Source: an uncultured delta proteobacterium
Lineage (GTDB): Bacteria > Desulfobacterota > Desulfobaccia > Desulfobaccales > 0-14-0-80-60-11
DNA length: 64,000 nt
Direction of reading: 5' to 3'
NCBI GenBank assembly: GCA_963773285.1
Contig: CAVZAM010000030.1
Coordinates: 25,662 to 89,661, forward strand
The notes under the pieces were generated by a model. That model saw nothing but the letters and a program-made list of their open reading frames with translations, did no database searches and was not told the DNA's origin. Position numbers and translations under genes: made by a program. This document shows positions 1 through 64,000 of the stretch, piece by piece; the first letter of the stretch is position 1, and each line of letters begins with the position of its first letter.

Positions 1-1
1 C

Positions 2-694
2 GGCGCTTCCCTGGTGTCGGTGATCGCCACCTCTTCCGGGGCCGCGGCCGCCTACGTGGAGGAGGGCTTCTCCAACATCCGCATCGGCATGTTCCTGGAA
101 TTGGCCACCACCCTGGGGGCCTTGCTGGGCGCCACCCTGGTGACCGCCATGCCCACCACCCTCATCGCCGTGATCTTTGGCGTGGTGCTGATTTACTCGG
201 CCTTTCTGTCGGTGCGGCACCCCCACGCCACCGGGACGGAAGACCGGCCCGACCCCCTGGCCACCCGCCTGCACATGGACGGCACCTATCCCAGCGCCAG
301 GGGCCCCGTGGCTTACCATGTGCATGCCGTCCCCACCGGTTTCAGCATCATGTTCGTGGCCGGCGCCCTGTCGGGGCTTCTGGGCATCGGTTCGGGCGCC
401 GTGAAGGTGCTGGCCATGGACCAGGCCATGCACATCCCCTTCAAGGTCTCCACCACCACCAGCAATTTCATGATCGGCGTCACCGCCGCGGCCAGTGCCG
501 GGGTTTATCTCAACCGGGGGTACATCGACCCCGGTCTGGCCATGCCGGTCGTGCTGGGGGTGCTCCTGGGTTCCCTGGTGGGCGCCAAACTGCTGATCCG
601 GGCCAGGTCCCGCTGGCTGCGCCTGACCTTCGCCGCCCTCATCCTGGTTCTGGGCTGTGAAATGATCCTCAACGGCTTGACCGGGAGACTGTGA
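2..694 (+). CDS. TSUP/TauE-SafE family anion (sulfite-type) exporter permease; 5' end off-window
   Basis: The ORF is open to the left edge. It is a polytopic hydrophobic protein with Gly-rich helices (GALSGLLGIGSGAVKVLAM, VLGVLLGSLVGAKLL) typical of TauE/SafE. Its stop overlaps the start of a DUF1634-type partner gene. Confidence 0.7.
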   Translation, partial: GASLVSVIATSSGAAAAYVEEGFSNIRIGMFLELATTLGALLGATLVTAMPTTLIAVIFGVVLIYSAFLSVRHPHATGTEDRPDPLATRLHMDGTYPSARGPVAYHVHAVPTGFSIMFVAGALSGLLGIGSGAVKVLAMDQAMHIPFKVSTTTSNFMIGVTAAASAGVYLNRGYIDPGLAMPVVLGVLLGSLVGAKLLIRARSRWLRLTFAALILVLGCEMILNGLTGRL

Positions 695-1101
695 CCATGC
701 CCTGGCTCAAACCCTGGACCGACAAGCAGATGGACGTGGCCATCGCCGTGATCCTGAGGGCGGGGGTTATCCTTTCCGCCGTGACGGTCCTGGTGGGGGC
801 GTTCTTTTACCTGAGGCATTATGGTTACAGCCACCCGGATTACCGGGTCTTCATGGGGGAGCCGGCGGCTTTGTGCTCCATTCCGGGGATCGTTGCCGAT
901 GCCCTGGCCATCAAATCCGGCGGCATTATTCAACTGGGCCTCCTCCTGCTGATCGCCACTCCCATCGTCCGGGTGGCCTTCGCGGTCCTGGCCTTCGCGC
1001 TGCAGCGGGACCGGGTCTACGTCATCGTCACCCTCATCGTGCTGGGGGTGCTGTTGTTCAGTCTCCTGGGCGGGGGCGGCAGGCCGGTGCAGGGGGGATA
1101 A
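691..1101 (+). CDS. DUF1634-like small membrane protein (usual partner of TauE/SafE permeases)
   Basis: 136 aa with 3-4 TM helices. The start overlaps the upstream stop (ATGA-type coupling). The N-terminus DVAIAVILRAGVILSAVTVLVGAFFYL resembles DUF1634. Confidence 0.6.
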   Translation: MTMPWLKPWTDKQMDVAIAVILRAGVILSAVTVLVGAFFYLRHYGYSHPDYRVFMGEPAALCSIPGIVADALAIKSGGIIQLGLLLLIATPIVRVAFAVLAFALQRDRVYVIVTLIVLGVLLFSLLGGGGRPVQGG

Positions 1102-1176
1102 TGGCGATGGCCGCGCTTAAGGCGCGCCTCCACGTAATCATTTTTCTAACCCGAACCTTTATAAAAGGAGAAACTC

Positions 1177-1566
1177 ATGGAAATCTTCGTCCCGAAGGAT
1201 CAGGTCAAGGAAATCTTCGACGTGTTGGCCGGGGAAAAAGTGTCCTGCGAGGTCACCGACAAGGAGTTTGACTTGATGGTGGCAGGCAAAAAAATCGCCG
1301 AGGTCACCGCCTTGGAGGCGGATCTTTTGGAAACCGACGTGCCGGTGATTTACGACCAGGGGCCCGAGATAACCCTCAGGGCCTTCCGGTTGCCCTCCGG
1401 GAGGAAAGTCCTCCTCACCGACGCGGACGGCAATTTCGTCCGCATCGTGGCACCCCGCCGCCGGGCTGGGAACGGTAGCCGGATAATTCATCAAGCTGCA
1501 AAAGAACCTGGTGGCATAGGCTTTCCAGCCTGTGCAAATTCTTTATGTACTTTTTGTACTTTGTGA
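1177..1566 (+). CDS. small hypothetical protein, tandem copy 1 (C-terminal frame disturbed)
   Basis: ATG 1177 follows AAGGAG (1165-1170). The first 93 residues differ from copy 2 at 10 positions. One extra base near 1452-1455 makes the ORF miss the conserved TAG at 1476-1478 and run on to 1566. No family recognised. Confidence 0.6.
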   Translation: MEIFVPKDQVKEIFDVLAGEKVSCEVTDKEFDLMVAGKKIAEVTALEADLLETDVPVIYDQGPEITLRAFRLPSGRKVLLTDADGNFVRIVAPRRRAGNGSRIIHQAAKEPGGIGFPACANSLCTFCTL

Positions 1567-1624
1567 AGCAAGGGGCAGAATCGATATTTTTTTAAAACGA
1601 TATAACCCATAGAAGGAGAAAGCC

Positions 1625-1924
1625 ATGGAGATCTTCGTCCCGAGGGATCAGGTCAAGGAAATCTTTGACGTGTTGGCCGGGGAAAAAGTGTCCTGCGAGG
1701 TCACCGGCAAAGAGTTTGATTTGGTGGTGGCAGGCGAAAAAATCGGCGAGGTCACCGCGCTCAAGGCGGATCTTGTGGAAACCGACGTGCCGGTGATTTA
1801 CGACGAGGGGCCCCAGATAACGCTCCGGGCCTTCCGGTTGCCTTCCGGGAGAAAATTCCTCCTCACCGACGCCGACGGCAATTTCGTCCGCATCGTCGCC
1901 CCGCCGCCGGGCTGGGAACGGTAG
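1625..1924 (+). CDS. small hypothetical protein, tandem copy 2 (99 aa)
   Basis: ATG 1625 follows AAGGAG (1613-1618). It is a paralog of 1177-1478. No family recognised. Confidence 0.65.
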
Positions 1925-1966
1925 GACGCACCCAGGGTCCGGGATATTGCCGCGCCCGGGCCCCGG

Positions 1967-3374
<1,408 letters not shown>

Positions 3375-3412
3375 CGGCTCTCTCCGTCCTCAATACATGA
3401 AGAATTATTTCT

Positions 3413-3627
3413 GGGAGGAGGACCAGGGACCTGAGATCCCTGCCCTCCCCCCAGACTCCCCTCCCAACCCGCCGAAGGTACTGGGCAAGGCTGGGGCCAT
3501 CGGGCCCGACTTTCCATCAGAAAAATCTGCCTCAAAGGATTGGGGGAGGGGGTAAGGGTCCATCGGCCCCGGTAGCACGGGCTTCCAGCCCGTGGGAACC
3601 CCCTTCCCCCGCTTGGCTCCGATTATG
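3413..3627. repeat. composite G/C-tract palindromic intergenic element (MITE/REP-like), full-length copy
   Basis: Hairpin GGGAGGAGGACCAGGGACCTGAGATCCCTGCCCTCCCC is followed by tail CCAGACTCCCCTCCCAACCC. After a spacer with hairpin CACGGGCTTCCAGCCCGTG comes the facing unit AAAGGATTGGGGGAGGGGGTAAGGG...CCCCTTCCCCC, then GCTTGGCTCCGATTATG. Confidence 0.8.
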
Positions 3628-3635
3628 TCTTTGAG

Positions 3636-3941
3636 CTAATTACCGGGCAGCTTCACCGCCAGCACGTCCACCTTGTCGATCACCGGCGGCTGGGAAAAAA
3701 GCTCCGGGGCCTGCGCCATGAGCGCGGCCGCCACCTTGCCCGTGAGGTGGGCCTGGCGGCCTGCTTCGTCGGGGAAGGCATCAAAGATCCCGAAGGTGGT
3801 CGGCCCCAGGCGCAGCGCAAACCAGGCGGTGGTGGCCGGCTCCTGCTGCACCACGGCCAGCCCCCCGCGCAGGAAATTCTCCACATCCGCCTCTTTTCCC
3901 GGCTTGGCCTCCAATTTGACCAACAATGCTACCTTAACCAT
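3636..3941 (-). CDS. ABM-domain (antibiotic biosynthesis monooxygenase / YgiN-like) protein
   Basis: 101 aa. The pattern MVKVALLVKLEAKPGKEADVENFL...WFALRLGPTTFGIFDAFPDEAGRQAH fits the small ferredoxin-like ABM fold family. Confidence 0.6.
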   Translation of the reverse strand: MVKVALLVKLEAKPGKEADVENFLRGGLAVVQQEPATTAWFALRLGPTTFGIFDAFPDEAGRQAHLTGKVAAALMAQAPELFSQPPVIDKVDVLAVKLPGN

Positions 3942-4027
3942 GGCCTGCCTCCTTCAAATTATCTTTGCAGCGGCCTTTCGGCTCTTGAGCCCCCCTCCTT
4001 TCCTATGCAGGGACAGCTGTCAACCCT

Positions 4028-4076
4028 TTCTCCCTCTCCACCCGCTGGCGGGGGGAGAGGGATGGGGTGAGGGGGG
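4028..4076. repeat. CCCTCTCC...GGGGAGAGGG hairpin followed by GGGGTGAGGGGGG (second repeat type)
   Basis: Sequence TTCTCCCTCTCCACCCGCTGGCGGGGGGAGAGGGATGGGGTGAGGGGGG. The same hairpin plus GGGGTGAGGGG tail recurs at 45779-45826. Confidence 0.7.
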
Positions 4077-4088
4077 AAATTCTTTTCA

Positions 4089-5763
4089 TTATTCGCCCAC
4101 ACACACTAACTCCCCAGGCAGGGTCAGGCGCCCCAGCTTGTCGGTGAGCCTGGTGTTCTCCGAGTAGTCCACCGGGCAGGCGATCACCGACACCGTGTCG
4201 TCGGCCAGCGCCCTGGTCAGCGTCGGCAGTAACTCATCGGCCGCCCGGATAAAATACCCCCTGGCCCCGAAGCTCTCGGCAAACTTGACAAAATCCGGGT
4301 TGCCGAAGTCCACGTGGGAAGAGCGCTTGAGCTGCATCTCCATCTTCCACTTGATGAGGCCGTAGCTGCCGTCCACCCACACCAAAATCACCAAGGGGAT
4401 GTGCTCCCGCAGTGCGGTCTCGATTTCCTGGGCGTTCATCAGGAAGCCGCCGTCCCCGGTGACGGCCAGCACTTTTTGCCCGGGAAAGGCCAGCTTGACC
4501 CCCAGGGCGCCGGGCACCGCGAACCCCATGGTGGACAGGCCGTTGGACACCAGGCAGGTGTTGGGCTCATAGGTGGGATAAAGCCGCGCCATCCACATCT
4601 TCACGGCGCCGCTGTCCACCAGGACAAAATCCTCCCGGCCCAGGGCGGCGCGGGTGTCGGCCACCAGCCGCTGGGGTTTGACGGGATAGGAGGCGTCCTG
4701 CCGCCCCCGTTCCAGTTCCTCCCGGAGGAGACACCGGATATTGCGCTCGGTGGCCACCAGCCCCGGTTTGGGGGAGACTCTGGGCGGCCAGCGCCGTGAG
4801 CGCCGCGGCAATGTCCCCGGTCACATCCGCAGTGACGTTGTAATGGGTGTCCACCACCGCCCCGAAGCGGTGCAGGTGAATGATCTCCTTGTCTTTCAGG
4901 GGGTTGATCCGGGCCGGGGCAAACTCCTGCAGTTCGTAGCCGACGCTGACAATCACATCCGCCTCGTCGAAGCCGAAGTTGACATAATCGTGCACCATGA
5001 AGCCCATGGCGCCCAGGGCATAGGGGTGATCGTCAGGGAAAACCCCCTTGCCGTGAAAGGTCGTGGCCACCGGGATGCGGAGCTTCTCGGCGAACTGGAT
5101 CAGGGCCTTCTGGGCCTGGTGGCGGGCGGCGCCGTGCCCCGCCAGGATGATGGGGGTTTTGGCGGCCTCGAGAATCGCCGCCGCCTGGGCGATCTGCTCA
5201 GGAGAAGGGGACTCCGGCGGCACCGGGTAGACCCGCAGGGGCTTAAGCGATGGGTCGGCGGCCATCACGGCCACATCCTGGGGAATGGCCAGGTAGACCG
5301 AGCCGGGGCGCTCCCGCTGGGCGACGCTGAAGGCGTGGCGGATCATCTCGGGCGCGGCCGCCGGGGTGAGGAGCGTGTCGGCCCACTTGGTCACCGGCTT
5401 GAACATGCCCACCAGGTCCACCACCTGGTGGGTCTCCTTGTAGATCCGGCCCAGCCCCACCTGGGCGCTCATGGCCACCAGCGGCGCACTGTCGGTGTAG
5501 GCGTCGGCCACCCCCAGGAGCAGGTTGATGGCCCCGGGGCCCAGCGTGGCGAGACACACCCCGGCCTTCCCGGTCACCCGGCCGTACAGGTCGGCCATGA
5601 ACGCCGCCGCCTCCTCCGAGCGGGTCAGGATAAAGCGGATGGATGACTGGTCCAGGGCATCTACCAGGGGAATGATCTCCTCCCCGGGAAGCCCGAAGAT
5701 AAAGGCCACCCCCTCGTTTTCGAGGCAGCGGGCCATGAGCTGGGCGACGTTCATTTCAGCCAC
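4089..5763 (-). CDS. thiamine-diphosphate enzyme of the acetolactate synthase (large subunit/AlsS-like) family, apparent frameshift at 4770-4774
   Basis: N-terminal PYR domain (FGLPGEEIIPLVDAL, ATLGPGAINLLLGVADAY) and C-terminal PP domain (GDGGFLMNAQEIETA) are present. ORF pieces 4567-5763 and 4089-4811 join in a G5/C5 run. Confidence 0.85.
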
Positions 5764-5807
5764 CGGGGGCCCTTATGGATCGACAGCATTGCCAATAACG
5801 TCTCCTT

Positions 5808-5964
5808 GAGGGGCTAAGCGTGCCCTTCACTCCCTCGCCCCCACCCCCATTTCCTGGGGTTCACGCTTGAGCCGTGGCCTTGGCTCCCGGCTCAAGCCGA
5901 CTCACTAACAGGGTTGGGAGAGGGGTGGGGGGAGGGCAGGGACCTCAGGTCCCTGGCCCTCCCC
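5808..5964. repeat. composite G/C-tract palindromic intergenic element, full-length copy (opposite orientation)
   Basis: GAGGGGCTAAGCGTGCCCTTCACTCCCTCGCCCCCACCCCC, then a spacer hairpin GCTTGAGCCG..CGGCTCAAGC, then GGGTTGGGAGAGGGGTGGGGGGAGGGCAGGGACCTCAGGTCCCTGGCCCTCCCC. Confidence 0.75.
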
Positions 5965-5975
5965 ACATAACAATC

Positions 5976-7641
5976 TTACTCCCCCGCCCGCTTCAGCCCG
6001 TACAGCGTCTGGATGGACTCGTGGAGGCGCTCGGCCATGGGCGAGGCCGCCATCATATCCGTCACCACCTCGATATAGGCCCCGGTGCCGCAGGTAGCCG
6101 CCTTTTCCATGGCCGCGTCCAGCTCGCCGTTGGTGGCGGCCCTGGCGCAGAACCAGTCGGTGCAGCCCATGACCCTGGGGAGCTGCTGGTAATCCCACCC
6201 GGCCAGGTCATTGTAGCTGGCCAGGGGCTCCTTGCAGAGCAGCCGCTCGATGAGATAGCCCTGGTTGTTGAGGCAGAAAATAATGGGCTTCACGCCGTAG
6301 CGGCAGAACTGGCCGATCTCCTGCGCCGTCATCTGGTGGGCCCCTTCGCCGGTGATGAGGACGGTGCGCTTTCTCCGGCGCAGCCAGGGCCGCGCCCAGG
6401 GCCGCCGGGGTGCCCCAACCGATGGAACACCACAGGGTCTGGTTCAAAAAGACCGATCCCCTGGGCATCAGGGCAAAGGCCAGGCCCATGGAGACCGTGC
6501 CCGTCTCGGCGACCACCAGGTCCCCCGGCCTGAAAAAACTCTCCCAGCGCGGGTAAAGGTAATCAGGCGTAATCTTGTCATGGGAAGCCCCCTGGGGCGC
6601 GCCGAGGCCGTGGACCTTGGGCGCGGGGACCTGCTTTTTCCCCACCTTTCCGGCCAGGGCCACCAGGGCGTCGCACATTTCGATATCCGGGAAGAGCGCC
6701 CGGCCCACCTGCACATAGTGATGACGCACCGAGATCATCCTGGCCGGGTCGATATTGGCGGTGAAGGCGCCGGTGTTAAGGTCGCTCCACAGGGCCCCCA
6801 GGTTCAGGACGCAGTCGCAGCCCTCCACGAACTCCCGGATATCCTGGTTCATGATGCGGCCGTCGTACATGCCGATATACTGGGGGTGGGTTTCGTCCAG
6901 CGCGGTTTTGTCCATGAACATGGTGGCGAAAGGCAGGCCCGCGGCCTCCACCAGGGCCATGGCCTGGGCGGTGCACCCCAGCCGGGGGATGAGATACCCT
7001 GCCAGGATGACCGCGGTTTTCGCTTTGTCGAGTTTTTCGGCAATAGCCTCCACCGCCTCCTTGAGGGCTTCCGGATCGGTGGCGGGCTCCAAGTCCTGGC
7101 CCACGGCCGCGGCCGGGAGTACCGGGGCGGTGGCGCAGTCCGCCGGGATGCCTATATGCACGGGGCGGCGGTGGGCCAGGGCCGCGGCAATCAGGCGCTC
7201 CACCTCCACGGCGGCGTTCTCCGGCGTCAGCACAGCGCTGGCGCACACGGCCGGCCGGGACATTTTAAGGAAGACGTCGAACTCGCCCTTTCCCAGGGTG
7301 TGATGCACCAGCCGCCGTTCCCGCTGGGTCTTGGTGTTGGGCATGCCGGCCAGATGAAAGACGGGGACATGTTCGGTGTAAGAGCCGGCAATGCCGTTCA
7401 GGGCGCTCAGTTCCCCCACCCCGAAGGCCGTGGACAGGGCCCCAAAGCCCTTCACCCGGGCGTAGCCGTCCGCGGCATAGGCTGCGTTCAGTTCATTGCT
7501 GGTGCCGATCCAGCGGAGTTCCGGGTCCTCCACCACCGCGTCGGTGATGCCGAAGGAGAAATCCCCGGGGACGCCGAAGACCTCCCGGATACCCAGCTTT
7601 TTAAGGCGCGCCAAGACATGCTCCACCACGGTAACGGCCAT
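5976..7641 (-). CDS. 2-oxoacid decarboxylase of the pyruvate/indolepyruvate/phenylpyruvate decarboxylase family, apparent frameshift near 6373
   Basis: The N-terminus is close to PDC/IPDC (VFGVPGDFSFGI, NELNAAYAADGYARV, FGVGELSALNGIAGSYTEHVPV, HHTLG). Pieces 6208-7641 and 5976-6332 join at ...APEK/RTVLITGEGAHQMTAQEI. Confidence 0.85.
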
Positions 7642-7905
7642 GTTATTTCCTCCACCTGCGACCAGATCGCCGCGTCCGCACTTCTTCCCTCAGCTCATCT
7701 CTCTCGGCTGATTACCTTTAAAATAGGGATTCCACCAGGTAAAGCAAGGACGTTTTTGTTGCAGATCAGGAGAGCGGCCGGCGATTTTTATCATGCCGGT
7801 CCTGCCGCCCGGGCCGTCGGCAAGAAAAGGCTTGAGGCCGCGGGTGCGGGAATATATCTTTAAACAAGGCTGACATTTTTCTCTCGGCGTTCAAAGGAGG
7901 CTGCC

Positions 7906-9033
7906 ATGGCCGACATTCTGCGTTTTGCCGACAAGCTGGGGCCGGCAAAGATTATCCAGGTGTATGAACCCACCATCGATTTGAAAGCGGTGCTGGTCAT
8001 CGACAATATCGCCATGGGACCGGCGGTGGGCGGCATCAGGATGGCCCCCGACGTTTCCATAGAGGAGTGCGTGCGGCTGGCCCGTTCCATGACCCTGAAG
8101 AACGCCGCTGCCGGCTTGTCCCACGGGGGCGGCAAAACCGTGGTCTACGCCGACCCCAAAACCCCCAAGCCGGAAAAGGAACGGCTGATCCGGGCCCTGG
8201 CCAGCGCTTTCAAGAATTTCCCCGAATACGTCATGGGCCCGGACATGGGGACCGACGAAGAGTGCATGGCCTGGATCAAGGACGAAAACAACAACCGTAA
8301 TGTCACGGGCCTCCCTGCCGAGGCCGGGGGCATTCCCATCGACCAGATCGGCGCCACCGCCTGGGGCATCAGGCACGCCATCGAAGTGGCCCTGCCTTAC
8401 GCCTTTCCGGCGGGCTTCACCCTGAACGGGGCCCGGCTGGCGGTCCAGGGATTCGGCGCGGTGGGTAAAAACGCCGCCCGTTTCCTCACCGAACAGGGAG
8501 CCGTCCTGGTAGGCGCGGCCGATTCCCGGGGGTCGCTCTACGACGCCGATGGCCTGGACGTTAACAAGCTGGTCAGGCTGAAAGACGCCGGCAAAAGTGT
8601 CGTCGATTACCCCGATGCCAAGAAAATGGACCGGGATGCCATCGTCGGCTTCGATTGCGACATTTGGATCCCGGCGGCCCGCCCCGACGTGGTCAATGAA
8701 GGCAACATGCACCTCCTCAAGGCCAAGCTGGTGGTGGAAGGCGCCAACATCCCCATCACCCCCGGCGCCGAAAAACACCTGTATGACCAAGGGGTGATCT
8801 GCATCCCGGATTTCATTGCCAACGCCGGCGGGGTCATCTGCGCCGCCATGGAATACCGCGGCAAAATCGAAAGCGAGGCCATCCAGATTATTCAGGATAA
8901 AATCCGGCTCAACACCCGCCTCGTCCTGGAGGAGTCCAGGAGCAAGGGCATCCTCCCCCGGGAGGCGGCCATGAACCTGGCCGTGGCCCGCGTCGAAAAG
9001 GCCATGTCCTTCAAACGCTGGTCCATTTATTGA
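7906..9033 (+). CDS. Glu/Leu/Phe/Val dehydrogenase family enzyme, short Leu/Val/Phe-dehydrogenase-like form
   Basis: Motif GGIRMAPDVS...MTLKNAAAGLSHGGGKTVV and Rossmann GFGAVGKNAARFL are present. The 375 aa length fits the Leu/Phe/Val-DH type better than a 450-aa GDH. Confidence 0.85.
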   Translation: MADILRFADKLGPAKIIQVYEPTIDLKAVLVIDNIAMGPAVGGIRMAPDVSIEECVRLARSMTLKNAAAGLSHGGGKTVVYADPKTPKPEKERLIRALASAFKNFPEYVMGPDMGTDEECMAWIKDENNNRNVTGLPAEAGGIPIDQIGATAWGIRHAIEVALPYAFPAGFTLNGARLAVQGFGAVGKNAARFLTEQGAVLVGAADSRGSLYDADGLDVNKLVRLKDAGKSVVDYPDAKKMDRDAIVGFDCDIWIPAARPDVVNEGNMHLLKAKLVVEGANIPITPGAEKHLYDQGVICIPDFIANAGGVICAAMEYRGKIESEAIQIIQDKIRLNTRLVLEESRSKGILPREAAMNLAVARVEKAMSFKRWSIY

Positions 9034-9037
9034 TTCA

Positions 9038-9218
9038 TGGGGGAAGGGCCAGGGACCTGAGGTCCCTACCCTCCCCCCAGACCCCCCTCCCCACCCGCAT
9101 AGCAATCTGGTAGCCCAGGCATCTTGCCCGTGCTGACCGCCACCCGCTATAAGGGGTTGGGGGAGGGAGTTTGAGGGAGGGGGCAGGGGTCCGCTGACCC
9201 CTGGCTCCCTCCCTCAAA
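9038..9218. repeat. composite G/C-tract palindromic intergenic element, full-length copy
   Basis: TGGGGGAAGGGCCAGGGACCTGAGGTCCCTACCCTCCCCCCAGACCCCCCTCCCCACCC, then a spacer with GGTAGCCCAGGCATCTTGCCCGTGC, then AAGGGGTTGGGGGAGGGAGTTTGAGGGAGGGGGCAGGGGTCCGCTGACCCCTGGCTCCCTCCCTC. It lies between convergent stops. Confidence 0.8.
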
Positions 9219-9229
9219 TTTTTTCCTGC

Positions 9230-10649
9230 CTACACATGAAGCGCCAGGAGGCGCAGTTCGGTGAGTTCCTCGATGGCGTAGCGCAGGCCTTCCCGGCCGA
9301 AGCCCGAGTTTTTGATGCCGCCGTAGGGCATGTTATCCACCCGGAAGGCCGGCGCGTCGTTGATGATCACGCCCCCCACCTCCAGGGTCTCGAAGGCCTG
9401 CCAGGCGTGGGCCAGGTTCCGGGTAAAGACGCCGGCCTGGAGCCCGTAGTCGGTGTCGTTGGCCATCTCCAGGGCCTGGGTGAAGTCGGCAAAGGGGGCC
9501 AGCGCCACCACCGGCCCGAAGACTTCTTCCCGCCACACCGCCATCTCCCGGGAGACATTTTCCAGCACCGTAGGGGGCATCCGGTTTCCTTCCCCCAGGC
9601 CCCCGGCGGTGAGATTCGCCCCGGCGTCCAGGGCTTCCTGGATGTGCTGCCTGATTTTGGCCGCGGCGTCATGGGAAATGAGCGGCCCCACCACAGTGTT
9701 TTCCTGGAAAGGGTCCCCGGTCACCACCTTGTCCTGCAAAACCCGGAGGAATTTTTCTTTAAAGGCGCTCATAGACCTCCTGGTGCACCAGGAGGCGCTT
9801 CACCGCGATGCACACCTGGCCGGCGTGGGAGAAGGCCCCGGTGGCGGCCCGGGCCGCGGCCAGCGTCAGGTCGGCGTCGGCGTCCACGATGCAGGCGGCA
9901 TTGCCCCCCAGCTCCAGGGTGACCTTTTTGCGCCCCGCCTTACTTTTAAGGCGCCAGCCCACCGCGGCGCTGCCGGTGAAGGACAGGGCCTTCAGGCGGT
10001 CATCCGCGGCGTATTTCTCCGCCACCCGGGAGGAACTGGGCAGCACCTGCAGCCCCCCGGGGAGGAGGCCGGCCTCCGCATAGATCTCCGCCAGCTTGAG
10101 CGCGGTGAGGGGCGTAGCCGAGGGGGGCTTGACGATGATGGGGTTCCCCGCGGCGAGCGCCGGCCCCACCTTGTGGGCCACCAGGTTGAAGGGAAAATTA
10201 AACGGGCTGATGCCCAGGACCGGCCCCAGGGGGAAGCGCCGGGTCAGCCCCCAGCGCCCTTTGGTGGTGGCGGTGAGATCCAGAGGCAGCACCTCGCCCC
10301 CGATCCTGGCGGCCTCCTCGGCGGCGAGAGTCAGGGTGAGCACCCCCCGGCCGATCTCCAGGCGGGCGTAGGTTATGGGTTTGCCCCCTTCGGCCACGAT
10401 GATCCGGGCCAATTCCTCCTGGCGGGCCTTGACCCCGGCCGCCAGCCTGGCCAGCATCTCCCGGCGCTCCAGGCTGGAGAAGGCCCTCATGGTCACCGCG
10501 GCGTTCTGGGCCGCGGTCAGGGCCGCTTCCCACTCGGGCTCGCCGGCCAGGGTCACCTCGCCCACCGTCTCCCCGGACCAGGGCGAGGTGACGGCCAGCC
10601 TCTCATCGGTTTCTACCCATGCATTGTTGATGAAACAGCCCTTGAGCAT
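9230..10649 (-). CDS. NAD(P)-dependent aldehyde dehydrogenase, apparent frameshift near 9770
   Basis: ALDH motifs are present: FNFPFNLVAHKVGPALAAGN, ELGGNAACIV, catalytic-Cys region HAGQVCIA, and PYGGIKNSGFGREG. Pieces 9759-10715 and 9230-9772 join at VYER/FKEKF. The start is taken at ATG 10649. Confidence 0.85.
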
Positions 10650-10764
10650 GTCAGGTGTCCTTCCCGAATACAAATTTGTAACAGCATGTGCTCCCCTTCC
10701 CGACCATAGCAGCAAATCACCCGGAAGTCAGCCACTCCGGGTGCTTGGCCGTCGGGGAGCTTTA

Positions 10765-12330
10765 TTAGCCCCCTCCCCTGTCCTGAATTTTCTCCGCCAC
10801 CGTTTTCATCTCCACGAACAGCCGCAGGTAGTCCGGGCCGCCCGCCTTGGCGTTGGTCCCCGACATTTTGAAGCCGCCGAAGGGTTGGACCCCCACCCTG
10901 GCGCCGGTGATCGCCCGGTTGAGGTAGAGGTTTCCCACCTCGAACTCGCACCGGGCCCGGTCGAGGCGCTCCTGGCGCCGGGAAAACAGCCCGCCGGTGA
11001 GGCCATACTCGGTGCCGTTGAACAGGCCCACCGCCTCGTCAAAGTCCCGGGCCCGCAGGACCGACAGCACCGGCCCGAAAATCTCCACCTGCCCCAGGCG
11101 GGAGGCAGGCGGCACCTCGGCAAAAATCGTCGGTTCGATGAAATAGCCGCCGTCGAGGCTCAGGGCCCGGCCGCCCGCCGCAAGTCTCGCCTCGCTTTTG
11201 CCCCGGTCGATCTCGGCCAGGATTTTCTGCTGCTGTTCCAGAGAGATCACCGCGGCCACGGGAAAATTCTCCTCCGCCGGCCCCACCTTTAGGGCCCTGG
11301 CCGCAACCGTCAGTCTTTCGAGGAACGTGTCGTAAACCGCGTCGACGACAATGACCCGGGAACCGGCGGAGCATTTCTGCCCCTGGTAGCTAAAGGCGCT
11401 CTGCACCACCGCCCGGGCCGCGGCCGCTAGGTCCGCGGTCTCATCCACCACGATGGCGCCTTTCCCCCCCAACTCCAGGGACACCCGTTTCAGCCACGCC
11501 TGGCCGGGTTGAACCGCCGCGGCCCGGGCCATTATGGCCAGCCCCACCTCCCTGGAACCGGTGAAATTGATGAAGCGGCAGCGGGGATGCTCCACCAGGT
11601 AATCCCCCATGGCGCTCCCGGTTCCCGGGATAAAATTAATCACGCCGTCGGGGAGGCCCGCCGCGGCCACCGCTTCCATGAAGGCCGCGGCAATCAAGGG
11701 GGTTTGGGAGGAGGGTTTTACCACCACGGTGTTGCCGGCAGCCACCGGCCCCATGGTCATGCCGGCAAGGATGGCCAGGGGGAAATTCCACGGGCTGATG
11801 ATCGCCCCCGCGCCCAGGGGCTTGAGCCAGGACTGGTTTATTTCCCCCGGCCATTCGTGCGTCGGCACCGGCCGGGCCAGCTCCAGGGCCTGCCGGGCGT
11901 AGTATTCACAGTAGTCGATGGCCTCGGCCACGTCGGCGTCCGCCTCAGCCCAGTTCTTGGCCGCCTCCAGGGTCTCCAACGCCGCCAACTCCAGGCGGCG
12001 GCGGCGCAGCTCCCCGGCCAGCCGCACCGCGGCATGAGCCCGTTCTGCAGCGGGGAGATGGGCCCATTGGGGAAAAGCCTGCCACGCCGCATCCAGGGCC
12101 AGGTCGACCTCGGGGGGCCCCGCCGCGGCCACGGTCCCGATCACCTCCCCGGGCTTGCAGGGGTTGAGGCTGGCCATGCAGTCCCCGGTATCCACCTCCC
12201 GGCCCCCGATGATCAGGGGCTGGTGCCCCCCGAAGCCGCGGCGCACCCGGGCCAGGGCCTCCCGGTAAGCGGCGGCCCGGTCCGGCCGGGAAAAATCGGT
12301 CAGGGGTTCATTTTTAAACGGCGGCAGCAC
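10765..12330 (-). CDS. pruA: L-glutamate gamma-semialdehyde (1-pyrroline-5-carboxylate) dehydrogenase
   Basis: 521 aa intact ALDH-superfamily protein. FKNEPLTDFS at the N-terminus and EADADVAEAIDYCEYYAR are characteristic of P5C dehydrogenases. Confidence 0.8.
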   Translation of the reverse strand: MLPPFKNEPLTDFSRPDRAAAYREALARVRRGFGGHQPLIIGGREVDTGDCMASLNPCKPGEVIGTVAAAGPPEVDLALDAAWQAFPQWAHLPAAERAHAAVRLAGELRRRRLELAALETLEAAKNWAEADADVAEAIDYCEYYARQALELARPVPTHEWPGEINQSWLKPLGAGAIISPWNFPLAILAGMTMGPVAAGNTVVVKPSSQTPLIAAAFMEAVAAAGLPDGVINFIPGTGSAMGDYLVEHPRCRFINFTGSREVGLAIMARAAAVQPGQAWLKRVSLELGGKGAIVVDETADLAAAARAVVQSAFSYQGQKCSAGSRVIVVDAVYDTFLERLTVAARALKVGPAEENFPVAAVISLEQQQKILAEIDRGKSEARLAAGGRALSLDGGYFIEPTIFAEVPPASRLGQVEIFGPVLSVLRARDFDEAVGLFNGTEYGLTGGLFSRRQERLDRARCEFEVGNLYLNRAITGARVGVQPFGGFKMSGTNAKAGGPDYLRLFVEMKTVAEKIQDRGGG

Positions 12331-12374
12331 GACAGGACCTCCATCCGGCGGGTAACCTTAAGTTAAGACGGCCG

Positions 12375-12494
12375 AGGCGGGGGAGCAACTCCCCGTTACG
12401 GATGGAATCCGGAGGAGTTTCTGTAGAGGGCGGACCCGGTCCGCCCTCAGCACAGGCCCTCCTTAGTCCCCTCCCCCGCTTAGCTTCGATTATC
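12375..12494. repeat. partial G/C-tract palindromic element ending in GCTTAGCTTCGATTATC
   Basis: GGGGGAGCAACTCCCC hairpin, GAGGGCGGACCCGGTCCGCCCTC hairpin, then CCTTAGTCCCCTCCCCCGCTTAGCTTCGATTATC. The same end motif occurs at 3601-3627 and 26880-26904. Confidence 0.65.
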
Positions 12495-13696
12495 AAATTA
12501 CAAATTCTTCCGGGGGCACCAGCCTCGGCGTCAGACCCAGCTCAGCCACCCGGAAAGCCTTGCCGTGGGCCAGTTCCACCACCTCACGGCCCAGGAGCCG
12601 GCCCGCCGCGATTCTTCCCAGGGAATCCGCTTTCATGACGCCGCTGCCGCTGGTGCCCCCCACCACCAGGGCCCCCGCCAGGCTCTCCACGAAGGGGGTG
12701 CTGTCCGGCAGGTGCTCATCGTAATGGCCGGCCCAGGCATAGGCCGGGTTGAGCCCCCGGAAGGCCGGGAAGTACTGTTCCACCTGGGGGCGGATCCGGG
12801 TCTCGAAAAACTGCCGCTCCGCCTTGGCGGGCTCTTCCAGGCCCACGGCCTGGTCGGGGTTGGCATAGCCCAGGGTAAACGCCGCCTTTTCGGGCCGCAG
12901 GTAGGCTCCTCCCGGCAGGATGGTGAAGGGCAGCCGGGGATAAGAGGAAAACGCCGTGCTGCTCAAAAGATGCGCCAGGGCCGTGGTTCGGACCGGCACC
13001 GAGAAGAGCTGTCTTTTCCGGGCCGCCACCGGGACTTCCACGCCGGCCAGGGCCATGAGGCGGCCGTTCCAGGCCCCGGCCGCGGCGACCACCATACCGG
13101 AAATTTCCTCGCCCCCCAGCCTGATCCCGGTGATGCGCCCCTGGCGGTCCCGGCTGAACCCGGTCACCGCGGCCCGGTAGCGCACCCGCCCCCCAAGCCT
13201 CAGGACCTCCTGCTCATAATACCTGGCGAGCTTCAGGGGTTTTAAGATCCCGCAGTTCCGCCCGAAAATGCCCTGGCTTATGTCCCCCAACTCCAGCTCC
13301 GGCAGTCTTGCTTTTAGGTGCCTGGAATCAAGCGTGTCGAATTTCACCCCCGCCCGGGCCATGGCGGTGAGGACTTGCCGGTGCGCCTCGACCTCGCGGG
13401 CGGTCATGAGCCAGAGGTAGCCGATCTTCATAAAATCGATGCCCGCCCTCCGCCGCCTCGAGTTTTTCGTAAAACGCGATGCTTCCCTGGCTGAGCTCAC
13501 GGTTCACCCGGGAGGAGAACATGTCCCGGAAGGCCGCCGCACTCTTGGCGGTATCCCCCAACCCCGGTCCGGCGAGCCTTTCCACCACCACAAGATCGAC
13601 GCCGGGCCGCTGCCGCAGAATATGATAGGCGCTGGCCAAACCCACAATGCCCGCCCCGATGACAATGACCCTGGAAGGAGGGGCCATGGAGCACAT
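12493..13696 (-). CDS. FAD-dependent oxidoreductase (DAO family), apparent frameshift near 13440
   Basis: Dinucleotide fold VIVIGAGIVGLASAY at the N-terminus with a DAO-like body. Pieces 13328-13696 and 12493-13500 join at ...EKLEAAEGG/IDFMKIGYLWL. It sits next to pruA. Confidence 0.75.
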
Positions 13697-13904
13697 CCTT
13701 TCCGCAAATTTTTGGTGAACCAGGCTTTTGCCCGCCCCGGGGCAAAAGATTATCCCAAAACTAAGCCTCTGCCGTTAGGAAAAAGCCGTTAAGATAAAAT
13801 GGGGGAAGAACGCGGCTCGCGGCGATCTTATTTAATCCTGCCATACCGCGTAATCATCACCAAATAACCTAAGCATGCTTAACTTATCGGGCAGTAGCTG
13901 GTAA

Positions 13905-15741
<1,837 letters not shown>

Positions 15742-15806
15742 TTCTTTTTGATAGGTTCAATAAATCCTAAAATCTTTAGGAATTGCAGAAGTCGAAAACC
15801 CTTTGA

Positions 15807-15887
15807 AGCCGTCCCAGACCTCCTACCCTGATCATTCTCGGTTCCGGCCTGTTAGGACTGGAAGTAGCGAGGTTTAGGAAGAGTTAA
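15807..15887 (+). pseudogene. orphan PEP-CTERM-like C-terminal tail remnant
   Basis: A short open frame reads SRPRPPTLIILGSGLLGLEVARFRKS*. This is a Pro-rich motif, a hydrophobic Gly-rich helix and a basic tail. No upstream body exists because a stop lies at 15804-15806. Confidence 0.35.
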
Positions 15888-15913
15888 TCGGCTATTTATC
15901 TTCGGAGCCAACG

Positions 15914-15945
15914 AAGGCAGGGTCAGCCATGGCCCTGCCTTTTTA
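15914..15945 (+). terminator. rho-independent terminator-like hairpin
   Basis: AAGGCAGGGTCAGCCATGGCCCTGCCTT followed by TTTTA. Confidence 0.4.
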
Positions 15946-15975
15946 GTTGCCGATTATAGCGTTCATCTTGCCCGC

Positions 15976-16239
15976 CTACCCAGCAGGAATGTGAAGATTA
16001 AAATGGTGCCAAAGAAACAACACAAGCAGAGCCCCAAGTATGGAAACGATAATCCCTGCGGGATGAAACGGCGCGCCTGACCTGGGAGGGGAAAAGATGT
16101 GCGTCACCAATCCGCCCACAACTGAACCGACGATACCGAGCACGATCGTCCAAAGAAGCGTCATGTGCGTGTGCATGACATGCTTCGCAACGACGCCAGC
16201 AATCAAACCAACAACTATGTACCAGATGAGATGAAGCAT
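15976..16239 (-). CDS. GlsB/YeaQ/YmgE family (transglycosylase-associated) small membrane protein
   Basis: 87 aa. IVVGLIAGVVAKHVM...LGIVGSVVGGLV...ILGALLVLFLW is the typical 3-TM pattern. G+C is lower than in the flanks. Confidence 0.8.
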   Translation of the reverse strand: MLHLIWYIVVGLIAGVVAKHVMHTHMTLLWTIVLGIVGSVVGGLVTHIFSPPRSGAPFHPAGIIVSILGALLVLFLWHHFNLHIPAG

Positions 16240-16381
16240 GTTACCTCCTTTGAAAAAATGCCGTCTCCTTGATTAAACTTAGATAATCATTCCAATCCCG
16301 GCGGTCAAGAATTCAGGTTGCCGATTTTCCTGGGCTTGGCCATGCTGCTATAAGAGGTAAAGGAGGAATAACGACTAACTC

Positions 16382-17581
16382 CTATGTGCAAAGTCAAGTT
16401 GGCAAGGTGCCCCGGTGTCCTTTCAGAATCCAAGCCAGTCTCCTGATATGGTTGAAAGTTGTCAAGCAGGCGCGGGAGCCCCTTGGTTTTTTTGTTAAGC
16501 TGCGGGATGATTCTCAGGCCCCAGCGGGGCGGGACGCTTTAGCGACGTTTGATGCAATTTCAGAAAAAGTTTGGCACTGAGAAAGCTTGTCAAAAGCATT
16601 TGTTTCGCCTGCGTTGGCCAGAGGGATTTCGTTGACCCCGCTGTCAACATGGTGAGGCTTATTTTCAGCGCACCCGAAACTTATACCATTGTAGGGCCTG
16701 CGGCTATCAAGCCTCATTGACCGCAGGTACCGTGTTCCAGAAGACCAGAACGCCCTTGACCAAATGGTTCTGGATGATCTGGCTGATGGGGCGCCAGAAG
16801 AGCGGCATCTCGATGATGGCCCTGCAGCGGATGCTGGAGATCAAGAGCTACAAAACCGTCTGGACCATGGGCCACAAGATTCGTCAAGCCCTGGCTGCGC
16901 GGGAAGCCGACTACCAATTGGCTGGCTTGATCGAGATGGACGACACTTACTTCGGTGCTCCGAAACCCGGCAAACGTGGACGTGGCGCTGCCGGCAAGGC
17001 CAAGGTGGTGGTGGCCGTGGAAACCCCGACCGATAAGCCCAGGTTTGCCGCCATGCGCCTGGTGCCCCGGGTCAGCGGCGCAGAGATTCAACCCCTGGTA
17101 CAGGAGCGCCTGGCCTCCGGGGCGGTGATCAAGACCGATGGCTGGCAAGGCTATAGCTTCCTGGATGCTTCCCCCGGTCTCCGGCATGAGTGGCTGGTTC
17201 CCGGTTCGGGAAAGGAAGCGCCGAAGGTCTTGCCCTGGGTCCATACCTTGATCGCCAATATAAAGGGCAATATCCGGGGTATTCACCATGGCGTCAGTCC
17301 CAAACATCTGCCCCGCTACCTGGCGGAATTTTGCTACCGTTTCAACCGCCGCTTTTGGGAACCCCAGATGTTTAACCGCATGATTCATGCTTGCTTGCAT
17401 TCTACAACCGTTACTTTCTCAGAGCTAAAGGCATAATCGCTCATTTCACAGATTATCAATAGCTTGTAAGAATATTGATAAGATCCTCATAGCTTTCAAC
17501 CATTATGTCTATTCGTGAGTTCCCCTCGCAAGTGGGACCGCAAGTAATTACATCCGGGGTATTCAATCGGGGCTGACATAG
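16382..17581 (+). mobile_element. IS1595-family insertion sequence (boundaries tentative)
   Basis: It contains the IS1595-type DDE transposase gene. Candidate ends are CTATGT...CCCCGGTGT (16382-) and the inverted ACATCCGGGG...ACATAG (-17581), a weak imperfect match. The 8 bp flanks differ (ACTAACTC vs CTTGCCGC), so there is no target duplication. The right end abuts a truncated malic enzyme remnant. Confidence 0.5.
16552..17436 (+). pseudogene. IS1595-family transposase with in-frame TGA (16633-16635) replacing the first Cys of the N-terminal zinc ribbon
   Basis: ATG 16552 gives MQFQKKFGTEKACQKHLFRLRWPEGFR*PRCQHGEAYFQRTRNLYHCRACGYQASLTAGTVFQKTRTPLTKWF..., in frame with the 16717-17436 ORF. 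The DDE region is MDDTYFG...KTDGWQGY...YLAEFCYRFNRR. Confidence 0.8.
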
Positions 17582-17701
17582 CTTGCCGCCGTGGCCGCAA
17601 CCGCGTACGGGCAGGGGCTGGCCACCCAGCCGCAACCCGAGGATGTCATGGGCAACATCAAGGCACTGATGTATGAGCCGCAGTATCAGAATTACGTATA
17701 A
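17582..17701 (+). pseudogene. 3'-terminal remnant (about 39 codons plus stop) of a second malic enzyme gene
   Basis: It aligns with 15620-15741. By eye there are about 11 mismatches and one in-frame 3-nt gap. Translation LAAVAATAYGQGLATQPQPEDVMGNIKALMYEPQYQNYV* compares with IAAAVAETAYGQGLATQPRPEDVMGSIKSLMYEPKYQNYV*. Confidence 0.8.
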
Positions 17702-19035
17702 GTATTGTTAGAGGTTCCACACGGCGGGTTGAGATATTTCTCAGGATGGATCGGCTGGGGGCAGCGCGAGGCTTTCCGGGAGTATGCATAGGCGGCGGCC
17801 AAACGGTTTTTCCAGCCTGACTCCATCCTTACTATGCGCCTCAAGATGTTGGGCAGCTTATAGGTTTCATGCACGGCCCAATACCAGCCATTCTGAAGTT
17901 CTTCGGAGGTCATCCGGTGGGGATGGATGACTGATTGACAGGCGTCATAATGCGACCAGTCGAGATCGTGGATGCGGCCCTGGCGAGCCATCTCCGTGTA
18001 AAGCCTGGTACCTGGGAATGGCGTCAGGATATGATAAAGGACCACGTCTATTTTGCTGGCATTGACAAAATCAACCGTGCGCTTGAACACCCCCAGGTCA
18101 TCGTCATCGAGCCCGAAGATAAAACTGCCCATGATGGTAATGCCGCGTCGATGTAACTGACGGACGCCCGCGGCGTAATCTTCCGGCCGGTTAATGACCT
18201 TGCCTACTGACTTAAGGGCCCCGGCCGAGACGCTCTCGAAACCGATAAACACAAACCGCCCGCCCGCGGCAGCATAAAGGTCCATCAACTCCGCATCCTT
18301 GGTCAGGGTAAAGGACGCCTGCGCACCCCAGGTAATTCCCAGGGGAATCAGACCCCGCAACAACTCTTTGGCATACTGAACATTGCCGATGAGATTGTCG
18401 TCGAGAAACATCCAGCGTTTATCAGGCTGCTGGGCTATTTCGGCCACCACTTCGGCCACCGGCCGCCAGCGGTAACTGCGGCCGAAGAATTTCGTTACCG
18501 CGCAATAATGGCAGTCGAAAGGACAGCCGCGGGTGGCTTGCAGGGTATTAAAAACGCTGTACATCTCACGATTGAGCAAGGCCCGCCGGGGAGTCACCAT
18601 ACCCCCCATGTCAATCAGCTCAGGGTTCTGATAATTCCTCTGTGGCGCCCCGCCGTTTTCCAGATCCAGGAGGATTTGCGGCCACAACCCCTCGGCCTCC
18701 CCCGCCACCACAATGTCGGCGTGCCTGGCGGCCTCCTCGGGCAAGGCGGTGGCATGATAACCGCCGATAACCACCTTTTTGCCCCGCTGGCGGAATTCGT
18801 CGGCCATCCGGTAAACGTGCGGAATCTCGCAGGTCATGCCGGTAAAGCCCACCAGATCCCAGTCCCCGTCATAGCCAGGATCGCCCAGACGGGCATCGTG
18901 GATCACCACTTCGTGTTGAGGCGGGGTGAGCGCCGCGATGGTGGTCAAGGTCACCCTGGCAAAGCCGGCCTTACCACTCCTGGAAACCTGCCCGATAAAT
19001 CCGGTGGATTTCGGTTGCACGAGGAGTATCTTCAC
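17692..19035 (-). CDS. B12-binding-domain radical SAM protein (DUF4070-type C-terminus), function unknown
   Basis: N-terminal cobalamin-binding-like domain (MKILLVQP, VVIGGYHATALPEE), radical SAM cluster motif CPFDCHYC, and a C-terminal ILTPFPGTRLY...DWSHYD region. G+C is lower than in neighbouring genes. Confidence 0.85.
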   Translation of the reverse strand: MKILLVQPKSTGFIGQVSRSGKAGFARVTLTTIAALTPPQHEVVIHDARLGDPGYDGDWDLVGFTGMTCEIPHVYRMADEFRQRGKKVVIGGYHATALPEEAARHADIVVAGEAEGLWPQILLDLENGGAPQRNYQNPELIDMGGMVTPRRALLNREMYSVFNTLQATRGCPFDCHYCAVTKFFGRSYRWRPVAEVVAEIAQQPDKRWMFLDDNLIGNVQYAKELLRGLIPLGITWGAQASFTLTKDAELMDLYAAAGGRFVFIGFESVSAGALKSVGKVINRPEDYAAGVRQLHRRGITIMGSFIFGLDDDDLGVFKRTVDFVNASKIDVVLYHILTPFPGTRLYTEMARQGRIHDLDWSHYDACQSVIHPHRMTSEELQNGWYWAVHETYKLPNILRRIVRMESGWKNRLAAAYAYSRKASRCPQPIHPEKYLNPPCGTSNNTYT

Positions 19036-19351
19036 TGTTTCTCTCTTGTGGTGGCCTGGGATGAGAAGCGGCTGCTGCTTGGGATTGCCGGTGCCTGCCG
19101 GCGCCTCGCCAGCCCATCCTACCCCGGATTTTTTGGGTAAACCAACGTCAGCCGTGGACGGGGGAGGCCAAAAGCGCGATGATGATGTTCACTGGCGAAT
19201 TGGCAGATAGTTGGACCGGTAAGAAAATTTTTGACAGGAAAATAAGCGATTGTTGGATTATACTCTGCTTTTAAGCCGTTACGATAAAAAATATTCTTAA
19301 ATATTATAGTCTTCATATCTTACCAACCCAATCCCCAAGAAGGGTGAAGCA

Positions 19352-19999
19352 ATGAACTGGGTCATGCAAACCTTTAGCACCTCCGTGGGCAAAAAACAGC
19401 TCATGGCCGTCACCGGCTTTCTGTTTCTGCTGTTTCTGACCACCCACCTCCTGGGCAACCTGAGCCTCTACGGCGGGCCCCTGTCCTTTGTCTCCTACGC
19501 CGAGCATCTGCACGCCCTGGGGAAACTGCTGGTGGCCGCGGAAATCGGCATGGCCATTGCCTTGATTATTCACGTCACCACCGCGGTGTTTTTATTCCTG
19601 GAGAACCGCGCCGCCCGGCCGGTGCGCTACGAGGTGGACAAGGGCGGCGGCGGCCGCACCCTGAGCTCCCAGACCATGCCCTACACCGGCCTTTTGATCC
19701 TGGCCTTCCTCGGCGTGCACCTGGCCACCTTTTCCCACCACATCGTGGACCAGTCCCGGCGGAACATCTTCCAGATCGCCACCGCGGTTTTCTCCAACCC
19801 GGTTTTCCTGGCCATCTACGTCATCGGCGTCATCATCGTCGCCTTTCACGTCCGCCACGGCCTGTGGAGCGCCTTTCAGACGGTGGGGGCCAACCACCCC
19901 AAGTACATGCCCTTCATCCAGAAATTCAGTATCGTCTTTGCCGTGATCGTGGCCATCGGCTTCGGCTCGCTGCCGTTTGTCGTGCTGGCGATGGCTTAG
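19352..19999 (+). CDS. sdhC: succinate dehydrogenase/fumarate reductase cytochrome b subunit (single large anchor, type B)
   Basis: 215 aa with five hydrophobic helices carrying conserved His residues. It lies directly upstream of the flavoprotein and Fe-S subunits. Confidence 0.8.
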   Translation: MNWVMQTFSTSVGKKQLMAVTGFLFLLFLTTHLLGNLSLYGGPLSFVSYAEHLHALGKLLVAAEIGMAIALIIHVTTAVFLFLENRAARPVRYEVDKGGGGRTLSSQTMPYTGLLILAFLGVHLATFSHHIVDQSRRNIFQIATAVFSNPVFLAIYVIGVIIVAFHVRHGLWSAFQTVGANHPKYMPFIQKFSIVFAVIVAIGFGSLPFVVLAMA

Positions 20000-20008
20000 G
20001 AGAATAGT

Positions 20009-21920
<1,912 letters not shown>

Positions 21921-21924
<4 letters not shown>

Positions 21925-22691
21925 GCGGCCAAACCATCAACCTCACCCTGAGGGTCTGGCGCCAGCCAGGGCCCGCGGCTCAAGGCCGTTTGGATACTTA
22001 CCGGGCGGAGGGCATCCCCACCGATGCCTCTTTTCTGGAGATGCTGGATATCGTCAACGAGCGCCTGACGCTCGCGGGCCAGGAGCCCATCGCCTTCGAC
22101 CACGACTGCCGGGAAGGCATCTGCGGCATGTGCGGCGCCGTCATCAACGGCCGGCCCCACGGCCACGAAAAAGAGACCACCCTGTGCCAGCTGCACATGC
22201 GTCACTTCAAGGACGGCGACACCGTGGTCATCGAGCCCTTCAGGGCCCGGGCCCTGCCTCCCGTCAAAGACCTGGTGGTGGACCGCCAGGCCCTGGACCA
22301 GATCATCACCGCCGGGGGCTTTATCGCCGTGAACACGGGTCAGGCCCCGGAGGCCAACTCGCTGCCCGTCCCGAAGGTCAATGCCGACCTGGCCATGGAC
22401 GCGGCGGCCTGCATCGGCTGCGGCGCCTGCATTGCCGCCTGCCCCAACGCCGCGGCCATGCTCTTCACCAGCGCCAAGATCTCCCAGCTGGCGCTCCTGC
22501 CCCACGGCCGCCCGGAAGCCGCCAGGCGGGCCCTGGCCATGGTGGCCAAAATGGACGAGCTGGGCTTCGGCAACTGCACCAACCACAAGGAATGCGAGGT
22601 GGAGTGCCCCAAGGGCATTGCCATCGGCAACATCGCCCGCCTGAACCGGGAATTCATCAAGGCCGCGCTGGGCTCCCCGGAAAATATTTAG
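21921..22691 (+). CDS. sdhB: succinate dehydrogenase/fumarate reductase iron-sulfur subunit
   Basis: Cys clusters CREGICGMCG, CIGCGACIAACP and CTNHKECEVECP are present. The start overlaps the sdhA stop. Confidence 0.9.
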
Positions 22692-22752
22692 GGGGAAGGG
22701 CCAGGGAGCAGTGGCCTCCTGCCCTCCCCCCACACCCCCCTCCCAACCCTTT
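22690..22752. repeat. half-unit (hairpin plus C-rich tail) of the G/C-tract element
   Basis: GGGGGAAGGGCCAGGGAGCAGTGGCCTCCTGCCCTCCCCCCACACCCCCCTCCCAACCCTTTA, immediately 3' of sdhB. Confidence 0.75.
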
Positions 22753-22767
22753 ACGTTGTGGCCAAGG

Positions 22768-23245
22768 CCCTTCTATCAACACAGACACGTATTGCTCTTG
22801 GCAAAATGGTCCTTAGTTTATGGGAAGGAGGGCAACCTGGGGATGTATGAGCCCCGGCCCTTCGAGGAGATCACCGTACGCCCGCTGGCAGGCCATCATC
22901 GAGGTCAATTTCATGAGCGGCGTGCGCCTTTCCCGCCACTACCTGCCCCGCATGAAAGCCGCCGACTGGGGCCGCATCATTTTCCTGTCCAGCGAGTCCG
23001 GGGTCAACATCCCCGTGGAGATGATCCATTACGGCGTCACCAAGGCCATGTACCTGGCCCTGAGCCGGGGCTTGGCCGAAGCCACCGCCGGCACCGGCGT
23101 CACCGTCAATGCCGTGCTCCCCGGCCCGACCCGCTCCGAGGGCGTGGACCGCTTCATCAAGGAGTTTGTTTGGCCCAAGCCAGGACCATGTCCAGGCTTG
23201 GGCCAAATATTTCTCACACCCTCAAGGGATTGGGGAGGGGGGTAA
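22768..23245 (+). pseudogene. deletion-derivative duplicate of the downstream SDR gene
   Basis: 22768-23163 is nearly base-identical (a handful of mismatches by eye) to two parts of the full locus: leader 23417-23477 and coding 23840-24171. About 360 bp between those segments, including the TGxxxGIG Rossmann N-terminus, is missing. The residual ORF is 22820-23245. Confidence 0.8.
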
Positions 23246-23289
23246 GGGCAGGTGGCACAGGTCCCGCCGTGTCCTTAGCCCCCTCCCCC
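23221..23289. repeat. half-unit (G-rich anti-tail plus hairpin) of the G/C-tract element
   Basis: CTCAAGGGATTGGGGAGGGGGGTAAGGGCAGG...CCTTAGCCCCCTCCCCC. It is preceded by spacer hairpin TTTGGCCCAAGCC..GGCTTGGGCCAAA (23169-23207). Confidence 0.75.
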
Positions 23290-23576
23290 ATCATCTTATC
23301 TCCCCCAAAATAATGCCGGCGGCATTTCGGTCCGGGGCCATGGACACCCCGCCGCCGGGGTAGCTGCCGGAGCCGCACAGGTACACATTCGTCACCGGCG
23401 TCCGGCATGCAAAAATCCTTCTATCAACACCGGCACGTATTGCTCTTGGCAAAATGGACCTTAGTTTATGGGAAGGACGGTTCTTGGCCCGTCGGCGGGA
23501 AGGCCCGGAACAGCCCGGGTTGCCCCCTGCCGGAACGTGGCGCCATCCCCCGCAAAAAAAAGCCTTCGAGGTGTGT

Positions 23577-24373
23577 ATGGATCTGCAATTAAAAGACAAA
23601 CTGGCCCTGGTGACGGGCTCCACCGCCGGCATCGGCCTGGCCATCGCCACCTCCCTGGCGGCTGAAGGGGCCCGGGTCATCGTCAACGGCCGCGACGAGA
23701 AGCGGGTGAACGGGGCCCTGGAGGAAATCCGCCGGGCCCAGCCCCAGGCCAATCTGGCCGGACTGGCCGCGGACCTGGCCCAACCCCGGGGCGCCGAGGA
23801 GACGATAAGGCGTTTCCCCGAGGTGGACATCCTGGTCAACAACCTGGGGATGTATGAGCACCGCAGCCCTTCGAGGACATCACCGACGCCCACTGGCAGG
23901 CCATCATCGAGGTCAATTTCATGAGCGGCGTGCGCCTTTCCCGCCACTACCTGCCCCGCATGAAAGCCGCCGACTGGGGCCGCATCATTTTCCTGTCCAG
24001 CGAGTCCGGGGTCAACATCCCCGTGGAGATGGTCCATTACGGCGTCACCAAGGCCATGTACCTGGCCCTGAGCCGGGGCCTGGCCGAAACCACCGCCGGC
24101 ACCGGCGTCACCGTCAATGCCGTGCTCCCCGGCCCGACCCGCTCCGAGGGCGTGGACCGGTTCATCAAGGAACTGGGAGAGTCCAAAAATCTTCCCCCCG
24201 AAGCAGTCGAGCAGGAATTCTTCCGCTCCATGCGCCCCACTTCGCTTTTGCAGCGCTTCGCCAGCCCCGGGGAGGTGGCCAGCATGGTGACTTATCTGGC
24301 CAGCCCCCTGGCTTCGGCCACCAACGGCGCGGCCGTGCGGGTGGACGGCGGGGTGGTCCGCTCCATGGTTTAG
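23577..24373 (+). CDS. SDR-family oxidoreductase, apparent frameshift near 23866
   Basis: MDLQLKDKLALVTGSTAGIGLAIA (TGxxxGIG), NNLG, a YxxxK region (HYGVTKAMYLAL) and PGPTRSEG are present. Pieces 23454-23924 and 23921-24373. Confidence 0.85.
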
Positions 24374-24390
24374 TTTTGAGGGTTATTAAG

Positions 24391-24590
24391 TGGGGCTGAG
24401 GGCCGGTGGGCCCTTACCCCCTCCCCCTCACCCCCTCCCCCAATCCCGCAGAGGGTCCGGGAAGATGAGGCTCTGGGCAAGTCGGGACTATGCCCGGTTT
24501 ATTGCCCAAACACTAATAGGGATTGGGGGAGGGGGTGCGGGGGGAGGGCAAGGAGCCCAGCGGCTCCCTAGCCCCCTCCCACCGCTAACC
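24391..24590. repeat. composite G/C-tract palindromic intergenic element, full-length copy
   Basis: GGGGCTGAGGGCCGGTGGGCCCTTACCCCCTCCCCCTCACCCCCTCCCCCAATCCC, a spacer, then AATAGGGATTGGGGGAGGGGGTGCGGGGGGAGGGCAAGGAGCCCAGCGGCTCCCTAGCCCCCTCCC. Confidence 0.8.
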
Positions 24591-24607
24591 ATGCACAGGA
24601 GGAACAA

Positions 24608-25609
24608 ATGGAATTTACTACAATTCCCGGCACGGATCTGGAGGTCTCCCGCATTGCTCTCGGCACCTGGGCCATCGGGGGCTGGATGTGGGGCGGCACC
24701 GACGAAGAGCAGGCCATCAAGACCATTCACGCCGCCATCGACCAGGGCATCAATCTCATCGACACGGCCCCGGTTTACGGCTTCGGCCTCTCCGAACAGA
24801 TTGTCGGCCGGGCCCTCGCCCAAAAAAATTGCCGGGACCGGGTCTTCATCTCCACCAAGACCGGGCTTGACTGGAAGGACGGCAGACCCTTCCGCAACTG
24901 CTCCCCGGAATTTCTCAAGCGCAATGTGGCCGACTCCCTCAAAAATCTGCAGACCGACCACGTGGACATCCTGTTCGTGCACTGGCCCGACCCCCTGGAG
25001 CCCTTCGAGGCAACGGCCCGGGTCCTGCACCAGTTCGTGAAGGAGGGCAAAGTCCGGGCCGTAGGGGTGAGCAACTACTCCCCCGAGCAGATCAAGGCCT
25101 TCCGGCAGGGCGGGCCCCTCCACCTGGTGCAGCCGCCCTACAATCTCTTCGAGCGGCAGATCGAGGCCGACCTCATGCCCTTCTGCCACCAAAACCACCT
25201 GGCCCTGATGACCTACGGGGCCTTGTGCCGGGGCCTCTTGTCGGGCCAGGTCACCGCCTCCCGGGAATACCAGGCTGGCGACCTGCGCAAGAAAGACCCG
25301 AAATTCCAGGAGCCGCGCCTTAGCCCAATACCTGGCCGCCGTTGACCAACTCGACCACCTGGCCCGGGAGCGCTTCGACCGCCGGGTGCTGCACCTGGCC
25401 GTGCGCTGGGTCCTGGACCACGGCAGCGACATCGCCTTGTGGGGCGGCAGGCGTCCCGAGCAGATGGACCCCGTGCCCGAGATCTTCGGCTGGCGGATCG
25501 ATGCGCCGCGCTGGCAGCCATCGACCGGATCCTCCAGGAAACCGTCCAGGACCCGGTGGGGCCGGAGTTCATGGCGCCGCCCGCCCGCCCACCGCAGGAA
25601 AAATCATGA
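24608..25609 (+). CDS. aldo/keto reductase, two compensating apparent frameshifts (about 25320 and 25507)
   Basis: LGTWAIGG, IDTAPVYGFGLSEQIVG, HVDILFVHWPD, VRAVGVSNYS and LVQPPYNLFER are present. The frame goes A to B at RL/AQYLAAVDQL and returns to A at ...ALAAIDRILQETVQDPVGPEFMAPP, ending with TGA at 25607-25609. Confidence 0.85.
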
Positions 25610-25696
25610 GGTCTTTATCCGCCTGCAGCCTGTTTGGCGAAGGAGGGCTTGTCCTGGTATGTTTAACCTTGTAATGATTGCACGGTCACTGAAGTC

Positions 25697-25879
25697 ATGG
25701 AAAAATCTCCCCTCAGTCACTATGTAATTGCTGTTGTGATCATCCTTGCACTGGTAAACTGCCTTCATTGGTACTTAGGCGGAGAAGCGAGATTGAAAAC
25801 GGTGGGGTCATTTTCCATCGGTTTTATGTTAGGTATGCTGGCAATGTATATCGCGGTGCATTTTTATCAGTGGAAATGA
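25697..25879 (+). CDS. small two-TM hypothetical membrane protein (60 aa)
   Basis: It sits in a low-GC patch and has two clear hydrophobic helices (YVIAVVIILALVNCL, FSIGFMLGMLAMYIAV). No family recognised. Confidence 0.4.
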   Translation: MEKSPLSHYVIAVVIILALVNCLHWYLGGEARLKTVGSFSIGFMLGMLAMYIAVHFYQWK

Positions 25880-26020
25880 TACCTTATTGAACACCTAATA
25901 TTTCAAACTGCATGTAACTATCCTAGTTTTGCTTTTCAATGAAAAAGTTACCACTCCGTCCATCAGGCCGGCGCCGGCCGGGAGAAAACCCGCCCCCTGA
26001 ACCGGCCCTGGCTGCCGCTC

Positions 26021-26710
26021 CTAAACGTTGAAGCGAATCTCGATGACGTCCCCCGCCTGGATGATGTAGTCCCGGTCCACCATCCGCACCAGGCCCTTGG
26101 TCCTGGCCTCCTGCCAGTTGAAGACCTTGATCAGGTCCTCGTAGCGCACGATATCCGCCTTGATGAACCCCCGGGCCAGGTCGGAGTGGATCTTGCCGGC
26201 ACAGGTGACGATGTCCGAGTCTGCCTTCACCGGCCAGGCGTGCACCTCTTTTTTGTCCGCGGTGTAGAAAAAGACGATGCCCGCCTTCTCCAGGACCTGC
26301 TCGATGGCGTCGTTGATCTCGGGCTGGGTCTCGGCAATGACGGTGGGTTTTAAGGTCAGGGGGGCCAGCGTCCTTAAGAGGGCCAATTCTTCTTCGGAAA
26401 AATCAGCCTCGCACAGGGGCACTTCTTTTTCCAAATATTCCAGGCACTTCGTTATGAGCTGCTGCTCAAAGTCGTCCGTGGCCCGGTCGCGCCGGGTCTC
26501 CAGCTTTTCCATGTCGACGATGAGCAGGTCCCACACGCGGTCCCGGGAAATGATCAAGCCGTCGCACTGCTGATAGTCGTCCTTGATGAATTCCGCATAG
26601 AAGGGCGTGACCTTTTTGGCCTCAAATTTTTTGTCCAGGTTGATGACCCGCTCGTCCTGGTATTTCACCTTGCCTTCCGGCAGGTCCAACCCCATAAAAC
26701 ATATCTTCAC
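26021..26710 (-). CDS. YchF-like protein retaining the helical and C-terminal TGS/DUF933 domains but lacking a P-loop
   Basis: The C-terminus VHAWPVKADSDIVTCAGKIHSDLARGFIKADIVRYEDL...DYIIQAGDVIEIRFNV matches YchF. The middle LAPLTLKPTVIAE matches YchF LTLKP. The N-terminus MKICFMGLDLPEGKVKY replaces GxPNVGKST. Confidence 0.7.
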   Translation of the reverse strand: MKICFMGLDLPEGKVKYQDERVINLDKKFEAKKVTPFYAEFIKDDYQQCDGLIISRDRVWDLLIVDMEKLETRRDRATDDFEQQLITKCLEYLEKEVPLCEADFSEEELALLRTLAPLTLKPTVIAETQPEINDAIEQVLEKAGIVFFYTADKKEVHAWPVKADSDIVTCAGKIHSDLARGFIKADIVRYEDLIKVFNWQEARTKGLVRMVDRDYIIQAGDVIEIRFNV

Positions 26711-26839
26711 GGTCTTTAACCCCTGGTTTCTAAGATCAGCTGCAGATCCGGTACATCAAAATATTATAACAAAATATACTGGGAATGCCTCCCTGGGAAG
26801 TAGAGGCCTTTGACCTCGACTTCCCAGGTTTATCCTCCA

Positions 26840-26904
26840 CTAAGGGATCGGGGGGTAAGCGGCCACCTCCCCTTAGCCCTCTCCCCCACTAAATTTCGAT
26901 TATG
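26840..26904. repeat. solo unit of the G/C-tract element with TTCGATTATG end
   Basis: CTAAGGGATCGGGGGGTAAGCGGCCACCTCCCCTTAGCCCTCTCCCCCACTAAATTTCGATTATG. Confidence 0.7.
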
Positions 26905-26975
26905 TCTTTTGCGGAGCAGAGGATATAATCGCTAAAAAAAGTTCGGCATTTCATCACCGTTCTACAGGTTCACCC

Positions 26976-27392
26976 ATGAAAACCATAAAAATTGTCTGGC
27001 AGCGCCTGGTGGATGACCACGGCCAAACCTGCCCCCGGTGCAGCGCCACCGAACCGGAGCTGCAAAAATCCCTGCGCTTCCTCACCAAGGCCCTGCTGCC
27101 CCTGGGGATTGTCTTTTCCCTGGAGACCCGGGCCTTAAGCCGCCAGGAGTTCGACCAGGACCCCCTCCAGTCCAACCGCGTGTGGGTCGACGGGAAACCC
27201 CTGGAGGGCTGGCTCAAGGCGGCAAGCGGCGCCAGCCCCTGCTGTGAAACTTGCGGCCCTGCCCCGTGCCGCACCCTGGTGGCAGACGGCAAGACCATGG
27301 AGACCATTCCGGCGGAGTTGATTATCAAGGCGGCCCTGCTGTCGGTGGAGCGGGAAGTAAAAAGGCTCACCGCCAAACCGCCGGGACGGTAA
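26976..27392 (+). CDS. DUF2703-like Cys-rich small protein
   Basis: CPRC near the N-terminus, SPCCETCGPAPCRT in the middle and ETIPAELIIKAAL at the C-terminus fit my memory of DUF2703 proteins. Confidence 0.55.
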   Translation: MKTIKIVWQRLVDDHGQTCPRCSATEPELQKSLRFLTKALLPLGIVFSLETRALSRQEFDQDPLQSNRVWVDGKPLEGWLKAASGASPCCETCGPAPCRTLVADGKTMETIPAELIIKAALLSVEREVKRLTAKPPGR

Positions 27393-27411
27393 TTCCCCGC
27401 CCGGTGCCGTT

Positions 27412-28924
27412 ATGCCCTACCCTTCCCTCTATCAGATCAACACCCGGGTGTGGCTCCGGGACCTCGCCGGTACTCTGGGGCGGCCGGCCACCCTCGCCGA
27501 CATCCCCGACGCCTTTTTAGACGACGCCGCCGCCCTGGGTTTCGATTACCTCTGGTTTCTGGGCCTCTGGCAGACCGGCGCCGCCGGCCGGCAGGTCGTC
27601 CTTGACCACCCCGAGTGGCAGCAGGAATTCCAGGCGGCCTTGAGCGATTTTTCCCCGGCCGACCTCGTCAGTTCCCCTTTTGCAGTGACCGCCTATGCCC
27701 TGCACCCGGATTTCGGCGGGCCGGCGGACCTGGTCGCTTTGAGGGCGCGCCTGCACGCCCGGGGCTTAAAGCTCGTGGCCGATTTCATCCCCAACCACAC
27801 CGCCCTGGACCACCCCTGGGTGGAGGCGCACCCCGAGTTTTATGTCCAGGGGAGTGAGGCCGACCTGCAGCGGGAACCCGGCAATTACCAGCGGGTCGAG
27901 ACCAAAGCCGGCCCCCGCATTTTCGCCCACGGCCGGGACCCCTACTTCCCCGGCTGGCTCGACGTCCTGCAGCTCAACTACCGCCACGCCGGACTGCGGG
28001 AGGCCATGATGCAGGAGCTTCTCCGGGTGGCGGACGTGGCCGACGGGGTGCGCTGCGATATGGCCATGCTTATCCTTCCCGAGGTCTTCCGGCGCACCTG
28101 GGGGGAACATTCGCTGCCCGCCGACGGCACCCCCCCGGTGGACGAGCCCTTCTGGCCCGAGGCCATCCGCCGGGTGCGGGCCCGGCAGCCGCACTTTCTC
28201 TTTATGGCCGAGGTTTATTGGGACCTGGAGCGGGAGCTCATGGAGCGAGGGCTTCGACTATTGCTATGACAAGCGGCTCTACGACCAGCTGCGGTCCCGG
28301 GACGTGGCCGCGGTGCGGGGCCATCTCGGCTCGGACCCCGCCTACCAGGACAAGCTGGTGCGATTCCTGGAAAACCACGATGAGCTCAGGGCCGCGAGCG
28401 CCTTTCCGGTGGCCGTGCATCAGGCCGCGGCTATCCTCGCCTACCTCATCCCCGGCCTGCGCTTCTTTCACGAGGGGCAGCTGGAAGGCCGCACCTTCAA
28501 AGTTCCCATGAGCCTGGGCCGCCGCCCCGCTGAACCGGTGGACCCCGTCCTCCAGCAATTTTACCGGGAGCTCCTTGCCTGCCTGAGGCGCCCCGAGGTC
28601 CGGCAGGGCCGCTGGCAGCTCCTGGAGGCAGGACCGGCCCGGGAGGGTAATCCCGCCGGGAATCCCTTCCTGGCCTTTGCCTGGGAGGGCGCGGCCGGCG
28701 AGCGCCTCCTGGCCGCGGTGAACTTCGGCCCCGCTATGGGCCAGGCCCGCGTCGCCCTACCCTTCAGTGATCTTGGGGAAATTAAGATAATCTTGCAGGA
28801 CTCAATAAGCGCCACCCGCCCTGAGCCGGCGGCGGTCAATGTCCAGGACCAGGGCCTGCTTCTCGACCTGCCGGCCTGGGGCTTTCAGGTGTTTTCCTGT
28901 CATACCGAGAAGCCGTCAAACTAG
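27412..28924 (+). CDS. alpha-amylase family (GH13-like) protein, apparent frameshift near 28246
   Basis: GFDYLWFLGLW, KLVADFIPNHTA, GVRCDMA, FMAEVYWDLE and FLENHDE (GH13 regions I-IV-like) are present. Pieces 27412-28269 and the 28304-28924 frame join at LME(Q)GFDYCYDKRLYD. Confidence 0.8.
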
Positions 28925-28979
28925 TAATGTTTCTTAGGGGCACGGCTTGCCGTGACCAGGCCCAGGCTGGAACTTGCAG

Positions 28980-30524
28980 TTACATTTCTTCAGGAAGGGG
29001 AGAAGCACACATCTTTTCCACCGCCGCCCTGATCTGCTGCGCCCGCCAGCCGAAATCGGTGAGGCCCGCCACCCCCTGCTTCAGCAGGGCCGCGTCGTAA
29101 GGATCCCGCAAGAGATCCACCACCAGCTCCCGGGCAGCACCCTGGAGCGCCTCCAAAAGAGCCTGGTTGGCTGGGTAAAGATGCGCGTCAAAGCAAAAAA
29201 GGACGGTGAGCTCGGACTTCCTGGCCAGGTTCACCGCCTCCTCTATTTCTGCGGCCGTGGGCTCGATGCCGACGATCAGGACCTCGGGGGCCAGACCGAA
29301 TTTGCCAAACTCCTTCCTGACAAACTCCTCTTCCTGCAGGACTTCCCGTTCGATCATAATCTTGGCGTCGAGCCGGGAAAACCGGGGGAAGATCACGCCG
29401 ATACTGACGTTCTTCTTAAGCGGCAGCAATTTTTTCTCATCCTGAAGAACCTGGACAGACTCCCGGCAGATCCGCTCCACCAGAGGCGCCCCTGACGCCT
29501 CGGGGTTGGGTTCCCCCGCCTCGAACCTCTGGGCTCTCTTTCCCTGCAATGCCCTGATCCGCTGGACACTCTCCTCCAGTTCCGACAGCGGCAGCTCCTG
29601 GTTGTTATACGCCTCCAGCAGTTTGGCCTGGACCTCCTTCTGGGCCGCTAGATCATGGCAGACCAGCAAGAGATCGTGCCCGGCCCGGGTGGCCAGGACC
29701 CCCGCCTCGCCGATGGGGCAGGTGGCCTTGACCGCCCCCATTTCCAGGTCGTCGCTGGCAATAACCCCCTTATAATTCAGCTCAGTGCGCAGGCAGTCGT
29801 AAATAATTCTCCTGGAAAAAGTGGCGATTTTTTTGGGGTCGGGGTCAAGGTTCGGGTAATAGGGGTGGGACGACATCACCAGATCGACCCCGGCCTCGAT
29901 GGCGGCCACGAAGGGCCTCAGGTGCACCGCCCGCATCTCCTCCCAGGTGGAGGGGATGACCGGCAGCCCCAGGTGGGCGTCCACCGGGGCGTGGCCCTTG
30001 CCCGGGAAATGCTTGGCGCAGGCCGACAACCCGTGCTCCTGCATGGCGGCGATGCGGGCCGCGCCCATCTCCGCCACCACCCGCCAGTCCCGGCCGTAGG
30101 CGCGGATGCCGATGTTGGGGCTGTAGGCCTCGGTCAACACGTCCAGTACCGGCCCCAGGTTCACGTCCAGGCCCAGCCGGCGCAGTTCTTTGGCCTCGAT
30201 CTCCCCCTGCTGCCTGGCATATTCGGTTTTGCCGGCGGTCCCCACGGCCAGGTTGTCCGGGAACACGGTAATGCCGTCCCGGAACATGATGACCCGGCCG
30301 CCTTCGTGGTCGGCCATCACCAGGAGCCTTCGCCCCAGGGCCTCCTCGAGGTCGGTGATGAGTTTTTTCAGTTGCCCCGGCGACTCGAAATTGATCCGGT
30401 ATAAAATGAGCCCGCCGGCCCGAAGGTCCTCGAAATGACGGACAATCGCCGGCGTTATGGTGGTCCCGGGAATGCCGATGACCAGACGTTCACCCACGAG
30501 TTCGGTCAGATTCATGTTGCCCAT
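28980..30524 (-). CDS. glycoside hydrolase family 3 protein (NagZ-like beta-N-acetylhexosaminidase domain plus extra C-terminal domain)
   Basis: ADHEGGRV, GLDVNLGPVLDV and KHFPGKGHAPVDAHLGLPV are present. Intact at 514 aa. Confidence 0.8.
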   Translation of the reverse strand: MGNMNLTELVGERLVIGIPGTTITPAIVRHFEDLRAGGLILYRINFESPGQLKKLITDLEEALGRRLLVMADHEGGRVIMFRDGITVFPDNLAVGTAGKTEYARQQGEIEAKELRRLGLDVNLGPVLDVLTEAYSPNIGIRAYGRDWRVVAEMGAARIAAMQEHGLSACAKHFPGKGHAPVDAHLGLPVIPSTWEEMRAVHLRPFVAAIEAGVDLVMSSHPYYPNLDPDPKKIATFSRRIIYDCLRTELNYKGVIASDDLEMGAVKATCPIGEAGVLATRAGHDLLLVCHDLAAQKEVQAKLLEAYNNQELPLSELEESVQRIRALQGKRAQRFEAGEPNPEASGAPLVERICRESVQVLQDEKKLLPLKKNVSIGVIFPRFSRLDAKIMIEREVLQEEEFVRKEFGKFGLAPEVLIVGIEPTAAEIEEAVNLARKSELTVLFCFDAHLYPANQALLEALQGAARELVVDLLRDPYDAALLKQGVAGLTDFGWRAQQIRAAVEKMCASPLPEEM

Positions 30525-30544
30525 TTTAGCAGATATTTTCTATA

Positions 30545-32086
30545 GTGTGGTTCGTCATGGCGAACACCGACTTTTTTTCCAGCCACAGCAACCTGACCTG
30601 GCCGGATTATGCTATTGTTTCGGCCCTGCTGGTCCTGGTGATCTTCGTCGGCCTCTACTTCGGCCGGGAAGAAAAATCCACCCGGGATTTTTTTCTGGGG
30701 GGGCGCAAAATCCCCTGGTGGGCCGCCTGCCTGGCCTTTATCGCCACGGAGATCAGCGCCGTCACCCTCATCGCCGTACCCGCCATCGCCTACATGGAAA
30801 ACTGGGAGTACGCCCAGTTCTTCCTCGGCTCCTTTGCGGCCCGGGTGGTCATCGCCTTTTTGTTTATCCCGGCCTTTTACCACTATGACTGCACCACCAT
30901 TTACGAATTTCTGCGGCACCGCTTCGGCCAGGAGACCCAGATCGCCGGTTCCATCCTGTTTTTCATCACCCGGCTCATGGCCTCCGGCGTCCGCTTCATG
31001 GCCGCCTGCCTGGCGGTGAGCGTCCTCATCGGCTGGCCCATCCTGCCCACCATCCTGGTTTTCGGGGTGATTTCCACCCTCTACATCTCCTGGGGCGGCA
31101 TCAAGGCGGTGGTGTGGACCAACGTGGTGCAGGGCCTGACCTTCCTGCTGGCGGGGGTGGTGGCCATCGCCTTCCTCCTCAGCCGCATCGAGGGCGGCAC
31201 CGCTGCCGTGCTGGCCATTGCCGGGGCCGCCGGTAAACTGAAAATCTTCAACTGGGGACCGGGCCTGATGGCCTCAGGTCCCACTACCTTCGCCAAAAGC
31301 CTCCTCACCGACCCCAACCTCTTGATCCTGGCCACGCTGAATGGCTTTTTCGGCTCCATGGCAACCTTCGGCACCGACCAGGAGTCCATGCAGCGGCTCC
31401 TCACCGTCGAAACCCGGAAAAAAAGCCAGCGCACCATGCTGCTGACCCCCATCGGCAGCTTCCTCATGATGGTCATTTTCCTCACCGTGGGCACCTGCCT
31501 TTACGCCTTTTATGTTCAGCACCCCGGTCTCGCCCTGCCCGCCAAACTGGATAAAATCTTCCCCCATTTTATCGGCCAGGTGATGCCCGCCGGGTTGCGC
31601 GGGCTCATGCTGTCGGCCATTGTCATGGCGAGCCTCGAGTCGCCGGTGGGGTCGCTGACCACCTCCTTTGTCACCGACATTTACCGCCCGGTGATCAACC
31701 CGTCGGCCAGCGAGCGCCATTATCTGCTCGTCTCGCGGTGCTCAGTAGTCGTTTTTGCCATTCTCCTGGCGGGCATCGCCTTTTTTCTCAGCCACTTCGA
31801 GAAAATCCTCTGGCTGGCCTTCAAAATCGGCGGGGTGACCTACGGCTCTCTGCTGGGGGTTTTTCTCCTGGGCTTCCTCACCAAAACCCGCTGCAACCGG
31901 ATCAACGTGGCGGCCATGTTTTTGTCCGCCCTGGCCATGCTGGTGCTGCTGATCCTTTCCGAGACGAAAATCCTGCCGCTGGGGTGGACCTGGCTGCTCT
32001 TGATGGGCACCTTTTTGACTTTTATGTCTGGCTGGCTTTTTGGCACAAAAGGCCCAACCGCCGTGGCAGGCCCGGGTAGTTTTTGA
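30545..32086 (+). CDS. sodium:solute symporter (SSF) family transporter
   Basis: About 13 TM helices. FLGGRKIPWWAACLAFIATEISAVTLIAVP is typical of SSF. The alternative ATG is at 30557. Confidence 0.8.
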   Translation: MWFVMANTDFFSSHSNLTWPDYAIVSALLVLVIFVGLYFGREEKSTRDFFLGGRKIPWWAACLAFIATEISAVTLIAVPAIAYMENWEYAQFFLGSFAARVVIAFLFIPAFYHYDCTTIYEFLRHRFGQETQIAGSILFFITRLMASGVRFMAACLAVSVLIGWPILPTILVFGVISTLYISWGGIKAVVWTNVVQGLTFLLAGVVAIAFLLSRIEGGTAAVLAIAGAAGKLKIFNWGPGLMASGPTTFAKSLLTDPNLLILATLNGFFGSMATFGTDQESMQRLLTVETRKKSQRTMLLTPIGSFLMMVIFLTVGTCLYAFYVQHPGLALPAKLDKIFPHFIGQVMPAGLRGLMLSAIVMASLESPVGSLTTSFVTDIYRPVINPSASERHYLLVSRCSVVVFAILLAGIAFFLSHFEKILWLAFKIGGVTYGSLLGVFLLGFLTKTRCNRINVAAMFLSALAMLVLLILSETKILPLGWTWLLLMGTFLTFMSGWLFGTKGPTAVAGPGSF

Positions 32087-32178
32087 AAAATCGGCATCTG
32101 GGAGGCAGGCCAGGGGCCCGGCTTTCCGGCTGGAAATGCTTCGCCGGTACGTTCCCAACCCAGGGTTTTTAGAGTAAG

Positions 32179-33024
32179 ATGAGGGGCATGTTGGGCATCT
32201 GGCCCCCCTCCCCGGCCCGCCTTATGGGCTCCGTCATCCTTATCCTGGGACTCACGATCATGAGCCTGCCCTCTCCCCGGCCAGGTCTGGCCCTGTCCGA
32301 ATCCCACCGCCACCAGGACCAGGAACAGGCTCCCGAACATTATCGGGACCGGGTGATCCGGGATCTCAAGCAGGCCGTTGACCATGTTGAACCCCTCCTG
32401 GCCCGCTATGGTTATCCGGCGGTCTTCCTGGCCATCCTGGTGGAAGGCGTTGGCCTGCTGGCCCCCGGGCAGACCTTGCTGATAGCCGCCGCCCTGGCCG
32501 CCACCCAGGGCAGGCTGAACATTGTCTGGGTGTTGATCTGGGCCTTCACCGCCGCGGTGCTGGGGAACAGCCTGGGATATCTCCTCGGCCGCTGGGGCGG
32601 GCGCCCGCTCCTGCGCAAAATCAGCGTGAATGAGCGGCACCTGGCCCGGATGGAGGATTATTTTACCCGGCAGGGCAAATGGGTGGTGATTTTCGCCCGC
32701 TTTGTTGATGGGCTCAGGCAGCTGAACGGCATTGTGGCCGGCATGCTGAAAATGCCCTGGCAGGTGTTCACTTCCTGCAATATCCTGGGGGCTGCCTTAT
32801 GGACCGGGGTGTGGGGGCTGGGAGTTTATTGTTTAGACAAAAAAATCATCTCACTGCACCTCACCCTGCACCAGGTCAAGCCTTGGGTGGCCGCTTGCTG
32901 CCTCCTGGCTTTCCTGGCACTTCTCGGCTACCTGCTGCTGCCTGGCCGGAAGAAAAGTGTGGGGGGGCCAGGAACTGGGGCCCTGCCCTTCCCGCCCTCA
33001 ACCCCAGAGGGTAGTACGGGCTAG
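32179..33024 (+). CDS. DedA family membrane protein (start uncertain; last ~22 codons and stop lie inside a repeat element)
   Basis: YGYPAVFLAILVEGVGLLAPGQTLLIAA...GNSLGYLLGRWGG...VIFARFVDGLRQLNGIVAG is the DedA/SNARE-associated core. Confidence 0.75.
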   Translation: MRGMLGIWPPSPARLMGSVILILGLTIMSLPSPRPGLALSESHRHQDQEQAPEHYRDRVIRDLKQAVDHVEPLLARYGYPAVFLAILVEGVGLLAPGQTLLIAAALAATQGRLNIVWVLIWAFTAAVLGNSLGYLLGRWGGRPLLRKISVNERHLARMEDYFTRQGKWVVIFARFVDGLRQLNGIVAGMLKMPWQVFTSCNILGAALWTGVWGLGVYCLDKKIISLHLTLHQVKPWVAACCLLAFLALLGYLLLPGRKKSVGGPGTGALPFPPSTPEGSTG

Positions 33025-33108
33025 CTCGTGAGGGCCAACGTCCCTTACCTTTCAGCGATTCGAGGAGGGCAGGGTAGGCAAGGCCCACCTGCCTCTAGCC
33101 CCCTCCCC
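32959..33108. repeat. composite G/C-tract palindromic element (degenerate copy)
   Basis: GTGGGGGGGCCAGGAACTGGGGCCCTGCCCTTCCCGCCCTCAACCCC, a spacer, then GAGGAGGGCAGGGTAGGCAAGGCCCACCTGCCTCTAGCCCCCTCCCC. It lies between convergent genes. Confidence 0.65.
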
Positions 33109-33112
33109 ACGA

Positions 33113-33547
33113 CTAGCCCACCGGCCAGAGCATGAGCCCCGTGTCCGGGTCGTTTTGCCGGCTGAGCGTCTGGTCCGCCAGGTACTCGGTGATGATGAAC
33201 TCGCCGGCGAAGACCGGGGTGCCCTCGGCCAGGTGCCCCCCCACGGCCCGGCCGGCCGCGTCCGCCAGGGTCACGTGGGCATGCACCATGGGTTTGCCGT
33301 CCCTTATGGAGATATTCCCCGTCAGGGCGAGGATCTCCAGGGGCTGATCAAAATCGAGGAAATAATATTTCCTTTCTTCCTGGTTGTAGAAACCCACCCG
33401 GGCCCGGCTCACCGCCCCCAGGGCCCGCACCTCCCCCAACGTGATGCCGTGCTCCTGGCAGAGCCTTTCCAGGGCGGCGAGCAGGTCATCGCCCTTGGCC
33501 AGGCGCCCCATAAAACACCTTCCCGGTTGCGTCAGTACTGTCAGCAT
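33113..33547 (-). CDS. PPC (DUF296) domain protein
   Basis: 144 aa. RLAKGDDLLAALERLCQEHGI...GAVSRARVGFYN...LEILALTGNISIRDGKPMVHAHVTLADAAGRAVGGHL is the typical PCC/DUF296 pattern. Confidence 0.75.
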   Translation of the reverse strand: MLTVLTQPGRCFMGRLAKGDDLLAALERLCQEHGITLGEVRALGAVSRARVGFYNQEERKYYFLDFDQPLEILALTGNISIRDGKPMVHAHVTLADAAGRAVGGHLAEGTPVFAGEFIITEYLADQTLSRQNDPDTGLMLWPVG

Positions 33548-34056
33548 GGCCTTTCCTTTCTGCGTGATTAAGCAATCTCATCTTATTATGACACTTGCCC
33601 TCCCGGGGGATAAGGTTTTTTACGCCATTAAAACCGGTTAGGCGGCAAAACCGGCTTCAAGCATGGGCCCGGGTGACAGAAATCATCCTTTTATTTGTAA
33701 AATTAAACACTTATCCGAGAATGAAGGCCTAGTCTTGGCATTGTCAATATATACCAATATGAGTGGTGAATTTTTACCAGGGGATAACAGGGGTGGGTGC
33801 TGCTTCCCTGCACCGGCCCAAGCATCGCGCCCCAGCCTTCGGGGAAAAAGTAACTTGCGGCGAAATCCATTGCAACTAATTGATAATACAACTTATTTTT
33901 ATACCAAGGAAAATGCTGAGTTAAAAATCAGGGTTTCCCCAGGTAAAAAAGCGGGTTTTTGCCCATTGGTATCTTTTTCAGATCAATTACCTTTAATGGT
34001 ACTTGAACACTGAGTATTAAACCGCGCTCGGGTAAGTAAAACGAGGAGATATCCTT

Positions 34057-34816
34057 ATGAAGATAAAATGGCTGTGTGCCCTGGTGTTGGGACTGATTAT
34101 CTGCCTGCCGGGCATGGCTGGGGCCACCTTTATCAGTGACCCCACCATCTTTGGCGCCGGTACGGTTACGGAAGGGTTTGAAGAAATTACTCCCACCACC
34201 CCGAATACTAGCTGTGGCGTCTTACGGGAATTTTATCCTGCTTGGCACCACTTCCCCTTACAACTTCGGCAATGGTATTACCTTGACCGCCCCCAACCCA
34301 CCTTTGGATACAGCCGGTTGGTATAACATGGGGCCCTATGTCAATAACTCCAATTATTCCACTAATGGTGATCTCCTAAATGGCTATAACCAATTAGCCG
34401 TCGCCCCCTTTGGCAAAGCTTATCTGGGTATCTGGGAATACGTAACTTCCTTCAGTCTGACCTTTACCTTTGCCCAAGACGTTATGCGGGCCGGGGCGTA
34501 CTTTACCGGGATCCCTAAGTTTGATTCCGGCAGTACCTATACCGTTCTGGCCCTGGATAAAAACGGCAAGACATTGGCATCCCAGGATATCGATACGGTT
34601 CCCGTGGACGGCTGGATAAATAATTTTGTCGGCTTTGAGGGGTTAACCGGCTTTCGGCAATTGGAATTTCTTTCCAATACTGGCAGTGGCTACGGCCAAA
34701 TAGTCATCGACAACCTTATGGTACAGCCCGTCCCCTTGCCCCCCGCTGCCCTGCTCCTGGGAAGCGGCCTCATAGGCCTGGGGCTGTTGGGCTGGCGGCG
34801 GCGCCAAACCAGCTGA
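34057..34816 (+). CDS. PEP-CTERM sorting-domain secreted protein, apparent frameshift near 34210
   Basis: Signal peptide MKIKWLCALVLGLIICLPGMAGA and C-terminal VPLPPAALLLGSGLIGLGLLGWRRRQTS. Pieces 34057-34326 and 34136-34816. Confidence 0.8.
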
Positions 34817-34840
34817 ATTTCTTAGCCTTCCTGGTTACCT

Positions 34841-34874
34841 GAGGCGGGGCCGTCACGGTTCCGCCTTTTTTTTG
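34841..34874 (+). terminator. rho-independent terminator
   Basis: AGGCGGGGCCGTCACGGTTCCGCCT (10-bp stem with two G-T pairs) followed by TTTTTTTT. Confidence 0.7.
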
Positions 34875-35726
34875 TGGCAAGATGCCCAGCCCCTCCCGAA
34901 ACTTTTACCCGGGGCCACTAGCCCAGCCGCCCCGGATAAATCCGCAAAGCCGCCTTGCTCCCTCCCCTTTTCTCCCCCATCCCTGCACCTGCAGCCGTTC
35001 TCACGGCCGCGGCTCATGTCGCCTCTAGCGGATAGGCCGCTGCCATGTACAAAATCCAAAACATTGCCAACCCTTATTGCCCGCAACCCTGAACATATTT
35101 GTCTTAAATAGCGATAATAATCAAGTAATTATCATAAGTTACATCATGGCAGGAGAATTGCACGAATATACCCCAGATTCAAGGTTAACTATTTAATTTT
35201 ATTATAAATCTCTCTAATTTGGTTCGATTCCAGAGGAGGTTGGGGGAAGCGTCGCAGCTAGCCAGGGAACCCTGAAAAGCTCCCCGGCATCTGAGGGGGC
35301 CTGGGCACACGGGTAAGGCAACCGCGGCGGGTGCATCCCAGCCGGAGCGCTGCCTCCTACCCCGGCAATATAGATACGGCAAATCAGGAAACTCTCCCGG
35401 GATTTTCAGGGTTTTTACCGATTGCTTACTCTTTCCTAACAGGTATTTTTACAGTTAGTTTCGCGGGGAGAAATATAGCCACCGGTCTGCCGCGGCGGAC
35501 CTCTGGCTCACCAGGCAGCACTTCTGGCAGACCCCGGGAGGGAGGGGCCACCGCCACACATACGGGTGCGCCTATTCCAACCGGAAAGGAGGCTTAAGCG
35601 AAGAAAGGCGAGAAGGTGGCTTTATTATGGCGAAGAATCACCATGATAATTAGGTTCGCAAGGCATCGCACCAAAGCGAATCTCAATAATGTTCAACTTA
35701 CCACTCGTGTGTGAGGAGATGGAACT

Positions 35727-36580
35727 ATGAAAAAAACGCTCATGCTCTGTAGCGCCCTGTGCCTGCTGGCAATCCCCCTTGGGGCGGCCCAGGTCCATGC
35801 AGGCACTTACGGATACAACGTCACCATCTATGATAAGGCTGGTCAAACGGATGGTAGTAGAGGGGTAGGAGTAGGTTATGAGGATCAGGAAACGGAACCG
35901 AACATGCTCCTCAACCAGAGTTGGGACTTAGAGGCCTTTGAGGTAAGCCAGACGAAACAGCTCGCGGTGATCGGCGGGTTTGATTTCAAAACCGGGCAGG
36001 CAGATGGATATACCGAGCCCATTGGGCGCTGTCTTTATTAAGACAGTCGACCCTTCCGGTATTACCCCGCCGCCTCCCTTACGGATATGGGCAACGTTGC
36101 CGGTTACAACAATGAAGTGGTCTCTCAACTCTAACTTTGGTTATAATTATGCAATCACCTTTACTTCACCAATAACAAGTACACGGTATATCAAGCTGAA
36201 ACAGCCGCCACTGTGAAACTTCATGGGCCGGACGGTCAAGCTTATGGCGATGTCTCCAACCCTTGGACCATAGCGGACTGGCTGGAACCCCTTAACGGCT
36301 ATGTCGGGCAAGACTTCACCTACGAAACTGGACTGCCATGACATCGATAACTTACTGGGTGGCTCTCACAATGTAATATCCGGTATCAGCCTGAGCTTCT
36401 TGGGGGATAGTATCCTTTTATCTCCACCTCACCTATGAGTGCGGCAATGATAACCTCATGGGCTTCGTTGCCGACCCAGGTGGCAGCAGCGTGCCCATCC
36501 CCGGCAGCCTGCTCCTCCTGGGCACCGGTCTGGCGGGCCTGAGCCTGACTGGCTTTCGCCGCCGGAAACAGGTGGGCTGA
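35727..36580 (+). pseudogene. PEP-CTERM sorting-domain secreted protein interrupted by several frame changes
   Basis: Signal peptide MKKTLMLCSALCLLAIPLGAAQVHA. The conserved-looking body is spread over three frames (WDLEAFEV...VIGGFDF; NFGYNYAITF; YTVYQAETAATVKLHGPDGQAYGDVSNPW; HLTYECGNDNLMGF). The C-terminal VPIPGSLLLLGTGLAGLSLTGFRRRKQ ends with TGA at 36578-36580. Confidence 0.7.
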
Positions 36581-36622
36581 TCCACTGGCATAAATCAGCC
36601 CACATACCTCATTACAACCACC

Positions 36623-36662
36623 CCGGAGGAGGGGGCCGCACCCCTTCCTCCGAGTTTTTTGG
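36623..36662 (+). terminator. rho-independent terminator between convergent genes
   Basis: CCGGAGGAGGGGGCCGCACCCCTTCCTCCG followed by AGTTTTTTGG. Confidence 0.65.
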
Positions 36663-36689
36663 GTTCCCACCCATCTCAGGTGCCGGGGC

Positions 36690-37503
36690 TCAGACTTTCC
36701 TGGCTCCAAGGCGCCGCCGCAAAAGCACCGCCGCCACCCCCGTGCCGAACAGCACCCAGGACGGCGCAATGGGGACAGGATTCGTAGAATCCCCTGCCAG
36801 GGTCATAGTCCCCGGGGAGGGGCTGGCAAAAAAACCCAAGGCCTCCACATCGCTTATTTTCCAGCCGCTATACCTGCCGCTCAGATACCACGCATTGCTT
36901 TGCCATTTAACTGAGTAATTCTCCAGGGCCACCACCCCATCATCGGAATCGGTGATGTAAATGCCGGTGTAGGCGCCCGGGGCACTATAACTGAAACCCC
37001 AGAGGGTGACGGCGTGGGCCAGCGAGCCGTTTCTGATGGTCATGGTCACGCCATCGCCCTTGTGCAGCAGGGTGTCGGCCATGCTCATCAAGTTTCCCGT
37101 GGAACCATAGGCAAGGTATTGATTGATGTTCAGGGAGGGAAAGAAATCTCCGCCGACTAGCGTTAGGATACGCCTAAGCCTTAGTGGGCGGTTTGGCGCC
37201 GCTGAACCACCAGTTCCATGCCCAACTCATGTCTCCTGTCTTGTTGGTCCAGTGTGCCACGAAATCTTTAAAAATCGCTGTATCGGTGCTGTAAGTCGAA
37301 GTCCCCCATTTTTCATAAGCTAGGACGTTGACAGCCGCAGCGGCCCAGCACATGAGGGAATCATCATTCCTGGTCTTGTTGGCGTCGTGCCAGGTGCCGC
37401 CGTACTGGTTATAAATGAAATACGTGTCCGACAGGGCCGGGACTGCAGTCGCCAGCACCAGCAATGAGATCATCAACAGATAACCGTAAATGCGCTTCTT
37501 CAT
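36690..37503 (-). CDS. papain-fold cysteine peptidase-like secreted protein with PEP-CTERM-type anchor, apparent frameshift near 37190
   Basis: Signal peptide MKKRIYGYLLMISLLVLATAVPALS. Putative catalytic Cys in DDSLMCWAAAAVNVLAY, His in SLAHAVTLWGF, then YITDSDDG. C-terminal VPIAPSWVLFGTGVAAVLLRRRLGARKV. Pieces 37174-37503 and 36690-37091. Confidence 0.65.
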
Positions 37504-37685
37504 TGTTCATCTCCCCCGAAAAAGAACATGGTTGTTGGCTCAGAGACCGGTAAAGGCTAGTCTGGGGGCAGACGCAGGGGACGGGCTTGAAAGGTGGGAA
37601 AGGCCTGGTTTAAACGCAGACGTGCCGGCGCGGTTGTCCTTGGTCAAACCTGGCCGGCGCCATGCTTACCTTTTTCCTGACCGCC

Positions 37686-38630
37686 TCAGAGCAGTTTTTC
37701 ATCGCGCCGTATTTTCTGCAGACACCAGAACCCGATAAGCGCCTGGGATATCAGGGCAAAAAATTGGTAAATCAACCCAAAGGCCAGGACGGTCGCGGCC
37801 CGGACGGCTGGGGCGGCCTGGGGCACAAAAGGGCTGAACAGCATGACCAGAGCCGCTTGGGTGGTGCCGAGCCCGGCGGGCGTGACCGGCACGGCGTACA
37901 CAAACAGGACCACCGTGATCATGGCCAGGCCCCGGGACAAAGGGACCTCGATGCCCCAGAGGCGCATGGCCCCCCAGTATGCCAGCACCAGGAACAGCAT
38001 GTGGGGCAGCCTCACGGCCGCGGCCTGCAGGTGCCCCTTCAAACCGGCCTGCCAGAGGGGCGCCAGGAGCCCATATTTCTGCAGGAAGCGCGGCTGCACC
38101 CTGATTATGACGAGATAAACCAGAATTGCGGCCCACAGCCCCAGGAATAACGGGGCAACATGGAATCCCGCGGCCCTGGGCAGGCCGCCGGCCAAAAAAC
38201 CTAGACTGGCAATGAGCAAAAGGACGCCGAAGTTCAGGCCCATCAGGAACAGCATGCTCCCGGCAGCCTGCGCGGCAGTGGTCCCCGAACGCTTCAGGTA
38301 CACCCCCAGGGCCCCCTGTCCCAGGCTGTAGCTCAGCATGCCCACCACATAGGTCGCCCCCCGGGCCAAAGCAATTTGGCCGAACCCCCGCCGCAGCCCC
38401 GCGATGGTTAAGGATACGGAGGTGGCATAGGCATCCAGCAGCAGGACCAGGAGTGTCTGGAGAAAGGTGTAGCCCGCCAGCCACAGCCAGGGGCCGGTTT
38501 TAAGGGCCTCCAGCAAGGCTTGCAAAGGGATTTTTACCAGGAGAAAAGCGAGGATGGCCAGGGCCACCAGCCACGGCCAGATTCTGGCCAGGACCCCCTT
38601 GAGTCTCGTCAGGGCCGGCACAAACTCCAC
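37686..38630 (-). CDS. flippase-like / lysylphosphatidylglycerol-synthase TM-region (UPF0104) family membrane protein
   Basis: 314 aa, about 8 TM helices. VPVTPAGLGTTQAALVMLF is characteristic of the LPG_synthase_TM family. Confidence 0.7.
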   Translation of the reverse strand: MEFVPALTRLKGVLARIWPWLVALAILAFLLVKIPLQALLEALKTGPWLWLAGYTFLQTLLVLLLDAYATSVSLTIAGLRRGFGQIALARGATYVVGMLSYSLGQGALGVYLKRSGTTAAQAAGSMLFLMGLNFGVLLLIASLGFLAGGLPRAAGFHVAPLFLGLWAAILVYLVIIRVQPRFLQKYGLLAPLWQAGLKGHLQAAAVRLPHMLFLVLAYWGAMRLWGIEVPLSRGLAMITVVLFVYAVPVTPAGLGTTQAALVMLFSPFVPQAAPAVRAATVLAFGLIYQFFALISQALIGFWCLQKIRRDEKLL

Positions 38631-38790
38631 GGAGGCTGCTCCTTTCGCTTAAGGGGGGCCGGGGCGCGGCGCCTTCAGCCATCGCGGCAATATAATCCGT
38701 GATATCCTCAACAACGCCACCGTGCCGGTCCTGGTGATGCGAGCCAGGCCCAAAGGCCTCATCCCCTTCGTGAGAAGGACTCTGTCTCGC

Positions 38791-39739
38791 CTATTTGGAC
38801 AACCCCGCCAGGCCGCCGCCGGTTAGCAAACTCTCCAGCCCGGCCCGGTTCTCCACGTTGGCGAAGCGCTCCGCCGGTTCGTCGGGGAGGATTTTGCGCA
38901 CCAGGCCCTTCAGGACATTCTTGGGCCCCACCTCCACCCAGCTATCCACCCCGGCGTTTTTCAGGTTGATGATGAGGTCGGCCCAGCGCACCGGCGAGGT
39001 GAGCTGCCTGGACATGGCCTGGCGCAGGCGTTCCGGGTCATCTTCCGGCGCCGCGGTGGCGTTGAGATAGACCGGCAGGCTGGGGGCCTTGAAGGTCAGG
39101 CCGGCGAGGCATTGGGTGAAATCGGCGGTGGCAGCAGCCATCAACGGGGAATGCCAGGCCCCCGACACCTTGAGGGGCACCACCCGGGCCCCGGCAGCCT
39201 TGGCGGCCTCCCCGGCCCGGGCCACCATTTCCTTGGTGCCGGAAATCACCGTCTGCTCCCGGGTGTTGAAGTTGGCCAGGGCCAGGGGACCTTCGGCCAG
39301 GAGCGCTTGCAGGGTTTCTGCCAGCTTGTCCGGGGCCAGGCCGATGACCGCGGCCATGGTCCCGGGGTGGCGCTCCGCCTCCCGCTGCATGAGTCGGCCG
39401 CGCTCCCGCACCGCTTTGATGGTGTCGCCGGCGCTCAGGACCCCGGCGGCAAAAAGCGCGCTCGTATTCCCCCAGACTGTGGCCGCAAACCGCCGCCGGC
39501 TTGACTCCGGCCTGTTTCAGGGCCTCATACAGGCAGATGTTGACCACCGTCACCGCGGGCTGGAGGTTCACGGTTTCGGTGAGTTCCTCCATGGGCCCCT
39601 CAAAACACAGGCGCTTGATGGGCAGGCCGGTCACCTCCTCGGCCAGGTCGAAAAGCTTGCGGGCGGCAGGGTCGGCAGCATACAGGTCCGCGCCCATGCC
39701 CACGTACTGGGACCCCTGCCCGGGAAAAAGCAATGCCAT
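38791..39739 (-). CDS. fabD: malonyl-CoA:ACP transacylase, apparent frameshift near 39463
   Basis: MALLFPGQGSQYVGMG, the active site GHSLGEY interrupted directly after it, and FNTREQTVISG, VSGAWHSPLM, VRWADLI. Start ATG 39739. The upstream part of ORF 39038-39964 is repeat-derived. Confidence 0.9.
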
Positions 39740-39773
39740 GGTTGCCACGTCTTCAAACCTCACTAGTCTTGTT

Positions 39774-39962
39774 TGGGGGGAGGGCCAGGGAGCGGCGGTT
39801 CCCTGCCCTCCCCCCAAGCCCCCCTCCCAACCCTTTAGTGTTTGGCGACAGGACCAGGGCCATACCCCTGGCCGTCGCCAACTTTTTAACCTACTCAAGG
39901 GATTGGGGGAGGGGGCTGTGGGGGAGGGGGTAAGGGGCCTCCGACCCTTAGCCCCCTCCCCC
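39774..39962. repeat. composite G/C-tract palindromic intergenic element, best-preserved full-length copy
   Basis: GGGGGGAGGGCCAGGGAGCGGCGGTTCCCTGCCCTCCCCCCAAGCCCCCCTCCCAACCCTTTAG, then spacer hairpin TTGGCGAC..GTCGCCAA, then CTCAAGGGATTGGGGGAGGGGGCTGTGGGGGAGGGGGTAAGGGGCCTCCGACCCTTAGCCCCCTCCCCC. Confidence 0.85.
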
Positions 39963-39980
39963 AAGTACTCGTTGCTGCCG

Positions 39981-40691
39981 TCACAACCCCAGGTAGGTGC
40001 GGCGAATGTCGTCGTTTTTCAGGAGCTGGCGGGAATCCCCTTCCAGGCTGACCCGCCCCTGGCTGAGGACATAGGCGTAGTCGCTCACGCCCAGGGCCAT
40101 GGCGACGTTTTGCTCCACCAGGAGCATGGTGAGGCCTAGCTTTTTCAGGCGCACCAGGGACTCGAACAGGGTCAGGGCCAGCAGCGGCGACAGGCCCAGG
40201 GAAAGCTCGTCGATGATGAGGACTTCGGGCTGGGCCATGAGCCCCCGGGCCACGGCCACCATCTGCTGCTCGCCGCCGCTCATTGAACCCGCCTTCTGCT
40301 GGGGCCGCTCCGCCAGCCGGGGGAACAGGGAAAAGACCCGGTCCAGGTTTCTCCGGAAATTGCGCCGGGAGCGGGGCGGGAAGGCCCCCATCTCCAGGTT
40401 TTCGAGGACGGTCATGTCCGAAAACAGCTGGCGGCCCTCCGGCACCAGGACCAGGCCCGCCTTGGCCCGGGCGTGGGCCGACTGCCGGGTCATGTCCTCC
40501 CCCTTGAAGGTGATGGTCCCCTGCCAGGGACGCAACAGGCCCATGACCGTGCGCAGCAGCGTGCTCTTGCCGACGCCGTTGGACCCCACCAGGGTGGTGA
40601 GCTTCCCCTTCTCCAGCTTGAGGGAGGTCCCCCAGAGGATCTGCACTTCCCCGTACCCCGAATTCACCTCGTTGATTTCGAGCATGGCCAT
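39981..40691 (-). CDS. livF: branched-chain amino acid ABC transporter ATP-binding protein
   Basis: Walker A GSNGVGKST, signature SGGEQQM and Walker B LIIDE. It is the last gene of the livJHMGF order. Confidence 0.85.
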   Translation of the reverse strand: MAMLEINEVNSGYGEVQILWGTSLKLEKGKLTTLVGSNGVGKSTLLRTVMGLLRPWQGTITFKGEDMTRQSAHARAKAGLVLVPEGRQLFSDMTVLENLEMGAFPPRSRRNFRRNLDRVFSLFPRLAERPQQKAGSMSGGEQQMVAVARGLMAQPEVLIIDELSLGLSPLLALTLFESLVRLKKLGLTMLLVEQNVAMALGVSDYAYVLSQGRVSLEGDSRQLLKNDDIRRTYLGL

Positions 40692-40702
40692 GACCGGTTT
40701 TT

Positions 40703-41442
<740 letters not shown>

Positions 41443-41446
<4 letters not shown>

Positions 41447-42411
41447 TCCAGCACCCCCCTGAGCCTCGGGAAGCGGCGGCGCAGCCAGCCCACCGCTCCC
41501 GCCGGCACGAACAGGATGATGAGGAGCAGGGCCACCCCGGAGATCGCCAGGTGCAGGTTCTTAAACAAGGGGCTGACCAGGAGGTAGCCCCGGAGGCGCT
41601 CGTAACCGATACTTCCCAGGATGGGCCCCAGCACCGTGCCAAAGCCCCCCAGCATGATCATCACCAGCATCTCGATGGACAGCTGGAGCCGGAAGGCGTC
41701 GCCGGGCTCGACATTGCCGTTCTTGAAAAAATAAATGGTGCCGATAATCCCCGGGAAAAAGGCCGAGATGGCATAGGCCCAGGTCTTGGTAATGGGCGTC
41801 TTGACCCCCATGACCATGGCGGCGTCCTCGTCCTCCCGGATGGCCATGAGCCCCAGCCCGAAGCGGGACTGTTTCACCAGGTAACTGGTCACCACCACGA
41901 TAATGGCGATCAGCCACACCAGCGCGAAGGACAGCCACAGGGCCTTCATGGAGCCGCCGTAGAGGCCGTACACCGAATAGTCCAGGGACATGCCCGTCGC
42001 CCCGCCGAAGGGCGAAAAATTACTGACAAAGGCCCGGGCGGCCTCGTTCACCCCGATGGTGGCCAGGGCGAAATATGCCCCCCGGAGGCGCAGCACCGCC
42101 AACCCCAAAAGCGACGCGATGAGGGCGCAGAACAGCCCCCCGAACAGGGCCGCCGGATACAGCGACCACCCCTGGGCGCTCATGAGGTAGAAGCCCAGGT
42201 AGCCCCCCAGGCCGAAAAAGACGATGTGCCCGAAGCTGACGTAGCCGGTGTAGCCCAAAAGGACGTTGAGGCTGGAGGCCAGCCCGACGTACATCAGGAG
42301 GGTGAAGGAGGTCTCCCGCAGGGTGGGGTCCTGGAGGAAGAAGACCACCAGCCCCCAGAGCACCAGGGCCCCCACATAAATCCACAGGCCGGGTTGCTTG
42401 AGGGCCCGCAT
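41443..42411 (-). CDS. livM: branched-chain amino acid ABC transporter permease
   Basis: 322 aa polytopic protein. LLGYTGYVSFGHIVFFGLGGY is typical of LivM. Confidence 0.8.
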
Positions 42412-43272
42412 CTACTTGGCCTCCCCCAAGAGACCCGAGGGTTTCACCACCAGGACAAAGACAAAGAGCCCGAACTCCACCACCGGCACCCAGCTGGTGG
42501 GCATCCAGATGGGGATGACCCCCTCCAGGAGCCCCAGGGCGAGGCCCCCGATCAGGGCCCCCAGGGGGTTGCCCAGCCCGCCCAGGACGCAGATGACGAA
42601 GCTTTTCAGTTCATAGGGGCCGCCGCTGAAGATGGTGAAGGGAAAGATGGTGGAGATGAGCGAGCCCGCCACCGCGGCCAGCAAAGACCCCAGGCCGAAG
42701 GTCAGGGCCAGCATCCGGTAGGAAGGGATGCCCATGAGCTCCGCCGCTTCCCGGTTGTTGGCCACGGCCCGGATGGCCTTGCCCGTCCTGGTGAAATACA
42801 GGAACAGGTACAAAAACGCCGCGAAGCCCACCGCGCCCAGGGCCGCTAGCAACCGCGCGTAGGTGAGGTTCAGAAAGCCGACGCTCAGGGAGCCCAGGGA
42901 GTAGTTGATGTTGTTCTGGTCCCCGCCGAAGATGGCGTTGAAGATCCCCAGCATGATCATGTTCACCGCGAAGGTGGCCAACAGCGACGACAGGTGGGGC
43001 GCCGAGATGACCCGGTGCACCGCGATGACGTAGATCAGCAAGCCGAGGACCAGCCCCACCCCGGCCACCACCACCATGCCGGCATAGGGGTTCAGCCCCA
43101 GGTGGACGAACAGCAGGTAGGTGGTCAGCATCCCCACGGTGATGACCGGCCCGTGGGCCAGGTTGATGACCGACATCACCCCCCAGATCAGGGAGAGCCC
43201 CATGGCGGCCAGGCCATAGACAAACCCCAGGAGAAAGCCGTCGGTGAGGGAATTGATCAGTTGCTGCAGCAT
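42412..43272 (-). CDS. livH: branched-chain amino acid ABC transporter permease
   Basis: 286 aa polytopic protein. N-terminus MLQQLINSLTDGFLLGFVYGLAAMGLSLIWG is typical of LivH. Confidence 0.8.
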   Translation of the reverse strand: MLQQLINSLTDGFLLGFVYGLAAMGLSLIWGVMSVINLAHGPVITVGMLTTYLLFVHLGLNPYAGMVVVAGVGLVLGLLIYVIAVHRVISAPHLSSLLATFAVNMIMLGIFNAIFGGDQNNINYSLGSLSVGFLNLTYARLLAALGAVGFAAFLYLFLYFTRTGKAIRAVANNREAAELMGIPSYRMLALTFGLGSLLAAVAGSLISTIFPFTIFSGGPYELKSFVICVLGGLGNPLGALIGGLALGLLEGVIPIWMPTSWVPVVEFGLFVFVLVVKPSGLLGEAK

Positions 43273-43320
43273 ACCGGGTCTTCCTCCTGGGGCGTCGCGG
43301 TAAACAAGCCGGTCAGAACC

Positions 43321-44662
43321 TTATCGGGCCGGACACAAAAAGGCCTTGGCCGAGGCCGCCGATTCAGGCCAGACGATCTGCTTGACAAAGGTGCCCTTGG
43401 GGTCTTTGAACCACTGGATGTAGACCATCTCGTGGCCGATCTGCAGGCCGTGGTTGTCCTTGCCGTTGGCAAACTTGATGTCCCCGTAGAAGGTCATCAG
43501 CTTCATGTCGTCCAGGGCCTTTTTGACCTTGTCGGTGTCGATGGACCCGGCCTTCTCGATGGCCGCCTGGAGGATCATGGCCGCGGCGTAGCCGCCGGCG
43601 CTGTGGTAGGAGGGGTCCTCGTTATATTTTTTCTTGTAGGCCTCGTCAAACTCGGCCACCGTGGGCCCGAACCATTCCGTGGCAGGCAGCCTTGGCGGCC
43701 TCGGGGGAATACTTGACCCCCGGCTCCCACTGGCTCGGCCCCACCACCGCCAGGCAGGCGGTCCCCAGCTCGGCGAACTTGGGCTCGGGCGGCGCCACCA
43801 GGAAGGCGAACATCTTGGCGTTGACCTTTTTCTCGTAGAGCTGCTTGGTCAGGGTGCTGGTGTCGGCGAAGTGGCCGCCCCCCATGATGGCGTCGGTGCC
43901 CGGGGGGATCTTGTTGATGAAGGCCCCGAAATCGGTGGTGTCCTTGTCGTAGCCTTCAAACAGCACCACCTGGTAGCCCTTGCTCATGGCATAGGACTTG
44001 AGGGCGTTCACCACGTCGGTGGAGAACTTGTCTTTTTCATGGATAATGGCTATTTTTTTGGCCCCCGGCGCCAGCTTGGCCAGCATGTCGATGGCCCCGG
44101 TGAGGTAGCGGCTGGCGGGGGTGTAGGCCTGATAGATGAGGGTGTAGCCTTTGCTGTAGGTGGAATCGGATGCGGCGCCGGTGGTGATCATGATCTTGTT
44201 GTACTGCTGGGCGATCACCGCCGAGGCGTCAGCCAGGCCGCTGCTGTAGGGGCTGATGAGAAAATCGGCCTTGTCGTTGTTGATGAGCCTGGTGTAGAGC
44301 TCCTGGACCCGGTCCTTGTTGCTTTCGTCGTCGTAGTCTTTGGCGACCACGGTGACCTTGGTCCCGTCCGCCAGGGGGATGCCCCCCTTGGCATTCACCC
44401 GCTCCATCCACAGGTTAAAGCCGTTGATCTGGCGTTCGCCTTCGGTTTTGAGCGGCCCGGATTTCGAAGCGGTAAAGCCGATGGTGACGGTCTTGGCGCC
44501 TTTGGTTTCAGGGGCAGGTGTCGCGGCAGTGGCCGGGACCTGAGGTTGCTGCCCGGCTTGAGGTTTTTCTGCCTTGGGTTCGGGGCTTTCCTTCCCGCAA
44601 CCCAGCAGCAGTAACCCGCAGGCCACCAGCATCACCACAAACAATCCTCTCCACGTCCTCAT
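43321..44662 (-). CDS. ABC transporter substrate-binding protein (Leu/Ile/Val-binding family), apparent frameshift near 43670
   Basis: Lipoprotein-like signal LLLLGCGK and a type I periplasmic binding fold (IGFTASKSGPL..., AYTPASRYLTG). Pieces 43646-44662 and 43321-43659. Confidence 0.8.
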
Positions 44663-44836
44663 GCGCTTCCTCCTTTGACGGCAATAAACAGAAATTTAGC
44701 TTTATTTACCCCCTCCCGCCGTCTGGATGAGGGGGACAGGGTAAAATTGATTTTCCTTGAAGGGCAGCTTTGGCGTTTATTAAGGTATAACATTTATCCA
44801 AAATTGAAGATAATTCAAGAGAAAGTTGTCAGACAC

Positions 44837-45553
44837 ATGAGCCGGTCGGGGAAATTCATCGATAATAAAGTAAATCTGACCTTCCAGCTCCGGGCCAGCC
44901 GGCGCCGCAAGAGCGTCGGGCTCACCGTCACCGACACCGGCGAGCTCCTGGTGCACGCCCCCCAAAGCCTGTCGCTGGCGGCCATCCAGGAGGTCATCCA
45001 CAAGAATCTCGCCTGGATAGTCAAGAAGCAGGCCGAGCGCCGGGAGGCCTGGGGCCGCCTGGAGCCGGGCAAGGTCTATTACCGCGGCCAGGCCCTGACC
45101 CTGGCCTTGACCGACTCGGGGCCGCCGGGGGTTGTCCTGTCGGACGGCGTTTTGCACCTGCACCTCGCGCCCCGCACTCGGGACCCCTGGCGTCACCTGC
45201 TGACCTGGTACCAGGAAGAGGCCCGAGCCATTCTCGCCGCCCGGGTGCGCCACTACGCCGCCGCCATGGGGCTGACCGTGCCCTCCCTGGAGCTGCGCAA
45301 CTGGCGCCGCCGCTGGGGCGAGTGCCACCCGGAAGGGCACCTGCGCTTCAACTGGCGCCTGGTGCTGTTGCCCCCCGACATCCTCGATTACCTGGTCGTC
45401 CATGAGCTGGCTCACTTCATCGTCCCCGGCCACCCGCCGCGTTTCTGGCGGGAGGTGGAAAAGTACCTGGGGGATTTTGCCGCCCGGCGCCGCTGGCTCA
45501 GGGTCTACGGCTCCCCCTTTCTGGTATGGCAGTGGGAAGCGGCGGCGGCTTGA
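44837..45553 (+). CDS. YgjP-like (DUF45/M48 family) metal-dependent hydrolase
   Basis: HExxH in YLVVHELAHFIVPGHPPRFW. RWGECHPEGHLRFNWRLV is typical of DUF45. ATG 44837 is chosen within ORF 44675-45553. Confidence 0.75.
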   Translation: MSRSGKFIDNKVNLTFQLRASRRRKSVGLTVTDTGELLVHAPQSLSLAAIQEVIHKNLAWIVKKQAERREAWGRLEPGKVYYRGQALTLALTDSGPPGVVLSDGVLHLHLAPRTRDPWRHLLTWYQEEARAILAARVRHYAAAMGLTVPSLELRNWRRRWGECHPEGHLRFNWRLVLLPPDILDYLVVHELAHFIVPGHPPRFWREVEKYLGDFAARRRWLRVYGSPFLVWQWEAAAA

Positions 45554-45640
45554 TGGGCCGGCGTTCTGTTCTCCAGATCTTTCTGGATAGAAGCTGCCCG
45601 TGATGGCTTTCGTCATTTCCCTGGCAAATGCCCCCCGGTT

Positions 45641-45826
45641 TAGACTCCCTCTCCCCTCGCGGCTCTCGCTTCCCGTCCAGGCTCCCTCGCCCTTACAGTC
45701 TCCCTTACCCCGGCACAGGCTTCCACTCTCCTGGCAGACTCCCTCTCTCCAGGCAGACCCCCTCTCCCCCCACCAGACTCCCCCTCTCCCCCCTGGGGAG
45801 AGGGTCGGGGTGAGGGGGGCATAGCA
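45641..45826. repeat. polypyrimidine tract built from about 8 degenerate tandem 18-22 bp units (G)CAGACTCCCTCTCYCC, ending in a CCCTCTCCCCCCTGGGGAGAGGG hairpin plus GGGGTGAGGGGGG
   Basis: Read directly: TAGACTCCCTCTCCCCTCGC / ...AGTCTCCCTTACCCC / GCAGACTCCCTCTCTCCAG / GCAGACCCCCTCTCCCCCCAC / CAGACTCCCCCTCTCCCCCC. The plus strand is almost only C and T. Confidence 0.7.
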
Positions 45827-46605
45827 CAGACCCGCGTTTGGCATAGCTACCACGCCCGAATGGTAGGGGCATGGCTTGCCATGCCCTGTCTCGACTGATG
45901 CCAATGTCTCTGTTCCATTTATTCCGCCACCCGTCCCACCCGTACTGGCCCCCGGCGCCGCCTTTGCTACAGTGGACTCAGGCCCGGGCTTCGTCTGCCC
46001 GCCCCTTCCCTGAAAAAACCATGGAGGCCCAAAAATGCCCGCGTTGCGGAACAAGCCGTATTTTTTTATCAAGCAGATCCCTGCAACTTCCAAGAATCAC
46101 AGTAAATATTTGCCTGTTTGCCAAGGCGGCAGCAAGCGGCACAATAACGGCACACACCGGCAACAAGCCGAAATATATGCGGAAACTAACGGCACGCATG
46201 CGGTAACTGCCGGGACACGTGCGGTGCTGTTCCGCCACTTGTTCCTGATTATTTGTCCCAACCGTCCCGGGCACAGACGTAACCATTATAGAATTATTGC
46301 ATAACTTTTTTTTGGCCCGCTTGTGCCCGGGGGAACTTGATCCTTCGCCTCGAAAAAAATGTATAATCAATAGGTTAAGTCATTAGCCAGCGGCGTTGGA
46401 GCAGTGGCTGCCGGGCGAAATTTTGCCCCAAAAAGACCTGTTTTGAGGGGTTTTTTGCCAAAAATTTGCCTTTTTCGGGATTTTTTTATCAGTAACTTGG
46501 GGGAATCTCTTTGAAAAAAAACCGCCCCAGTCTTACAATAAGCCACTGCTAAAGCCATTAGCATTATCCGCCGGTTAATTTCCCGGCTTATCACAGGAGG
46601 TTCGC

Positions 46606-47196
46606 ATGCAGGTTTGGAGGCATACATGGCTTCGGGGAGCTGCCCTGGGGCTGATGGTGTTGCTGGGCGTCAGCTTCGCCCAGGCAGCGCAGTTCAGCGC
46701 CACCATGGTCACCAAGGCGGGGGGCATGGAAATCCCCGGCAAAATAACCGTGAAGGACAACATGGTGCGCAACGAGGTCAACACCGGCGGGCAAACCAGC
46801 ATCCACATCCTGCGTCCCGACAAACAAGTGGTGTGGATTGTCCTCCCCCAGCAGAAGGCCTACGTGGAGATGCCCATCACCCAGGAGGCCCGGCAAAAAC
46901 TGCTGCCCATAACCGAGGAGCAGAAGGCCAAAATGACCAAGGTGGGCAGCGAAACCATCAACGGCTATGTGTGCGACAAATACGAGAGCACCATGCCGCA
47001 CCAGGGCAAACCCGTGAAAGTCTTTACCTGGATAGCCCCGGATCTGGGCATGCCCATTAAAGTCGTGTCCGCCGACGGCTCCTTCTCCCTCGAGTACAAG
47101 GACATCAAGAAGGCAGAGGTGCCTGATTCCCTGTTCGAGGTCCCCAAGGACTACAAAAAGCTGAAAATGCCCTTTGCCATGCCCCCGGCCAAGTAG
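46606..47196 (+). CDS. DUF4412-like (LolA-fold-like) secreted protein, copy 1
   Basis: Signal peptide ending SFAQA/AQ. FSATMVTKAGG...GKITVKDNMVRNEV...ILRPDKQVVWIVLPQQKAYVEMP...FEVPKDYKKL fits DUF4412. Confidence 0.6.
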   Translation: MQVWRHTWLRGAALGLMVLLGVSFAQAAQFSATMVTKAGGMEIPGKITVKDNMVRNEVNTGGQTSIHILRPDKQVVWIVLPQQKAYVEMPITQEARQKLLPITEEQKAKMTKVGSETINGYVCDKYESTMPHQGKPVKVFTWIAPDLGMPIKVVSADGSFSLEYKDIKKAEVPDSLFEVPKDYKKLKMPFAMPPAK

Positions 47197-47231
47197 CGGC
47201 GGCTGAGATCTCGCCGAGAGGAGAATCAACC

Positions 47232-47930
47232 GTGCACGAACACGCCAACGCCCGTGACAATATCGACACCATGATCAGGAGCGGCGACCTCCCCGGCTTG
47301 CTGCGCCAGGCCGAGGCGCTTCACGGCCACCTCTGCCCCTTCGTCTCCCTGGGGGTGAAGGCCGGCCAGTACGCCATGCAGCGCCTGCACACCGGCAGCA
47401 CCGGCATGGAGGAGGTGGTGGCCATCGTGGAGTGCAACAACTGCTTCACCGACGGCATCCAGGTGGTCACCGGCTGCACCTTCGGCAACAACGCCCTGGT
47501 GTTTCGGGACCTGGGCAAGACCGCGGTGACCGTGGCCTTAAGGGGCAAAAGCGAGGGCCTGCGCCTGGTGGTGCGCCCCCAGTACCGGGATGAGATGTTC
47601 GCCCGCTATCCCGCCGCCGGGCCCCTGTTCGAAAAAGTGGTAGTCCAGAGAAACGCCACCCCGGAAGAGGAGCACCACCTGCATCATATCTGGCCGGCCA
47701 TGGCCCACAAGGAGTTGGAGCGGCCCCTGGAGGAAAGCCTGGTGGTCCAGGAGGTGAAGGTCACCCTCCCGGCCTACGCCCGCATCTACCCCACCGCCGT
47801 CTGCTCCCAGTGCGGCGAGGGCGTCATGGAGCCCCGGGTCCGGCTGGTAAAGGGCCAGCCCACCTGCCTGACCTGCGCCGGCGTCGACTACGCTGAACTT
47901 ACCGGCCAGGGCATCGGCTGCGGCCGTTAA
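47232..47930 (+). CDS. FmdE-family protein with C-terminal zinc ribbon
   Basis: HGHLCPFVSLGVKAG motif, CNNCFTDGIQVVTGCTFGNN and C-terminal CSQCGE...CLTC. GTG start. Confidence 0.8.
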   Translation: MHEHANARDNIDTMIRSGDLPGLLRQAEALHGHLCPFVSLGVKAGQYAMQRLHTGSTGMEEVVAIVECNNCFTDGIQVVTGCTFGNNALVFRDLGKTAVTVALRGKSEGLRLVVRPQYRDEMFARYPAAGPLFEKVVVQRNATPEEEHHLHHIWPAMAHKELERPLEESLVVQEVKVTLPAYARIYPTAVCSQCGEGVMEPRVRLVKGQPTCLTCAGVDYAELTGQGIGCGR

Positions 47931-47947
47931 TATAATACAGAGTTATC

Positions 47948-48127
47948 CGGGGGAGGGGGCCAGGGGTCGCAGACCCCTGCCCCCTCCCCCGGACCCCCTT
48001 CCCCAACCCCTTATAGGGTTTAATCCGAGAAAGTTAGGACTTTAAGCGACGCTTCCTCGAACATTATGCGGGTTGGGTGGGGGGTGTGGGGGGAGGGTAG
48101 GGACCTCAGGTCCATAGCCCTCCCCCC
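47948..48127. repeat. composite G/C-tract palindromic intergenic element, full-length copy
   Basis: CGGGGGAGGGGGCCAGGGGTCGCAGACCCCTGCCCCCTCCCCCGGACCCCCTTCCCCAACCCCTTATAGGG, a spacer, then GCGGGTTGGGTGGGGGGTGTGGGGGGAGGGTAGGGACCTCAGGTCCATAGCCCTCCCCCC. Confidence 0.8.
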
Positions 48128-48143
48128 ACGAAGGAGTCCCATT

Positions 48144-48749
48144 ATGTATCGATTCGCTCGAAAATGCCTGCTTCTCTGGCTGTTGCCGGCTCTGGTGCTG
48201 CCGCTGAGCGCCTGGGGGGCGGAGTTTACCGCCAAGATGGTCCTGACCCAGCAGGGCCAGGCCACCACCGGCAAGATTTACGTCAAGGACAAGAAGATGC
48301 GCCAGGATTTCCTGGACGACCGGGGGCAGACCATCACCATTGTCAGGCGCGACAAAAACCGGGTCTGGGTGATCATGCCCGCGGAGAACACCTACGTTGA
48401 TCTGCCCCTGGGCCCCCACCTCCCCGGCCAGTTTCTGCAGATCCCCCCTGAGGCCATGAGCAGGCGCCAGGTCTGCAGCGAAGAGCTGAGCGGCTACCAG
48501 GTGGAGCGCCTCGAAGTGACTTTACCGGGCGGCCCCTTGGGCACCACCCGCCAGACCTTCTGGATGGCCCCGAAACTGGGGGTCCCCATCAAGACGGTCT
48601 CCGCCGACCGGCAGTATAGCATCGAGTACCGCGACATCAAGGAAGGCAAGCTGGAGGACCGCCTCTTCGAGATTCCCGCCGGCTGTCAGAAGGTCGCCAC
48701 CATGGGTGGAATTCCCTTAAGCCCGCGGGGGCCGGGTTTCGCCGGCTGA
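48144..48749 (+). CDS. DUF4412-like secreted protein, copy 2
   Basis: Signal peptide ending LSAWG/AE. It is paralogous to 46606-47196 (FTAKMVLTQQG...GKIYVKDKKMRQDF...IVRRDKNRVWVIMPAENTYVDLP...FEIPAGCQKV). ATG 48144 is chosen because the ORF part upstream is repeat sequence. Confidence 0.6.
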   Translation: MYRFARKCLLLWLLPALVLPLSAWGAEFTAKMVLTQQGQATTGKIYVKDKKMRQDFLDDRGQTITIVRRDKNRVWVIMPAENTYVDLPLGPHLPGQFLQIPPEAMSRRQVCSEELSGYQVERLEVTLPGGPLGTTRQTFWMAPKLGVPIKTVSADRQYSIEYRDIKEGKLEDRLFEIPAGCQKVATMGGIPLSPRGPGFAG

Positions 48750-48772
48750 GCCTGGCCGTGGCTCGGCAACGT

Positions 48773-49676
48773 TCAGGCGGAGTCCCGGGCAGCCAGAATT
48801 TCCACGGCTCTAAAACCCAGGGCCATCAACCCCTCCTCGGCCTGCTGCCGCCGCCGCTTCAGACCGAAGGCCACATCCCCGGTGACCCGGTTGGTGAACA
48901 CCGCGCAGGCGCCGCCGGCCCGGAGGTTACAGGAAGAGACCCGGGCCAGGGCCAGATAGACCGACATCTCCATCTCCAGGTTTAAGACCCCGGCGCGCCT
49001 CAGGCGCTCCACCTTGTCCGGTTCAGCGGTGGGGAAACCGGGCACCCGCCTCCCCTGGCCGGCGTAGAAATCGGCGGTGGTGCAGGTGGTGCCCAGGTGA
49101 TGGGGCAACTGCAGTTCCCCGGCCGCCTGGACCAGGGCCTGGATCACCGCCGGGTGGGCCGGCGACCGGGCCATCGTCGGGGCAGTAGTAGTGGGAAGTG
49201 TGCTCGTCCCGGATGGCCTGGCGGGTGATAATCAGGTCCCCCACCTGGATGTGCGGCTGCAAGGCCCCGCAGCTTCCCAGGCGGATGAAGGTCAGGTCCC
49301 GGGCGCACTGGCAGGCTTCCACTATGGCAATGGCGGTGTTGTCCGGACCGATGCCGGTAGCCATGAGGGTAACGGGGATCTGACGGTATAAACCGGTTAT
49401 GGTCAGGAACTCCCGGTAGCGGCGGCGGATCTGCACCCGGTCCAGAAATTTGGCCAGCCTGCGGACCCTGGCGGGGTCGCCGCAGGTGAGGACATAGGGG
49501 GCGATGTCCCCGGGGCCGCAGTTGATGTGGTAACACCTGCCCTGCTCATTTAGGGCCACATCAGGGGGAGGCCCGGTCACGGGTACTCCAGGGCCCGCCA
49601 CCGCAGCCCTGACCCCCCCGGGGTGTGGCCGCCGGCGAAGAGCGTCGATGTGCAGCCGATCAAGATCTGACGGCAA
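48773..49676 (-). CDS. nucleoside phosphorylase (PNP/UDP family 1), apparent frameshift near 49165; start uncertain
   Basis: VLTCGDPARVRRLAKFL, TGLYRQIPVTLMATGIGPDNTAIAIVE, FIRLGSCGAL and VLNLEMEMS are present. Pieces 49023-49676 and 48773-49174. Confidence 0.75.
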
Positions 49677-49860
49677 GGGTGGTCACCTGCGGACAGTAAG
49701 CTTATGAACGTGTGATGGTTAGCAGACTTCGATTGGCATAGCAAACCACGCCGCGAGCGGTAAGGGGCGTGGCGGAGGGCAATGCAGAAATATACCCGGG
49801 CAAACGGGGGGCCCGGCTTAGAGCAGACCCCCCTGGCGGATTTTCCTTACGAACGGCTGG

Positions 49861-50124
49861 CTAATGGTATACCCGGGTTTTCTTCTGGATGATGGCGGTG
49901 AGAGACTCGACTTCCTGCTGGGAGAGCTCCACCCTGCCCTTGTCTTCCTGGGTTTGGCCCAGGTTGCGCTGAAAATTGAGCAGTGATTCCCGGAGATTAT
50001 GGAGCACGGTCTGCAGGGCGTCCAAAGCCAGGACCAGGGCCTCCTGGTGCTGACCGGCCGCCAGCAGTTCCCGGGCCCGCTCTAACTGCGTATTCGCACG
50101 ATTCACATCGGATGAGTAATTCAT
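49861..50124 (-). CDS. small alpha-helical hypothetical protein
   Basis: ATG 50124 (MNYSSDVNRANTQLERARELLAAGQHQEALVLALDAL...). No family recognised. Confidence 0.4.
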   Translation of the reverse strand: MNYSSDVNRANTQLERARELLAAGQHQEALVLALDALQTVLHNLRESLLNFQRNLGQTQEDKGRVELSQQEVESLTAIIQKKTRVYH

Positions 50125-50273
50125 GACAAGCCTCCACTGGACACTTGTCAAACGTAAAAGCAAGTATCATACCACGCCCGGCATATTTAATATGATTAAT
50201 AATATCAGGTAATTAAATTGGCAGAATCCAGACTCGATGTTTAAATAACTTGACAGCGGGTTCCAATAATTGG

Positions 50274-50843
50274 CTAGGAAGTTAACTTATCGGAAAATTG
50301 CCAGGCACCGGCGGGCAACATAAAATCTTTGGCCTCTTTGAGGAGCAGCTTGTAGCGGTCCACGAGGTCCAGGAGCTGCTGCTGCTGACGCTGCATGACC
50401 GCCAGGGTCTCCTGCAGGTTGGCCAGATCTTCCCGCAGGCGCTGGTTGTCCCGGTGCAGGGACACGTTTTCCCGGTCGAGGCGCATGACCTCCTCCTCGA
50501 GGCCGCCTTGCGCGGTTTGCAGTTCCTCCTCCCGGCGCCGCAGCTCTTCGGTGCGGTGGGCGTAAGCCTCTTCGATGCGACCGGAGAGGCGGGCCTGGGT
50601 TTCCTGCACCACCAGCTCCTCATAAAGGCGGCTCCAACTCTCGAACCCCAGGCAGACGTTGGCCACATAATGAAAACGGCGGCGGTCCTCGCTGGTTAAA
50701 TCGTCATAGAAGGCCTGCAGCTTTTGGGTGGATAACGCGGCCAGGGCCGTCTGGAAGCTCACGGCATCGCGGTCCGGGTCGACAATGAGAGGGGTTTGGC
50801 GGATGAGCTGCTTGATGACTTTGAGGGGCTCGAGGTTTTTCAT
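50274..50843 (-). CDS. hypothetical protein with long C-terminal coiled coil
   Basis: 189 aa with a heptad-like Glu/Arg/Leu/Gln-rich segment (EELRRREEELQTAQGGLEEEVMRLDRENVSLHRDNQRLREDLANLQETLAVMQRQQQQLLDL). It is same-strand downstream of the nucleotidyltransferase gene. Confidence 0.5.
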   Translation of the reverse strand: MKNLEPLKVIKQLIRQTPLIVDPDRDAVSFQTALAALSTQKLQAFYDDLTSEDRRRFHYVANVCLGFESWSRLYEELVVQETQARLSGRIEEAYAHRTEELRRREEELQTAQGGLEEEVMRLDRENVSLHRDNQRLREDLANLQETLAVMQRQQQQLLDLVDRYKLLLKEAKDFMLPAGAWQFSDKLTS

Positions 50844-50858
50844 AGCTATATGTGCTGC

Positions 50859-51923
50859 TTAGAATTCCACCACGGTGTCGTCCCCCAGGAGGAGCTGCAG
50901 GGAGCGGTGGCGGTGGTGCTTGGCCACCCTGGCGTTCCGCCCCACCAGGCTGTCCTCCAGGCGGTCCACCTGGGAGATGGTGACCCCGGCCAGGAGCACC
51001 GAGTGCTCGATGACGGAGTTTAACACCCGGGAGTTATCGCCAATGCTGGTAAAGGGGCCGATGAAGCTGTCCTCGATGAGGCAGCCCTCGCCGATCACCG
51101 CCGGGCCCCGGATGGTGGACCGCACCACCCTGGTGCCCGCCCCCACGGCCACCCGGCCGCTGATGTGGCACTCGGCGTCCGCCTCCCCCAGGATCTCCCG
51201 CCGGCACCACTCGTCCAGCACCTGGGTGTTGGCGGTGAGCAGGTCATCTTTTTTGCCGGTGTCCAGCCACCAGCCCTCCAGCCGGCGCCAGTCCACGTTC
51301 TTGCCGGTACTCAGAAGCTCCTGGATGGCGTCGGTGATCTCCAGTTCCCCCCGCCAGGAGGGCTGGAGAATATCGATGGCCGGATGCACCGCGGTGCTGA
51401 AAAAATACACCCCCACCAGGGCCAGGTTGGTGGGCGGGGTTTGGGGCTTTTCAACCAGGCGCACCAGACCGCCCTGGCCGTTTAACTCGGCGATGCCGAA
51501 CTGGCTGGGATTCTCCACTTCCTTGAGGAGAATCAGGGCGTCCAGGTCCTGCTCCTGGAAGGTCTTCAGAAAGGCGGTGATGTCGCTGCTGATGAGGTTA
51601 TCCCCCAGGTACATGACAAAAGGTGAGTCCAGGAGAAAGGGACGGGCGGTTTTCACGGCGTGGGCCAGCCCGGCGGGCTCTTTTTGGGGGATATAGGTGA
51701 TGGACACCCCGAAGCGGCTGCCGTCCCCCGCCGCCTCCCGGATCATGTCCCCGGTTTCCGGGCTGATGATGATGCCCAGGTCTGTGACCCCGGCCCGGGC
51801 CAGGTTCTCGATGACATAGAACAATATGGGTTTGTTGGCCACCGGCACCAGCTGCTTGGCCGCGGTGTGCGTGAGCGGCCTGAGCCTGGTGCCCTTGCCG
51901 CCGCTTAAAATCAAGCCTTTCAC
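50859..51923 (-). CDS. sugar-1-phosphate nucleotidyltransferase (glucose-1-phosphate thymidylyltransferase-like, long form with C-terminal left-handed beta-helix)
   Basis: MKGLILSGGKGTRLRPLTHTAAKQLVPVANKP, EPAGLAHAV, YLGDN and hexapeptide-like repeats at the C-terminus. Intact at 354 aa. Confidence 0.85.
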   Translation of the reverse strand: MKGLILSGGKGTRLRPLTHTAAKQLVPVANKPILFYVIENLARAGVTDLGIIISPETGDMIREAAGDGSRFGVSITYIPQKEPAGLAHAVKTARPFLLDSPFVMYLGDNLISSDITAFLKTFQEQDLDALILLKEVENPSQFGIAELNGQGGLVRLVEKPQTPPTNLALVGVYFFSTAVHPAIDILQPSWRGELEITDAIQELLSTGKNVDWRRLEGWWLDTGKKDDLLTANTQVLDEWCRREILGEADAECHISGRVAVGAGTRVVRSTIRGPAVIGEGCLIEDSFIGPFTSIGDNSRVLNSVIEHSVLLAGVTISQVDRLEDSLVGRNARVAKHHRHRSLQLLLGDDTVVEF

Positions 51924-52143
51924 CCTTTGCCCTCCGCTGGCATTGCTGCGTTCATTATCGACTCATTTTGCTAAATTATTAAACGCCTTTTGTCCATCCG
52001 AGGTCAAGTCCGGTTTCCACAAAATAATCTATCAGGGGGGAAACGGCCAGCCCCGGGGCGCGGTCCACGATTGCATTTAGCCTGGAGATATGTTACCGTC
52101 AGCCATCTTTTTGTGGCATATCCAACCCTTATCCCGAGCTGCC

Positions 52144-52371
52144 ATGGATCTGAACTCCGAGCAAGTTACCGAACGTGTCCGCCTCCTGGCCAACAGCATC
52201 CTGGAACGCTTCAATGAAGAGCAGATTACCCCGGAGGAGGCGGGTTGGGTCGTTCTCGCCCTGACGCACCGCCTGCTGACGGTGCTGGAACAAAACCCGG
52301 CAGACCGCCAGGCCTTTGTCCTGCAGTTCATCGGCCTGGTGAACCAGTACCTGGCCGGGGACTTACAGTAG
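52144..52371 (+). CDS. small hypothetical protein (75 aa)
   Basis: ATG 52144 within ORF 52090-52371. Helical, no family recognised. Confidence 0.35.
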   Translation: MDLNSEQVTERVRLLANSILERFNEEQITPEEAGWVVLALTHRLLTVLEQNPADRQAFVLQFIGLVNQYLAGDLQ

Positions 52372-52456
52372 GGCCGGGGGGCGGAATTCCTAACATGCTT
52401 GGCGCCATCTGCCGATCTCACGTTGCCGGAGTCCGGGTGAAGGCCCCCTTGCTGCC

Positions 52457-54763
52457 ATGACACGCCGCGCTGATTCTATCCTGGAGTTGATGGGGGAGAC
52501 CCCCATCGTCCGTCTCAATAAGCTCAACCCCCCTTCCCGGGTGGAAGTCTATGTAAAACTTGAGTATTTTAACCCGGGAGGCTCGATTAAAGACCGGCCG
52601 GCCCTGACCATGATCGAGGCCGCCGAAGCCTCGGGCGAACTGACCCCGGGGAAGACGGTCATCGAGGCCACCAGCGGCAACACCGGCATCGGCCTGGCCA
52701 TGGTATGCGCCGTCAAGGGCTACCGGCTGCTCCTGGCCATGTCCGAGTCCGCCTCCGAAGAGCGCAAAAGGATCCTCCGGGCGCTGGGGGCCGAAATCCT
52801 GCTCACCCCGCCCCATCTGGGCACCGACGGCGCCATCGAGGAAGTGTACCGCATGGCCCGGGAAAACCCGACAGCCTACTTCCTGGTGGACCAGTTCAAC
52901 AACCCCCACAACCCCGCCTCTCATCAAGGCACGGCCAAGGAGATCTGGGAGCAGACCGAAGGCAGGGTCACCCACGTGGTCATCACCATGGGGACCACCG
53001 GCACCCTCATGGGCCTGACCCGGTATCTCAAGGGCTATAGCCCGGATATCCGGGTGGTGGGGGTGGAGCCTTATCTGGGGCACGGCATCCAGGGGCTGAA
53101 GAACCTGAAAGAATCTTACGTGCCGGGGATTTTCGCCAAGGGCGTGGCCAACGACATCGTCAACGTCGAAGATGAAGAGGCCTTCGAGACGGCCCGGCGC
53201 CTGGCCCGGGAGGAAGGGCTGTTCGTGGGCATGAGTTCCGGGGCGGCGGTGGCGGTGGCCCTGCGGATGGCCCGGGACCTGGAGCAGGGCCTCATCGTGG
53301 CCATTGCCCCGGACGGCGGCGAACGCTACCTCTCCACCCCGCTGTTCGCCGAAAAGGAAATCCCCACCCTCCAGGTTTACAACAGCCTCACCCGCACCAA
53401 GGAGGCCTTCGAGCCTTACAAGGCCGGGGAAGCCGCTCTGTTTGTGGACGGCCCGGCCCTCAATGCCCACCTTTCCTTACAGGTGGCCCGGCGCCTGGTG
53501 CTGGCCGACCTCTTGCAGCGCTACCTCAAGTTCCGGGGCTTCCAGGTGAAAAAGCTGGTGAGCCTGATCGATCTGGACGACCGCGCCATTGCCGGGGCCG
53601 AGGCCGCGGGCCAGGATCTGGCCGCGTTCACCGGGCATTTCCGGGAGGAGTTCTTCCGGGCTCTCAAGGCCCTGCGCATCAGCGAAGACGGGCTCTTCCC
53701 CCTGGCTTCGGAGCACGTGGACGACATGACCAATCTCACCCGGCGCCTTTTGGAGCGGGGTTATGCCTACGAAAAACTGCGGTCGGTGTACTTCGACATC
53801 GCCCGCTTCAAGGACTACGGCCGCCTCTCCGGGGTGGACCTGAGCAAGATCCGGGTGGGGAAGACCGTGGACCTGGACGACTACGCCAAGGAAAATCCCC
53901 GGGATTTCACCCTGCTGAAAAGGGCCAAGCTGGGGGAGCTCAAAAAGGGCCTCTACTTCAACACCCCCTGGGGCAAGGTGCGGCCCAGCTGGCACCTGGA
54001 GTGCGCCGCCATGGCCACGAGCCTCCTCGGGACCTCCGCTGACTTCCACGTGGGCTCCATTGCCTCGCTGTTCCCCCACGAAGAAAATGAAAATGCCCTC
54101 TTCGCCGCGGCCACCGGCAAGCCCCTGGCCCGGGTGTGGCTGCACGGGGAGCGGGTGCTTAGGCTCGGGCGGCCGCTTAAGGAGACCGGCGAGGTGACGG
54201 TGCGGGAACTCCTGGAGCAGGGGTATAAAGGCGAGGAGGTGCGGTTTTTTCTGCTGAGCACCCACTACCGCAAACCCCTGTCCCTGGGCGATGATAGCCT
54301 CAAGGCCGCGGCCAAGGCCCGGGCCCGCCTGGACCACTTCCTGACGCGCCTGGGCGCCGTGGCTACCGGGGACGACGCCGGCCTGCGGGGGGTGGAGGAG
54401 AGGCTTTTCCAGCTGAAAAGGGACGTGGTCCAGGCCCTGGATGACGACCTGAATATTTCCCGGGCCCTGTCGGCGCTGTTCAGTTTCCTGGGGGATATTC
54501 ATGTGGAACTGGACCGGGGGAACCTGGGCCAGAAAGGCGCCCACGCGGTGCTGACCCGGCTGGCCGAAGTGGATGAACTCCTGGGGATCATGAATTTCCC
54601 TGAGGCCGGCGAGGACGCCCACATCGAGACCCGCCTGGCGGCGCGGGAGGCTGCCCGCCAGCGCCGGGATTGGGGCGCCGCGGACGACATCCGGGCCGAA
54701 CTGGAGGAAGCCGGCATTGAGGTGGTGGATACCCCGGCCGGGCCGCGCTGGCACCGGCGTTAA
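52457..54763 (+). CDS. fusion protein: CysM/CysK-type PLP cysteine synthase (aa 1-~300) joined to a cysteinyl-tRNA-synthetase-like module lacking HIGH and KMSKS (aa ~305-768)
   Basis: N-terminal half: PGGSIKDRPAL (PLP Lys), TSGNTGIGLA, GTTGTLMG, GMSSGAA, DGGERYLST. C-terminal half: LQVYNSLTRTKEAFEP, SWHLECAAM, LFPHEENE, DDDLNISRALSALF and RRDWGAADDIRAELEEAGIEVVDTPAGPRWHR are collinear with CysRS. The HIGH position reads SLQV and the KMSKS position reads GRPLK. It is a single 768-codon ORF with no stop or start codon at the junction (about 53340-53370). Confidence 0.8.
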   Translation: MTRRADSILELMGETPIVRLNKLNPPSRVEVYVKLEYFNPGGSIKDRPALTMIEAAEASGELTPGKTVIEATSGNTGIGLAMVCAVKGYRLLLAMSESASEERKRILRALGAEILLTPPHLGTDGAIEEVYRMARENPTAYFLVDQFNNPHNPASHQGTAKEIWEQTEGRVTHVVITMGTTGTLMGLTRYLKGYSPDIRVVGVEPYLGHGIQGLKNLKESYVPGIFAKGVANDIVNVEDEEAFETARRLAREEGLFVGMSSGAAVAVALRMARDLEQGLIVAIAPDGGERYLSTPLFAEKEIPTLQVYNSLTRTKEAFEPYKAGEAALFVDGPALNAHLSLQVARRLVLADLLQRYLKFRGFQVKKLVSLIDLDDRAIAGAEAAGQDLAAFTGHFREEFFRALKALRISEDGLFPLASEHVDDMTNLTRRLLERGYAYEKLRSVYFDIARFKDYGRLSGVDLSKIRVGKTVDLDDYAKENPRDFTLLKRAKLGELKKGLYFNTPWGKVRPSWHLECAAMATSLLGTSADFHVGSIASLFPHEENENALFAAATGKPLARVWLHGERVLRLGRPLKETGEVTVRELLEQGYKGEEVRFFLLSTHYRKPLSLGDDSLKAAAKARARLDHFLTRLGAVATGDDAGLRGVEERLFQLKRDVVQALDDDLNISRALSALFSFLGDIHVELDRGNLGQKGAHAVLTRLAEVDELLGIMNFPEAGEDAHIETRLAAREAARQRRDWGAADDIRAELEEAGIEVVDTPAGPRWHRR

Positions 54764-54803
54764 GGTGAGAAAGATTCAAAATGCGGCACGTGGAGGCGGT
54801 GCG

Positions 54804-55457
54804 ATGAAAAAGATAGTTTTTCTTGTTATTCTATGCAGTTGGCTGGTGAGCAGCTGGGCCTGGGGAGCCACGCCCGAAAGCTTCCTCCCCCTCAAGGCGG
54901 GGATGGTCTGGGAATACCAGAACAAGCTCTTCGATCTCAAGACCCACGGCCAGATCGGCGCCGGCCGGGCCGTCAAGAAAAATCAGGCGCCCGTGGATCT
55001 GCAGGGGACCAAGGTGACCCCCCAGGTGTTTTCCTTTTACGAGCCTGATAATGTCCTAAAACAGGAAAGCACCTCCTACGTTGCCCAGGATGCGGCCGGC
55101 TTCTACGTTTTTGCCCGGAAAGCCGCCAATGACGCGACGCCGCAGGTGGTGCCGCAAAAGTATTATATATTGAAGTCCCCCCTCACCCAAGGGGCCTCCT
55201 GGAAGCAGGAGGCGCAGGGCTATATCATGCAGGACACCATTGAGTCCACGAATGCCAGCGTCCAGGTACCCGCCGGGACCTTTGCCGATTGCCTGCTGGT
55301 GAAAAAATTATTCTTCAGCCCGGGCAATCCGGGCACGCCGGTGCAGGAAGCCCAGTTCTGGTTTGCCCCGGAGGTGGGCAACGTCAAGGCAATCATTACC
55401 AATTCCCAGGAAAACAAGGAATTGGTGCAGGAACTGAAGTCTTTGAAAAAGAAATGA
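54804..55457 (+). CDS. secreted hypothetical protein
   Basis: ATG 54804 and signal peptide MKKIVFLVILCSWLVSSWAWGA. No family recognised. Confidence 0.55.
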   Translation: MKKIVFLVILCSWLVSSWAWGATPESFLPLKAGMVWEYQNKLFDLKTHGQIGAGRAVKKNQAPVDLQGTKVTPQVFSFYEPDNVLKQESTSYVAQDAAGFYVFARKAANDATPQVVPQKYYILKSPLTQGASWKQEAQGYIMQDTIESTNASVQVPAGTFADCLLVKKLFFSPGNPGTPVQEAQFWFAPEVGNVKAIITNSQENKELVQELKSLKKK

Positions 55458-55543
55458 TCCGGAGGGGGCAAGGGCCGGAGGGCCGCCGCGCCTTTAGTCC
55501 TCCCGCCACTTGGAAAAATTGTCCGGGAAGGAAAAGGTGGGTC

Positions 55544-56969
55544 ATGAGCGACAAGCCCTGGGGCGGGCGTTTTGAAGGGGCCACCGAGAAGTCGGTGGAG
55601 GAATTCACCAGTTCCCTCCACATCGACCGGCGGCTCTACCGGCAGGACATTTTGGGGTCCATGGCCCACGCCCGGATGCTGGCCAAGCAGGGCATCCTCA
55701 GCGTGCCGGAAGCGGAGGCCATTATCCAGGGGCTGGCCGAGGTTCAGGAAGAGATCGACGCCGGAGAATTCACCTTCGACCCGGCCCTGGAAGACATCCA
55801 CATGGCCGTGGAGGCCCGCCTCACCGCCAAGGTCGGCGAGGTGGGGGGCAAGCTGCACACCGCCAGGAGCAGAAACGACCAGGTGGCCCTGGATGTCCGC
55901 CTGTACCTGGCCGACGAGGTGGAAACCCTCACCGAGGGCCTGCAGGAGCTCCGCCGGGCCGGGGCCAGGCTCGCCAGACGCTACCTCGGGGTCATCATGC
56001 CGGGCTACACCCACCTGCAGCGGGCCCAGCCCGTGTTGTTCGCCCACCATCTGCTGGCCTACGACGAGATGTGGCGCCGGGACGGGATGCGCCTCACGGA
56101 ATCCCTGGCCCGCATCCGGGTCTCGCCGCTCGGGGCCGCGGCCCTGGCCGGCACCACCTTCCCCATCGATCCGGCCTACACCGCCGACCAGGTGGGGTTC
56201 CCGGCGGTCTTCCGCAACAGCCTGGACGCGGTGAGCGACCGGGACTTCATCCTGGAATTTCTCTCCCACGCCGCCCTCGATCATGGTGCACCTAAGCCGC
56301 CTCTCGGAGGAGCTGATCCTCTGGGCCAGCGCCGAATTCGGTTTTGTGGCCCTCCCCGACTCTTACGCTACCGGCTCATCCATCATGCCCCAGAAGAAAA
56401 ACCCCGACGTGGCGGAGCTCATCCGGGGTAAAAGCGGCCGGGTGGCGGGTCACCTCATGGGGCTGCTCATGACCGTGAAGGGCCTACCCCTGGCTTACAA
56501 CCGGGACCTCCAGGAAGACAAGGAGCCCCTGTTCGACGCCGTGGACACGGTGAAGGCCTCGGTGAGCCTCATGGCGGGGATGCTGGGAAGCCTGGACCTC
56601 AGGGAGGAGCGCATCTCCCAGGCCCTGCGGGGCGGGTATCTTTCCGCCACGGACCTGGCCGACTACCTGGTGGAGCAGGGGGTGCCTTTCCGCACGGCCC
56701 ACGAGCAGGTGGGGAGGCTGGTGCGCTACGCCGAGTTCCAGGGGAAGGAACTCCTGGAGCTTTCCATAGAGGAGATTCAGCGCTTTGCCTCCCAGGCCGG
56801 GCCCGACGTCTTCGAGTGGCTGGCCATAGACAACGTGGTGGCCAGGCGTGCTTCCCCCGGGGGCACGGCGCCGGCGCGGGTGGAAGAGGCCCTGGCCCGG
56901 GTGGAAGCGGAACTGGGTCTGTGTGCCCCGGAGGGCCAAGGAGAAGCATCGGAAGGCGCCCGGTCGTGA
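55544..56969 (+). CDS. argH: argininosuccinate lyase, apparent frameshift near 56279
   Basis: WGGRFEG, HTARSRNDQVALD, GYTHLQRAQP and GSSIMPQKKNPDVAELIRGK are present. Pieces 55289-56431 (true ATG 55544) and 56283-56969. Confidence 0.9.
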
Positions 56970-58093
56970 AGGAACCCGCCGGGAGCAGGACCGGCGTTAC
57001 CAGGCAGTCGTTTCAAAAAACCGCCAGACCGGTCACCACCTGGCAGTTGCTGGGATGGTGCCTCGCTCTTCTGGCCCTGGGACTGACCGGGGCCTGCGGC
57101 CGCAAAGAGACCCCCATCTCCCCCGACCTGGTCCTCCCCGGCCCGGTGAAAAATTTCCGCCTCTCCCAGGAAGGCGAGAGCCTGGCGGCGACCTGGGTTT
57201 TTCCCCCGGTAAACCAGCTGGGGCAGCCCCTCACCCAACTGGAGGGCTTCCGCCTTTACCGCGGCGCCGTCCCGGGTGTGGCCCCGGCCGCCGGCTGCGC
57301 CCCCGAGTTTATCCTCCTGGCTGACATCGACCTCGCCTACCCCAAAGTGGGGACAGTCCAGGGAGACCGGGTAACCTACCAGGACTGGAATCTGACCCCG
57401 GGGAAAACCTACTCCTACCGGGTGGCGGCCTATGGCCGGGGCGGGGGGCTCGGCCCCTGGTCGCCGGTCTTGAGCCACGCCTGGGGCGTTCTGCCCAAAG
57501 CTCCCGCCAGTCTCACGGCCGAGGCCAAGGACCGGGAAGTGCGGCTGGCCTGGCCCGAAGTGAAGTCCCTCCTGGACGGCACCCCGGTCCGGGACCTGGC
57601 CGGCTACGCGGTCTACCGGCAAACCGGCCACGGGGACTGGCTGCGCCTCAATCCCACTCCTCTCGCCGCCAGCCAGTATCAAGATGTAGCGGTGAAAAAC
57701 GAAGTTGAATATACTTACAAGATTCGGGCCGTGCGCCAGTTGGGGCAGTACGAACTGGAAGGCCCCGACTCCCCGAGCCGCACCGTTATGCCCCGGAAGT
57801 TTACGCCGCCGCCGCCGGTCCTGAACCTGGTGGCGGCGCCCACGGCTAAGGGGGTGGAGCTGCGCTGGAACCCGAGCCCGGCCACGGACATCGCCGGCTA
57901 CCGGGTTTACCGGCTTCAGGCCGGGGAGGCGAAGCCCGTGCGCCTGACCCCGGAGCTGCTGAAAGAGACGTATTTCGTGGACAGCCAGGTCACCCGGGGG
58001 CAAACTTACGCCTACACGGTCACCGCGGTGGACGACTCCCGCCAGGCCAACGAAAGTGCGCCGTCGGCGGAGGCGGTGGTAACCATCAGGTAG
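56966..58093 (+). CDS. lipoprotein with three fibronectin type III-like repeats (start tentative)
   Basis: GTG 56966 overlaps the argH TGA (GTGA). Lipobox-like ALGLTGAC. There are three repeats with the pattern L(x)W..P....GY.VYR......Y.Y.V.A. Confidence 0.6.
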   Translation: MKEPAGSRTGVTRQSFQKTARPVTTWQLLGWCLALLALGLTGACGRKETPISPDLVLPGPVKNFRLSQEGESLAATWVFPPVNQLGQPLTQLEGFRLYRGAVPGVAPAAGCAPEFILLADIDLAYPKVGTVQGDRVTYQDWNLTPGKTYSYRVAAYGRGGGLGPWSPVLSHAWGVLPKAPASLTAEAKDREVRLAWPEVKSLLDGTPVRDLAGYAVYRQTGHGDWLRLNPTPLAASQYQDVAVKNEVEYTYKIRAVRQLGQYELEGPDSPSRTVMPRKFTPPPPVLNLVAAPTAKGVELRWNPSPATDIAGYRVYRLQAGEAKPVRLTPELLKETYFVDSQVTRGQTYAYTVTAVDDSRQANESAPSAEAVVTIR

Positions 58094-58159
58094 CGCCAGT
58101 ATTTCATAACGGCAGGTCATTAGCCTGCTGGTGGGGAATTTTTATAACAGGCCAGGTGC

Positions 58160-59419
58160 ATGCATCACTTCCACTACATCAACGGTGAACTTCATTGTGA
58201 AAACGTGCCGGTGGCGAAAATCGCCGCGGCGGTGGGGACCCCCTTCTACCTGTACAGCCACGCGACCCTCGCCCACCACTTCCGCACCTTTGACGAGGCC
58301 TTTGCGGGTTACTCCCACCTCATCTGCTTTGCGGTGAAGGCCAACGGCAACCTGGCCATCCTGCGGCTGTTCGCGGGGCTGGGCGCGGGGGCGGACATCG
58401 TCAGCGGCGGGGAGCTTTTCCGGGCCACCAAGGCCGGCATCCCCCCCCAAAGAATCGTCTATTCCGGGGTGGGCAAGAATTTCAAGGAAATCCGCCAGGC
58501 CCTCAAAGCCGGCATTCTCATGTTCAACATCGAGTCCTCCCAGGAGCTGGGGGAGATCTCCCGGATTGCCGGCCAGCTTAAGGTGAGGGCGCCGGTGGCC
58601 CTGCGCATCAACCCGGACATCGACGCCCAGACCCATCCCTATATCTCCACGGGGCTTAAAAAAAACAAGTTCGGCATCAACCTGGACCGGGCCCTGCTGG
58701 ATTATGAGCGGGCCAGCCAACTCCCCCACGTCGAGGTGGTGGGGGTGGCCTGCCACATCGGCTCCCAGATCACCGAGCTGTCCCCCTTCCTGGAGGCGGT
58801 GCAGCGCCTGCGGGAGCTGGTGGCGGAACTGACCCGCCGGGGGATCAAGATCCGCTACCTGGACCTGGGCGGCGGGCTCGGCATCACCTATGACCAGGAG
58901 ACCCCGCCGCACCCCCGGGACTACGGGCAGGCCCTGATAAAAGAGCTGCACGGCCTGGACGTCACCCTGGTGCTGGAGCCCGGGCGGGTCATCGTGGGCA
59001 ACGCCGGCATCCTGGTAACCCGGGTATATTACACCAAGGACAGCGGCGCCAGGCATTTCATCGTGGTGGATGCGGGCATGAACGACCTGGCTCGCCCCAG
59101 CCTGTACGGCTCCTATCACGCCCTGTGGCCGGTGGTGCAGGCGCCCCGGCGGGAAGTCACCGCGTCGCTCGTGGGTCCCATCTGCGAATCAGGGGATTTC
59201 CTCGCCAAGGACCGCCCCATGAACGACTTTCAGCCCGGGGAACTGGTGGCCGTGATGAGCGCCGGAGCCTACGGTTTTTCCATGAGTTCCAACTACAACT
59301 CCAGGCCCCGGGTGGCGGAAATCTTGGTGAAAGATGATGAGTTTTATGTTATCAGGAAGCGGGAGACGTATGCCCAGCTCATCCGGGGCGAGACTATCCC
59401 TGAATTTTTGCGGAGTTGA
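58160..59419 (+). CDS. lysA: diaminopimelate decarboxylase
   Basis: TPFYLYS, FAVKANGNLAIL, a HIGSQ-like segment (ACHIGSQI), LDLGGGLGI and EPGR are present. Intact at 419 aa. Confidence 0.9.
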   Translation: MHHFHYINGELHCENVPVAKIAAAVGTPFYLYSHATLAHHFRTFDEAFAGYSHLICFAVKANGNLAILRLFAGLGAGADIVSGGELFRATKAGIPPQRIVYSGVGKNFKEIRQALKAGILMFNIESSQELGEISRIAGQLKVRAPVALRINPDIDAQTHPYISTGLKKNKFGINLDRALLDYERASQLPHVEVVGVACHIGSQITELSPFLEAVQRLRELVAELTRRGIKIRYLDLGGGLGITYDQETPPHPRDYGQALIKELHGLDVTLVLEPGRVIVGNAGILVTRVYYTKDSGARHFIVVDAGMNDLARPSLYGSYHALWPVVQAPRREVTASLVGPICESGDFLAKDRPMNDFQPGELVAVMSAGAYGFSMSSNYNSRPRVAEILVKDDEFYVIRKRETYAQLIRGETIPEFLRS

Positions 59420-60267
59420 ACCCCGTGAGTGAAGATGCCACTCCCCGCCGCCTGCCCTTCTTCAAGATGCATGGCGGGGGGAACGACTTTGTTCTGATCG
59501 ACCACCGGGAGCAGCTCATCCCGGAGACGGAATACAGCCGGTTCGCCAGGCGGGTGTGTGCCCCCAAGATCGGGGTGGGGGCCGACGGCCTCATCCTCAT
59601 CGAGACCTCTGAGAAGGCCGACTTTCGCTGGCGCTTTTTTAACGCCGACGGCTCCGAAGCCGAGATGTGCGGCAACGGCGCCCGCTGCGCTGCCCGCTTT
59701 GCAGTGATGCACGGGTTGGCGGGCCCCCGCCTGGCTTTTGAGACCATGGCCGGGCTGATTGCCGCCGAGGTCCAGGACCGCCAGGTGGAGGTCACCATGG
59801 TGGGGGTGGAAGACCTGCGCCTGAACCTGTCCATCCCCCTGGAGAAAGGCCACTTGTGCGGACACTTCCTGCGGGTGGGCGTGCCCCACGTGGCGGTGCC
59901 GGTGGACAACCTGGACGAGGTGCCCATCCGGCCGTGGGGCCGGGAGATCCGCTATCACCGCCTGTTTGAGCCGGCGGGCACCAACGTTAATTTTGTCAAA
60001 ATAAAAGACCTGCATAACCTGGCAGTGCGCACCTACGAGCGCGGCGTGGAAGATGAAACCCTGGCCTGCGGCACCGGCGCGGTGGCCTCGGCCATCATCA
60101 GCGCCCGGCTGGGCCAAGCCGCCTCCCCGGTGGCGGTGCACACCCGGGGCGGCGAGATGCTCACCGTGTCTTTTGAATTGACCGGCGACCGGATCACCCA
60201 TGTCTTACTCAAGGGTGACGCCCTGGTGGTCTATCAGGGCGAACTGTGGCTGGATGAACTAAAGTGA
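59416..60267 (+). CDS. dapF: diaminopimelate epimerase
   Basis: FFKMHGGGNDFVLID, FFNADGSEAEMCGNGARC and ETLACGTGAVA (both catalytic Cys motifs) are present. The TTG/GTG start overlaps the lysA stop. Confidence 0.9.
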   Translation: MNPVSEDATPRRLPFFKMHGGGNDFVLIDHREQLIPETEYSRFARRVCAPKIGVGADGLILIETSEKADFRWRFFNADGSEAEMCGNGARCAARFAVMHGLAGPRLAFETMAGLIAAEVQDRQVEVTMVGVEDLRLNLSIPLEKGHLCGHFLRVGVPHVAVPVDNLDEVPIRPWGREIRYHRLFEPAGTNVNFVKIKDLHNLAVRTYERGVEDETLACGTGAVASAIISARLGQAASPVAVHTRGGEMLTVSFELTGDRITHVLLKGDALVVYQGELWLDELK

Positions 60268-60278
60268 GGAGTAAGGCC

Positions 60279-61151
60279 ATGTTACAAGGAGCAATTACGG
60301 CCATCGTCACCCCCTTCAGGGACGGTAAGCTGGACGAGGGTGCTTACCGGGAGCTCATCGAGTTCCAGATCAAGGGGGGTATCAACGGCATCGTGCCTTG
60401 TGGCACCACCGGCGAATCCGCCACCCTGACCCATGAGGAGCACAAACGGGTGGTGGAGGCTTGCGTGGACCAGGTCAAAAAGCGGGTGCCGGTGGTGGCC
60501 GGCACTGGCTCCAACAATACCGCCGAGGCCGTGGAACTGACCCGGCACGCTGAGCAAGCGGGGGCAGATTATGCCCTGCTCATCACCCCGTATTACAACA
60601 AGCCGACCCAGGAAGGGGTGTACCAGCATTTTAAAACCGTTGCCGACAACACCAGCATCCCCATGGTGGTCTATAACGTCCCCAGCCGCACCAGCTTGAA
60701 CCTGCTGCCCGAAACGGTGGCCCGGCTGGCGGAGTTCAAAAATATCGTGGCCATCAAGGAGGCCACCGGCGACCTCAAGCAGTGCGCCAAGATCGTGGAG
60801 CTGTGCGGGGATAAAATCACCCTGCTCTCCGGGGACGACTTTACCGTACTGCCCCTGCTGGCCATCGGCGGCACCGGCGTCATCTCCGTGGTGAGCAACG
60901 TCGCCCCCCGGGATATGGCCGACATGTGCGCCGCCTTCGCCAAGGGCGACATCAAGACCGCCCAGAAACTGCATTACAAGATGTGGCCCCTCATGGAGGC
61001 CATGTTCTATGAAACCAACCCCACGCCCGCCAAGACCGCCCTTAACATGATGGGCAAAATCAGCGGCGAGGTGCGCCAACCCCTCTGCCCCATGAGCCCG
61101 GCCAACCAGGACAAGCTCCGGCAGGTGCTCAAGAAGTACGGGTTGATTTAA
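60279..61151 (+). CDS. dapA: 4-hydroxy-tetrahydrodipicolinate synthase
   Basis: AIVTPF, CGTTGESATLTHEEH, TPYYNKPTQEG, VYNVPSRT and IVAIKEATGD (Schiff-base Lys) are present. Confidence 0.9.
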   Translation: MLQGAITAIVTPFRDGKLDEGAYRELIEFQIKGGINGIVPCGTTGESATLTHEEHKRVVEACVDQVKKRVPVVAGTGSNNTAEAVELTRHAEQAGADYALLITPYYNKPTQEGVYQHFKTVADNTSIPMVVYNVPSRTSLNLLPETVARLAEFKNIVAIKEATGDLKQCAKIVELCGDKITLLSGDDFTVLPLLAIGGTGVISVVSNVAPRDMADMCAAFAKGDIKTAQKLHYKMWPLMEAMFYETNPTPAKTALNMMGKISGEVRQPLCPMSPANQDKLRQVLKKYGLI

Positions 61152-61157
61152 GGTTAC

Positions 61158-61198
61158 GTGGGGGAGGACCAGGGAACGCGGTTCCCGGCCCCTCCCCC
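61158..61198. repeat. solo hairpin of the G/C-tract element between dapA and dapB
   Basis: GTGGGGGAGGACCAGGGAACGCGGTTCCCGGCCCCTCCCCC. Confidence 0.7.
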
Positions 61199-61220
61199 AT
61201 ATCACCTTCACGGAGGCCTT

Positions 61221-62024
61221 ATGGTTAGGGCGATTGTATCCGGGGCGGCGGGGCGCATGGGGGGGCGGATTATCCACATGTTGGCGGACGCCCAGGGCAT
61301 TGAGCTGGCCGGAGCGCTGGAGCAGCCCGGGAACCCCCAGGTCGGCAAGGATGTGGGCGAGGTCGTGGGACTGCCCCAAACAGGCATCGTGGTGAGCGGG
61401 TCTTTGGCGGAGGTGCTGCCCCAGGGGGACGTGCTGATCGAATTTACCCAGCCCGAGCCCACCCTGGAGCACCTAAAAGAGGCGGCGGCGGCCGGCAAGG
61501 CCATGGTCATCGGCACCACGGGCTTAAGTCCCCAGCAGGTTGCGGAGCTTAAGGGCCTGGCCGGGAAAACCCGGGTGGTGTTCGCTCCCAACATGAGTGT
61601 GGGGGTGAACCTGATGTTCAAGGTGGTGGAGGACATTGCCAGGGTGCTGAATGACGGCTACGACGTGGAGATTGTCGAGGCCCATCACCGCCTGAAGAAG
61701 GACGCGCCCAGCGGCACCGCCCTGAAGCTGGCCCAGGTCATCGCCCGGGCCCTGGGCAGGGACCTGGACAAGGTGGGGGTTTACGGCCGCAAAGGCATCA
61801 CCGGCGAGCGCCCCAAAGACGAGATCGGCATCATGACGGTGCGGGCCGGCGACATCGTCGGGGAGCACACCGTGACCTTTTGCGGCATCGGTGAGCGCCT
61901 GGAAATCATCCACCGGGCCCACAACCGGGACAACTTCGCCCGGGGTGCGGTCAGGGCGGCGCAGTGGCTCGTGAATCAACCTCCCGGCCTGTACGACATG
62001 CAGGATGTGTTGGGGTTGAAATAG
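61221..62024 (+). CDS. dapB: 4-hydroxy-tetrahydrodipicolinate reductase
   Basis: VSGAAGRMGG, VIGTTGL, APNMSVGVN and EAHHRLKKDAPSGTA are present. ATG 61221. Confidence 0.9.
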   Translation: MVRAIVSGAAGRMGGRIIHMLADAQGIELAGALEQPGNPQVGKDVGEVVGLPQTGIVVSGSLAEVLPQGDVLIEFTQPEPTLEHLKEAAAAGKAMVIGTTGLSPQQVAELKGLAGKTRVVFAPNMSVGVNLMFKVVEDIARVLNDGYDVEIVEAHHRLKKDAPSGTALKLAQVIARALGRDLDKVGVYGRKGITGERPKDEIGIMTVRAGDIVGEHTVTFCGIGERLEIIHRAHNRDNFARGAVRAAQWLVNQPPGLYDMQDVLGLK

Positions 62025-62257
62025 ACTGGTCAATACAGCAATTCGTAATCTGTATTCGCAATGATGACTATCCGGCCTCCCTGGAAAAGCGCAAGATATA
62101 CGTTCAGGTTTCGGACACAGAGGCGGAAAAGCATCATCACATAAGGGTAATCGACGAATCAGGCGAGGATTATCTCTATCCTGAGGCCTATTTCAAGACC
62201 ATTGAATTACCCGATGAGATCAAGCGAGCGGTTTTTGAAGCGGCTGAGATGAGTTAA
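61964..62257 (+). CDS. small acidic hypothetical protein in a low-GC insert (start unresolved)
   Basis: The conserved-looking core is ICIRNDDYPASLEKRKIYVQVSDTEAEKHHHIRVIDESGEDYLYPEAYF. The only in-frame canonical start is GTG 61964, 60 nt inside dapB. There is no ATG/GTG/TTG between 62025 and the core. Confidence 0.4.
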   Translation: MARESTSRPVRHAGCVGVEIDWSIQQFVICIRNDDYPASLEKRKIYVQVSDTEAEKHHHIRVIDESGEDYLYPEAYFKTIELPDEIKRAVFEAAEMS

Positions 62258-62266
62258 GCCGAGGGT

Positions 62267-63042
62267 ATGAGAATGAAAATAGTGCGCTTTGATCAGGAAG
62301 GCCGGTCAGGCTATGGAATTTTAGACGGGGAAAAAATCCAGCCCATCTGGGAAAACCCCTTTGCCGGGATCACCGCCACCGGGGAAGTTCTGGCCCTGGC
62401 CGACGTGACCCTCCTGGCCCCGTGTGAGCCCAGCAAAATCGTGGCCCTGGGGCTTAACTACCGGGATCACGCCGCCGAATTCGGCCACCCGGTGCCCGAC
62501 GAGCCGCTCATTTTCCTCAAACCCAGCACCGCGGTGATCGGCCCGGACGCGGCGATTATTTACCCAGGATGTCCCGGCGGGTGGACTATGAGGCCGAGTT
62601 GGCGGTGGTCATGGGGAAAACCGCGCACCGGGTGCCGGAGGACCAGGCCCTGGAATACGTCCTGGGCTACACCTGCATGAACGACGTCACGGCCCGGGAC
62701 TTGCAGAAAAAGGACGGCCAGTTCACCCGGGCCAAGGGCTTTGACACCTTTGCGGCCATGGGCCCCTGGATTGAAACCGCGGTGGGCGACCCCGACAACG
62801 TTATGGTGGAGGCCTATCTCAACGGCGAGCGGCGGCAGCACGGCAGCACCAATAATATGGTTTTCGGGGTGCGGCGCCTGATTGCTTTCATATCAGCAGT
62901 GATGACGCTTCTCCCCGGGGATGTCATCAGCACCGGCACGCCCTCGGGTATCGGCCCCATGCGCCCGGGAGACGTGGTGGAAGTCCGGGTGGAGGGCATC
63001 GGCGCCTTGCGCAATCGAGTTCTGGCAGAGGAAGGTACGTAA
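62267..63042 (+). CDS. fumarylacetoacetate hydrolase (FAH) family protein, apparent frameshift near 62565
   Basis: [48 protein letters not shown] and [16 protein letters not shown] are present. Pieces 62267-62680 and 62569-63042. Confidence 0.85.
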
Positions 63043-63045
63043 ACC

Positions 63046-64000
63046 ATGGCTTTGTCTTTTTTCCGACCGGCAGCGCGCTTGCAGCTCATCCCCCCGTATC
63101 TGTTCAAGGAAATCGACGAAAAAAAAGAGCAGGTGCGGGCCCGGGGGGTGGACATCATCGACCTGGGGGTGGGAGACCCGGATCTGCCTACACCGAAGTT
63201 CATCGTCGACCGGATGAAAGAGGCGGTGGCTGACCCGAACACCCACCGGTATCCCCTTTATTCGGGCATGAATGATTTCCGGCAAGCGGTGGCCCGCTGG
63301 TACAAGCGCCGCTTCGGCGTCGAGCTGGACCCGGCCACCGAGGTCATCACCCTCATCGGCTGCAAAGAAGGCATCGCCCATCTGCCCCTCGGGGTGAACG
63401 ACCCCGAGGATGTAAATCTCATGACCACCCCGGCTTACCCGGTGTACCGCATGGGCACCCTCTTCGCCGGGGCCACCCCGTTTATGGTGCCCCTTTACCG
63501 GGAGAACAAATTTCTCCCTGATTTCAAGGAAATCCCCCCCATCGAGGCCCGGGACGCCAAGCTGTTTTTCTTCAATTACCCCAACAATCCCACCGCGGCA
63601 GTGGCCGATCTGGGATTTTTCCAAAAAACTCTGGAGTTTTGCCAGGAATACCACATCGTGCCGGTGCACGACGCTTCTTACACGGAACTGGCCTTCGACG
63701 GCTACCGGCCCCCCAGCTTCCTCGAACTGCCGGGGGCCAAAGACATCGCCATCGAATTCCACTCCCTGTCCAAAACCTATAATATGACGGGCTGGCGCCT
63801 GGGGATGGTGGTGGGGAACCGGGAAGTGCTCTCGGCCCTGGGCAAGATCAAAAGCAATATTGATTCCGGGGCCTTCAACGCCATTCAGATGGCCGGCATT
63901 GCGGCCCTGGATTCGGACCAGAGCTGCGTGGCCGACAATTGCCGCATCTATAAAGCGCGCCGGGACCTCATGGTCTCCGGCTTAAAGAAGCTGGGTTATG
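63046..64000 (+). CDS. dapL: LL-diaminopimelate aminotransferase-like class I/II aminotransferase; 3' end off-window
   Basis: This frame is not in the supplied ORF track, presumably because there is no stop in the window, but it is open from ATG 63046 to the right edge. IPPYLFKEIDEKK, DLGVGDPDLPTP, FNYPNNPT and FHSLSKTYNMTGWRLG (PLP Lys) are present. It lies in the dap gene context. Confidence 0.8.
   Translation, partial: MALSFFRPAARLQLIPPYLFKEIDEKKEQVRARGVDIIDLGVGDPDLPTPKFIVDRMKEAVADPNTHRYPLYSGMNDFRQAVARWYKRRFGVELDPATEVITLIGCKEGIAHLPLGVNDPEDVNLMTTPAYPVYRMGTLFAGATPFMVPLYRENKFLPDFKEIPPIEARDAKLFFFNYPNNPTAAVADLGFFQKTLEFCQEYHIVPVHDASYTELAFDGYRPPSFLELPGAKDIAIEFHSLSKTYNMTGWRLGMVVGNREVLSALGKIKSNIDSGAFNAIQMAGIAALDSDQSCVADNCRIYKARRDLMVSGLKKLGY

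Follow-up and report, generated by a model that had tools for sequence, protein, structure and literature searches.

Among the repeats described so far that come closest to the element considered here, the REP/BIME/REPIN repeats with their RAYT transposases are systems of enterobacteria and Pseudomonas, and the Correia MITE is a short element that duplicates a TA target. For E. coli and other Proteobacteria, the BoxC/PIT/TMECO intrastrand-triplex repeats were reportedly described by Hoyne et al. in 2000. They are also attributed to Holder et al. 2015 (PMC4666352). In E. coli, the TMECO/BoxC units are found in inverted pairs, invariably of a type A with a type B unit, they form triplexes in vitro and they are markers of unstable loci; no stable triplex was seen by in vivo footprinting of TMECO, and the double-stranded DNA remained duplex (PMC4666352).

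The segment 39774-39962 of the window, a 64,000-nt stretch from the genome of an uncultured Desulfobaccales bacterium related to sulfate reducers, is probably a copy of an interspersed palindromic repeat of the REP/BIME kind, non-coding and lineage-specific, whose arms have an intrastrand-triplex motif and which is copied as a whole unit with its triple geometry under selection. The family belongs, as a previously undescribed member, with the REP/BIME-like and BoxC/PIT-like repeats, and is not a classical MITE. Of the label ‘MITE/REP-like’ given in the original prediction, the REP-like half is the better fit and stands, and the MITE half has to be dropped, with neither a target-site duplication nor a transposase between the arms found.

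The focal copy begins with a left arm of type 6-1-3 on the + strand, in which a purine tract, G1 (GGGGGGAGGG, 39775-39784, columns 6-15 of the arm-profile model), is followed by an inner extension hairpin (CCAGGGAGC-GGCG-GTTCCCTG, 39785-39805, from sequence and fold) and by the Watson-Crick pyrimidine tract C1 (CCCTCCCCCC, 39806-39815), the reverse complement of G1. Past a 3-nt linker, AAG, the tail (39819-39833) consists of C2 (CCCCCCTCCC) and then AACCC; C2, the mirror of C1, is the candidate Hoogsteen strand. The central spacer folds into a hairpin (TTGGCGAC...GTCGCCAA, 39842-39881, + strand), the sequence of which differs from copy to copy and shows an A-T to G-C compensatory change with respect to the orthologous copy of a 98%-identical strain. 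The right arm, of type 5-1-5 ‘B’, lies at 39899-39962 on the - strand (profile E 2.7e-15); read on the + strand, it comprises GGGATT, the tail GGGGGAGGGGG (39905-39915), the linker CTGT, the purine tract GGGGGAGGGGG (39920-39930), an inner hairpin (39931-39951) and, finally, CCCCCTCCCCC (39952-39962), an order that corresponds to class I (R*-R-Y) among triplex designs. The succession of hairpin (39775-39815), tail, spacer hairpin and inverted unit is that originally predicted. Three stacked hairpins can be folded from either strand of the full-length element (fold energy -77 kcal/mol, z -8.9, as DNA and -137.5 kcal/mol, z -7.8, as RNA), and spacer hairpin folds have a median z of -3.5 across the family. 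The earlier reading of the locus had overlooked that the C-rich tail mirrors the arm's own C-tract, which makes the arm a motif of the BoxC/PIT/TMECO kind.

An iterated nhmmer profile, applied to the 3.87-Mb source genome at a threshold of E 1e-3, detected 471 non-redundant arms of ~70 nt, the non-coding repeat amounting to ~300 occurrences, 39774-39962 among them. The dense family built from a single hairpin-plus-tail unit, which had been proposed from the window, is therefore found genome-wide, with many further copies and a shared profile. A pattern search gave 54 matches in the source genome, and a reversed-pattern control 0-1 per genome. Adjacent arms are arranged tail to tail in 166 of 169 pairs, with a gap mode of 45-50 nt over the whole genome, in agreement with the view of full-length copies as inverted unit pairs around a hairpin spacer; 151 pairs are clean full-length elements of ~186-188 nt (median 188) with a spacer that is structured but variable in sequence, and ~170 of the 471 arms are solo. 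What did not hold is the proposal of terminal inverted repeats of the MITE kind, since full-length elements always, and systematically, unite two different arm types: 123 pairs are heterotypic (6-1-3 with B 5-1-5 in 92 and 6-1-3 with A 5-1-5 in 31) vs three homotypic ones at most. In the full-length element a 6-1-3 arm and a 5-1-5 arm are joined tail to tail across a hairpin, the sequence of which is free, and it is the whole asymmetric element that constitutes the copying unit.

In every arm, the purine tract, the Watson-Crick C-tract and the C-rich tail exhibit a three-way covariation, the tail being the mirror of the C-tract, and this covariation rests on ~5-6 distinct haplotype events, with haplotypes shared across genera. 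Of the 156 asymmetric (i.e. informative) arms, 103 have a C2 that mirrors C1 exactly and none has a C2 that copies it directly, and the modal tail is the mirror in all six multi-copy asymmetric haplotypes. A MAFFT alignment of the arms sets the two arm types in different registers, and profile-anchored columns were used instead for the covariation counts. In the parallel register G1(i)-C2(i+44), T is found opposite 401 of 710 A's, compared with 34-174 in eleven other registers, a result repeated in another genus (genome G013; 106 of 176 vs at most 44). The third base opposite an A-T pair is T in 342 cases, A in 59, C in 29 and G in 3, and opposite a G-C pair it is C in 3085, T in 83, A in 20 and G in 6; that A-T pairs face T or A is consistent with a purine motif of the G-rich strand. 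The three-way covariation and the mirror tail, taken together, amount to an intrastrand-triplex design, and we infer that the arms would form triplexes. Pairing with the other tail is not the main role of the tail, because heterotypic tails match imperfectly. As for the stems, inner-stem positions are Watson-Crick pairs in 2103 cases family-wide, with 78 G.T and 66 A.C; in the outer stem A.C prevails over G.T (271 vs 147), and it does so equally in stop-proximal (47:17) and stop-distal arms (47:18), so that the wobble bias tracks the orientation of the arm and not the direction of transcription.

The C-rich strand of an arm presents a purine tract, an extension hairpin, the Watson-Crick pyrimidine tract, a 2-4-nt linker and the mirror pyrimidine tract, which places it in class III of the published scheme (PMC4666352), and the G-rich strand presents, in turn, a reverse-Hoogsteen G-tract, the purine tract, the hairpin and the pyrimidine tract, as in class I. 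With BoxC/PIT/TMECO the family shares its intergenic, G/C-rich and interspersed nature, three tracts of 9-11 nt (a pyrimidine tract with two purine ones, or the complement), the third of them a mirror, which are triplex-capable on one strand, close copies in inverted pairs of different types (here 6-1-3 and 5-1-5), strain-variable loci and the absence of ties to known mobile elements. Unlike TMECO, which is of class II on the G-rich strand (Y-R-R*), it belongs to class I/III (R*-R-Y, R-Y-Y*), and the short loops typical of such motifs (1-6 nt in ITxF) are present only in the second linker, of 2-4 nt; the first, Watson-Crick ‘loop’, 3-6 nt long in TMECO, is here a 20-25-nt, 6-bp extension hairpin, so that loop-limited searches such as ITxF would overlook the arms. 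Other differences are the number of arms (471 vs the 23 of E. coli K-12), the default form, which is here a 186-nt composite with a central hairpin, and the placement ~8 nt past stop codons, whereas TMECO has no preferred distance (PMC4666352). The TMECO consensus, CCCTCNCCC-N3-6-GGGNGAGGG-N3-GGGNGAGGG, has 4 matches in the source genome vs the 471 arms, and the family is a TMECO-type element by design and a different family by sequence. Heterotypic pairing is the rule for E. coli BoxC as well, a hint of a shared constraint, for which the avoidance of perfect long palindromes may be a candidate.

Within the window, the shared block was recovered by a repeat search at the loci previously listed, and the iterated nhmmer profile placed arms at 3408, 5902, 9035, 9147, 22687, 23218, 24392, 24510, 39772, 39891, 47949, 48060 and 61156. 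Of the loci listed earlier, the left arm at 5808-5870 and the copies at 12375-12494, 26840-26904 and 32959-33108 are degenerate and fall short of the E 1e-3 threshold. The 5808 and 12375 copies are better preserved in a 98%-identical strain, and at the place orthologous to 32959-33108, a degenerate full-length copy, arms are detected in the close strain (L117rc 6052-6259). The full-length copy at 3408-3627 has an intact left arm (3408-3479), a GTAG-type REP-like hairpin in the inner loop of the right arm and a 47-nt spacer indel with respect to the close strain; in that at 5808-5970 the right arm (5902-5970) is intact and the left arm is decayed, with deletions of 4, 8 and 10 nt vs the close strain. 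The copy at 9035-9218, made of 6-1-3 and A-type 5-1-5 arms, fills the convergent gap between the glutamate dehydrogenase and aldehyde dehydrogenase genes, which in related species is 10 nt long and empty or has other repeats inside, and that at 47949-48131 (A-type 5-1-5 and 6-1-3 arms) is also found in the close strain. A solo-looking 6-1-3 left arm at 22687-22758 (+ strand, profile match) is probably one of the halves into which a duplicated gene segment has divided an element; a spacer hairpin with a B 5-1-5 right arm (23164-23290, - strand) is fused to a truncated copy of a short-chain dehydrogenase gene and is missing from close strain L119. A solo hairpin unit without tail is located at 61156-61207 (+ strand, profile E 2.3e-4).

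Copies arrive or survive almost only directly 3' of stop codons. A median of 8 nt separates the stop codon from the element, and 80% of the copies in tandem gaps begin 0-22 nt past the stop vs 26% for random placement, all position statistics being based on gene calls from our own crude caller. Of the full-length copies, 50 lie in convergent gaps, 92 in tandem ones and 9 in divergent ones (the genome has 490, 2479 and 493 such gaps, respectively), and they are, therefore, rare between divergent genes; the siting 3' of stop codons and between convergent genes, which had been remarked upon in the window, thus extends to the genome. Overall, the family takes up ~1% of the genome (39 kb) and occupies most of the short gaps 3' of stop codons.

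Among 24 genomes of one Desulfobaccales family, 22 possess the repeat, whereas none of 14 genomes from the sister family does, and element content varies between species and between ~98%-identical strains. The gap orthologous to that of the focal copy is different in 7 of 7 congeners, which have ~80% identity and gaps with unrelated repeats, and 8 of 9 loci are occupied in 98%-identical strains. The comparison of orthologous intergenic regions that had been suggested yielded a polymorphism: the full-length copy at 24392-24580 is missing from a 97-99%-identical strain, and this single empty site (ENA ERZ25039517 contig_49673) has instead ~6 unrelated bases with no readable junction, compatible with gain or loss. 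Copies are also indel hot spots in the close-strain comparison and, on this evidence, they appear to be gained, lost and eroded between strains.

Several of these features are those of REP/BIME/REPIN repeats, namely short imperfect palindromes in hundreds of intergenic copies, inverted pairs with a linker, post-stop-codon and intra-operon sites, lineage specificity, stems maintained by compensatory change and the absence of target-site duplication. A plain REPIN/BIME, in which the hairpins alone matter as recognition sites of a RAYT-type Y1 transposase and the mirror tail is a by-product, would agree with the inverted-doublet architecture and with the placement, and three RAYT-like Y1_Tnp (PF01797) genes are indeed found in the source genome. 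Each of them, however, is flanked by its own GTAG-type hairpins (GTAGAACAGCC..., GGTGGGGCAGGCC... and GTAGGGGCCGAC..., respectively) and not by arms, the nearest of which is >4 kb away; an association of the family with these genes was rejected, and the genome has no RAYT (Y1/HUH) gene flanked by arms. Furthermore, unlike REP/REPIN units, the arms have no GTAG-type 5' tetranucleotide, they are of different types by rule, and each one carries the extra mirror tract, which is kept in at least six haplotypes of two genera; we know of no DNA copying process of which mirror repeats are the product. A mere by-product is, on these grounds, rather unlikely. A role at the RNA level, with the element transcribed within the 3' UTR and stopping or protecting the upstream mRNA, possibly by means of a pyrimidine-motif RNA triple helix of the stop-proximal arm, would be in line with the start of 80% of copies within 22 nt of the stop and their scarcity in divergent gaps, with the fold energy of the RNA and with the solo arms in tandem gaps, which are more often R-Y-Y when read along the mRNA (68 vs 35). 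It is nonetheless improbable, as the polarity of full-length copies is independent of gene direction (no significant bias, 37 vs 47), the wobble asymmetry follows the arm and not the transcript, and third-strand A opposite A-T pairs fits the purine motif alone, which does not form in RNA (PMC4666352). Neither an intrinsic terminator nor a T-run after the hairpins was found within 39774-39962, the terminal hairpin being followed by an A-rich 3' flank in the consensus, and Rfam 15 gave no match at the gathering threshold in the 64-kb window and, in E-value mode, only miRNA-hairpin noise far below threshold.

A classical MITE, i.e. a deletion derivative of an IS with a DDE transposase binding to terminal inverted repeats of ~60-70 bp, would display the size (~186 bp), the long inverted termini, the high copy number and the strain polymorphism observed, and the family does resemble elements such as Correia/NEMIS, RUP and ERIC, which are non-coding, 100-200 bp long and bounded by inverted termini, and give a long hairpin when transcribed. 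Unlike Correia-type MITEs, it has no target-site duplication above the shuffled control at the arm flanks, where the only conserved base is a T at -1 of the arm (259 of 302 arm ends), and the source genome yielded no parent IS; its termini are, as a rule, of two different types and internally structured. No IS or transposase-like ORF lies between arms in any of the arm pairs 250-3500 nt apart in the source genome, the single genes so flanked (31 listed, 13 translated) being all housekeeping, without paralogy among them (flavodiiron protein, acyl-CoA dehydrogenase, LeuC-like, ThiC, TrpB, HtrA, isocitrate dehydrogenase and similar), and the search of viral contigs gave no matches, which makes this origin very improbable. 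The same low probability applies to a G-quadruplex/i-motif element in which G-runs fold as quadruplexes and the mirror arrangement is incidental: on the G-rich strand 402 of the 471 arms do have at least four G3+ runs with short loops, but the position of a single A is unconstrained in a quadruplex, whereas here the A/T positions co-vary across three tracts and the purine tract keeps its Watson-Crick partner.

The reading preferred here, that of a REP/BIME-like repeat with triplex-motif arms, would have selection on a single-stranded DNA form maintain both the hairpin pairing and the mirror (base-triple) geometry. Runs of C+.G-C triples have low stability at neutral pH, and the likelier folded form would be a purine-motif triplex of the G-rich strand. 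This folded form may be the most plausible substrate of whatever copies or maintains the element, the leading candidate being, because of the lack of target duplication, a single-strand, hairpin-recognising (HUH/RAYT-like) mechanism. Once in place, the copies would add very stable hairpins to 3' untranslated and intercistronic RNA and may act as local hot spots for indels and rearrangement. That an intrastrand DNA triple helix actually forms in living cells and is the object of purifying selection is possible, if somewhat doubtful, on the basis of the covariation; the likeliest form would be the Mg2+-dependent purine-motif triplex of the G-rich strand of each arm, which could arise during replication or as the substrate of the copying enzyme. 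If true, this would be the first covariation-based, evolutionary evidence that intrastrand triplex DNA has a role in vivo. With this family, triplex-capable repeats, previously known from Proteobacteria and Cyanobacteria, extend to Thermodesulfobacteriota, and the hundreds of diverged copies, in which the position of one A.T triple shifts jointly in three tracts, represent a natural mutagenesis set that makes the old question of the in vivo relevance of intrastrand triplexes a testable one.

On the practical side, the repeats break MAG assemblies at contig ends and yield false ORFs and false N-terminal extensions, as was anticipated for the window and as exemplified by ORF 39038-39964 (- strand), which crosses the focal element; masking is, therefore, advisable in Desulfobaccales genomes. 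Two sequences that the original prediction had attached to the family are better separated from it: the ‘extension’ ending in TTCGATTAT, considered to be conserved, occurs 22 times in the genome, and one occurrence is near a profile-detected arm, while the fragments at 45836 and 49727 (TTGGCATAGC, 11 copies, one of which is near an arm) look like a separate motif.

The element at 39774-39962 reads base by base as the original prediction described it, i.e. as a hairpin with a C-rich tail, a spacer hairpin and an inverted second unit. Its first part is GGGGGGAGGG-CCAGGGAGC-GGCG-GTTCCCTG-CCCTCCCCCC, with the linker AAG and the tail CCCCCCTCCC-AACCC, the spacer hairpin between the two units is TTGGCGAC...GTCGCCAA, and the second unit follows 3' of the spacer in inverted orientation. 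A repeat search of the window recovered the common block at the loci for which it had been claimed, and the whole window gave no Rfam match at gathering thresholds, in keeping with the statement that no named repeat family could be assigned. The genome-wide copy number confirmed the family. In particular, after alignment of 13 window arms (each a hairpin with its tail) and iterated nhmmer searches of the studied genome, G000 (3.87 Mb in 46 contigs, ~60% G+C; the window corresponds to G000:C30:25662-89661), 471 arms were left when overlaps had been removed, 405 of them with E < 1e-6. Neighbouring arms less than 400 nt apart form 169 pairs, which are '+ then -' (tail to tail) in 166 cases, '-+' in one and '--' in two, and the gap within tail-to-tail pairs peaks at 45-50 nt. 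Clean full-length elements number 151 (median length 188 nt, IQR 182-192) and solo arms ~170; jointly they account for 1.0% of the genome (39 kb). The repeat family is real, abundant and well defined.

The arms of G000 fall into three linked haplotypes, namely A613C (GGGGGGAGGG / CCAGGG..CCCTG / CCCTCCCCCC / CCCCCCTCCC-AAC; 192 arms), B515T (GGGGGAGGGGG / CTAAGG..CCTTA / CCCCCTCCCCC / CCCCCTCCCCC-AAT; 127 arms) and A515C (71 arms). Full-length elements are nearly all heterotypic, combining A613C with B515T (92) or with A515C (31), with at most three homotypic pairs, which makes the element an asymmetric unit of defined composition rather than a chance encounter of solo arms. The spacer is unconstrained in sequence between copies and yet folds (median z -3.5 against shuffles, 73% of spacers below -2); the fold of the focal copy has three hairpins, with -77 kcal/mol as DNA (z -8.9) and -137.5 kcal/mol for its minus strand as RNA (z -7.8). 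Hairpins of a second, REP-like family of the GTAG type (GGTAGCACGGGCTTCCAGCCCGTG.., GGTAGCCCGGGCATCTTGCCCGGGC; ~99 sites genome-wide, e.g. window 3570-3600 and 9122-9150) are nested in the spacer or inner loop of some elements, including 13 of the 151 spacers. Two further motifs had been taken as parts of the family, ..TTCGATTAT as an arm extension (3615-3627, 12482-12494, 26892-26904) and TTGGCATAGC as a related fragment (45836-45892, 49727-49790); with 22 and 11 genome copies, respectively, both proved to be unlinked to profile-detected arms.

When each arm was parsed into G1 (purine tract), C1 (its Watson-Crick partner) and C2 (tail tract), the three were found to be linked three ways. The G1/C1/C2 combinations include GGGGGGAGGG/CCCTCCCCCC/CCCCCCTCCC (45 arms), GGGGGAGGGGG/CCCCCTCCCCC/CCCCCTCCCCC (27), GAGGGAGGGGG/CCCCCTCCCTC/CTCCCTCCCCC (8), GAGGGGAGGA (and GAGGGGAGGG, GAGGAGAGGG)/CCCTCCCCTC/CTCCCCTCCC (3+2+2), GGGAGAGGAGG/CCCCCTCTCCC/CCCTCTCCCCC (2), GGGAGAGGGGG/CCCCTCTCCC/CCCTCTCCCCC (1) and GGGGGAGGG/CCCTCCCCC/CCCCCTCCC (5). 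C1 is asymmetric in 156 arms, of which 103 have in C2 its exact mirror and none its exact direct copy, and the modal tail is the mirror in all six multi-copy asymmetric haplotypes. Of 710 A's of G1 in profile-anchored columns, 401 face a T of C2 in the parallel register (i to i+44), as compared with 34-174 A/T matches in eleven shifted or antiparallel control registers. The architecture recurs in a 400-kb sample of G013, a genome of another genus (51 '+-' pairs, spacer mode 45-47 nt), and so does the G1-C2 linkage (106/176, controls ≤44). To our knowledge, DNA copying leads to direct or inverted repeats and never to mirror repeats; therefore, the mirror is either held by selection or derived from very few shared ancestral events, and the distinct mirror-haplotype events amount to ~5-6. 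Intramolecular triplexes have R-loop-Y-loop-Y with the third tract mirrored as their textbook design, and the mirror covariation, a new element of the analysis, ties the family to triplex-motif repeats and provides a testable argument for a selected triplex geometry. Of the triplex classes of Holder et al. 2015, class III fits the C-rich strand of the arm and class I its G-rich strand (PMC4666352). In a G013 arm subfamily, the Watson-Crick C-tract begins with CTTACAATCC as an insertion or substitution (..CCCACTTACAATCCTCCCCC; L020:519-601, L034:7868-7949, L017:11848-11930, L023:507-590), which would shorten the triplex stem.

Whether such a triplex would form in DNA or in RNA can be weighed from the base counts. 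Opposite G-C pairs the third tract carries C 3085, T 83, A 20 and G 6 times, and opposite A-T pairs T 342, A 59, C 29 and G 3 times in G000, with T 85, A 23 and C 2 in G013. The T and A opposite A-T may be read as A.A-T and T.A-T on the G-rich strand, both compatible with the purine motif, and third-strand A does not fit the pyrimidine motif. Mismatches of the outer stem, written on the C-rich strand, are more often A.C (271) than G.T (147), A.C being there the counterpart of G.T wobbles on the G-rich strand, while the inner stem is symmetric (66 versus 78). In tandem-gap elements the A.C:G.T excess is equal in the stop-proximal (47:17) and stop-distal (47:18) arms, so that the bias tracks the arm rather than the transcript. 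Since RNA does not form purine-motif triplexes (PMC4666352), we infer that the G-rich strand of each arm takes a single-stranded DNA form.

With respect to genes (3508 from our own simple codon-bias caller), gaps with full-length elements are convergent in 50, tandem in 92 and divergent in nine cases, the genome totals being 490, 2479 and 493. Elements in tandem gaps begin at a median of 8 nt (IQR 4-14) after the upstream stop, 80% of them within 0-22 nt of it, as compared with 26% at random placement in gaps able to hold one; since the median holding gap is 218 nt, the element occupies almost all of it. Element polarity (6-1-3 arm to 5-1-5 arm) bears no relation to gene direction (37 versus 47), and the terminator scan detected neither a T-run 3' of the hairpins nor, in the focal copy, a terminator-like site. 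The consensus before each arm is ..TTT(G/T)T, and 259 of 302 arm ends have a T at position -1. Unlike full-length elements, which have no polarity, solo arms in tandem gaps favour hairpin-then-tail in the mRNA sense (68 versus 35).

The label of MITE, proposed originally, did not hold in its strict sense, since element flanks show no target-site duplication above the shuffled control and no parent IS was found in G000. REP/BIME/REPIN elements, one of two close kinds, resemble the family in palindromes, doublets, position and absence of target duplication; a cognate RAYT for the G000 arms, however, was not found. Indeed, the three RAYT-like Y1_Tnp genes of G000 (L001, G000:C4:13638-14240; L002, G000:C37:56010-56696; L003, G000:C37:13013-14347) each lie between their own inverted GTAG-type hairpins, with no arms nearby, and are candidate REP/RAYT systems distinct from the G-tract family; the gene at C37:56010 has TGTAGAACAGCCGCCCCCGGCTGTTCT on each flank. 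Where two arms flank a gene, it is an ordinary housekeeping gene, and viral contigs lack the diagnostic arm pattern.

Among described elements, those nearest to the family are the intrastrand-triplex repeats of the BoxC/PIT/TMECO kind, which are intergenic, G/C-rich, unlinked to mobile elements and mark variable loci, occur as inverted pairs always joining type A with type B, and form a triplex in vitro that was not detected in vivo (PMC4666352). Their A + B rule parallels the heterotypic pairing in G000. However, the TMECO G-rich strand is class II and the G000 arms are class I/III, the TMECO Watson-Crick loop is an extension hairpin in G000, the arms are ~20-fold more abundant, and by default they form composites around a central hairpin, placed tightly after stop codons; a TMECO pattern search of G000 matched at 4 sites only.

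Of 24 further genomes from the family to which G000 belongs, 22 carry the diagnostic pattern (13 of 14 genera); it occurs in none of 14 sister-family genomes and in neither of two more distant ones, the reversed pattern giving 0-1 matches per genome. In a set of 80 gdh loci drawn from many phyla, arms were found at seven, all labelled as MAGs of Desulfobaccales, Desulfobacca, Desulfobacterales or unclassified Deltaproteobacteria. In the literature searched, we found no description of such repeats in Desulfobaccales.

Turnover of the elements is clear and, like their architecture, copy number, position and covariation, is shown by the data; triplex formation, its DNA level and the way in which the elements are copied are inferred. 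The ABC ATPase-fabD gap of the focal copy has other content in all seven congeners (flanks 79-85% identical), of which only G004 has a rearranged copy; in G002 and G006, GTAG-type hairpins fill it. The gdh/aldehyde dehydrogenase gap (copy 9035-9218) is empty, at 10 nt, in one related MAG and holds other repeats in further MAGs. When the window is compared with two metagenome contigs of ~98% identity, eight loci hold an element on both sides, with numerous indels and erosion of an arm, e.g. the window arm 5808-5870, whose counterpart in the relative is intact. The central hairpin of the focal copy shows a compensatory A-T to G-C change with respect to a ~98%-identical strain. The full-length copy 24392-24580 is replaced in a close relative by ~6 bases without a clean junction, and the same strain lacks the adjacent 1008-nt duplication that splits another element. 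This tandem duplication (22759-24377; 22878-23163 and 23886-24171, 98% identical) covers part of a short-chain dehydrogenase gene between the halves of the split element; the 99%-identical strain L119 has a single copy of the segment, and its gene call is a truncated adh_short product of 173 residues. L119 also lacks a ~1.2-kb segment (16381-17584) bounded by 125-nt direct repeats (15625-15749, 17585-17709), and the contig L014 lacks 410 nt (37243-37652). Next to the focal copy, fabD (Acyl_transf_1; 38784-39740, minus strand) lies in two frames in the assembly (ORFs 39038-39964 and 38791-39411), owing to a frameshift or else to an error of the assembly; in L014 (98% identical), with single-base differences at 39463 and 38684, it is intact and encodes 318 residues.

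What the first reader, a model, noticed from the sequence alone, without database searches (positions are those of the whole stretch)
52457..54763. Intact CysM/CysK-type cysteine synthase fused in frame to a CysRS-like module that has lost both class I synthetase signatures
This is a single uninterrupted 768-codon ORF. The first ~300 residues carry every PLP-enzyme hallmark I can check: SIKDR Lys, TSGNTG, GTTGT and SSG. The loop VGVEPYLGHGIQGL resembles CysM/O-phosphoserine-sulfhydrylase-type enzymes. After a linker of only a few residues (LFAEKEIPT), the protein is collinear with bacterial CysRS from its first residues (LQVYNSLTRTKEAFEP) to its last (DWGAADDIRAELEEAGIEVVDTPAGPRWHR). That span includes the anticodon-binding DALR-type region (DDDLNISRALSALF). 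The position of HIGH reads S-L-Q-V. GGGSD reads VGSIA. KMSKS reads G-R-P-L-K, so ATP-dependent aminoacylation looks impossible. In contrast, the cysteine/zinc pocket looks largely kept: Trp and Cys in SWHLECAAM, and His/Glu in FPHEENE. Only the first Zn Cys is changed, to Asp. I checked the other two frames around the motif positions and none restores HIGH or KMSKS. The architecture suggests three possibilities: a cysteine-sensing domain, a tRNA(Cys)-tethering domain on a sulfhydrylase, or a tRNA-dependent step analogous in logic to SepCysS. All three are speculation. I do not know this fusion as a characterised protein.
Basis: partly seen in the sequence, partly recalled or inferred. Interest (0 to 1): 0.78.

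Follow-up and report, generated by a model that had tools for sequence, protein, structure and literature searches.

The report
Cysteine synthase fused to dead CysRS
This is a real, conserved gene of sulfate-reducing bacteria that joins an intact-looking cysteine-making enzyme to a copy of the cysteine tRNA-charging enzyme that has lost its ATP site but kept its tRNA-recognition parts, which suggests an untested direct link between cysteine synthesis and tRNA(Cys).

Summary
Window 52457-54763 (+) is one 768-codon ORF: a CysM-type PLP cysteine synthase, a ~7-residue linker, and a full-length CysRS-like module with HIGH = SLQV, GGGSD = VGSIA, KMSKS = RPLKE and Cys28 = Asp. It is not an assembly artefact. 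Two neighbouring genes are frameshifted, but this gene aligns in one frame to over 120 orthologous clusters.

It belongs to a large uncharacterised family: at least 576 loci in species-representative genomes, nearly all Thermodesulfobacteriota. The CysRS-like gene is fused to cysM in 77 of 80 loci and adjacent in 2. The ATP/adenylate site erodes in a patchwork across the family. The anticodon-binding-domain Arg/Asp positions are invariant or nearly so in all 230 sampled fusions, and dN/dS of the dead module is 0.14.

Three genomes of a neighbouring clade carry a canonical cysS as well, twice on the same contig. For the window's own clade this is only suggested by DNA composition.

Best reading: a cysteine synthase coupled to tRNA(Cys) through a pseudo-synthetase (regulatory or tethering, like GCN2 or HisZ in logic). 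A strict zinc-thiolate cysteine sensor is weakened. tRNA-dependent catalysis is not excluded. I found no paper describing the family.

The parts
52457..54763 (+). Whole gene: 768-codon ORF plus stop, encoding the CysM / CysRS-like fusion protein
   Evidence: ORF listing. Aligns in a single frame at 85.7% identity to the L001 ortholog. The 120 best database clusters are full-length orthologs.
52457..53347 (+). CysM-type PLP-dependent cysteine synthase domain (aa 1-297). PLP Lys is K45 (nt 52589-52591). TSGNTG is aa 72-77. GTTGT and SSG are present.
   Evidence: Pfam PALP 10-286. NCBIfam cysKM 370.6 bits against cut-off 344. Best solved-structure matches are Salmonella and E. coli CysM, 2jc3/2bhs, 277 bits. 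Foldseek TM 0.95. Motif residues invariant in 144 fusions. dN/dS 0.08.
53348..53368 (+). Short linker (aa 298-304, AEKEIPT)
   Evidence: Lies between the end of the CysM homology and the start of the CysRS homology at L305. AlphaFold pLDDT falls to 70 for residues 291-300.
53369..54316 (+). CysRS-derived Rossmann-fold plus CP-domain region (aa 305-620) with a destroyed activation site. It contains the subfamily-specific insertion TVDLDDYAKENPRDFTLLKR.
   Evidence: Pfam tRNA-synt_1e 318-619. NCBIfam cysS 291 bits, below the 340 cut-off. dN/dS 0.10. The insertion served as the family-specific scan pattern.
53447..53485 (+). First zinc-ligand position and HIGH position: D331 (= E. coli C28), A334 (= T31), S340-L-Q-V343 (= HIGH 37-40)
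   Evidence: Alignments to 8qhp, 3tqo and 1li5. In the clade, D in 120/121 and [S/T]L.[V/M/L] at HIGH.
53567..53569 (+). I371 (= E. coli T68, ligand of the substrate cysteine amino group). The following DLDDRAIA replaces DIDDKIIK.
   Evidence: Ile in 121/121 clade members, Thr in 70/72 stand-alone CysRS. K73 -> R and K76 -> A.
53987..54004 (+). S511-W-H-L-E-C516 (= G204-W205-H206-I-E-C209): retained Trp and second zinc Cys
   Evidence: W205 in 121/121 and C209 in 93/121 of the clade (S 25, G 3).
54050..54091 (+). V532-G-S-I-A536 (= GGGSD, with D229 -> Ala) followed by F-P-H541-E-E-N-E545 (= FPHHENE, with H234 and E238 kept)
   Evidence: Alignments. D229 kept in 0/121 of the clade. H234 in 230/230.
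54170..54184 (+). R572-P-L-K-E576 at the KMSKS position
   Evidence: HMMER alignment to 1li5. K266 and M267 are kept in 0-1 of 121 clade members. P-L-[K/R]-E is itself conserved in the clade.
54425..54592 (+). DALR_2 helical domain (aa 657-712) with the DDDLN motif
   Evidence: Pfam DALR_2. D349 equivalent kept in 121/121 of the clade and 107/109 other fusions.
54614..54739 (+). C-terminal CysRS anticodon-binding domain (aa 720-761) with R730, R734, D743, R746, D758 (= E. coli R423, R427, D436, R439, D451)
   Evidence: Pfam CysS_C. Four of these residues are invariant in all 230 sampled fusions and R427 in 229. R427, D436, R439 and D451 are also kept in 77 of the 78 genome loci that reach the domain; L037 has K at R427. 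The model superposes on the CysRS-tRNACys complex 1u0b at TM 0.82.

Best explanation
The gene encodes a member of a large, uncharacterised, mostly Thermodesulfobacteriota family. In it, a catalytically competent-looking CysM-type cysteine synthase is permanently coupled, by fusion or rarely by an adjacent gene, to a CysRS-derived pseudo-synthetase.

In this branch the pseudo-synthetase cannot activate cysteine, because its ATP/adenylate site is gone. It does keep the complete tRNA(Cys)-recognition apparatus. Charging of tRNA(Cys) is done by a separate canonical CysRS.

The most likely working model is that the dead module binds tRNA(Cys) and thereby ties cysteine synthesis to the state or location of the tRNA(Cys) pool. 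Either tRNA binding allosterically tunes the PLP domain, which is the logic of the GCN2 HisRS-like domain and of HisZ. Or it places cysteine production next to the tRNA(Cys)/CysRS charging step.

Shown:
- the architecture;
- loss of the activation-site residues;
- purifying selection on the dead module;
- invariance of the anticodon-domain residues;
- family size and the universal CysM linkage;
- coexistence with canonical cysS in a neighbouring clade.

Inferred:
- actual tRNA(Cys) binding;
- the regulatory or tethering consequence;
- presence of a canonical cysS in this particular genome.
For: 1. Intact CysM module. dN/dS 0.08.
2. Dead activation site. C28D, T31A, H37S, N66S, T68I, K73R, D229A and K266/M267/S270 are all replaced, and the replacements are fixed across 121 clade members. 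NCBIfam cysS scores below its cut-off. C28D greatly reduces translation activity in E. coli CysRS (PMC10655014).
3. The dead module is not decaying: dN/dS 0.14, and the AlphaFold model has pLDDT 90.6 and pTM 0.75.
4. tRNA-recognition parts are under the strictest constraint. R423, D436, R439 and D451 are invariant in 230/230 fusions and R427 in 229. R290 is also invariant, Y298 and R299 are kept in 229/230, H297 in 221/230 and D349 in 228/230. These lie in Pfam's CysS_C anticodon-binding domain. The model matches the CysRS-tRNACys complex 1u0b.
5. Comparative argument. The known CysRS paralogs that no longer read the GCA anticodon (MshC, CysRS*) have lost this domain. This family never has.
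6. Rosetta-stone linkage. 77/80 genome loci are fused and 2/80 have cysM directly upstream as a separate gene. At least 576 loci were found.
7. Motif erosion is patchwork across the family, so aminoacylation is not the selected function. Only 2/109 other-clade fusions and 3/80 genome loci keep H-x-G-[H/N] plus KMS[K/R]S.
8. A canonical cysS coexists with such fusions: L046 on the same contig, RBG_13_43_22 (L048 plus P0439), and L101/L102 on the same contig. High-GC canonical cysS contigs L098 and L099 have a window-like DNA signature.
9. Precedent. HisZ is a non-adenylating synthetase paralog that regulates synthesis of its cognate amino acid (PMC9437257). The GCN2 HisRS-like domain sensing uncharged tRNA is established knowledge.
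Against: - No direct evidence of tRNA binding or of any allosteric effect.
- No tRNA-Cys gene, regulatory RNA or conserved partner gene accompanies the fusion.
- Conserved Arg/Asp residues in the C-terminal domain could serve another RNA or a protein partner.
- The substituted active-site residues are themselves conserved within the clade (D331, I371, P-L-K-E). This could mean a remodelled pocket for an unknown ligand, which a pure tRNA-tether model does not explain.
- Coexistence with canonical cysS is shown only in the neighbouring P0306-type clade. For the window's clade it rests on GC and tetranucleotide similarity. A different order (Desulfocarbo, L035) reaches similar similarity, r = 0.93.
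Confidence: 0.5

Rival explanations
1. tRNA-dependent catalysis. The dead synthetase holds tRNA(Cys) so that the CysM-type PLP site can act on something attached to it. Examples are converting an O-phosphoseryl- or seryl-tRNA(Cys) to Cys-tRNA(Cys) (SepCysS-like in logic), or adding an amino-acid-derived group to a tRNA base.
For: The full tRNA-recognition apparatus is retained next to an intact beta-replacement PLP enzyme, joined by a linker of only ~7 residues. The active-site substitutions are conserved rather than random, consistent with a remodelled pocket for a 3'-end-bound substrate.
Against: The substrate alpha-carboxylate loop TSGNTG is invariant in 144/144 sequences, which fits a free amino-acid substrate rather than an ester. 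A canonical cysS coexists with such fusions in three genomes of a neighbouring clade, so an indirect route is not needed there. No fold-type-II PLP enzyme is known to act on aminoacyl-tRNA (my knowledge).
Confidence: 0.1
2. HisZ-like small-molecule sensor. The module no longer uses ATP, but still binds free cysteine (or a related thiol) in the old amino-acid pocket and feeds back on the fused CysM domain.
For: W205, H206, H234, E236 and N237 are invariant in the clade, and C209 and E238 are mostly kept. Asp at position 28 could still ligate a metal. HisZ is a direct precedent.
Against: T68 -> Ile in 121/121. C209 -> Ser or Gly in 28/121 close relatives. E238 -> Val in 45/109 and C28 -> Tyr in 29/109 fusions of other clades. 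So a zinc-thiolate cysteine site is not a family-wide feature. This model also leaves the near-perfect conservation of the anticodon-binding domain unexplained.
Confidence: 0.15
3. Structural relic. The module is kept only for folding, solubility or oligomerisation of the CysM domain, or as a docking surface for another protein (for example canonical CysRS), with no RNA or ligand binding of its own.
For: No partner RNA or gene was found nearby. Motif loss is progressive along the tree.
Against: dN/dS 0.10-0.23 over 468 residues. Specific surface-type Arg/Asp positions in the anticodon domain are conserved across clades only ~50% identical overall. No family member has shed the C-terminal domains in at least 230 sequences.
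Confidence: 0.15
4. Still a bifunctional enzyme. Despite unorthodox motifs, the module aminoacylates tRNA(Cys), giving cysteine synthesis and charging in one protein.
For: A few family members do look competent: P0121 (HLGN/KMSRS), and L021, L023 and L047. P0125 has fully canonical motifs, but as an independent fusion outside the clade. P0121 and P0125 pass the cysS equivalog cut-off. In T. marina the fusion sits near ispD and ispF, where housekeeping cysS usually lies.
Against: In this protein every ATP-contacting motif is gone, as are C28 and T68. It scores below the cysS cut-off. C28D alone cripples E. coli CysRS. Relatives with much milder changes already coexist with a canonical cysS.
Confidence: 0.04
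5. Assembly artefact: two ordinary genes (cysM and cysS) joined by an indel or a chimeric contig.
For: The window does contain frameshifts in two nearby genes.
Against: The same 768-aa architecture occurs in the 120 best database clusters and in 77/80 genome loci from independent assemblies. The motif losses are substitutions conserved across the clade, not frame errors.
Confidence: 0.01

Closest known systems
CysM (O-acetylserine sulfhydrylase B / cysteine synthase B; structures 2jc3, 2bhs, 2v03)
   Same: The N-terminal 297 residues are a full-length homolog with every PLP-site motif. Best PDB sequence hits at 277 bits, Foldseek TM 0.95.
   Different: The score is below NCBI's CysM equivalog cut-off (364 against 394), so it passes only the cysKM subfamily model. 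It carries a 470-residue C-terminal CysRS-like module. Substrate preference (OAS or O-phosphoserine; sulfide, thiosulfate or a thiocarboxylate carrier) is unknown.
Canonical cysteinyl-tRNA synthetase (E. coli CysRS; 1li5, 1u0b)
   Same: Collinear over residues 2-461. Same domain order: Rossmann, CP, SC fold, helical bundle, anticodon-binding domain. The anticodon-domain and SC-fold conserved residues are kept.
   Different: HIGH, KMSKS, the GGGSD Asp, C28, T68 and K73 are replaced. It scores below the cysS equivalog cut-off. It has a subfamily-specific CP insertion (NPRDFTL-KR...). It is fused to CysM.
HisZ (HisRS paralog, regulatory subunit of ATP-phosphoribosyltransferase HisG)
   Same: A synthetase paralog without adenylation activity, physically coupled to the biosynthetic enzyme of its cognate amino acid (PMC9437257).
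   Different: HisZ senses the free amino acid and lacks the anticodon-binding domain (my knowledge). Here the amino-acid pocket is eroded and the anticodon-binding domain is the best-conserved part. The coupling here is by gene fusion.
GCN2 HisRS-like domain (eukaryotic general amino-acid control)
   Same: A catalytically dead synthetase-like domain fused to an enzyme domain. There it binds uncharged tRNA to control amino-acid supply (established knowledge). That is the logic proposed here.
   Different: It is eukaryotic, HisRS-derived, binds many tRNAs and controls a kinase. Here the domain is bacterial, CysRS-derived, presumably specific for tRNA(Cys), and fused to the biosynthetic enzyme itself. 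Function here is untested.
SepRS / SepCysS (/SepCysE) tRNA-dependent cysteine synthesis
   Same: It links a PLP-dependent sulfur-insertion enzyme with tRNA(Cys) recognition (PMC5424206, PMC8762117).
   Different: SepCysS is a fold-type-I PLP enzyme unrelated to CysM. SepRS is a class II enzyme that charges phosphoserine with ATP. Neither paper mentions this fusion. A canonical cysS coexists with fusions of this family in a neighbouring clade.
Known CysRS paralogs: MshC (mycothiol ligase) and CysRS* (Desulfobacterales, charges selC* tRNA)
   Same: Both derive from CysRS by duplication (PMC9437257, PMC5389517).
   Different: Both keep ATP-dependent cysteine activation and have lost the anticodon-binding domain. 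This family does the reverse. TIGR03447 MshC scores 116 bits against a cut-off of 485.
CysRS as PLP-dependent cysteine persulfide synthase (CPERS)
   Same: It connects CysRS with PLP chemistry on cysteine (PMC10655014).
   Different: CPERS needs K73, K76, K266 and K269. Here these are R, A, R/P and K/E depending on alignment register, so at most one of the four lysines remains. PLP here belongs to a separate, bona fide CysM domain.

Membership tests
Cysteine synthase CysK/CysM (PALP fold type II; NCBIfam TIGR01136 cysKM) | Full-length match above the curated cut-off | tested here: met
   TIGR01136 370.6 bits against cut-off 344.15. Pfam PALP 249.7 bits against cut-off 35.
Cysteine synthase CysK/CysM (PALP fold type II; NCBIfam TIGR01136 cysKM) | PLP Schiff-base Lys, substrate-carboxylate loop TSGNTG, phosphate loop GTTGT, and SSG | tested here: met
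   K45, T72-G77, G179-T183 and S260-G262 align to CysM structures. The key residues are invariant in 144 fusions.
Cysteine synthase CysK/CysM (PALP fold type II; NCBIfam TIGR01136 cysKM) | Equivalog-level assignment to CysM specifically | tested here: not met
   TIGR01138 364.2 bits against 394.2. NF008735 336.1 against 413. It is CysM-like, but not an equivalog by NCBI's thresholds.
Cysteine synthase CysK/CysM (PALP fold type II; NCBIfam TIGR01136 cysKM) | Sulfhydrylase activity with OAS or OPS | not testable with these tools
   Needs enzymology.
Cysteine--tRNA ligase (CysRS, EC 6.1.1.16; NCBIfam TIGR00435) | Score above the equivalog cut-off | tested here: not met
   291.2 bits against cut-off 340. 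Intact-motif relatives P0121, P0125 and P0280 score 451, 517 and 419.
Cysteine--tRNA ligase (CysRS, EC 6.1.1.16; NCBIfam TIGR00435) | Class I signatures HIGH and KMSKS | tested here: not met
   SLQV and RPLKE. Lost in all 121 clade members.
Cysteine--tRNA ligase (CysRS, EC 6.1.1.16; NCBIfam TIGR00435) | Zinc/cysteine site: C28, C209, H234, E238, W205 and T68 | tested here: not met
   C28 -> D and T68 -> I. C209, H234, E238 and W205 are kept in the window, but C209 varies in the clade.
Cysteine--tRNA ligase (CysRS, EC 6.1.1.16; NCBIfam TIGR00435) | Anticodon-binding domain and overall domain order | tested here: met
   Pfam DALR_2 and CysS_C. Conserved R423, R427, D436, R439 and D451 equivalents. 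TM 0.82 to 1u0b.
MshC-type cysteine ligase (TIGR03447) | Retains ATP-dependent cysteine activation motifs, lacks the anticodon-binding domain, and scores above cut-off | tested here: not met
   115.9 bits against 485.1. Motifs absent. Anticodon domain present.
CysRS* (Desulfobacterales selC*-specific synthetase) | Lacks the anticodon-binding domain; gene follows selC*/selB* | tested here: not met
   The domain is present. No tRNA or selB-like gene is nearby. Definition from PMC5389517.
Pseudo-synthetase regulatory modules (HisZ-like / GCN2 HisRS-like): functional class, not a homologous family | Synthetase-derived module without activation motifs, physically coupled to another enzyme | tested here: met
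   Motif loss. Fusion or adjacency to CysM in 79/80 genome loci.
Pseudo-synthetase regulatory modules (HisZ-like / GCN2 HisRS-like): functional class, not a homologous family | Binds the cognate amino acid (HisZ) or tRNA (GCN2) and thereby changes the partner's activity | not testable with these tools
   There is only indirect support for tRNA binding, from conservation of the anticodon domain. The amino-acid pocket is eroded.
[quoted passage not shown] | Fold-type-I PLP enzyme homologous to cysteine desulfurases, working with SepRS | tested here: not met
   The PLP domain is fold type II, PALP/CysM. Presence of SepRS in the genome could not be tested.

The most novel reading that the evidence does not exclude
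The fusion performs a tRNA(Cys)-dependent reaction. The dead CysRS module docks tRNA(Cys) by its GCA anticodon and presents its 3' end, or a base, to the CysM-type PLP site. That site then makes cysteine on the tRNA from an activated seryl ester, or installs an amino-acid-derived modification. This would be an ATP-independent, fold-type-II analogue of SepCysS, found in at least several hundred bacterial species.
Probability: 0.08. Interest if true: 0.95.

Novelty: new variant of a known kind. Interest (0 to 1): 0.7.

Why it matters
Synthetase-derived pseudo-enzymes that regulate metabolism are known from only a few cases, such as HisZ and the GCN2 HisRS-like domain. This is a family of at least several hundred species in which the biosynthetic enzyme for an amino acid is hard-wired to a tRNA-recognising relic of that amino acid's own synthetase.

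If the relic senses tRNA(Cys), it would be a bacterial, protein-based counterpart of T-box or GCN2 logic acting directly on an enzyme. If it presents tRNA(Cys) to the PLP site, it would be a new route of tRNA-dependent chemistry. Either outcome is directly testable with one recombinant protein and a tRNA transcript.

There is also a practical consequence. Public annotation names these proteins either 'cysteine--tRNA ligase' or 'cysteine synthase'. The first name is probably wrong for most members. It could hide a missing cysS call, or inflate the cysS count, in genome-completeness and metabolic reconstructions of sulfate reducers.

Tried and rejected
1. Second cysS or cysK in the 64-kb window: none (tblastn).
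2. tRNA genes or Rfam RNAs in the window: none.
3. Literature: six full-text searches and eight papers read. None describes the fusion. The Aravind 2010 paper mentioning both enzymes concerns MetRS-like gene neighbourhoods.
4. Naming stand-alone CysRS representatives to find a Desulfobaccales cysS: no taxon names returned.
5. P0507, a widely sampled canonical CysRS, as a possible partner of P0010. It has different samples, 49.6% GC and tetranucleotide r = 0.35, so it is an unrelated organism.
6. The window protein and its 99% relative P0001. The first is not on record, and the second sits on a 3.9-kb contig from another sample.
7. D. ferrophilus fusion P0124: no contig on record.
8. Conserved gene neighbours over 84 loci. 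Nothing occurs in more than 19 loci, and most is housekeeping synteny: tmk, glmS, glmU, surE, lptD, DciA, DUF3786.
9. tRNA-Cys linkage: none in 60 loci.
10. Anticodon-arm mimic or structured leader upstream of the gene. The fold is no more stable than shuffles (z = +0.98), and the leader is not conserved between the window and L001.
11. CPERS-type activity of the module: rejected, because at most one of the four required lysines remains.
12. 'Stand-alone' subfamily members (P0138 type, L007, L008): they turned out to have cysM directly upstream, so they are split forms and not exceptions.
13. The near-equal contig lengths of P0061 (340,267 bp) and P0564 (340,321 bp) were a lead for same-replicon coexistence in the window's clade. 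The look-up instead revealed coexistence in a P0306-type organism.

Full report
**1. The observation**

Window 52457-54763 (+) is a single ATG-initiated ORF of 768 codons.

- Pfam places PALP at residues 10-286, tRNA-synt_1e at 318-619, DALR_2 at 657-712 and CysS_C at 720-761.
- The N-terminal part passes NCBI's cysKM subfamily model (370.6 bits, cut-off 344). It falls just short of the CysM equivalog models.
- The C-terminal part matches the cysS equivalog over positions 1-465 of 466, but scores only 291 bits against a cut-off of 340.

| E. coli CysRS | Window protein |
|---|---|
| C28 | D331 |
| HIGH (37-40) | S-L-Q-V (340-343) |
| GGGSD (225-229) | V-G-S-I-A (532-536) |
| KMSKS (266-270) | R-P-L-K-E (572-576); register ambiguous by one residue |
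| W205, C209, H234, E238 | kept |

T68 contacts the amino group of the substrate cysteine (my knowledge of the E. coli structure).

The N-terminal domain's best solved relatives are Salmonella and E. coli CysM (2jc3, 2bhs; 277 bits), with all PLP-site motifs aligned.

**2. Not an artefact**

The window does have indel problems. Relative to the orthologous locus L001, argH is frameshifted near 56278-56280 and a PNP-family gene near 49180. The fusion gene, however, aligns in one frame over all 768 codons at 85.7% identity.

The 120 best database clusters are all 753-782 residues long, 70-99% identical and cover 98-100% of the query. Where named, they come from Desulfobacca, Desulfobaccales or Thermodesulfobacteriota MAGs.

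The downstream context is conserved: a conserved small upstream ORF, then the fusion, a ~217-aa predicted protein with an N-terminal hydrophobic stretch, argH, a gene with a weak fn3 hit, lysA, dapF, dapA and dapB.

**3. It is a member of a large family with graded degeneration**

An exhaustive search of 50%-identity representatives found full-length fusions down to 42% identity. A search from a stand-alone relative showed the fusion in cultured organisms:

- Thermosulfurimonas dismutans and T. marina
- Desulforegula conservatrix
- Desulfonema ishimotonii
- Desulfovibrio ferrophilus

A scan of one genome per species used two peptide patterns specific to this CysRS-like subfamily (TVDLDxY[EA]K and [NS]P[RA]DFTL[FL][KR]R). 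The 80 best are almost all Thermodesulfobacteriota: Desulfobacterales, Desulfobulbales, Desulfarculales and Desulfatiglandales. They include Desulfocarbo indianensis and Desulfogranum marinum.

In 77 of those 80 loci the CysRS-like gene is fused to cysM. In two (L007, L008) cysM lies immediately upstream as a separate ORF. One is cut by a contig end.

A crude NJ tree puts all fusions except one in a single clade. The exception is a Nanoarchaeota MAG protein, P0125, which is an independent fusion to a fully canonical CysRS. Early branches keep H-x-G-[L/I/V] and KMS-x-S, and later ones lose one or both.

Counts of members that keep H-x-G-[H/N] plus KMS[K/R]S:

- 2 of 109 fusions outside the window's clade (6 if any residue is allowed at the fourth HIGH position).
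- 3 of the 80 genome loci.
- By a looser test (C28, H-x-G-x and KM-x-[K/R]), 59 of 72 stand-alone CysRS sequences are canonical.

Intact-motif members pass the cysS cut-off of 340 bits: P0121 451, P0125 517, P0280 419. Degenerate ones do not.

**4. What is lost and what is kept**

I took columns that are at least 85% conserved in 59 canonical stand-alone CysRS sequences and compared them with the window's clade of 121 sequences.

Replaced in the clade:

| E. coli position | In the window's clade |
|---|---|
| C28 | D in 120/121 |
| T31 | A |
| H37 | S or T |
| N66 | S |
| T68 | I in 121/121 |
| K73 | R |
| G204 | S |
| D229 | E or A |
| K266, M267, S270 | replaced |

Together these form the ATP/adenylate and cysteine-amino-group site. 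The replacements are themselves conserved within the clade.

The zinc site is not a family constant. C209 is Ser or Gly in 28/121 of the clade. In other clades E238 is Val in 45/109 and C28 is Tyr in 29/109.

By contrast, several groups of positions are kept across the 230 sampled fusions:

- R423, D436, R439 and D451 are invariant and R427 is kept in 229. All lie inside Pfam's CysS_C anticodon-binding domain.
- R290 is invariant, Y298 and R299 are kept in 229, and H297 in 221.
- The DDD-motif Asp (D349) is kept in 228.
- A block of CP-domain residues is invariant. R427, D436, R439 and D451 are also kept in 77 of the 78 genome loci that reach the domain; L037 has K at R427.

Nei-Gojobori dN/dS between the window and L001:

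| Region | dN/dS |
|---|---|
| CysM part | 0.08 |
| Whole CysRS-like part | 0.14 |
| Rossmann + CP | 0.10 |
| Helical + anticodon domains | 0.23 |

The AlphaFold2 model, built on a 144-sequence alignment, is confident (mean pLDDT 90.6, pTM 0.75). Its C-terminal half superposes best on E. coli CysRS in complex with tRNA(Cys) (1u0b, TM 0.82 on the target). Its N-terminal half superposes on CysM (TM 0.95). No solved structure contains both.

**5. Is there a separate, real CysRS?**

The window has none. Three genomes that carry a fusion also carry a fully canonical cysS:

- MAG172: fusion HLGM/KMSQA. The canonical cysS (HVGH, KMSKS) is 6.7 kb away on the same contig, L046.
- MAG RBG_13_43_22: fusion in L048, canonical P0439.
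- The organism of L101/L102: glmS - fusion (HLGL/KMSWT) - DUF3786 - ... - ispD - ispF - cysS (HVGH/KMSKS) on one contig.

All three belong to the P0306-type clade, which lies close to the window's clade in the NJ tree. So even mildly degenerate fusions are paralogs there.

For the window's own clade I could only show the following. Canonical CysRS genes P0490-P0493 (HIGH, KMSKS; ispD-ispF-cysS context) lie on contigs of 62.6-62.8% GC. Their tetranucleotide correlation with the window is 0.94-0.95. That is inside the range of the window's own 8-kb pieces (0.92-0.98). It is close to true Desulfobaccales loci (0.96-0.97), but also not far from a Desulfarculales genome (0.93). This is suggestive, not proof.

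**6. How it most likely works**

- The PLP domain looks like a working CysM-type sulfhydrylase acting on a free amino-acid substrate, because the carboxylate loop TSGNTG is invariant.
- The synthetase module cannot make Cys-AMP. C28D alone greatly reduces translation activity in E. coli CysRS (PMC10655014).
- It is also unlikely to have the PLP-dependent persulfide synthase activity of CysRS. That activity needs K73, K76, K266 and K269, and at most one of these remains.
- What selection preserves most strictly is the tRNA-recognition apparatus.
- Known CysRS paralogs that stopped reading the GCA anticodon (MshC, CysRS*) lost the anticodon-binding domain. This family never does.

I therefore favour a cysteine synthase coupled to tRNA(Cys) through a pseudo-synthetase. 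This could be an allosteric sensor of the tRNA(Cys) pool, following the logic of the GCN2 HisRS-like domain (established knowledge) and, for coupling a dead synthetase paralog to the cognate biosynthetic enzyme, of HisZ (PMC9437257). Or it could be a tether that places cysteine production at the charging step. My confidence in this class of mechanism is about 0.5, and the choice between the two sub-variants is open.

Rivals:

| Rival | Confidence | Comment |
|---|---|---|
| HisZ-like cysteine sensor | 0.15 | Weakened by the erosion of T68 and the zinc site |
| Structural relic | 0.15 | |
| tRNA-dependent catalysis by the PLP domain | 0.10 | |
| Residual aminoacylation | 0.04 | |
| Artefact | 0.01 | |

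**7. What gave no information**

- There is no tRNA-Cys gene next to the fusion in 60 loci, and no Rfam RNA in the window.
- The leader upstream of the gene is neither structured nor conserved.
- No partner gene is conserved across clades. The commonest neighbour, an unannotated ~300-370-aa protein, is in 19 of 84 loci and absent from the window. The rest is housekeeping synteny.
- In T. marina the fusion (HLGL/KMSVS) lies near ispD and ispF, the usual place of housekeeping cysS. So early-branching fusions may still be the cell's CysRS. I could not test that.

**8. Novelty**

Six full-text searches and the relevant reviews found no description of a cysteine synthase-CysRS(-like) fusion. The papers read include those on tRNA-dependent cysteine synthesis, synthetase paralogs and synthetase evolution. 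The 2022 paralog review lists only CysRS* and MshC for CysRS.

Databases name the proteins either 'cysteine--tRNA ligase' or 'cysteine synthase'. I rate it a new variant of a known kind: synthetase-derived pseudo-enzymes recruited to amino-acid metabolism. It is widespread and experimentally tractable.

The most novel reading not excluded is a fold-type-II, ATP-independent, tRNA(Cys)-dependent reaction, with probability about 0.08.

Noticed in passing
window 55544-56921 (+): argH is split by a +1 frameshift near 56278-56280 relative to the intact 476-aa ortholog in L001 (frame 2, then frame 3). This is either an assembly indel or a pseudogene.
   Followed up: partly
window 48776-49562 (-): A PNP_UDP_1 (nucleoside phosphorylase family) gene is frameshifted near 49180 relative to the 277-aa ortholog in L001.
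   Followed up: partly
window 52144-52371 (+): A small ORF (~75 aa, no Pfam match) lies directly upstream of the fusion gene. It is conserved at 77% identity in L001 and called as a 75-102-aa gene in L001-L003 and L100. It is restricted to the window's clade as far as seen. Function unknown.
   Followed up: partly
L006 8902-10014; L021 3748-4864; L005 12363-13286 (and 14 more loci): An unannotated ~300-370-aa protein family (no Pfam hit) lies next to the fusion on the same strand in 19 of 84 loci. It is upstream in the intact-motif (HLGN/KMSRS) clade and downstream in the HxGE clade. It is absent from the window. It may be a clade-specific partner.
   Followed up: partly
L007 8725-9612 + 9625 onward; L008 3478-4368 + downstream ORF: Split forms of the unit: cysM and a CysRS-like gene (HIGL or HVGL, KMSRS) as adjacent ORFs in different frames. 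The 468-aa P0138 cluster (58 members) is this form.
   Followed up: yes
P0125 (Nanoarchaeota MAG, 768 aa): An apparently independent fusion of a CysK/M-type domain to a fully canonical CysRS (HIGN, KMSKS; cysS 517 bits). It branches among ordinary stand-alone CysRS in the NJ tree.
   Followed up: partly
L032, L051, L056, L058, L061, L070 (about 0.9 kb after the scan match): tRNA-Arg(UCU) lies directly downstream of the fusion gene in Desulfobulbales loci. Pairs of tRNA-Ser genes lie close to the fusion in some Desulfobacterales loci (L005, L009, L017, L045, L071). This is probably lineage synteny.
   Followed up: no
L037 (JAIORJ010000191.1): A fusion-bearing contig is binned in a MAG labelled Methanococcoides sp. 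Given the otherwise bacterial distribution, this looks like a binning contaminant.
   Followed up: no
L004 (T. marina CP042909.1, 1089064-1111400): In this 1.76-Mb complete genome the fusion (HLGL/KMSVS) lies near ispF and ispD, the usual neighbourhood of housekeeping cysS. It may be that organism's only CysRS.
   Followed up: no
window 16001-18000 and 34001-38000: Stretches of lower G+C (0.53-0.57, against ~0.63 for the rest of the window) in the composition profile. Not examined.
   Followed up: no
window 50274-50843 (-): A 189-aa ORF with no Pfam match, rich in Glu, Arg, Leu and Gln, lies between a nucleotidyltransferase gene and the upstream region of the fusion gene.
   Followed up: no
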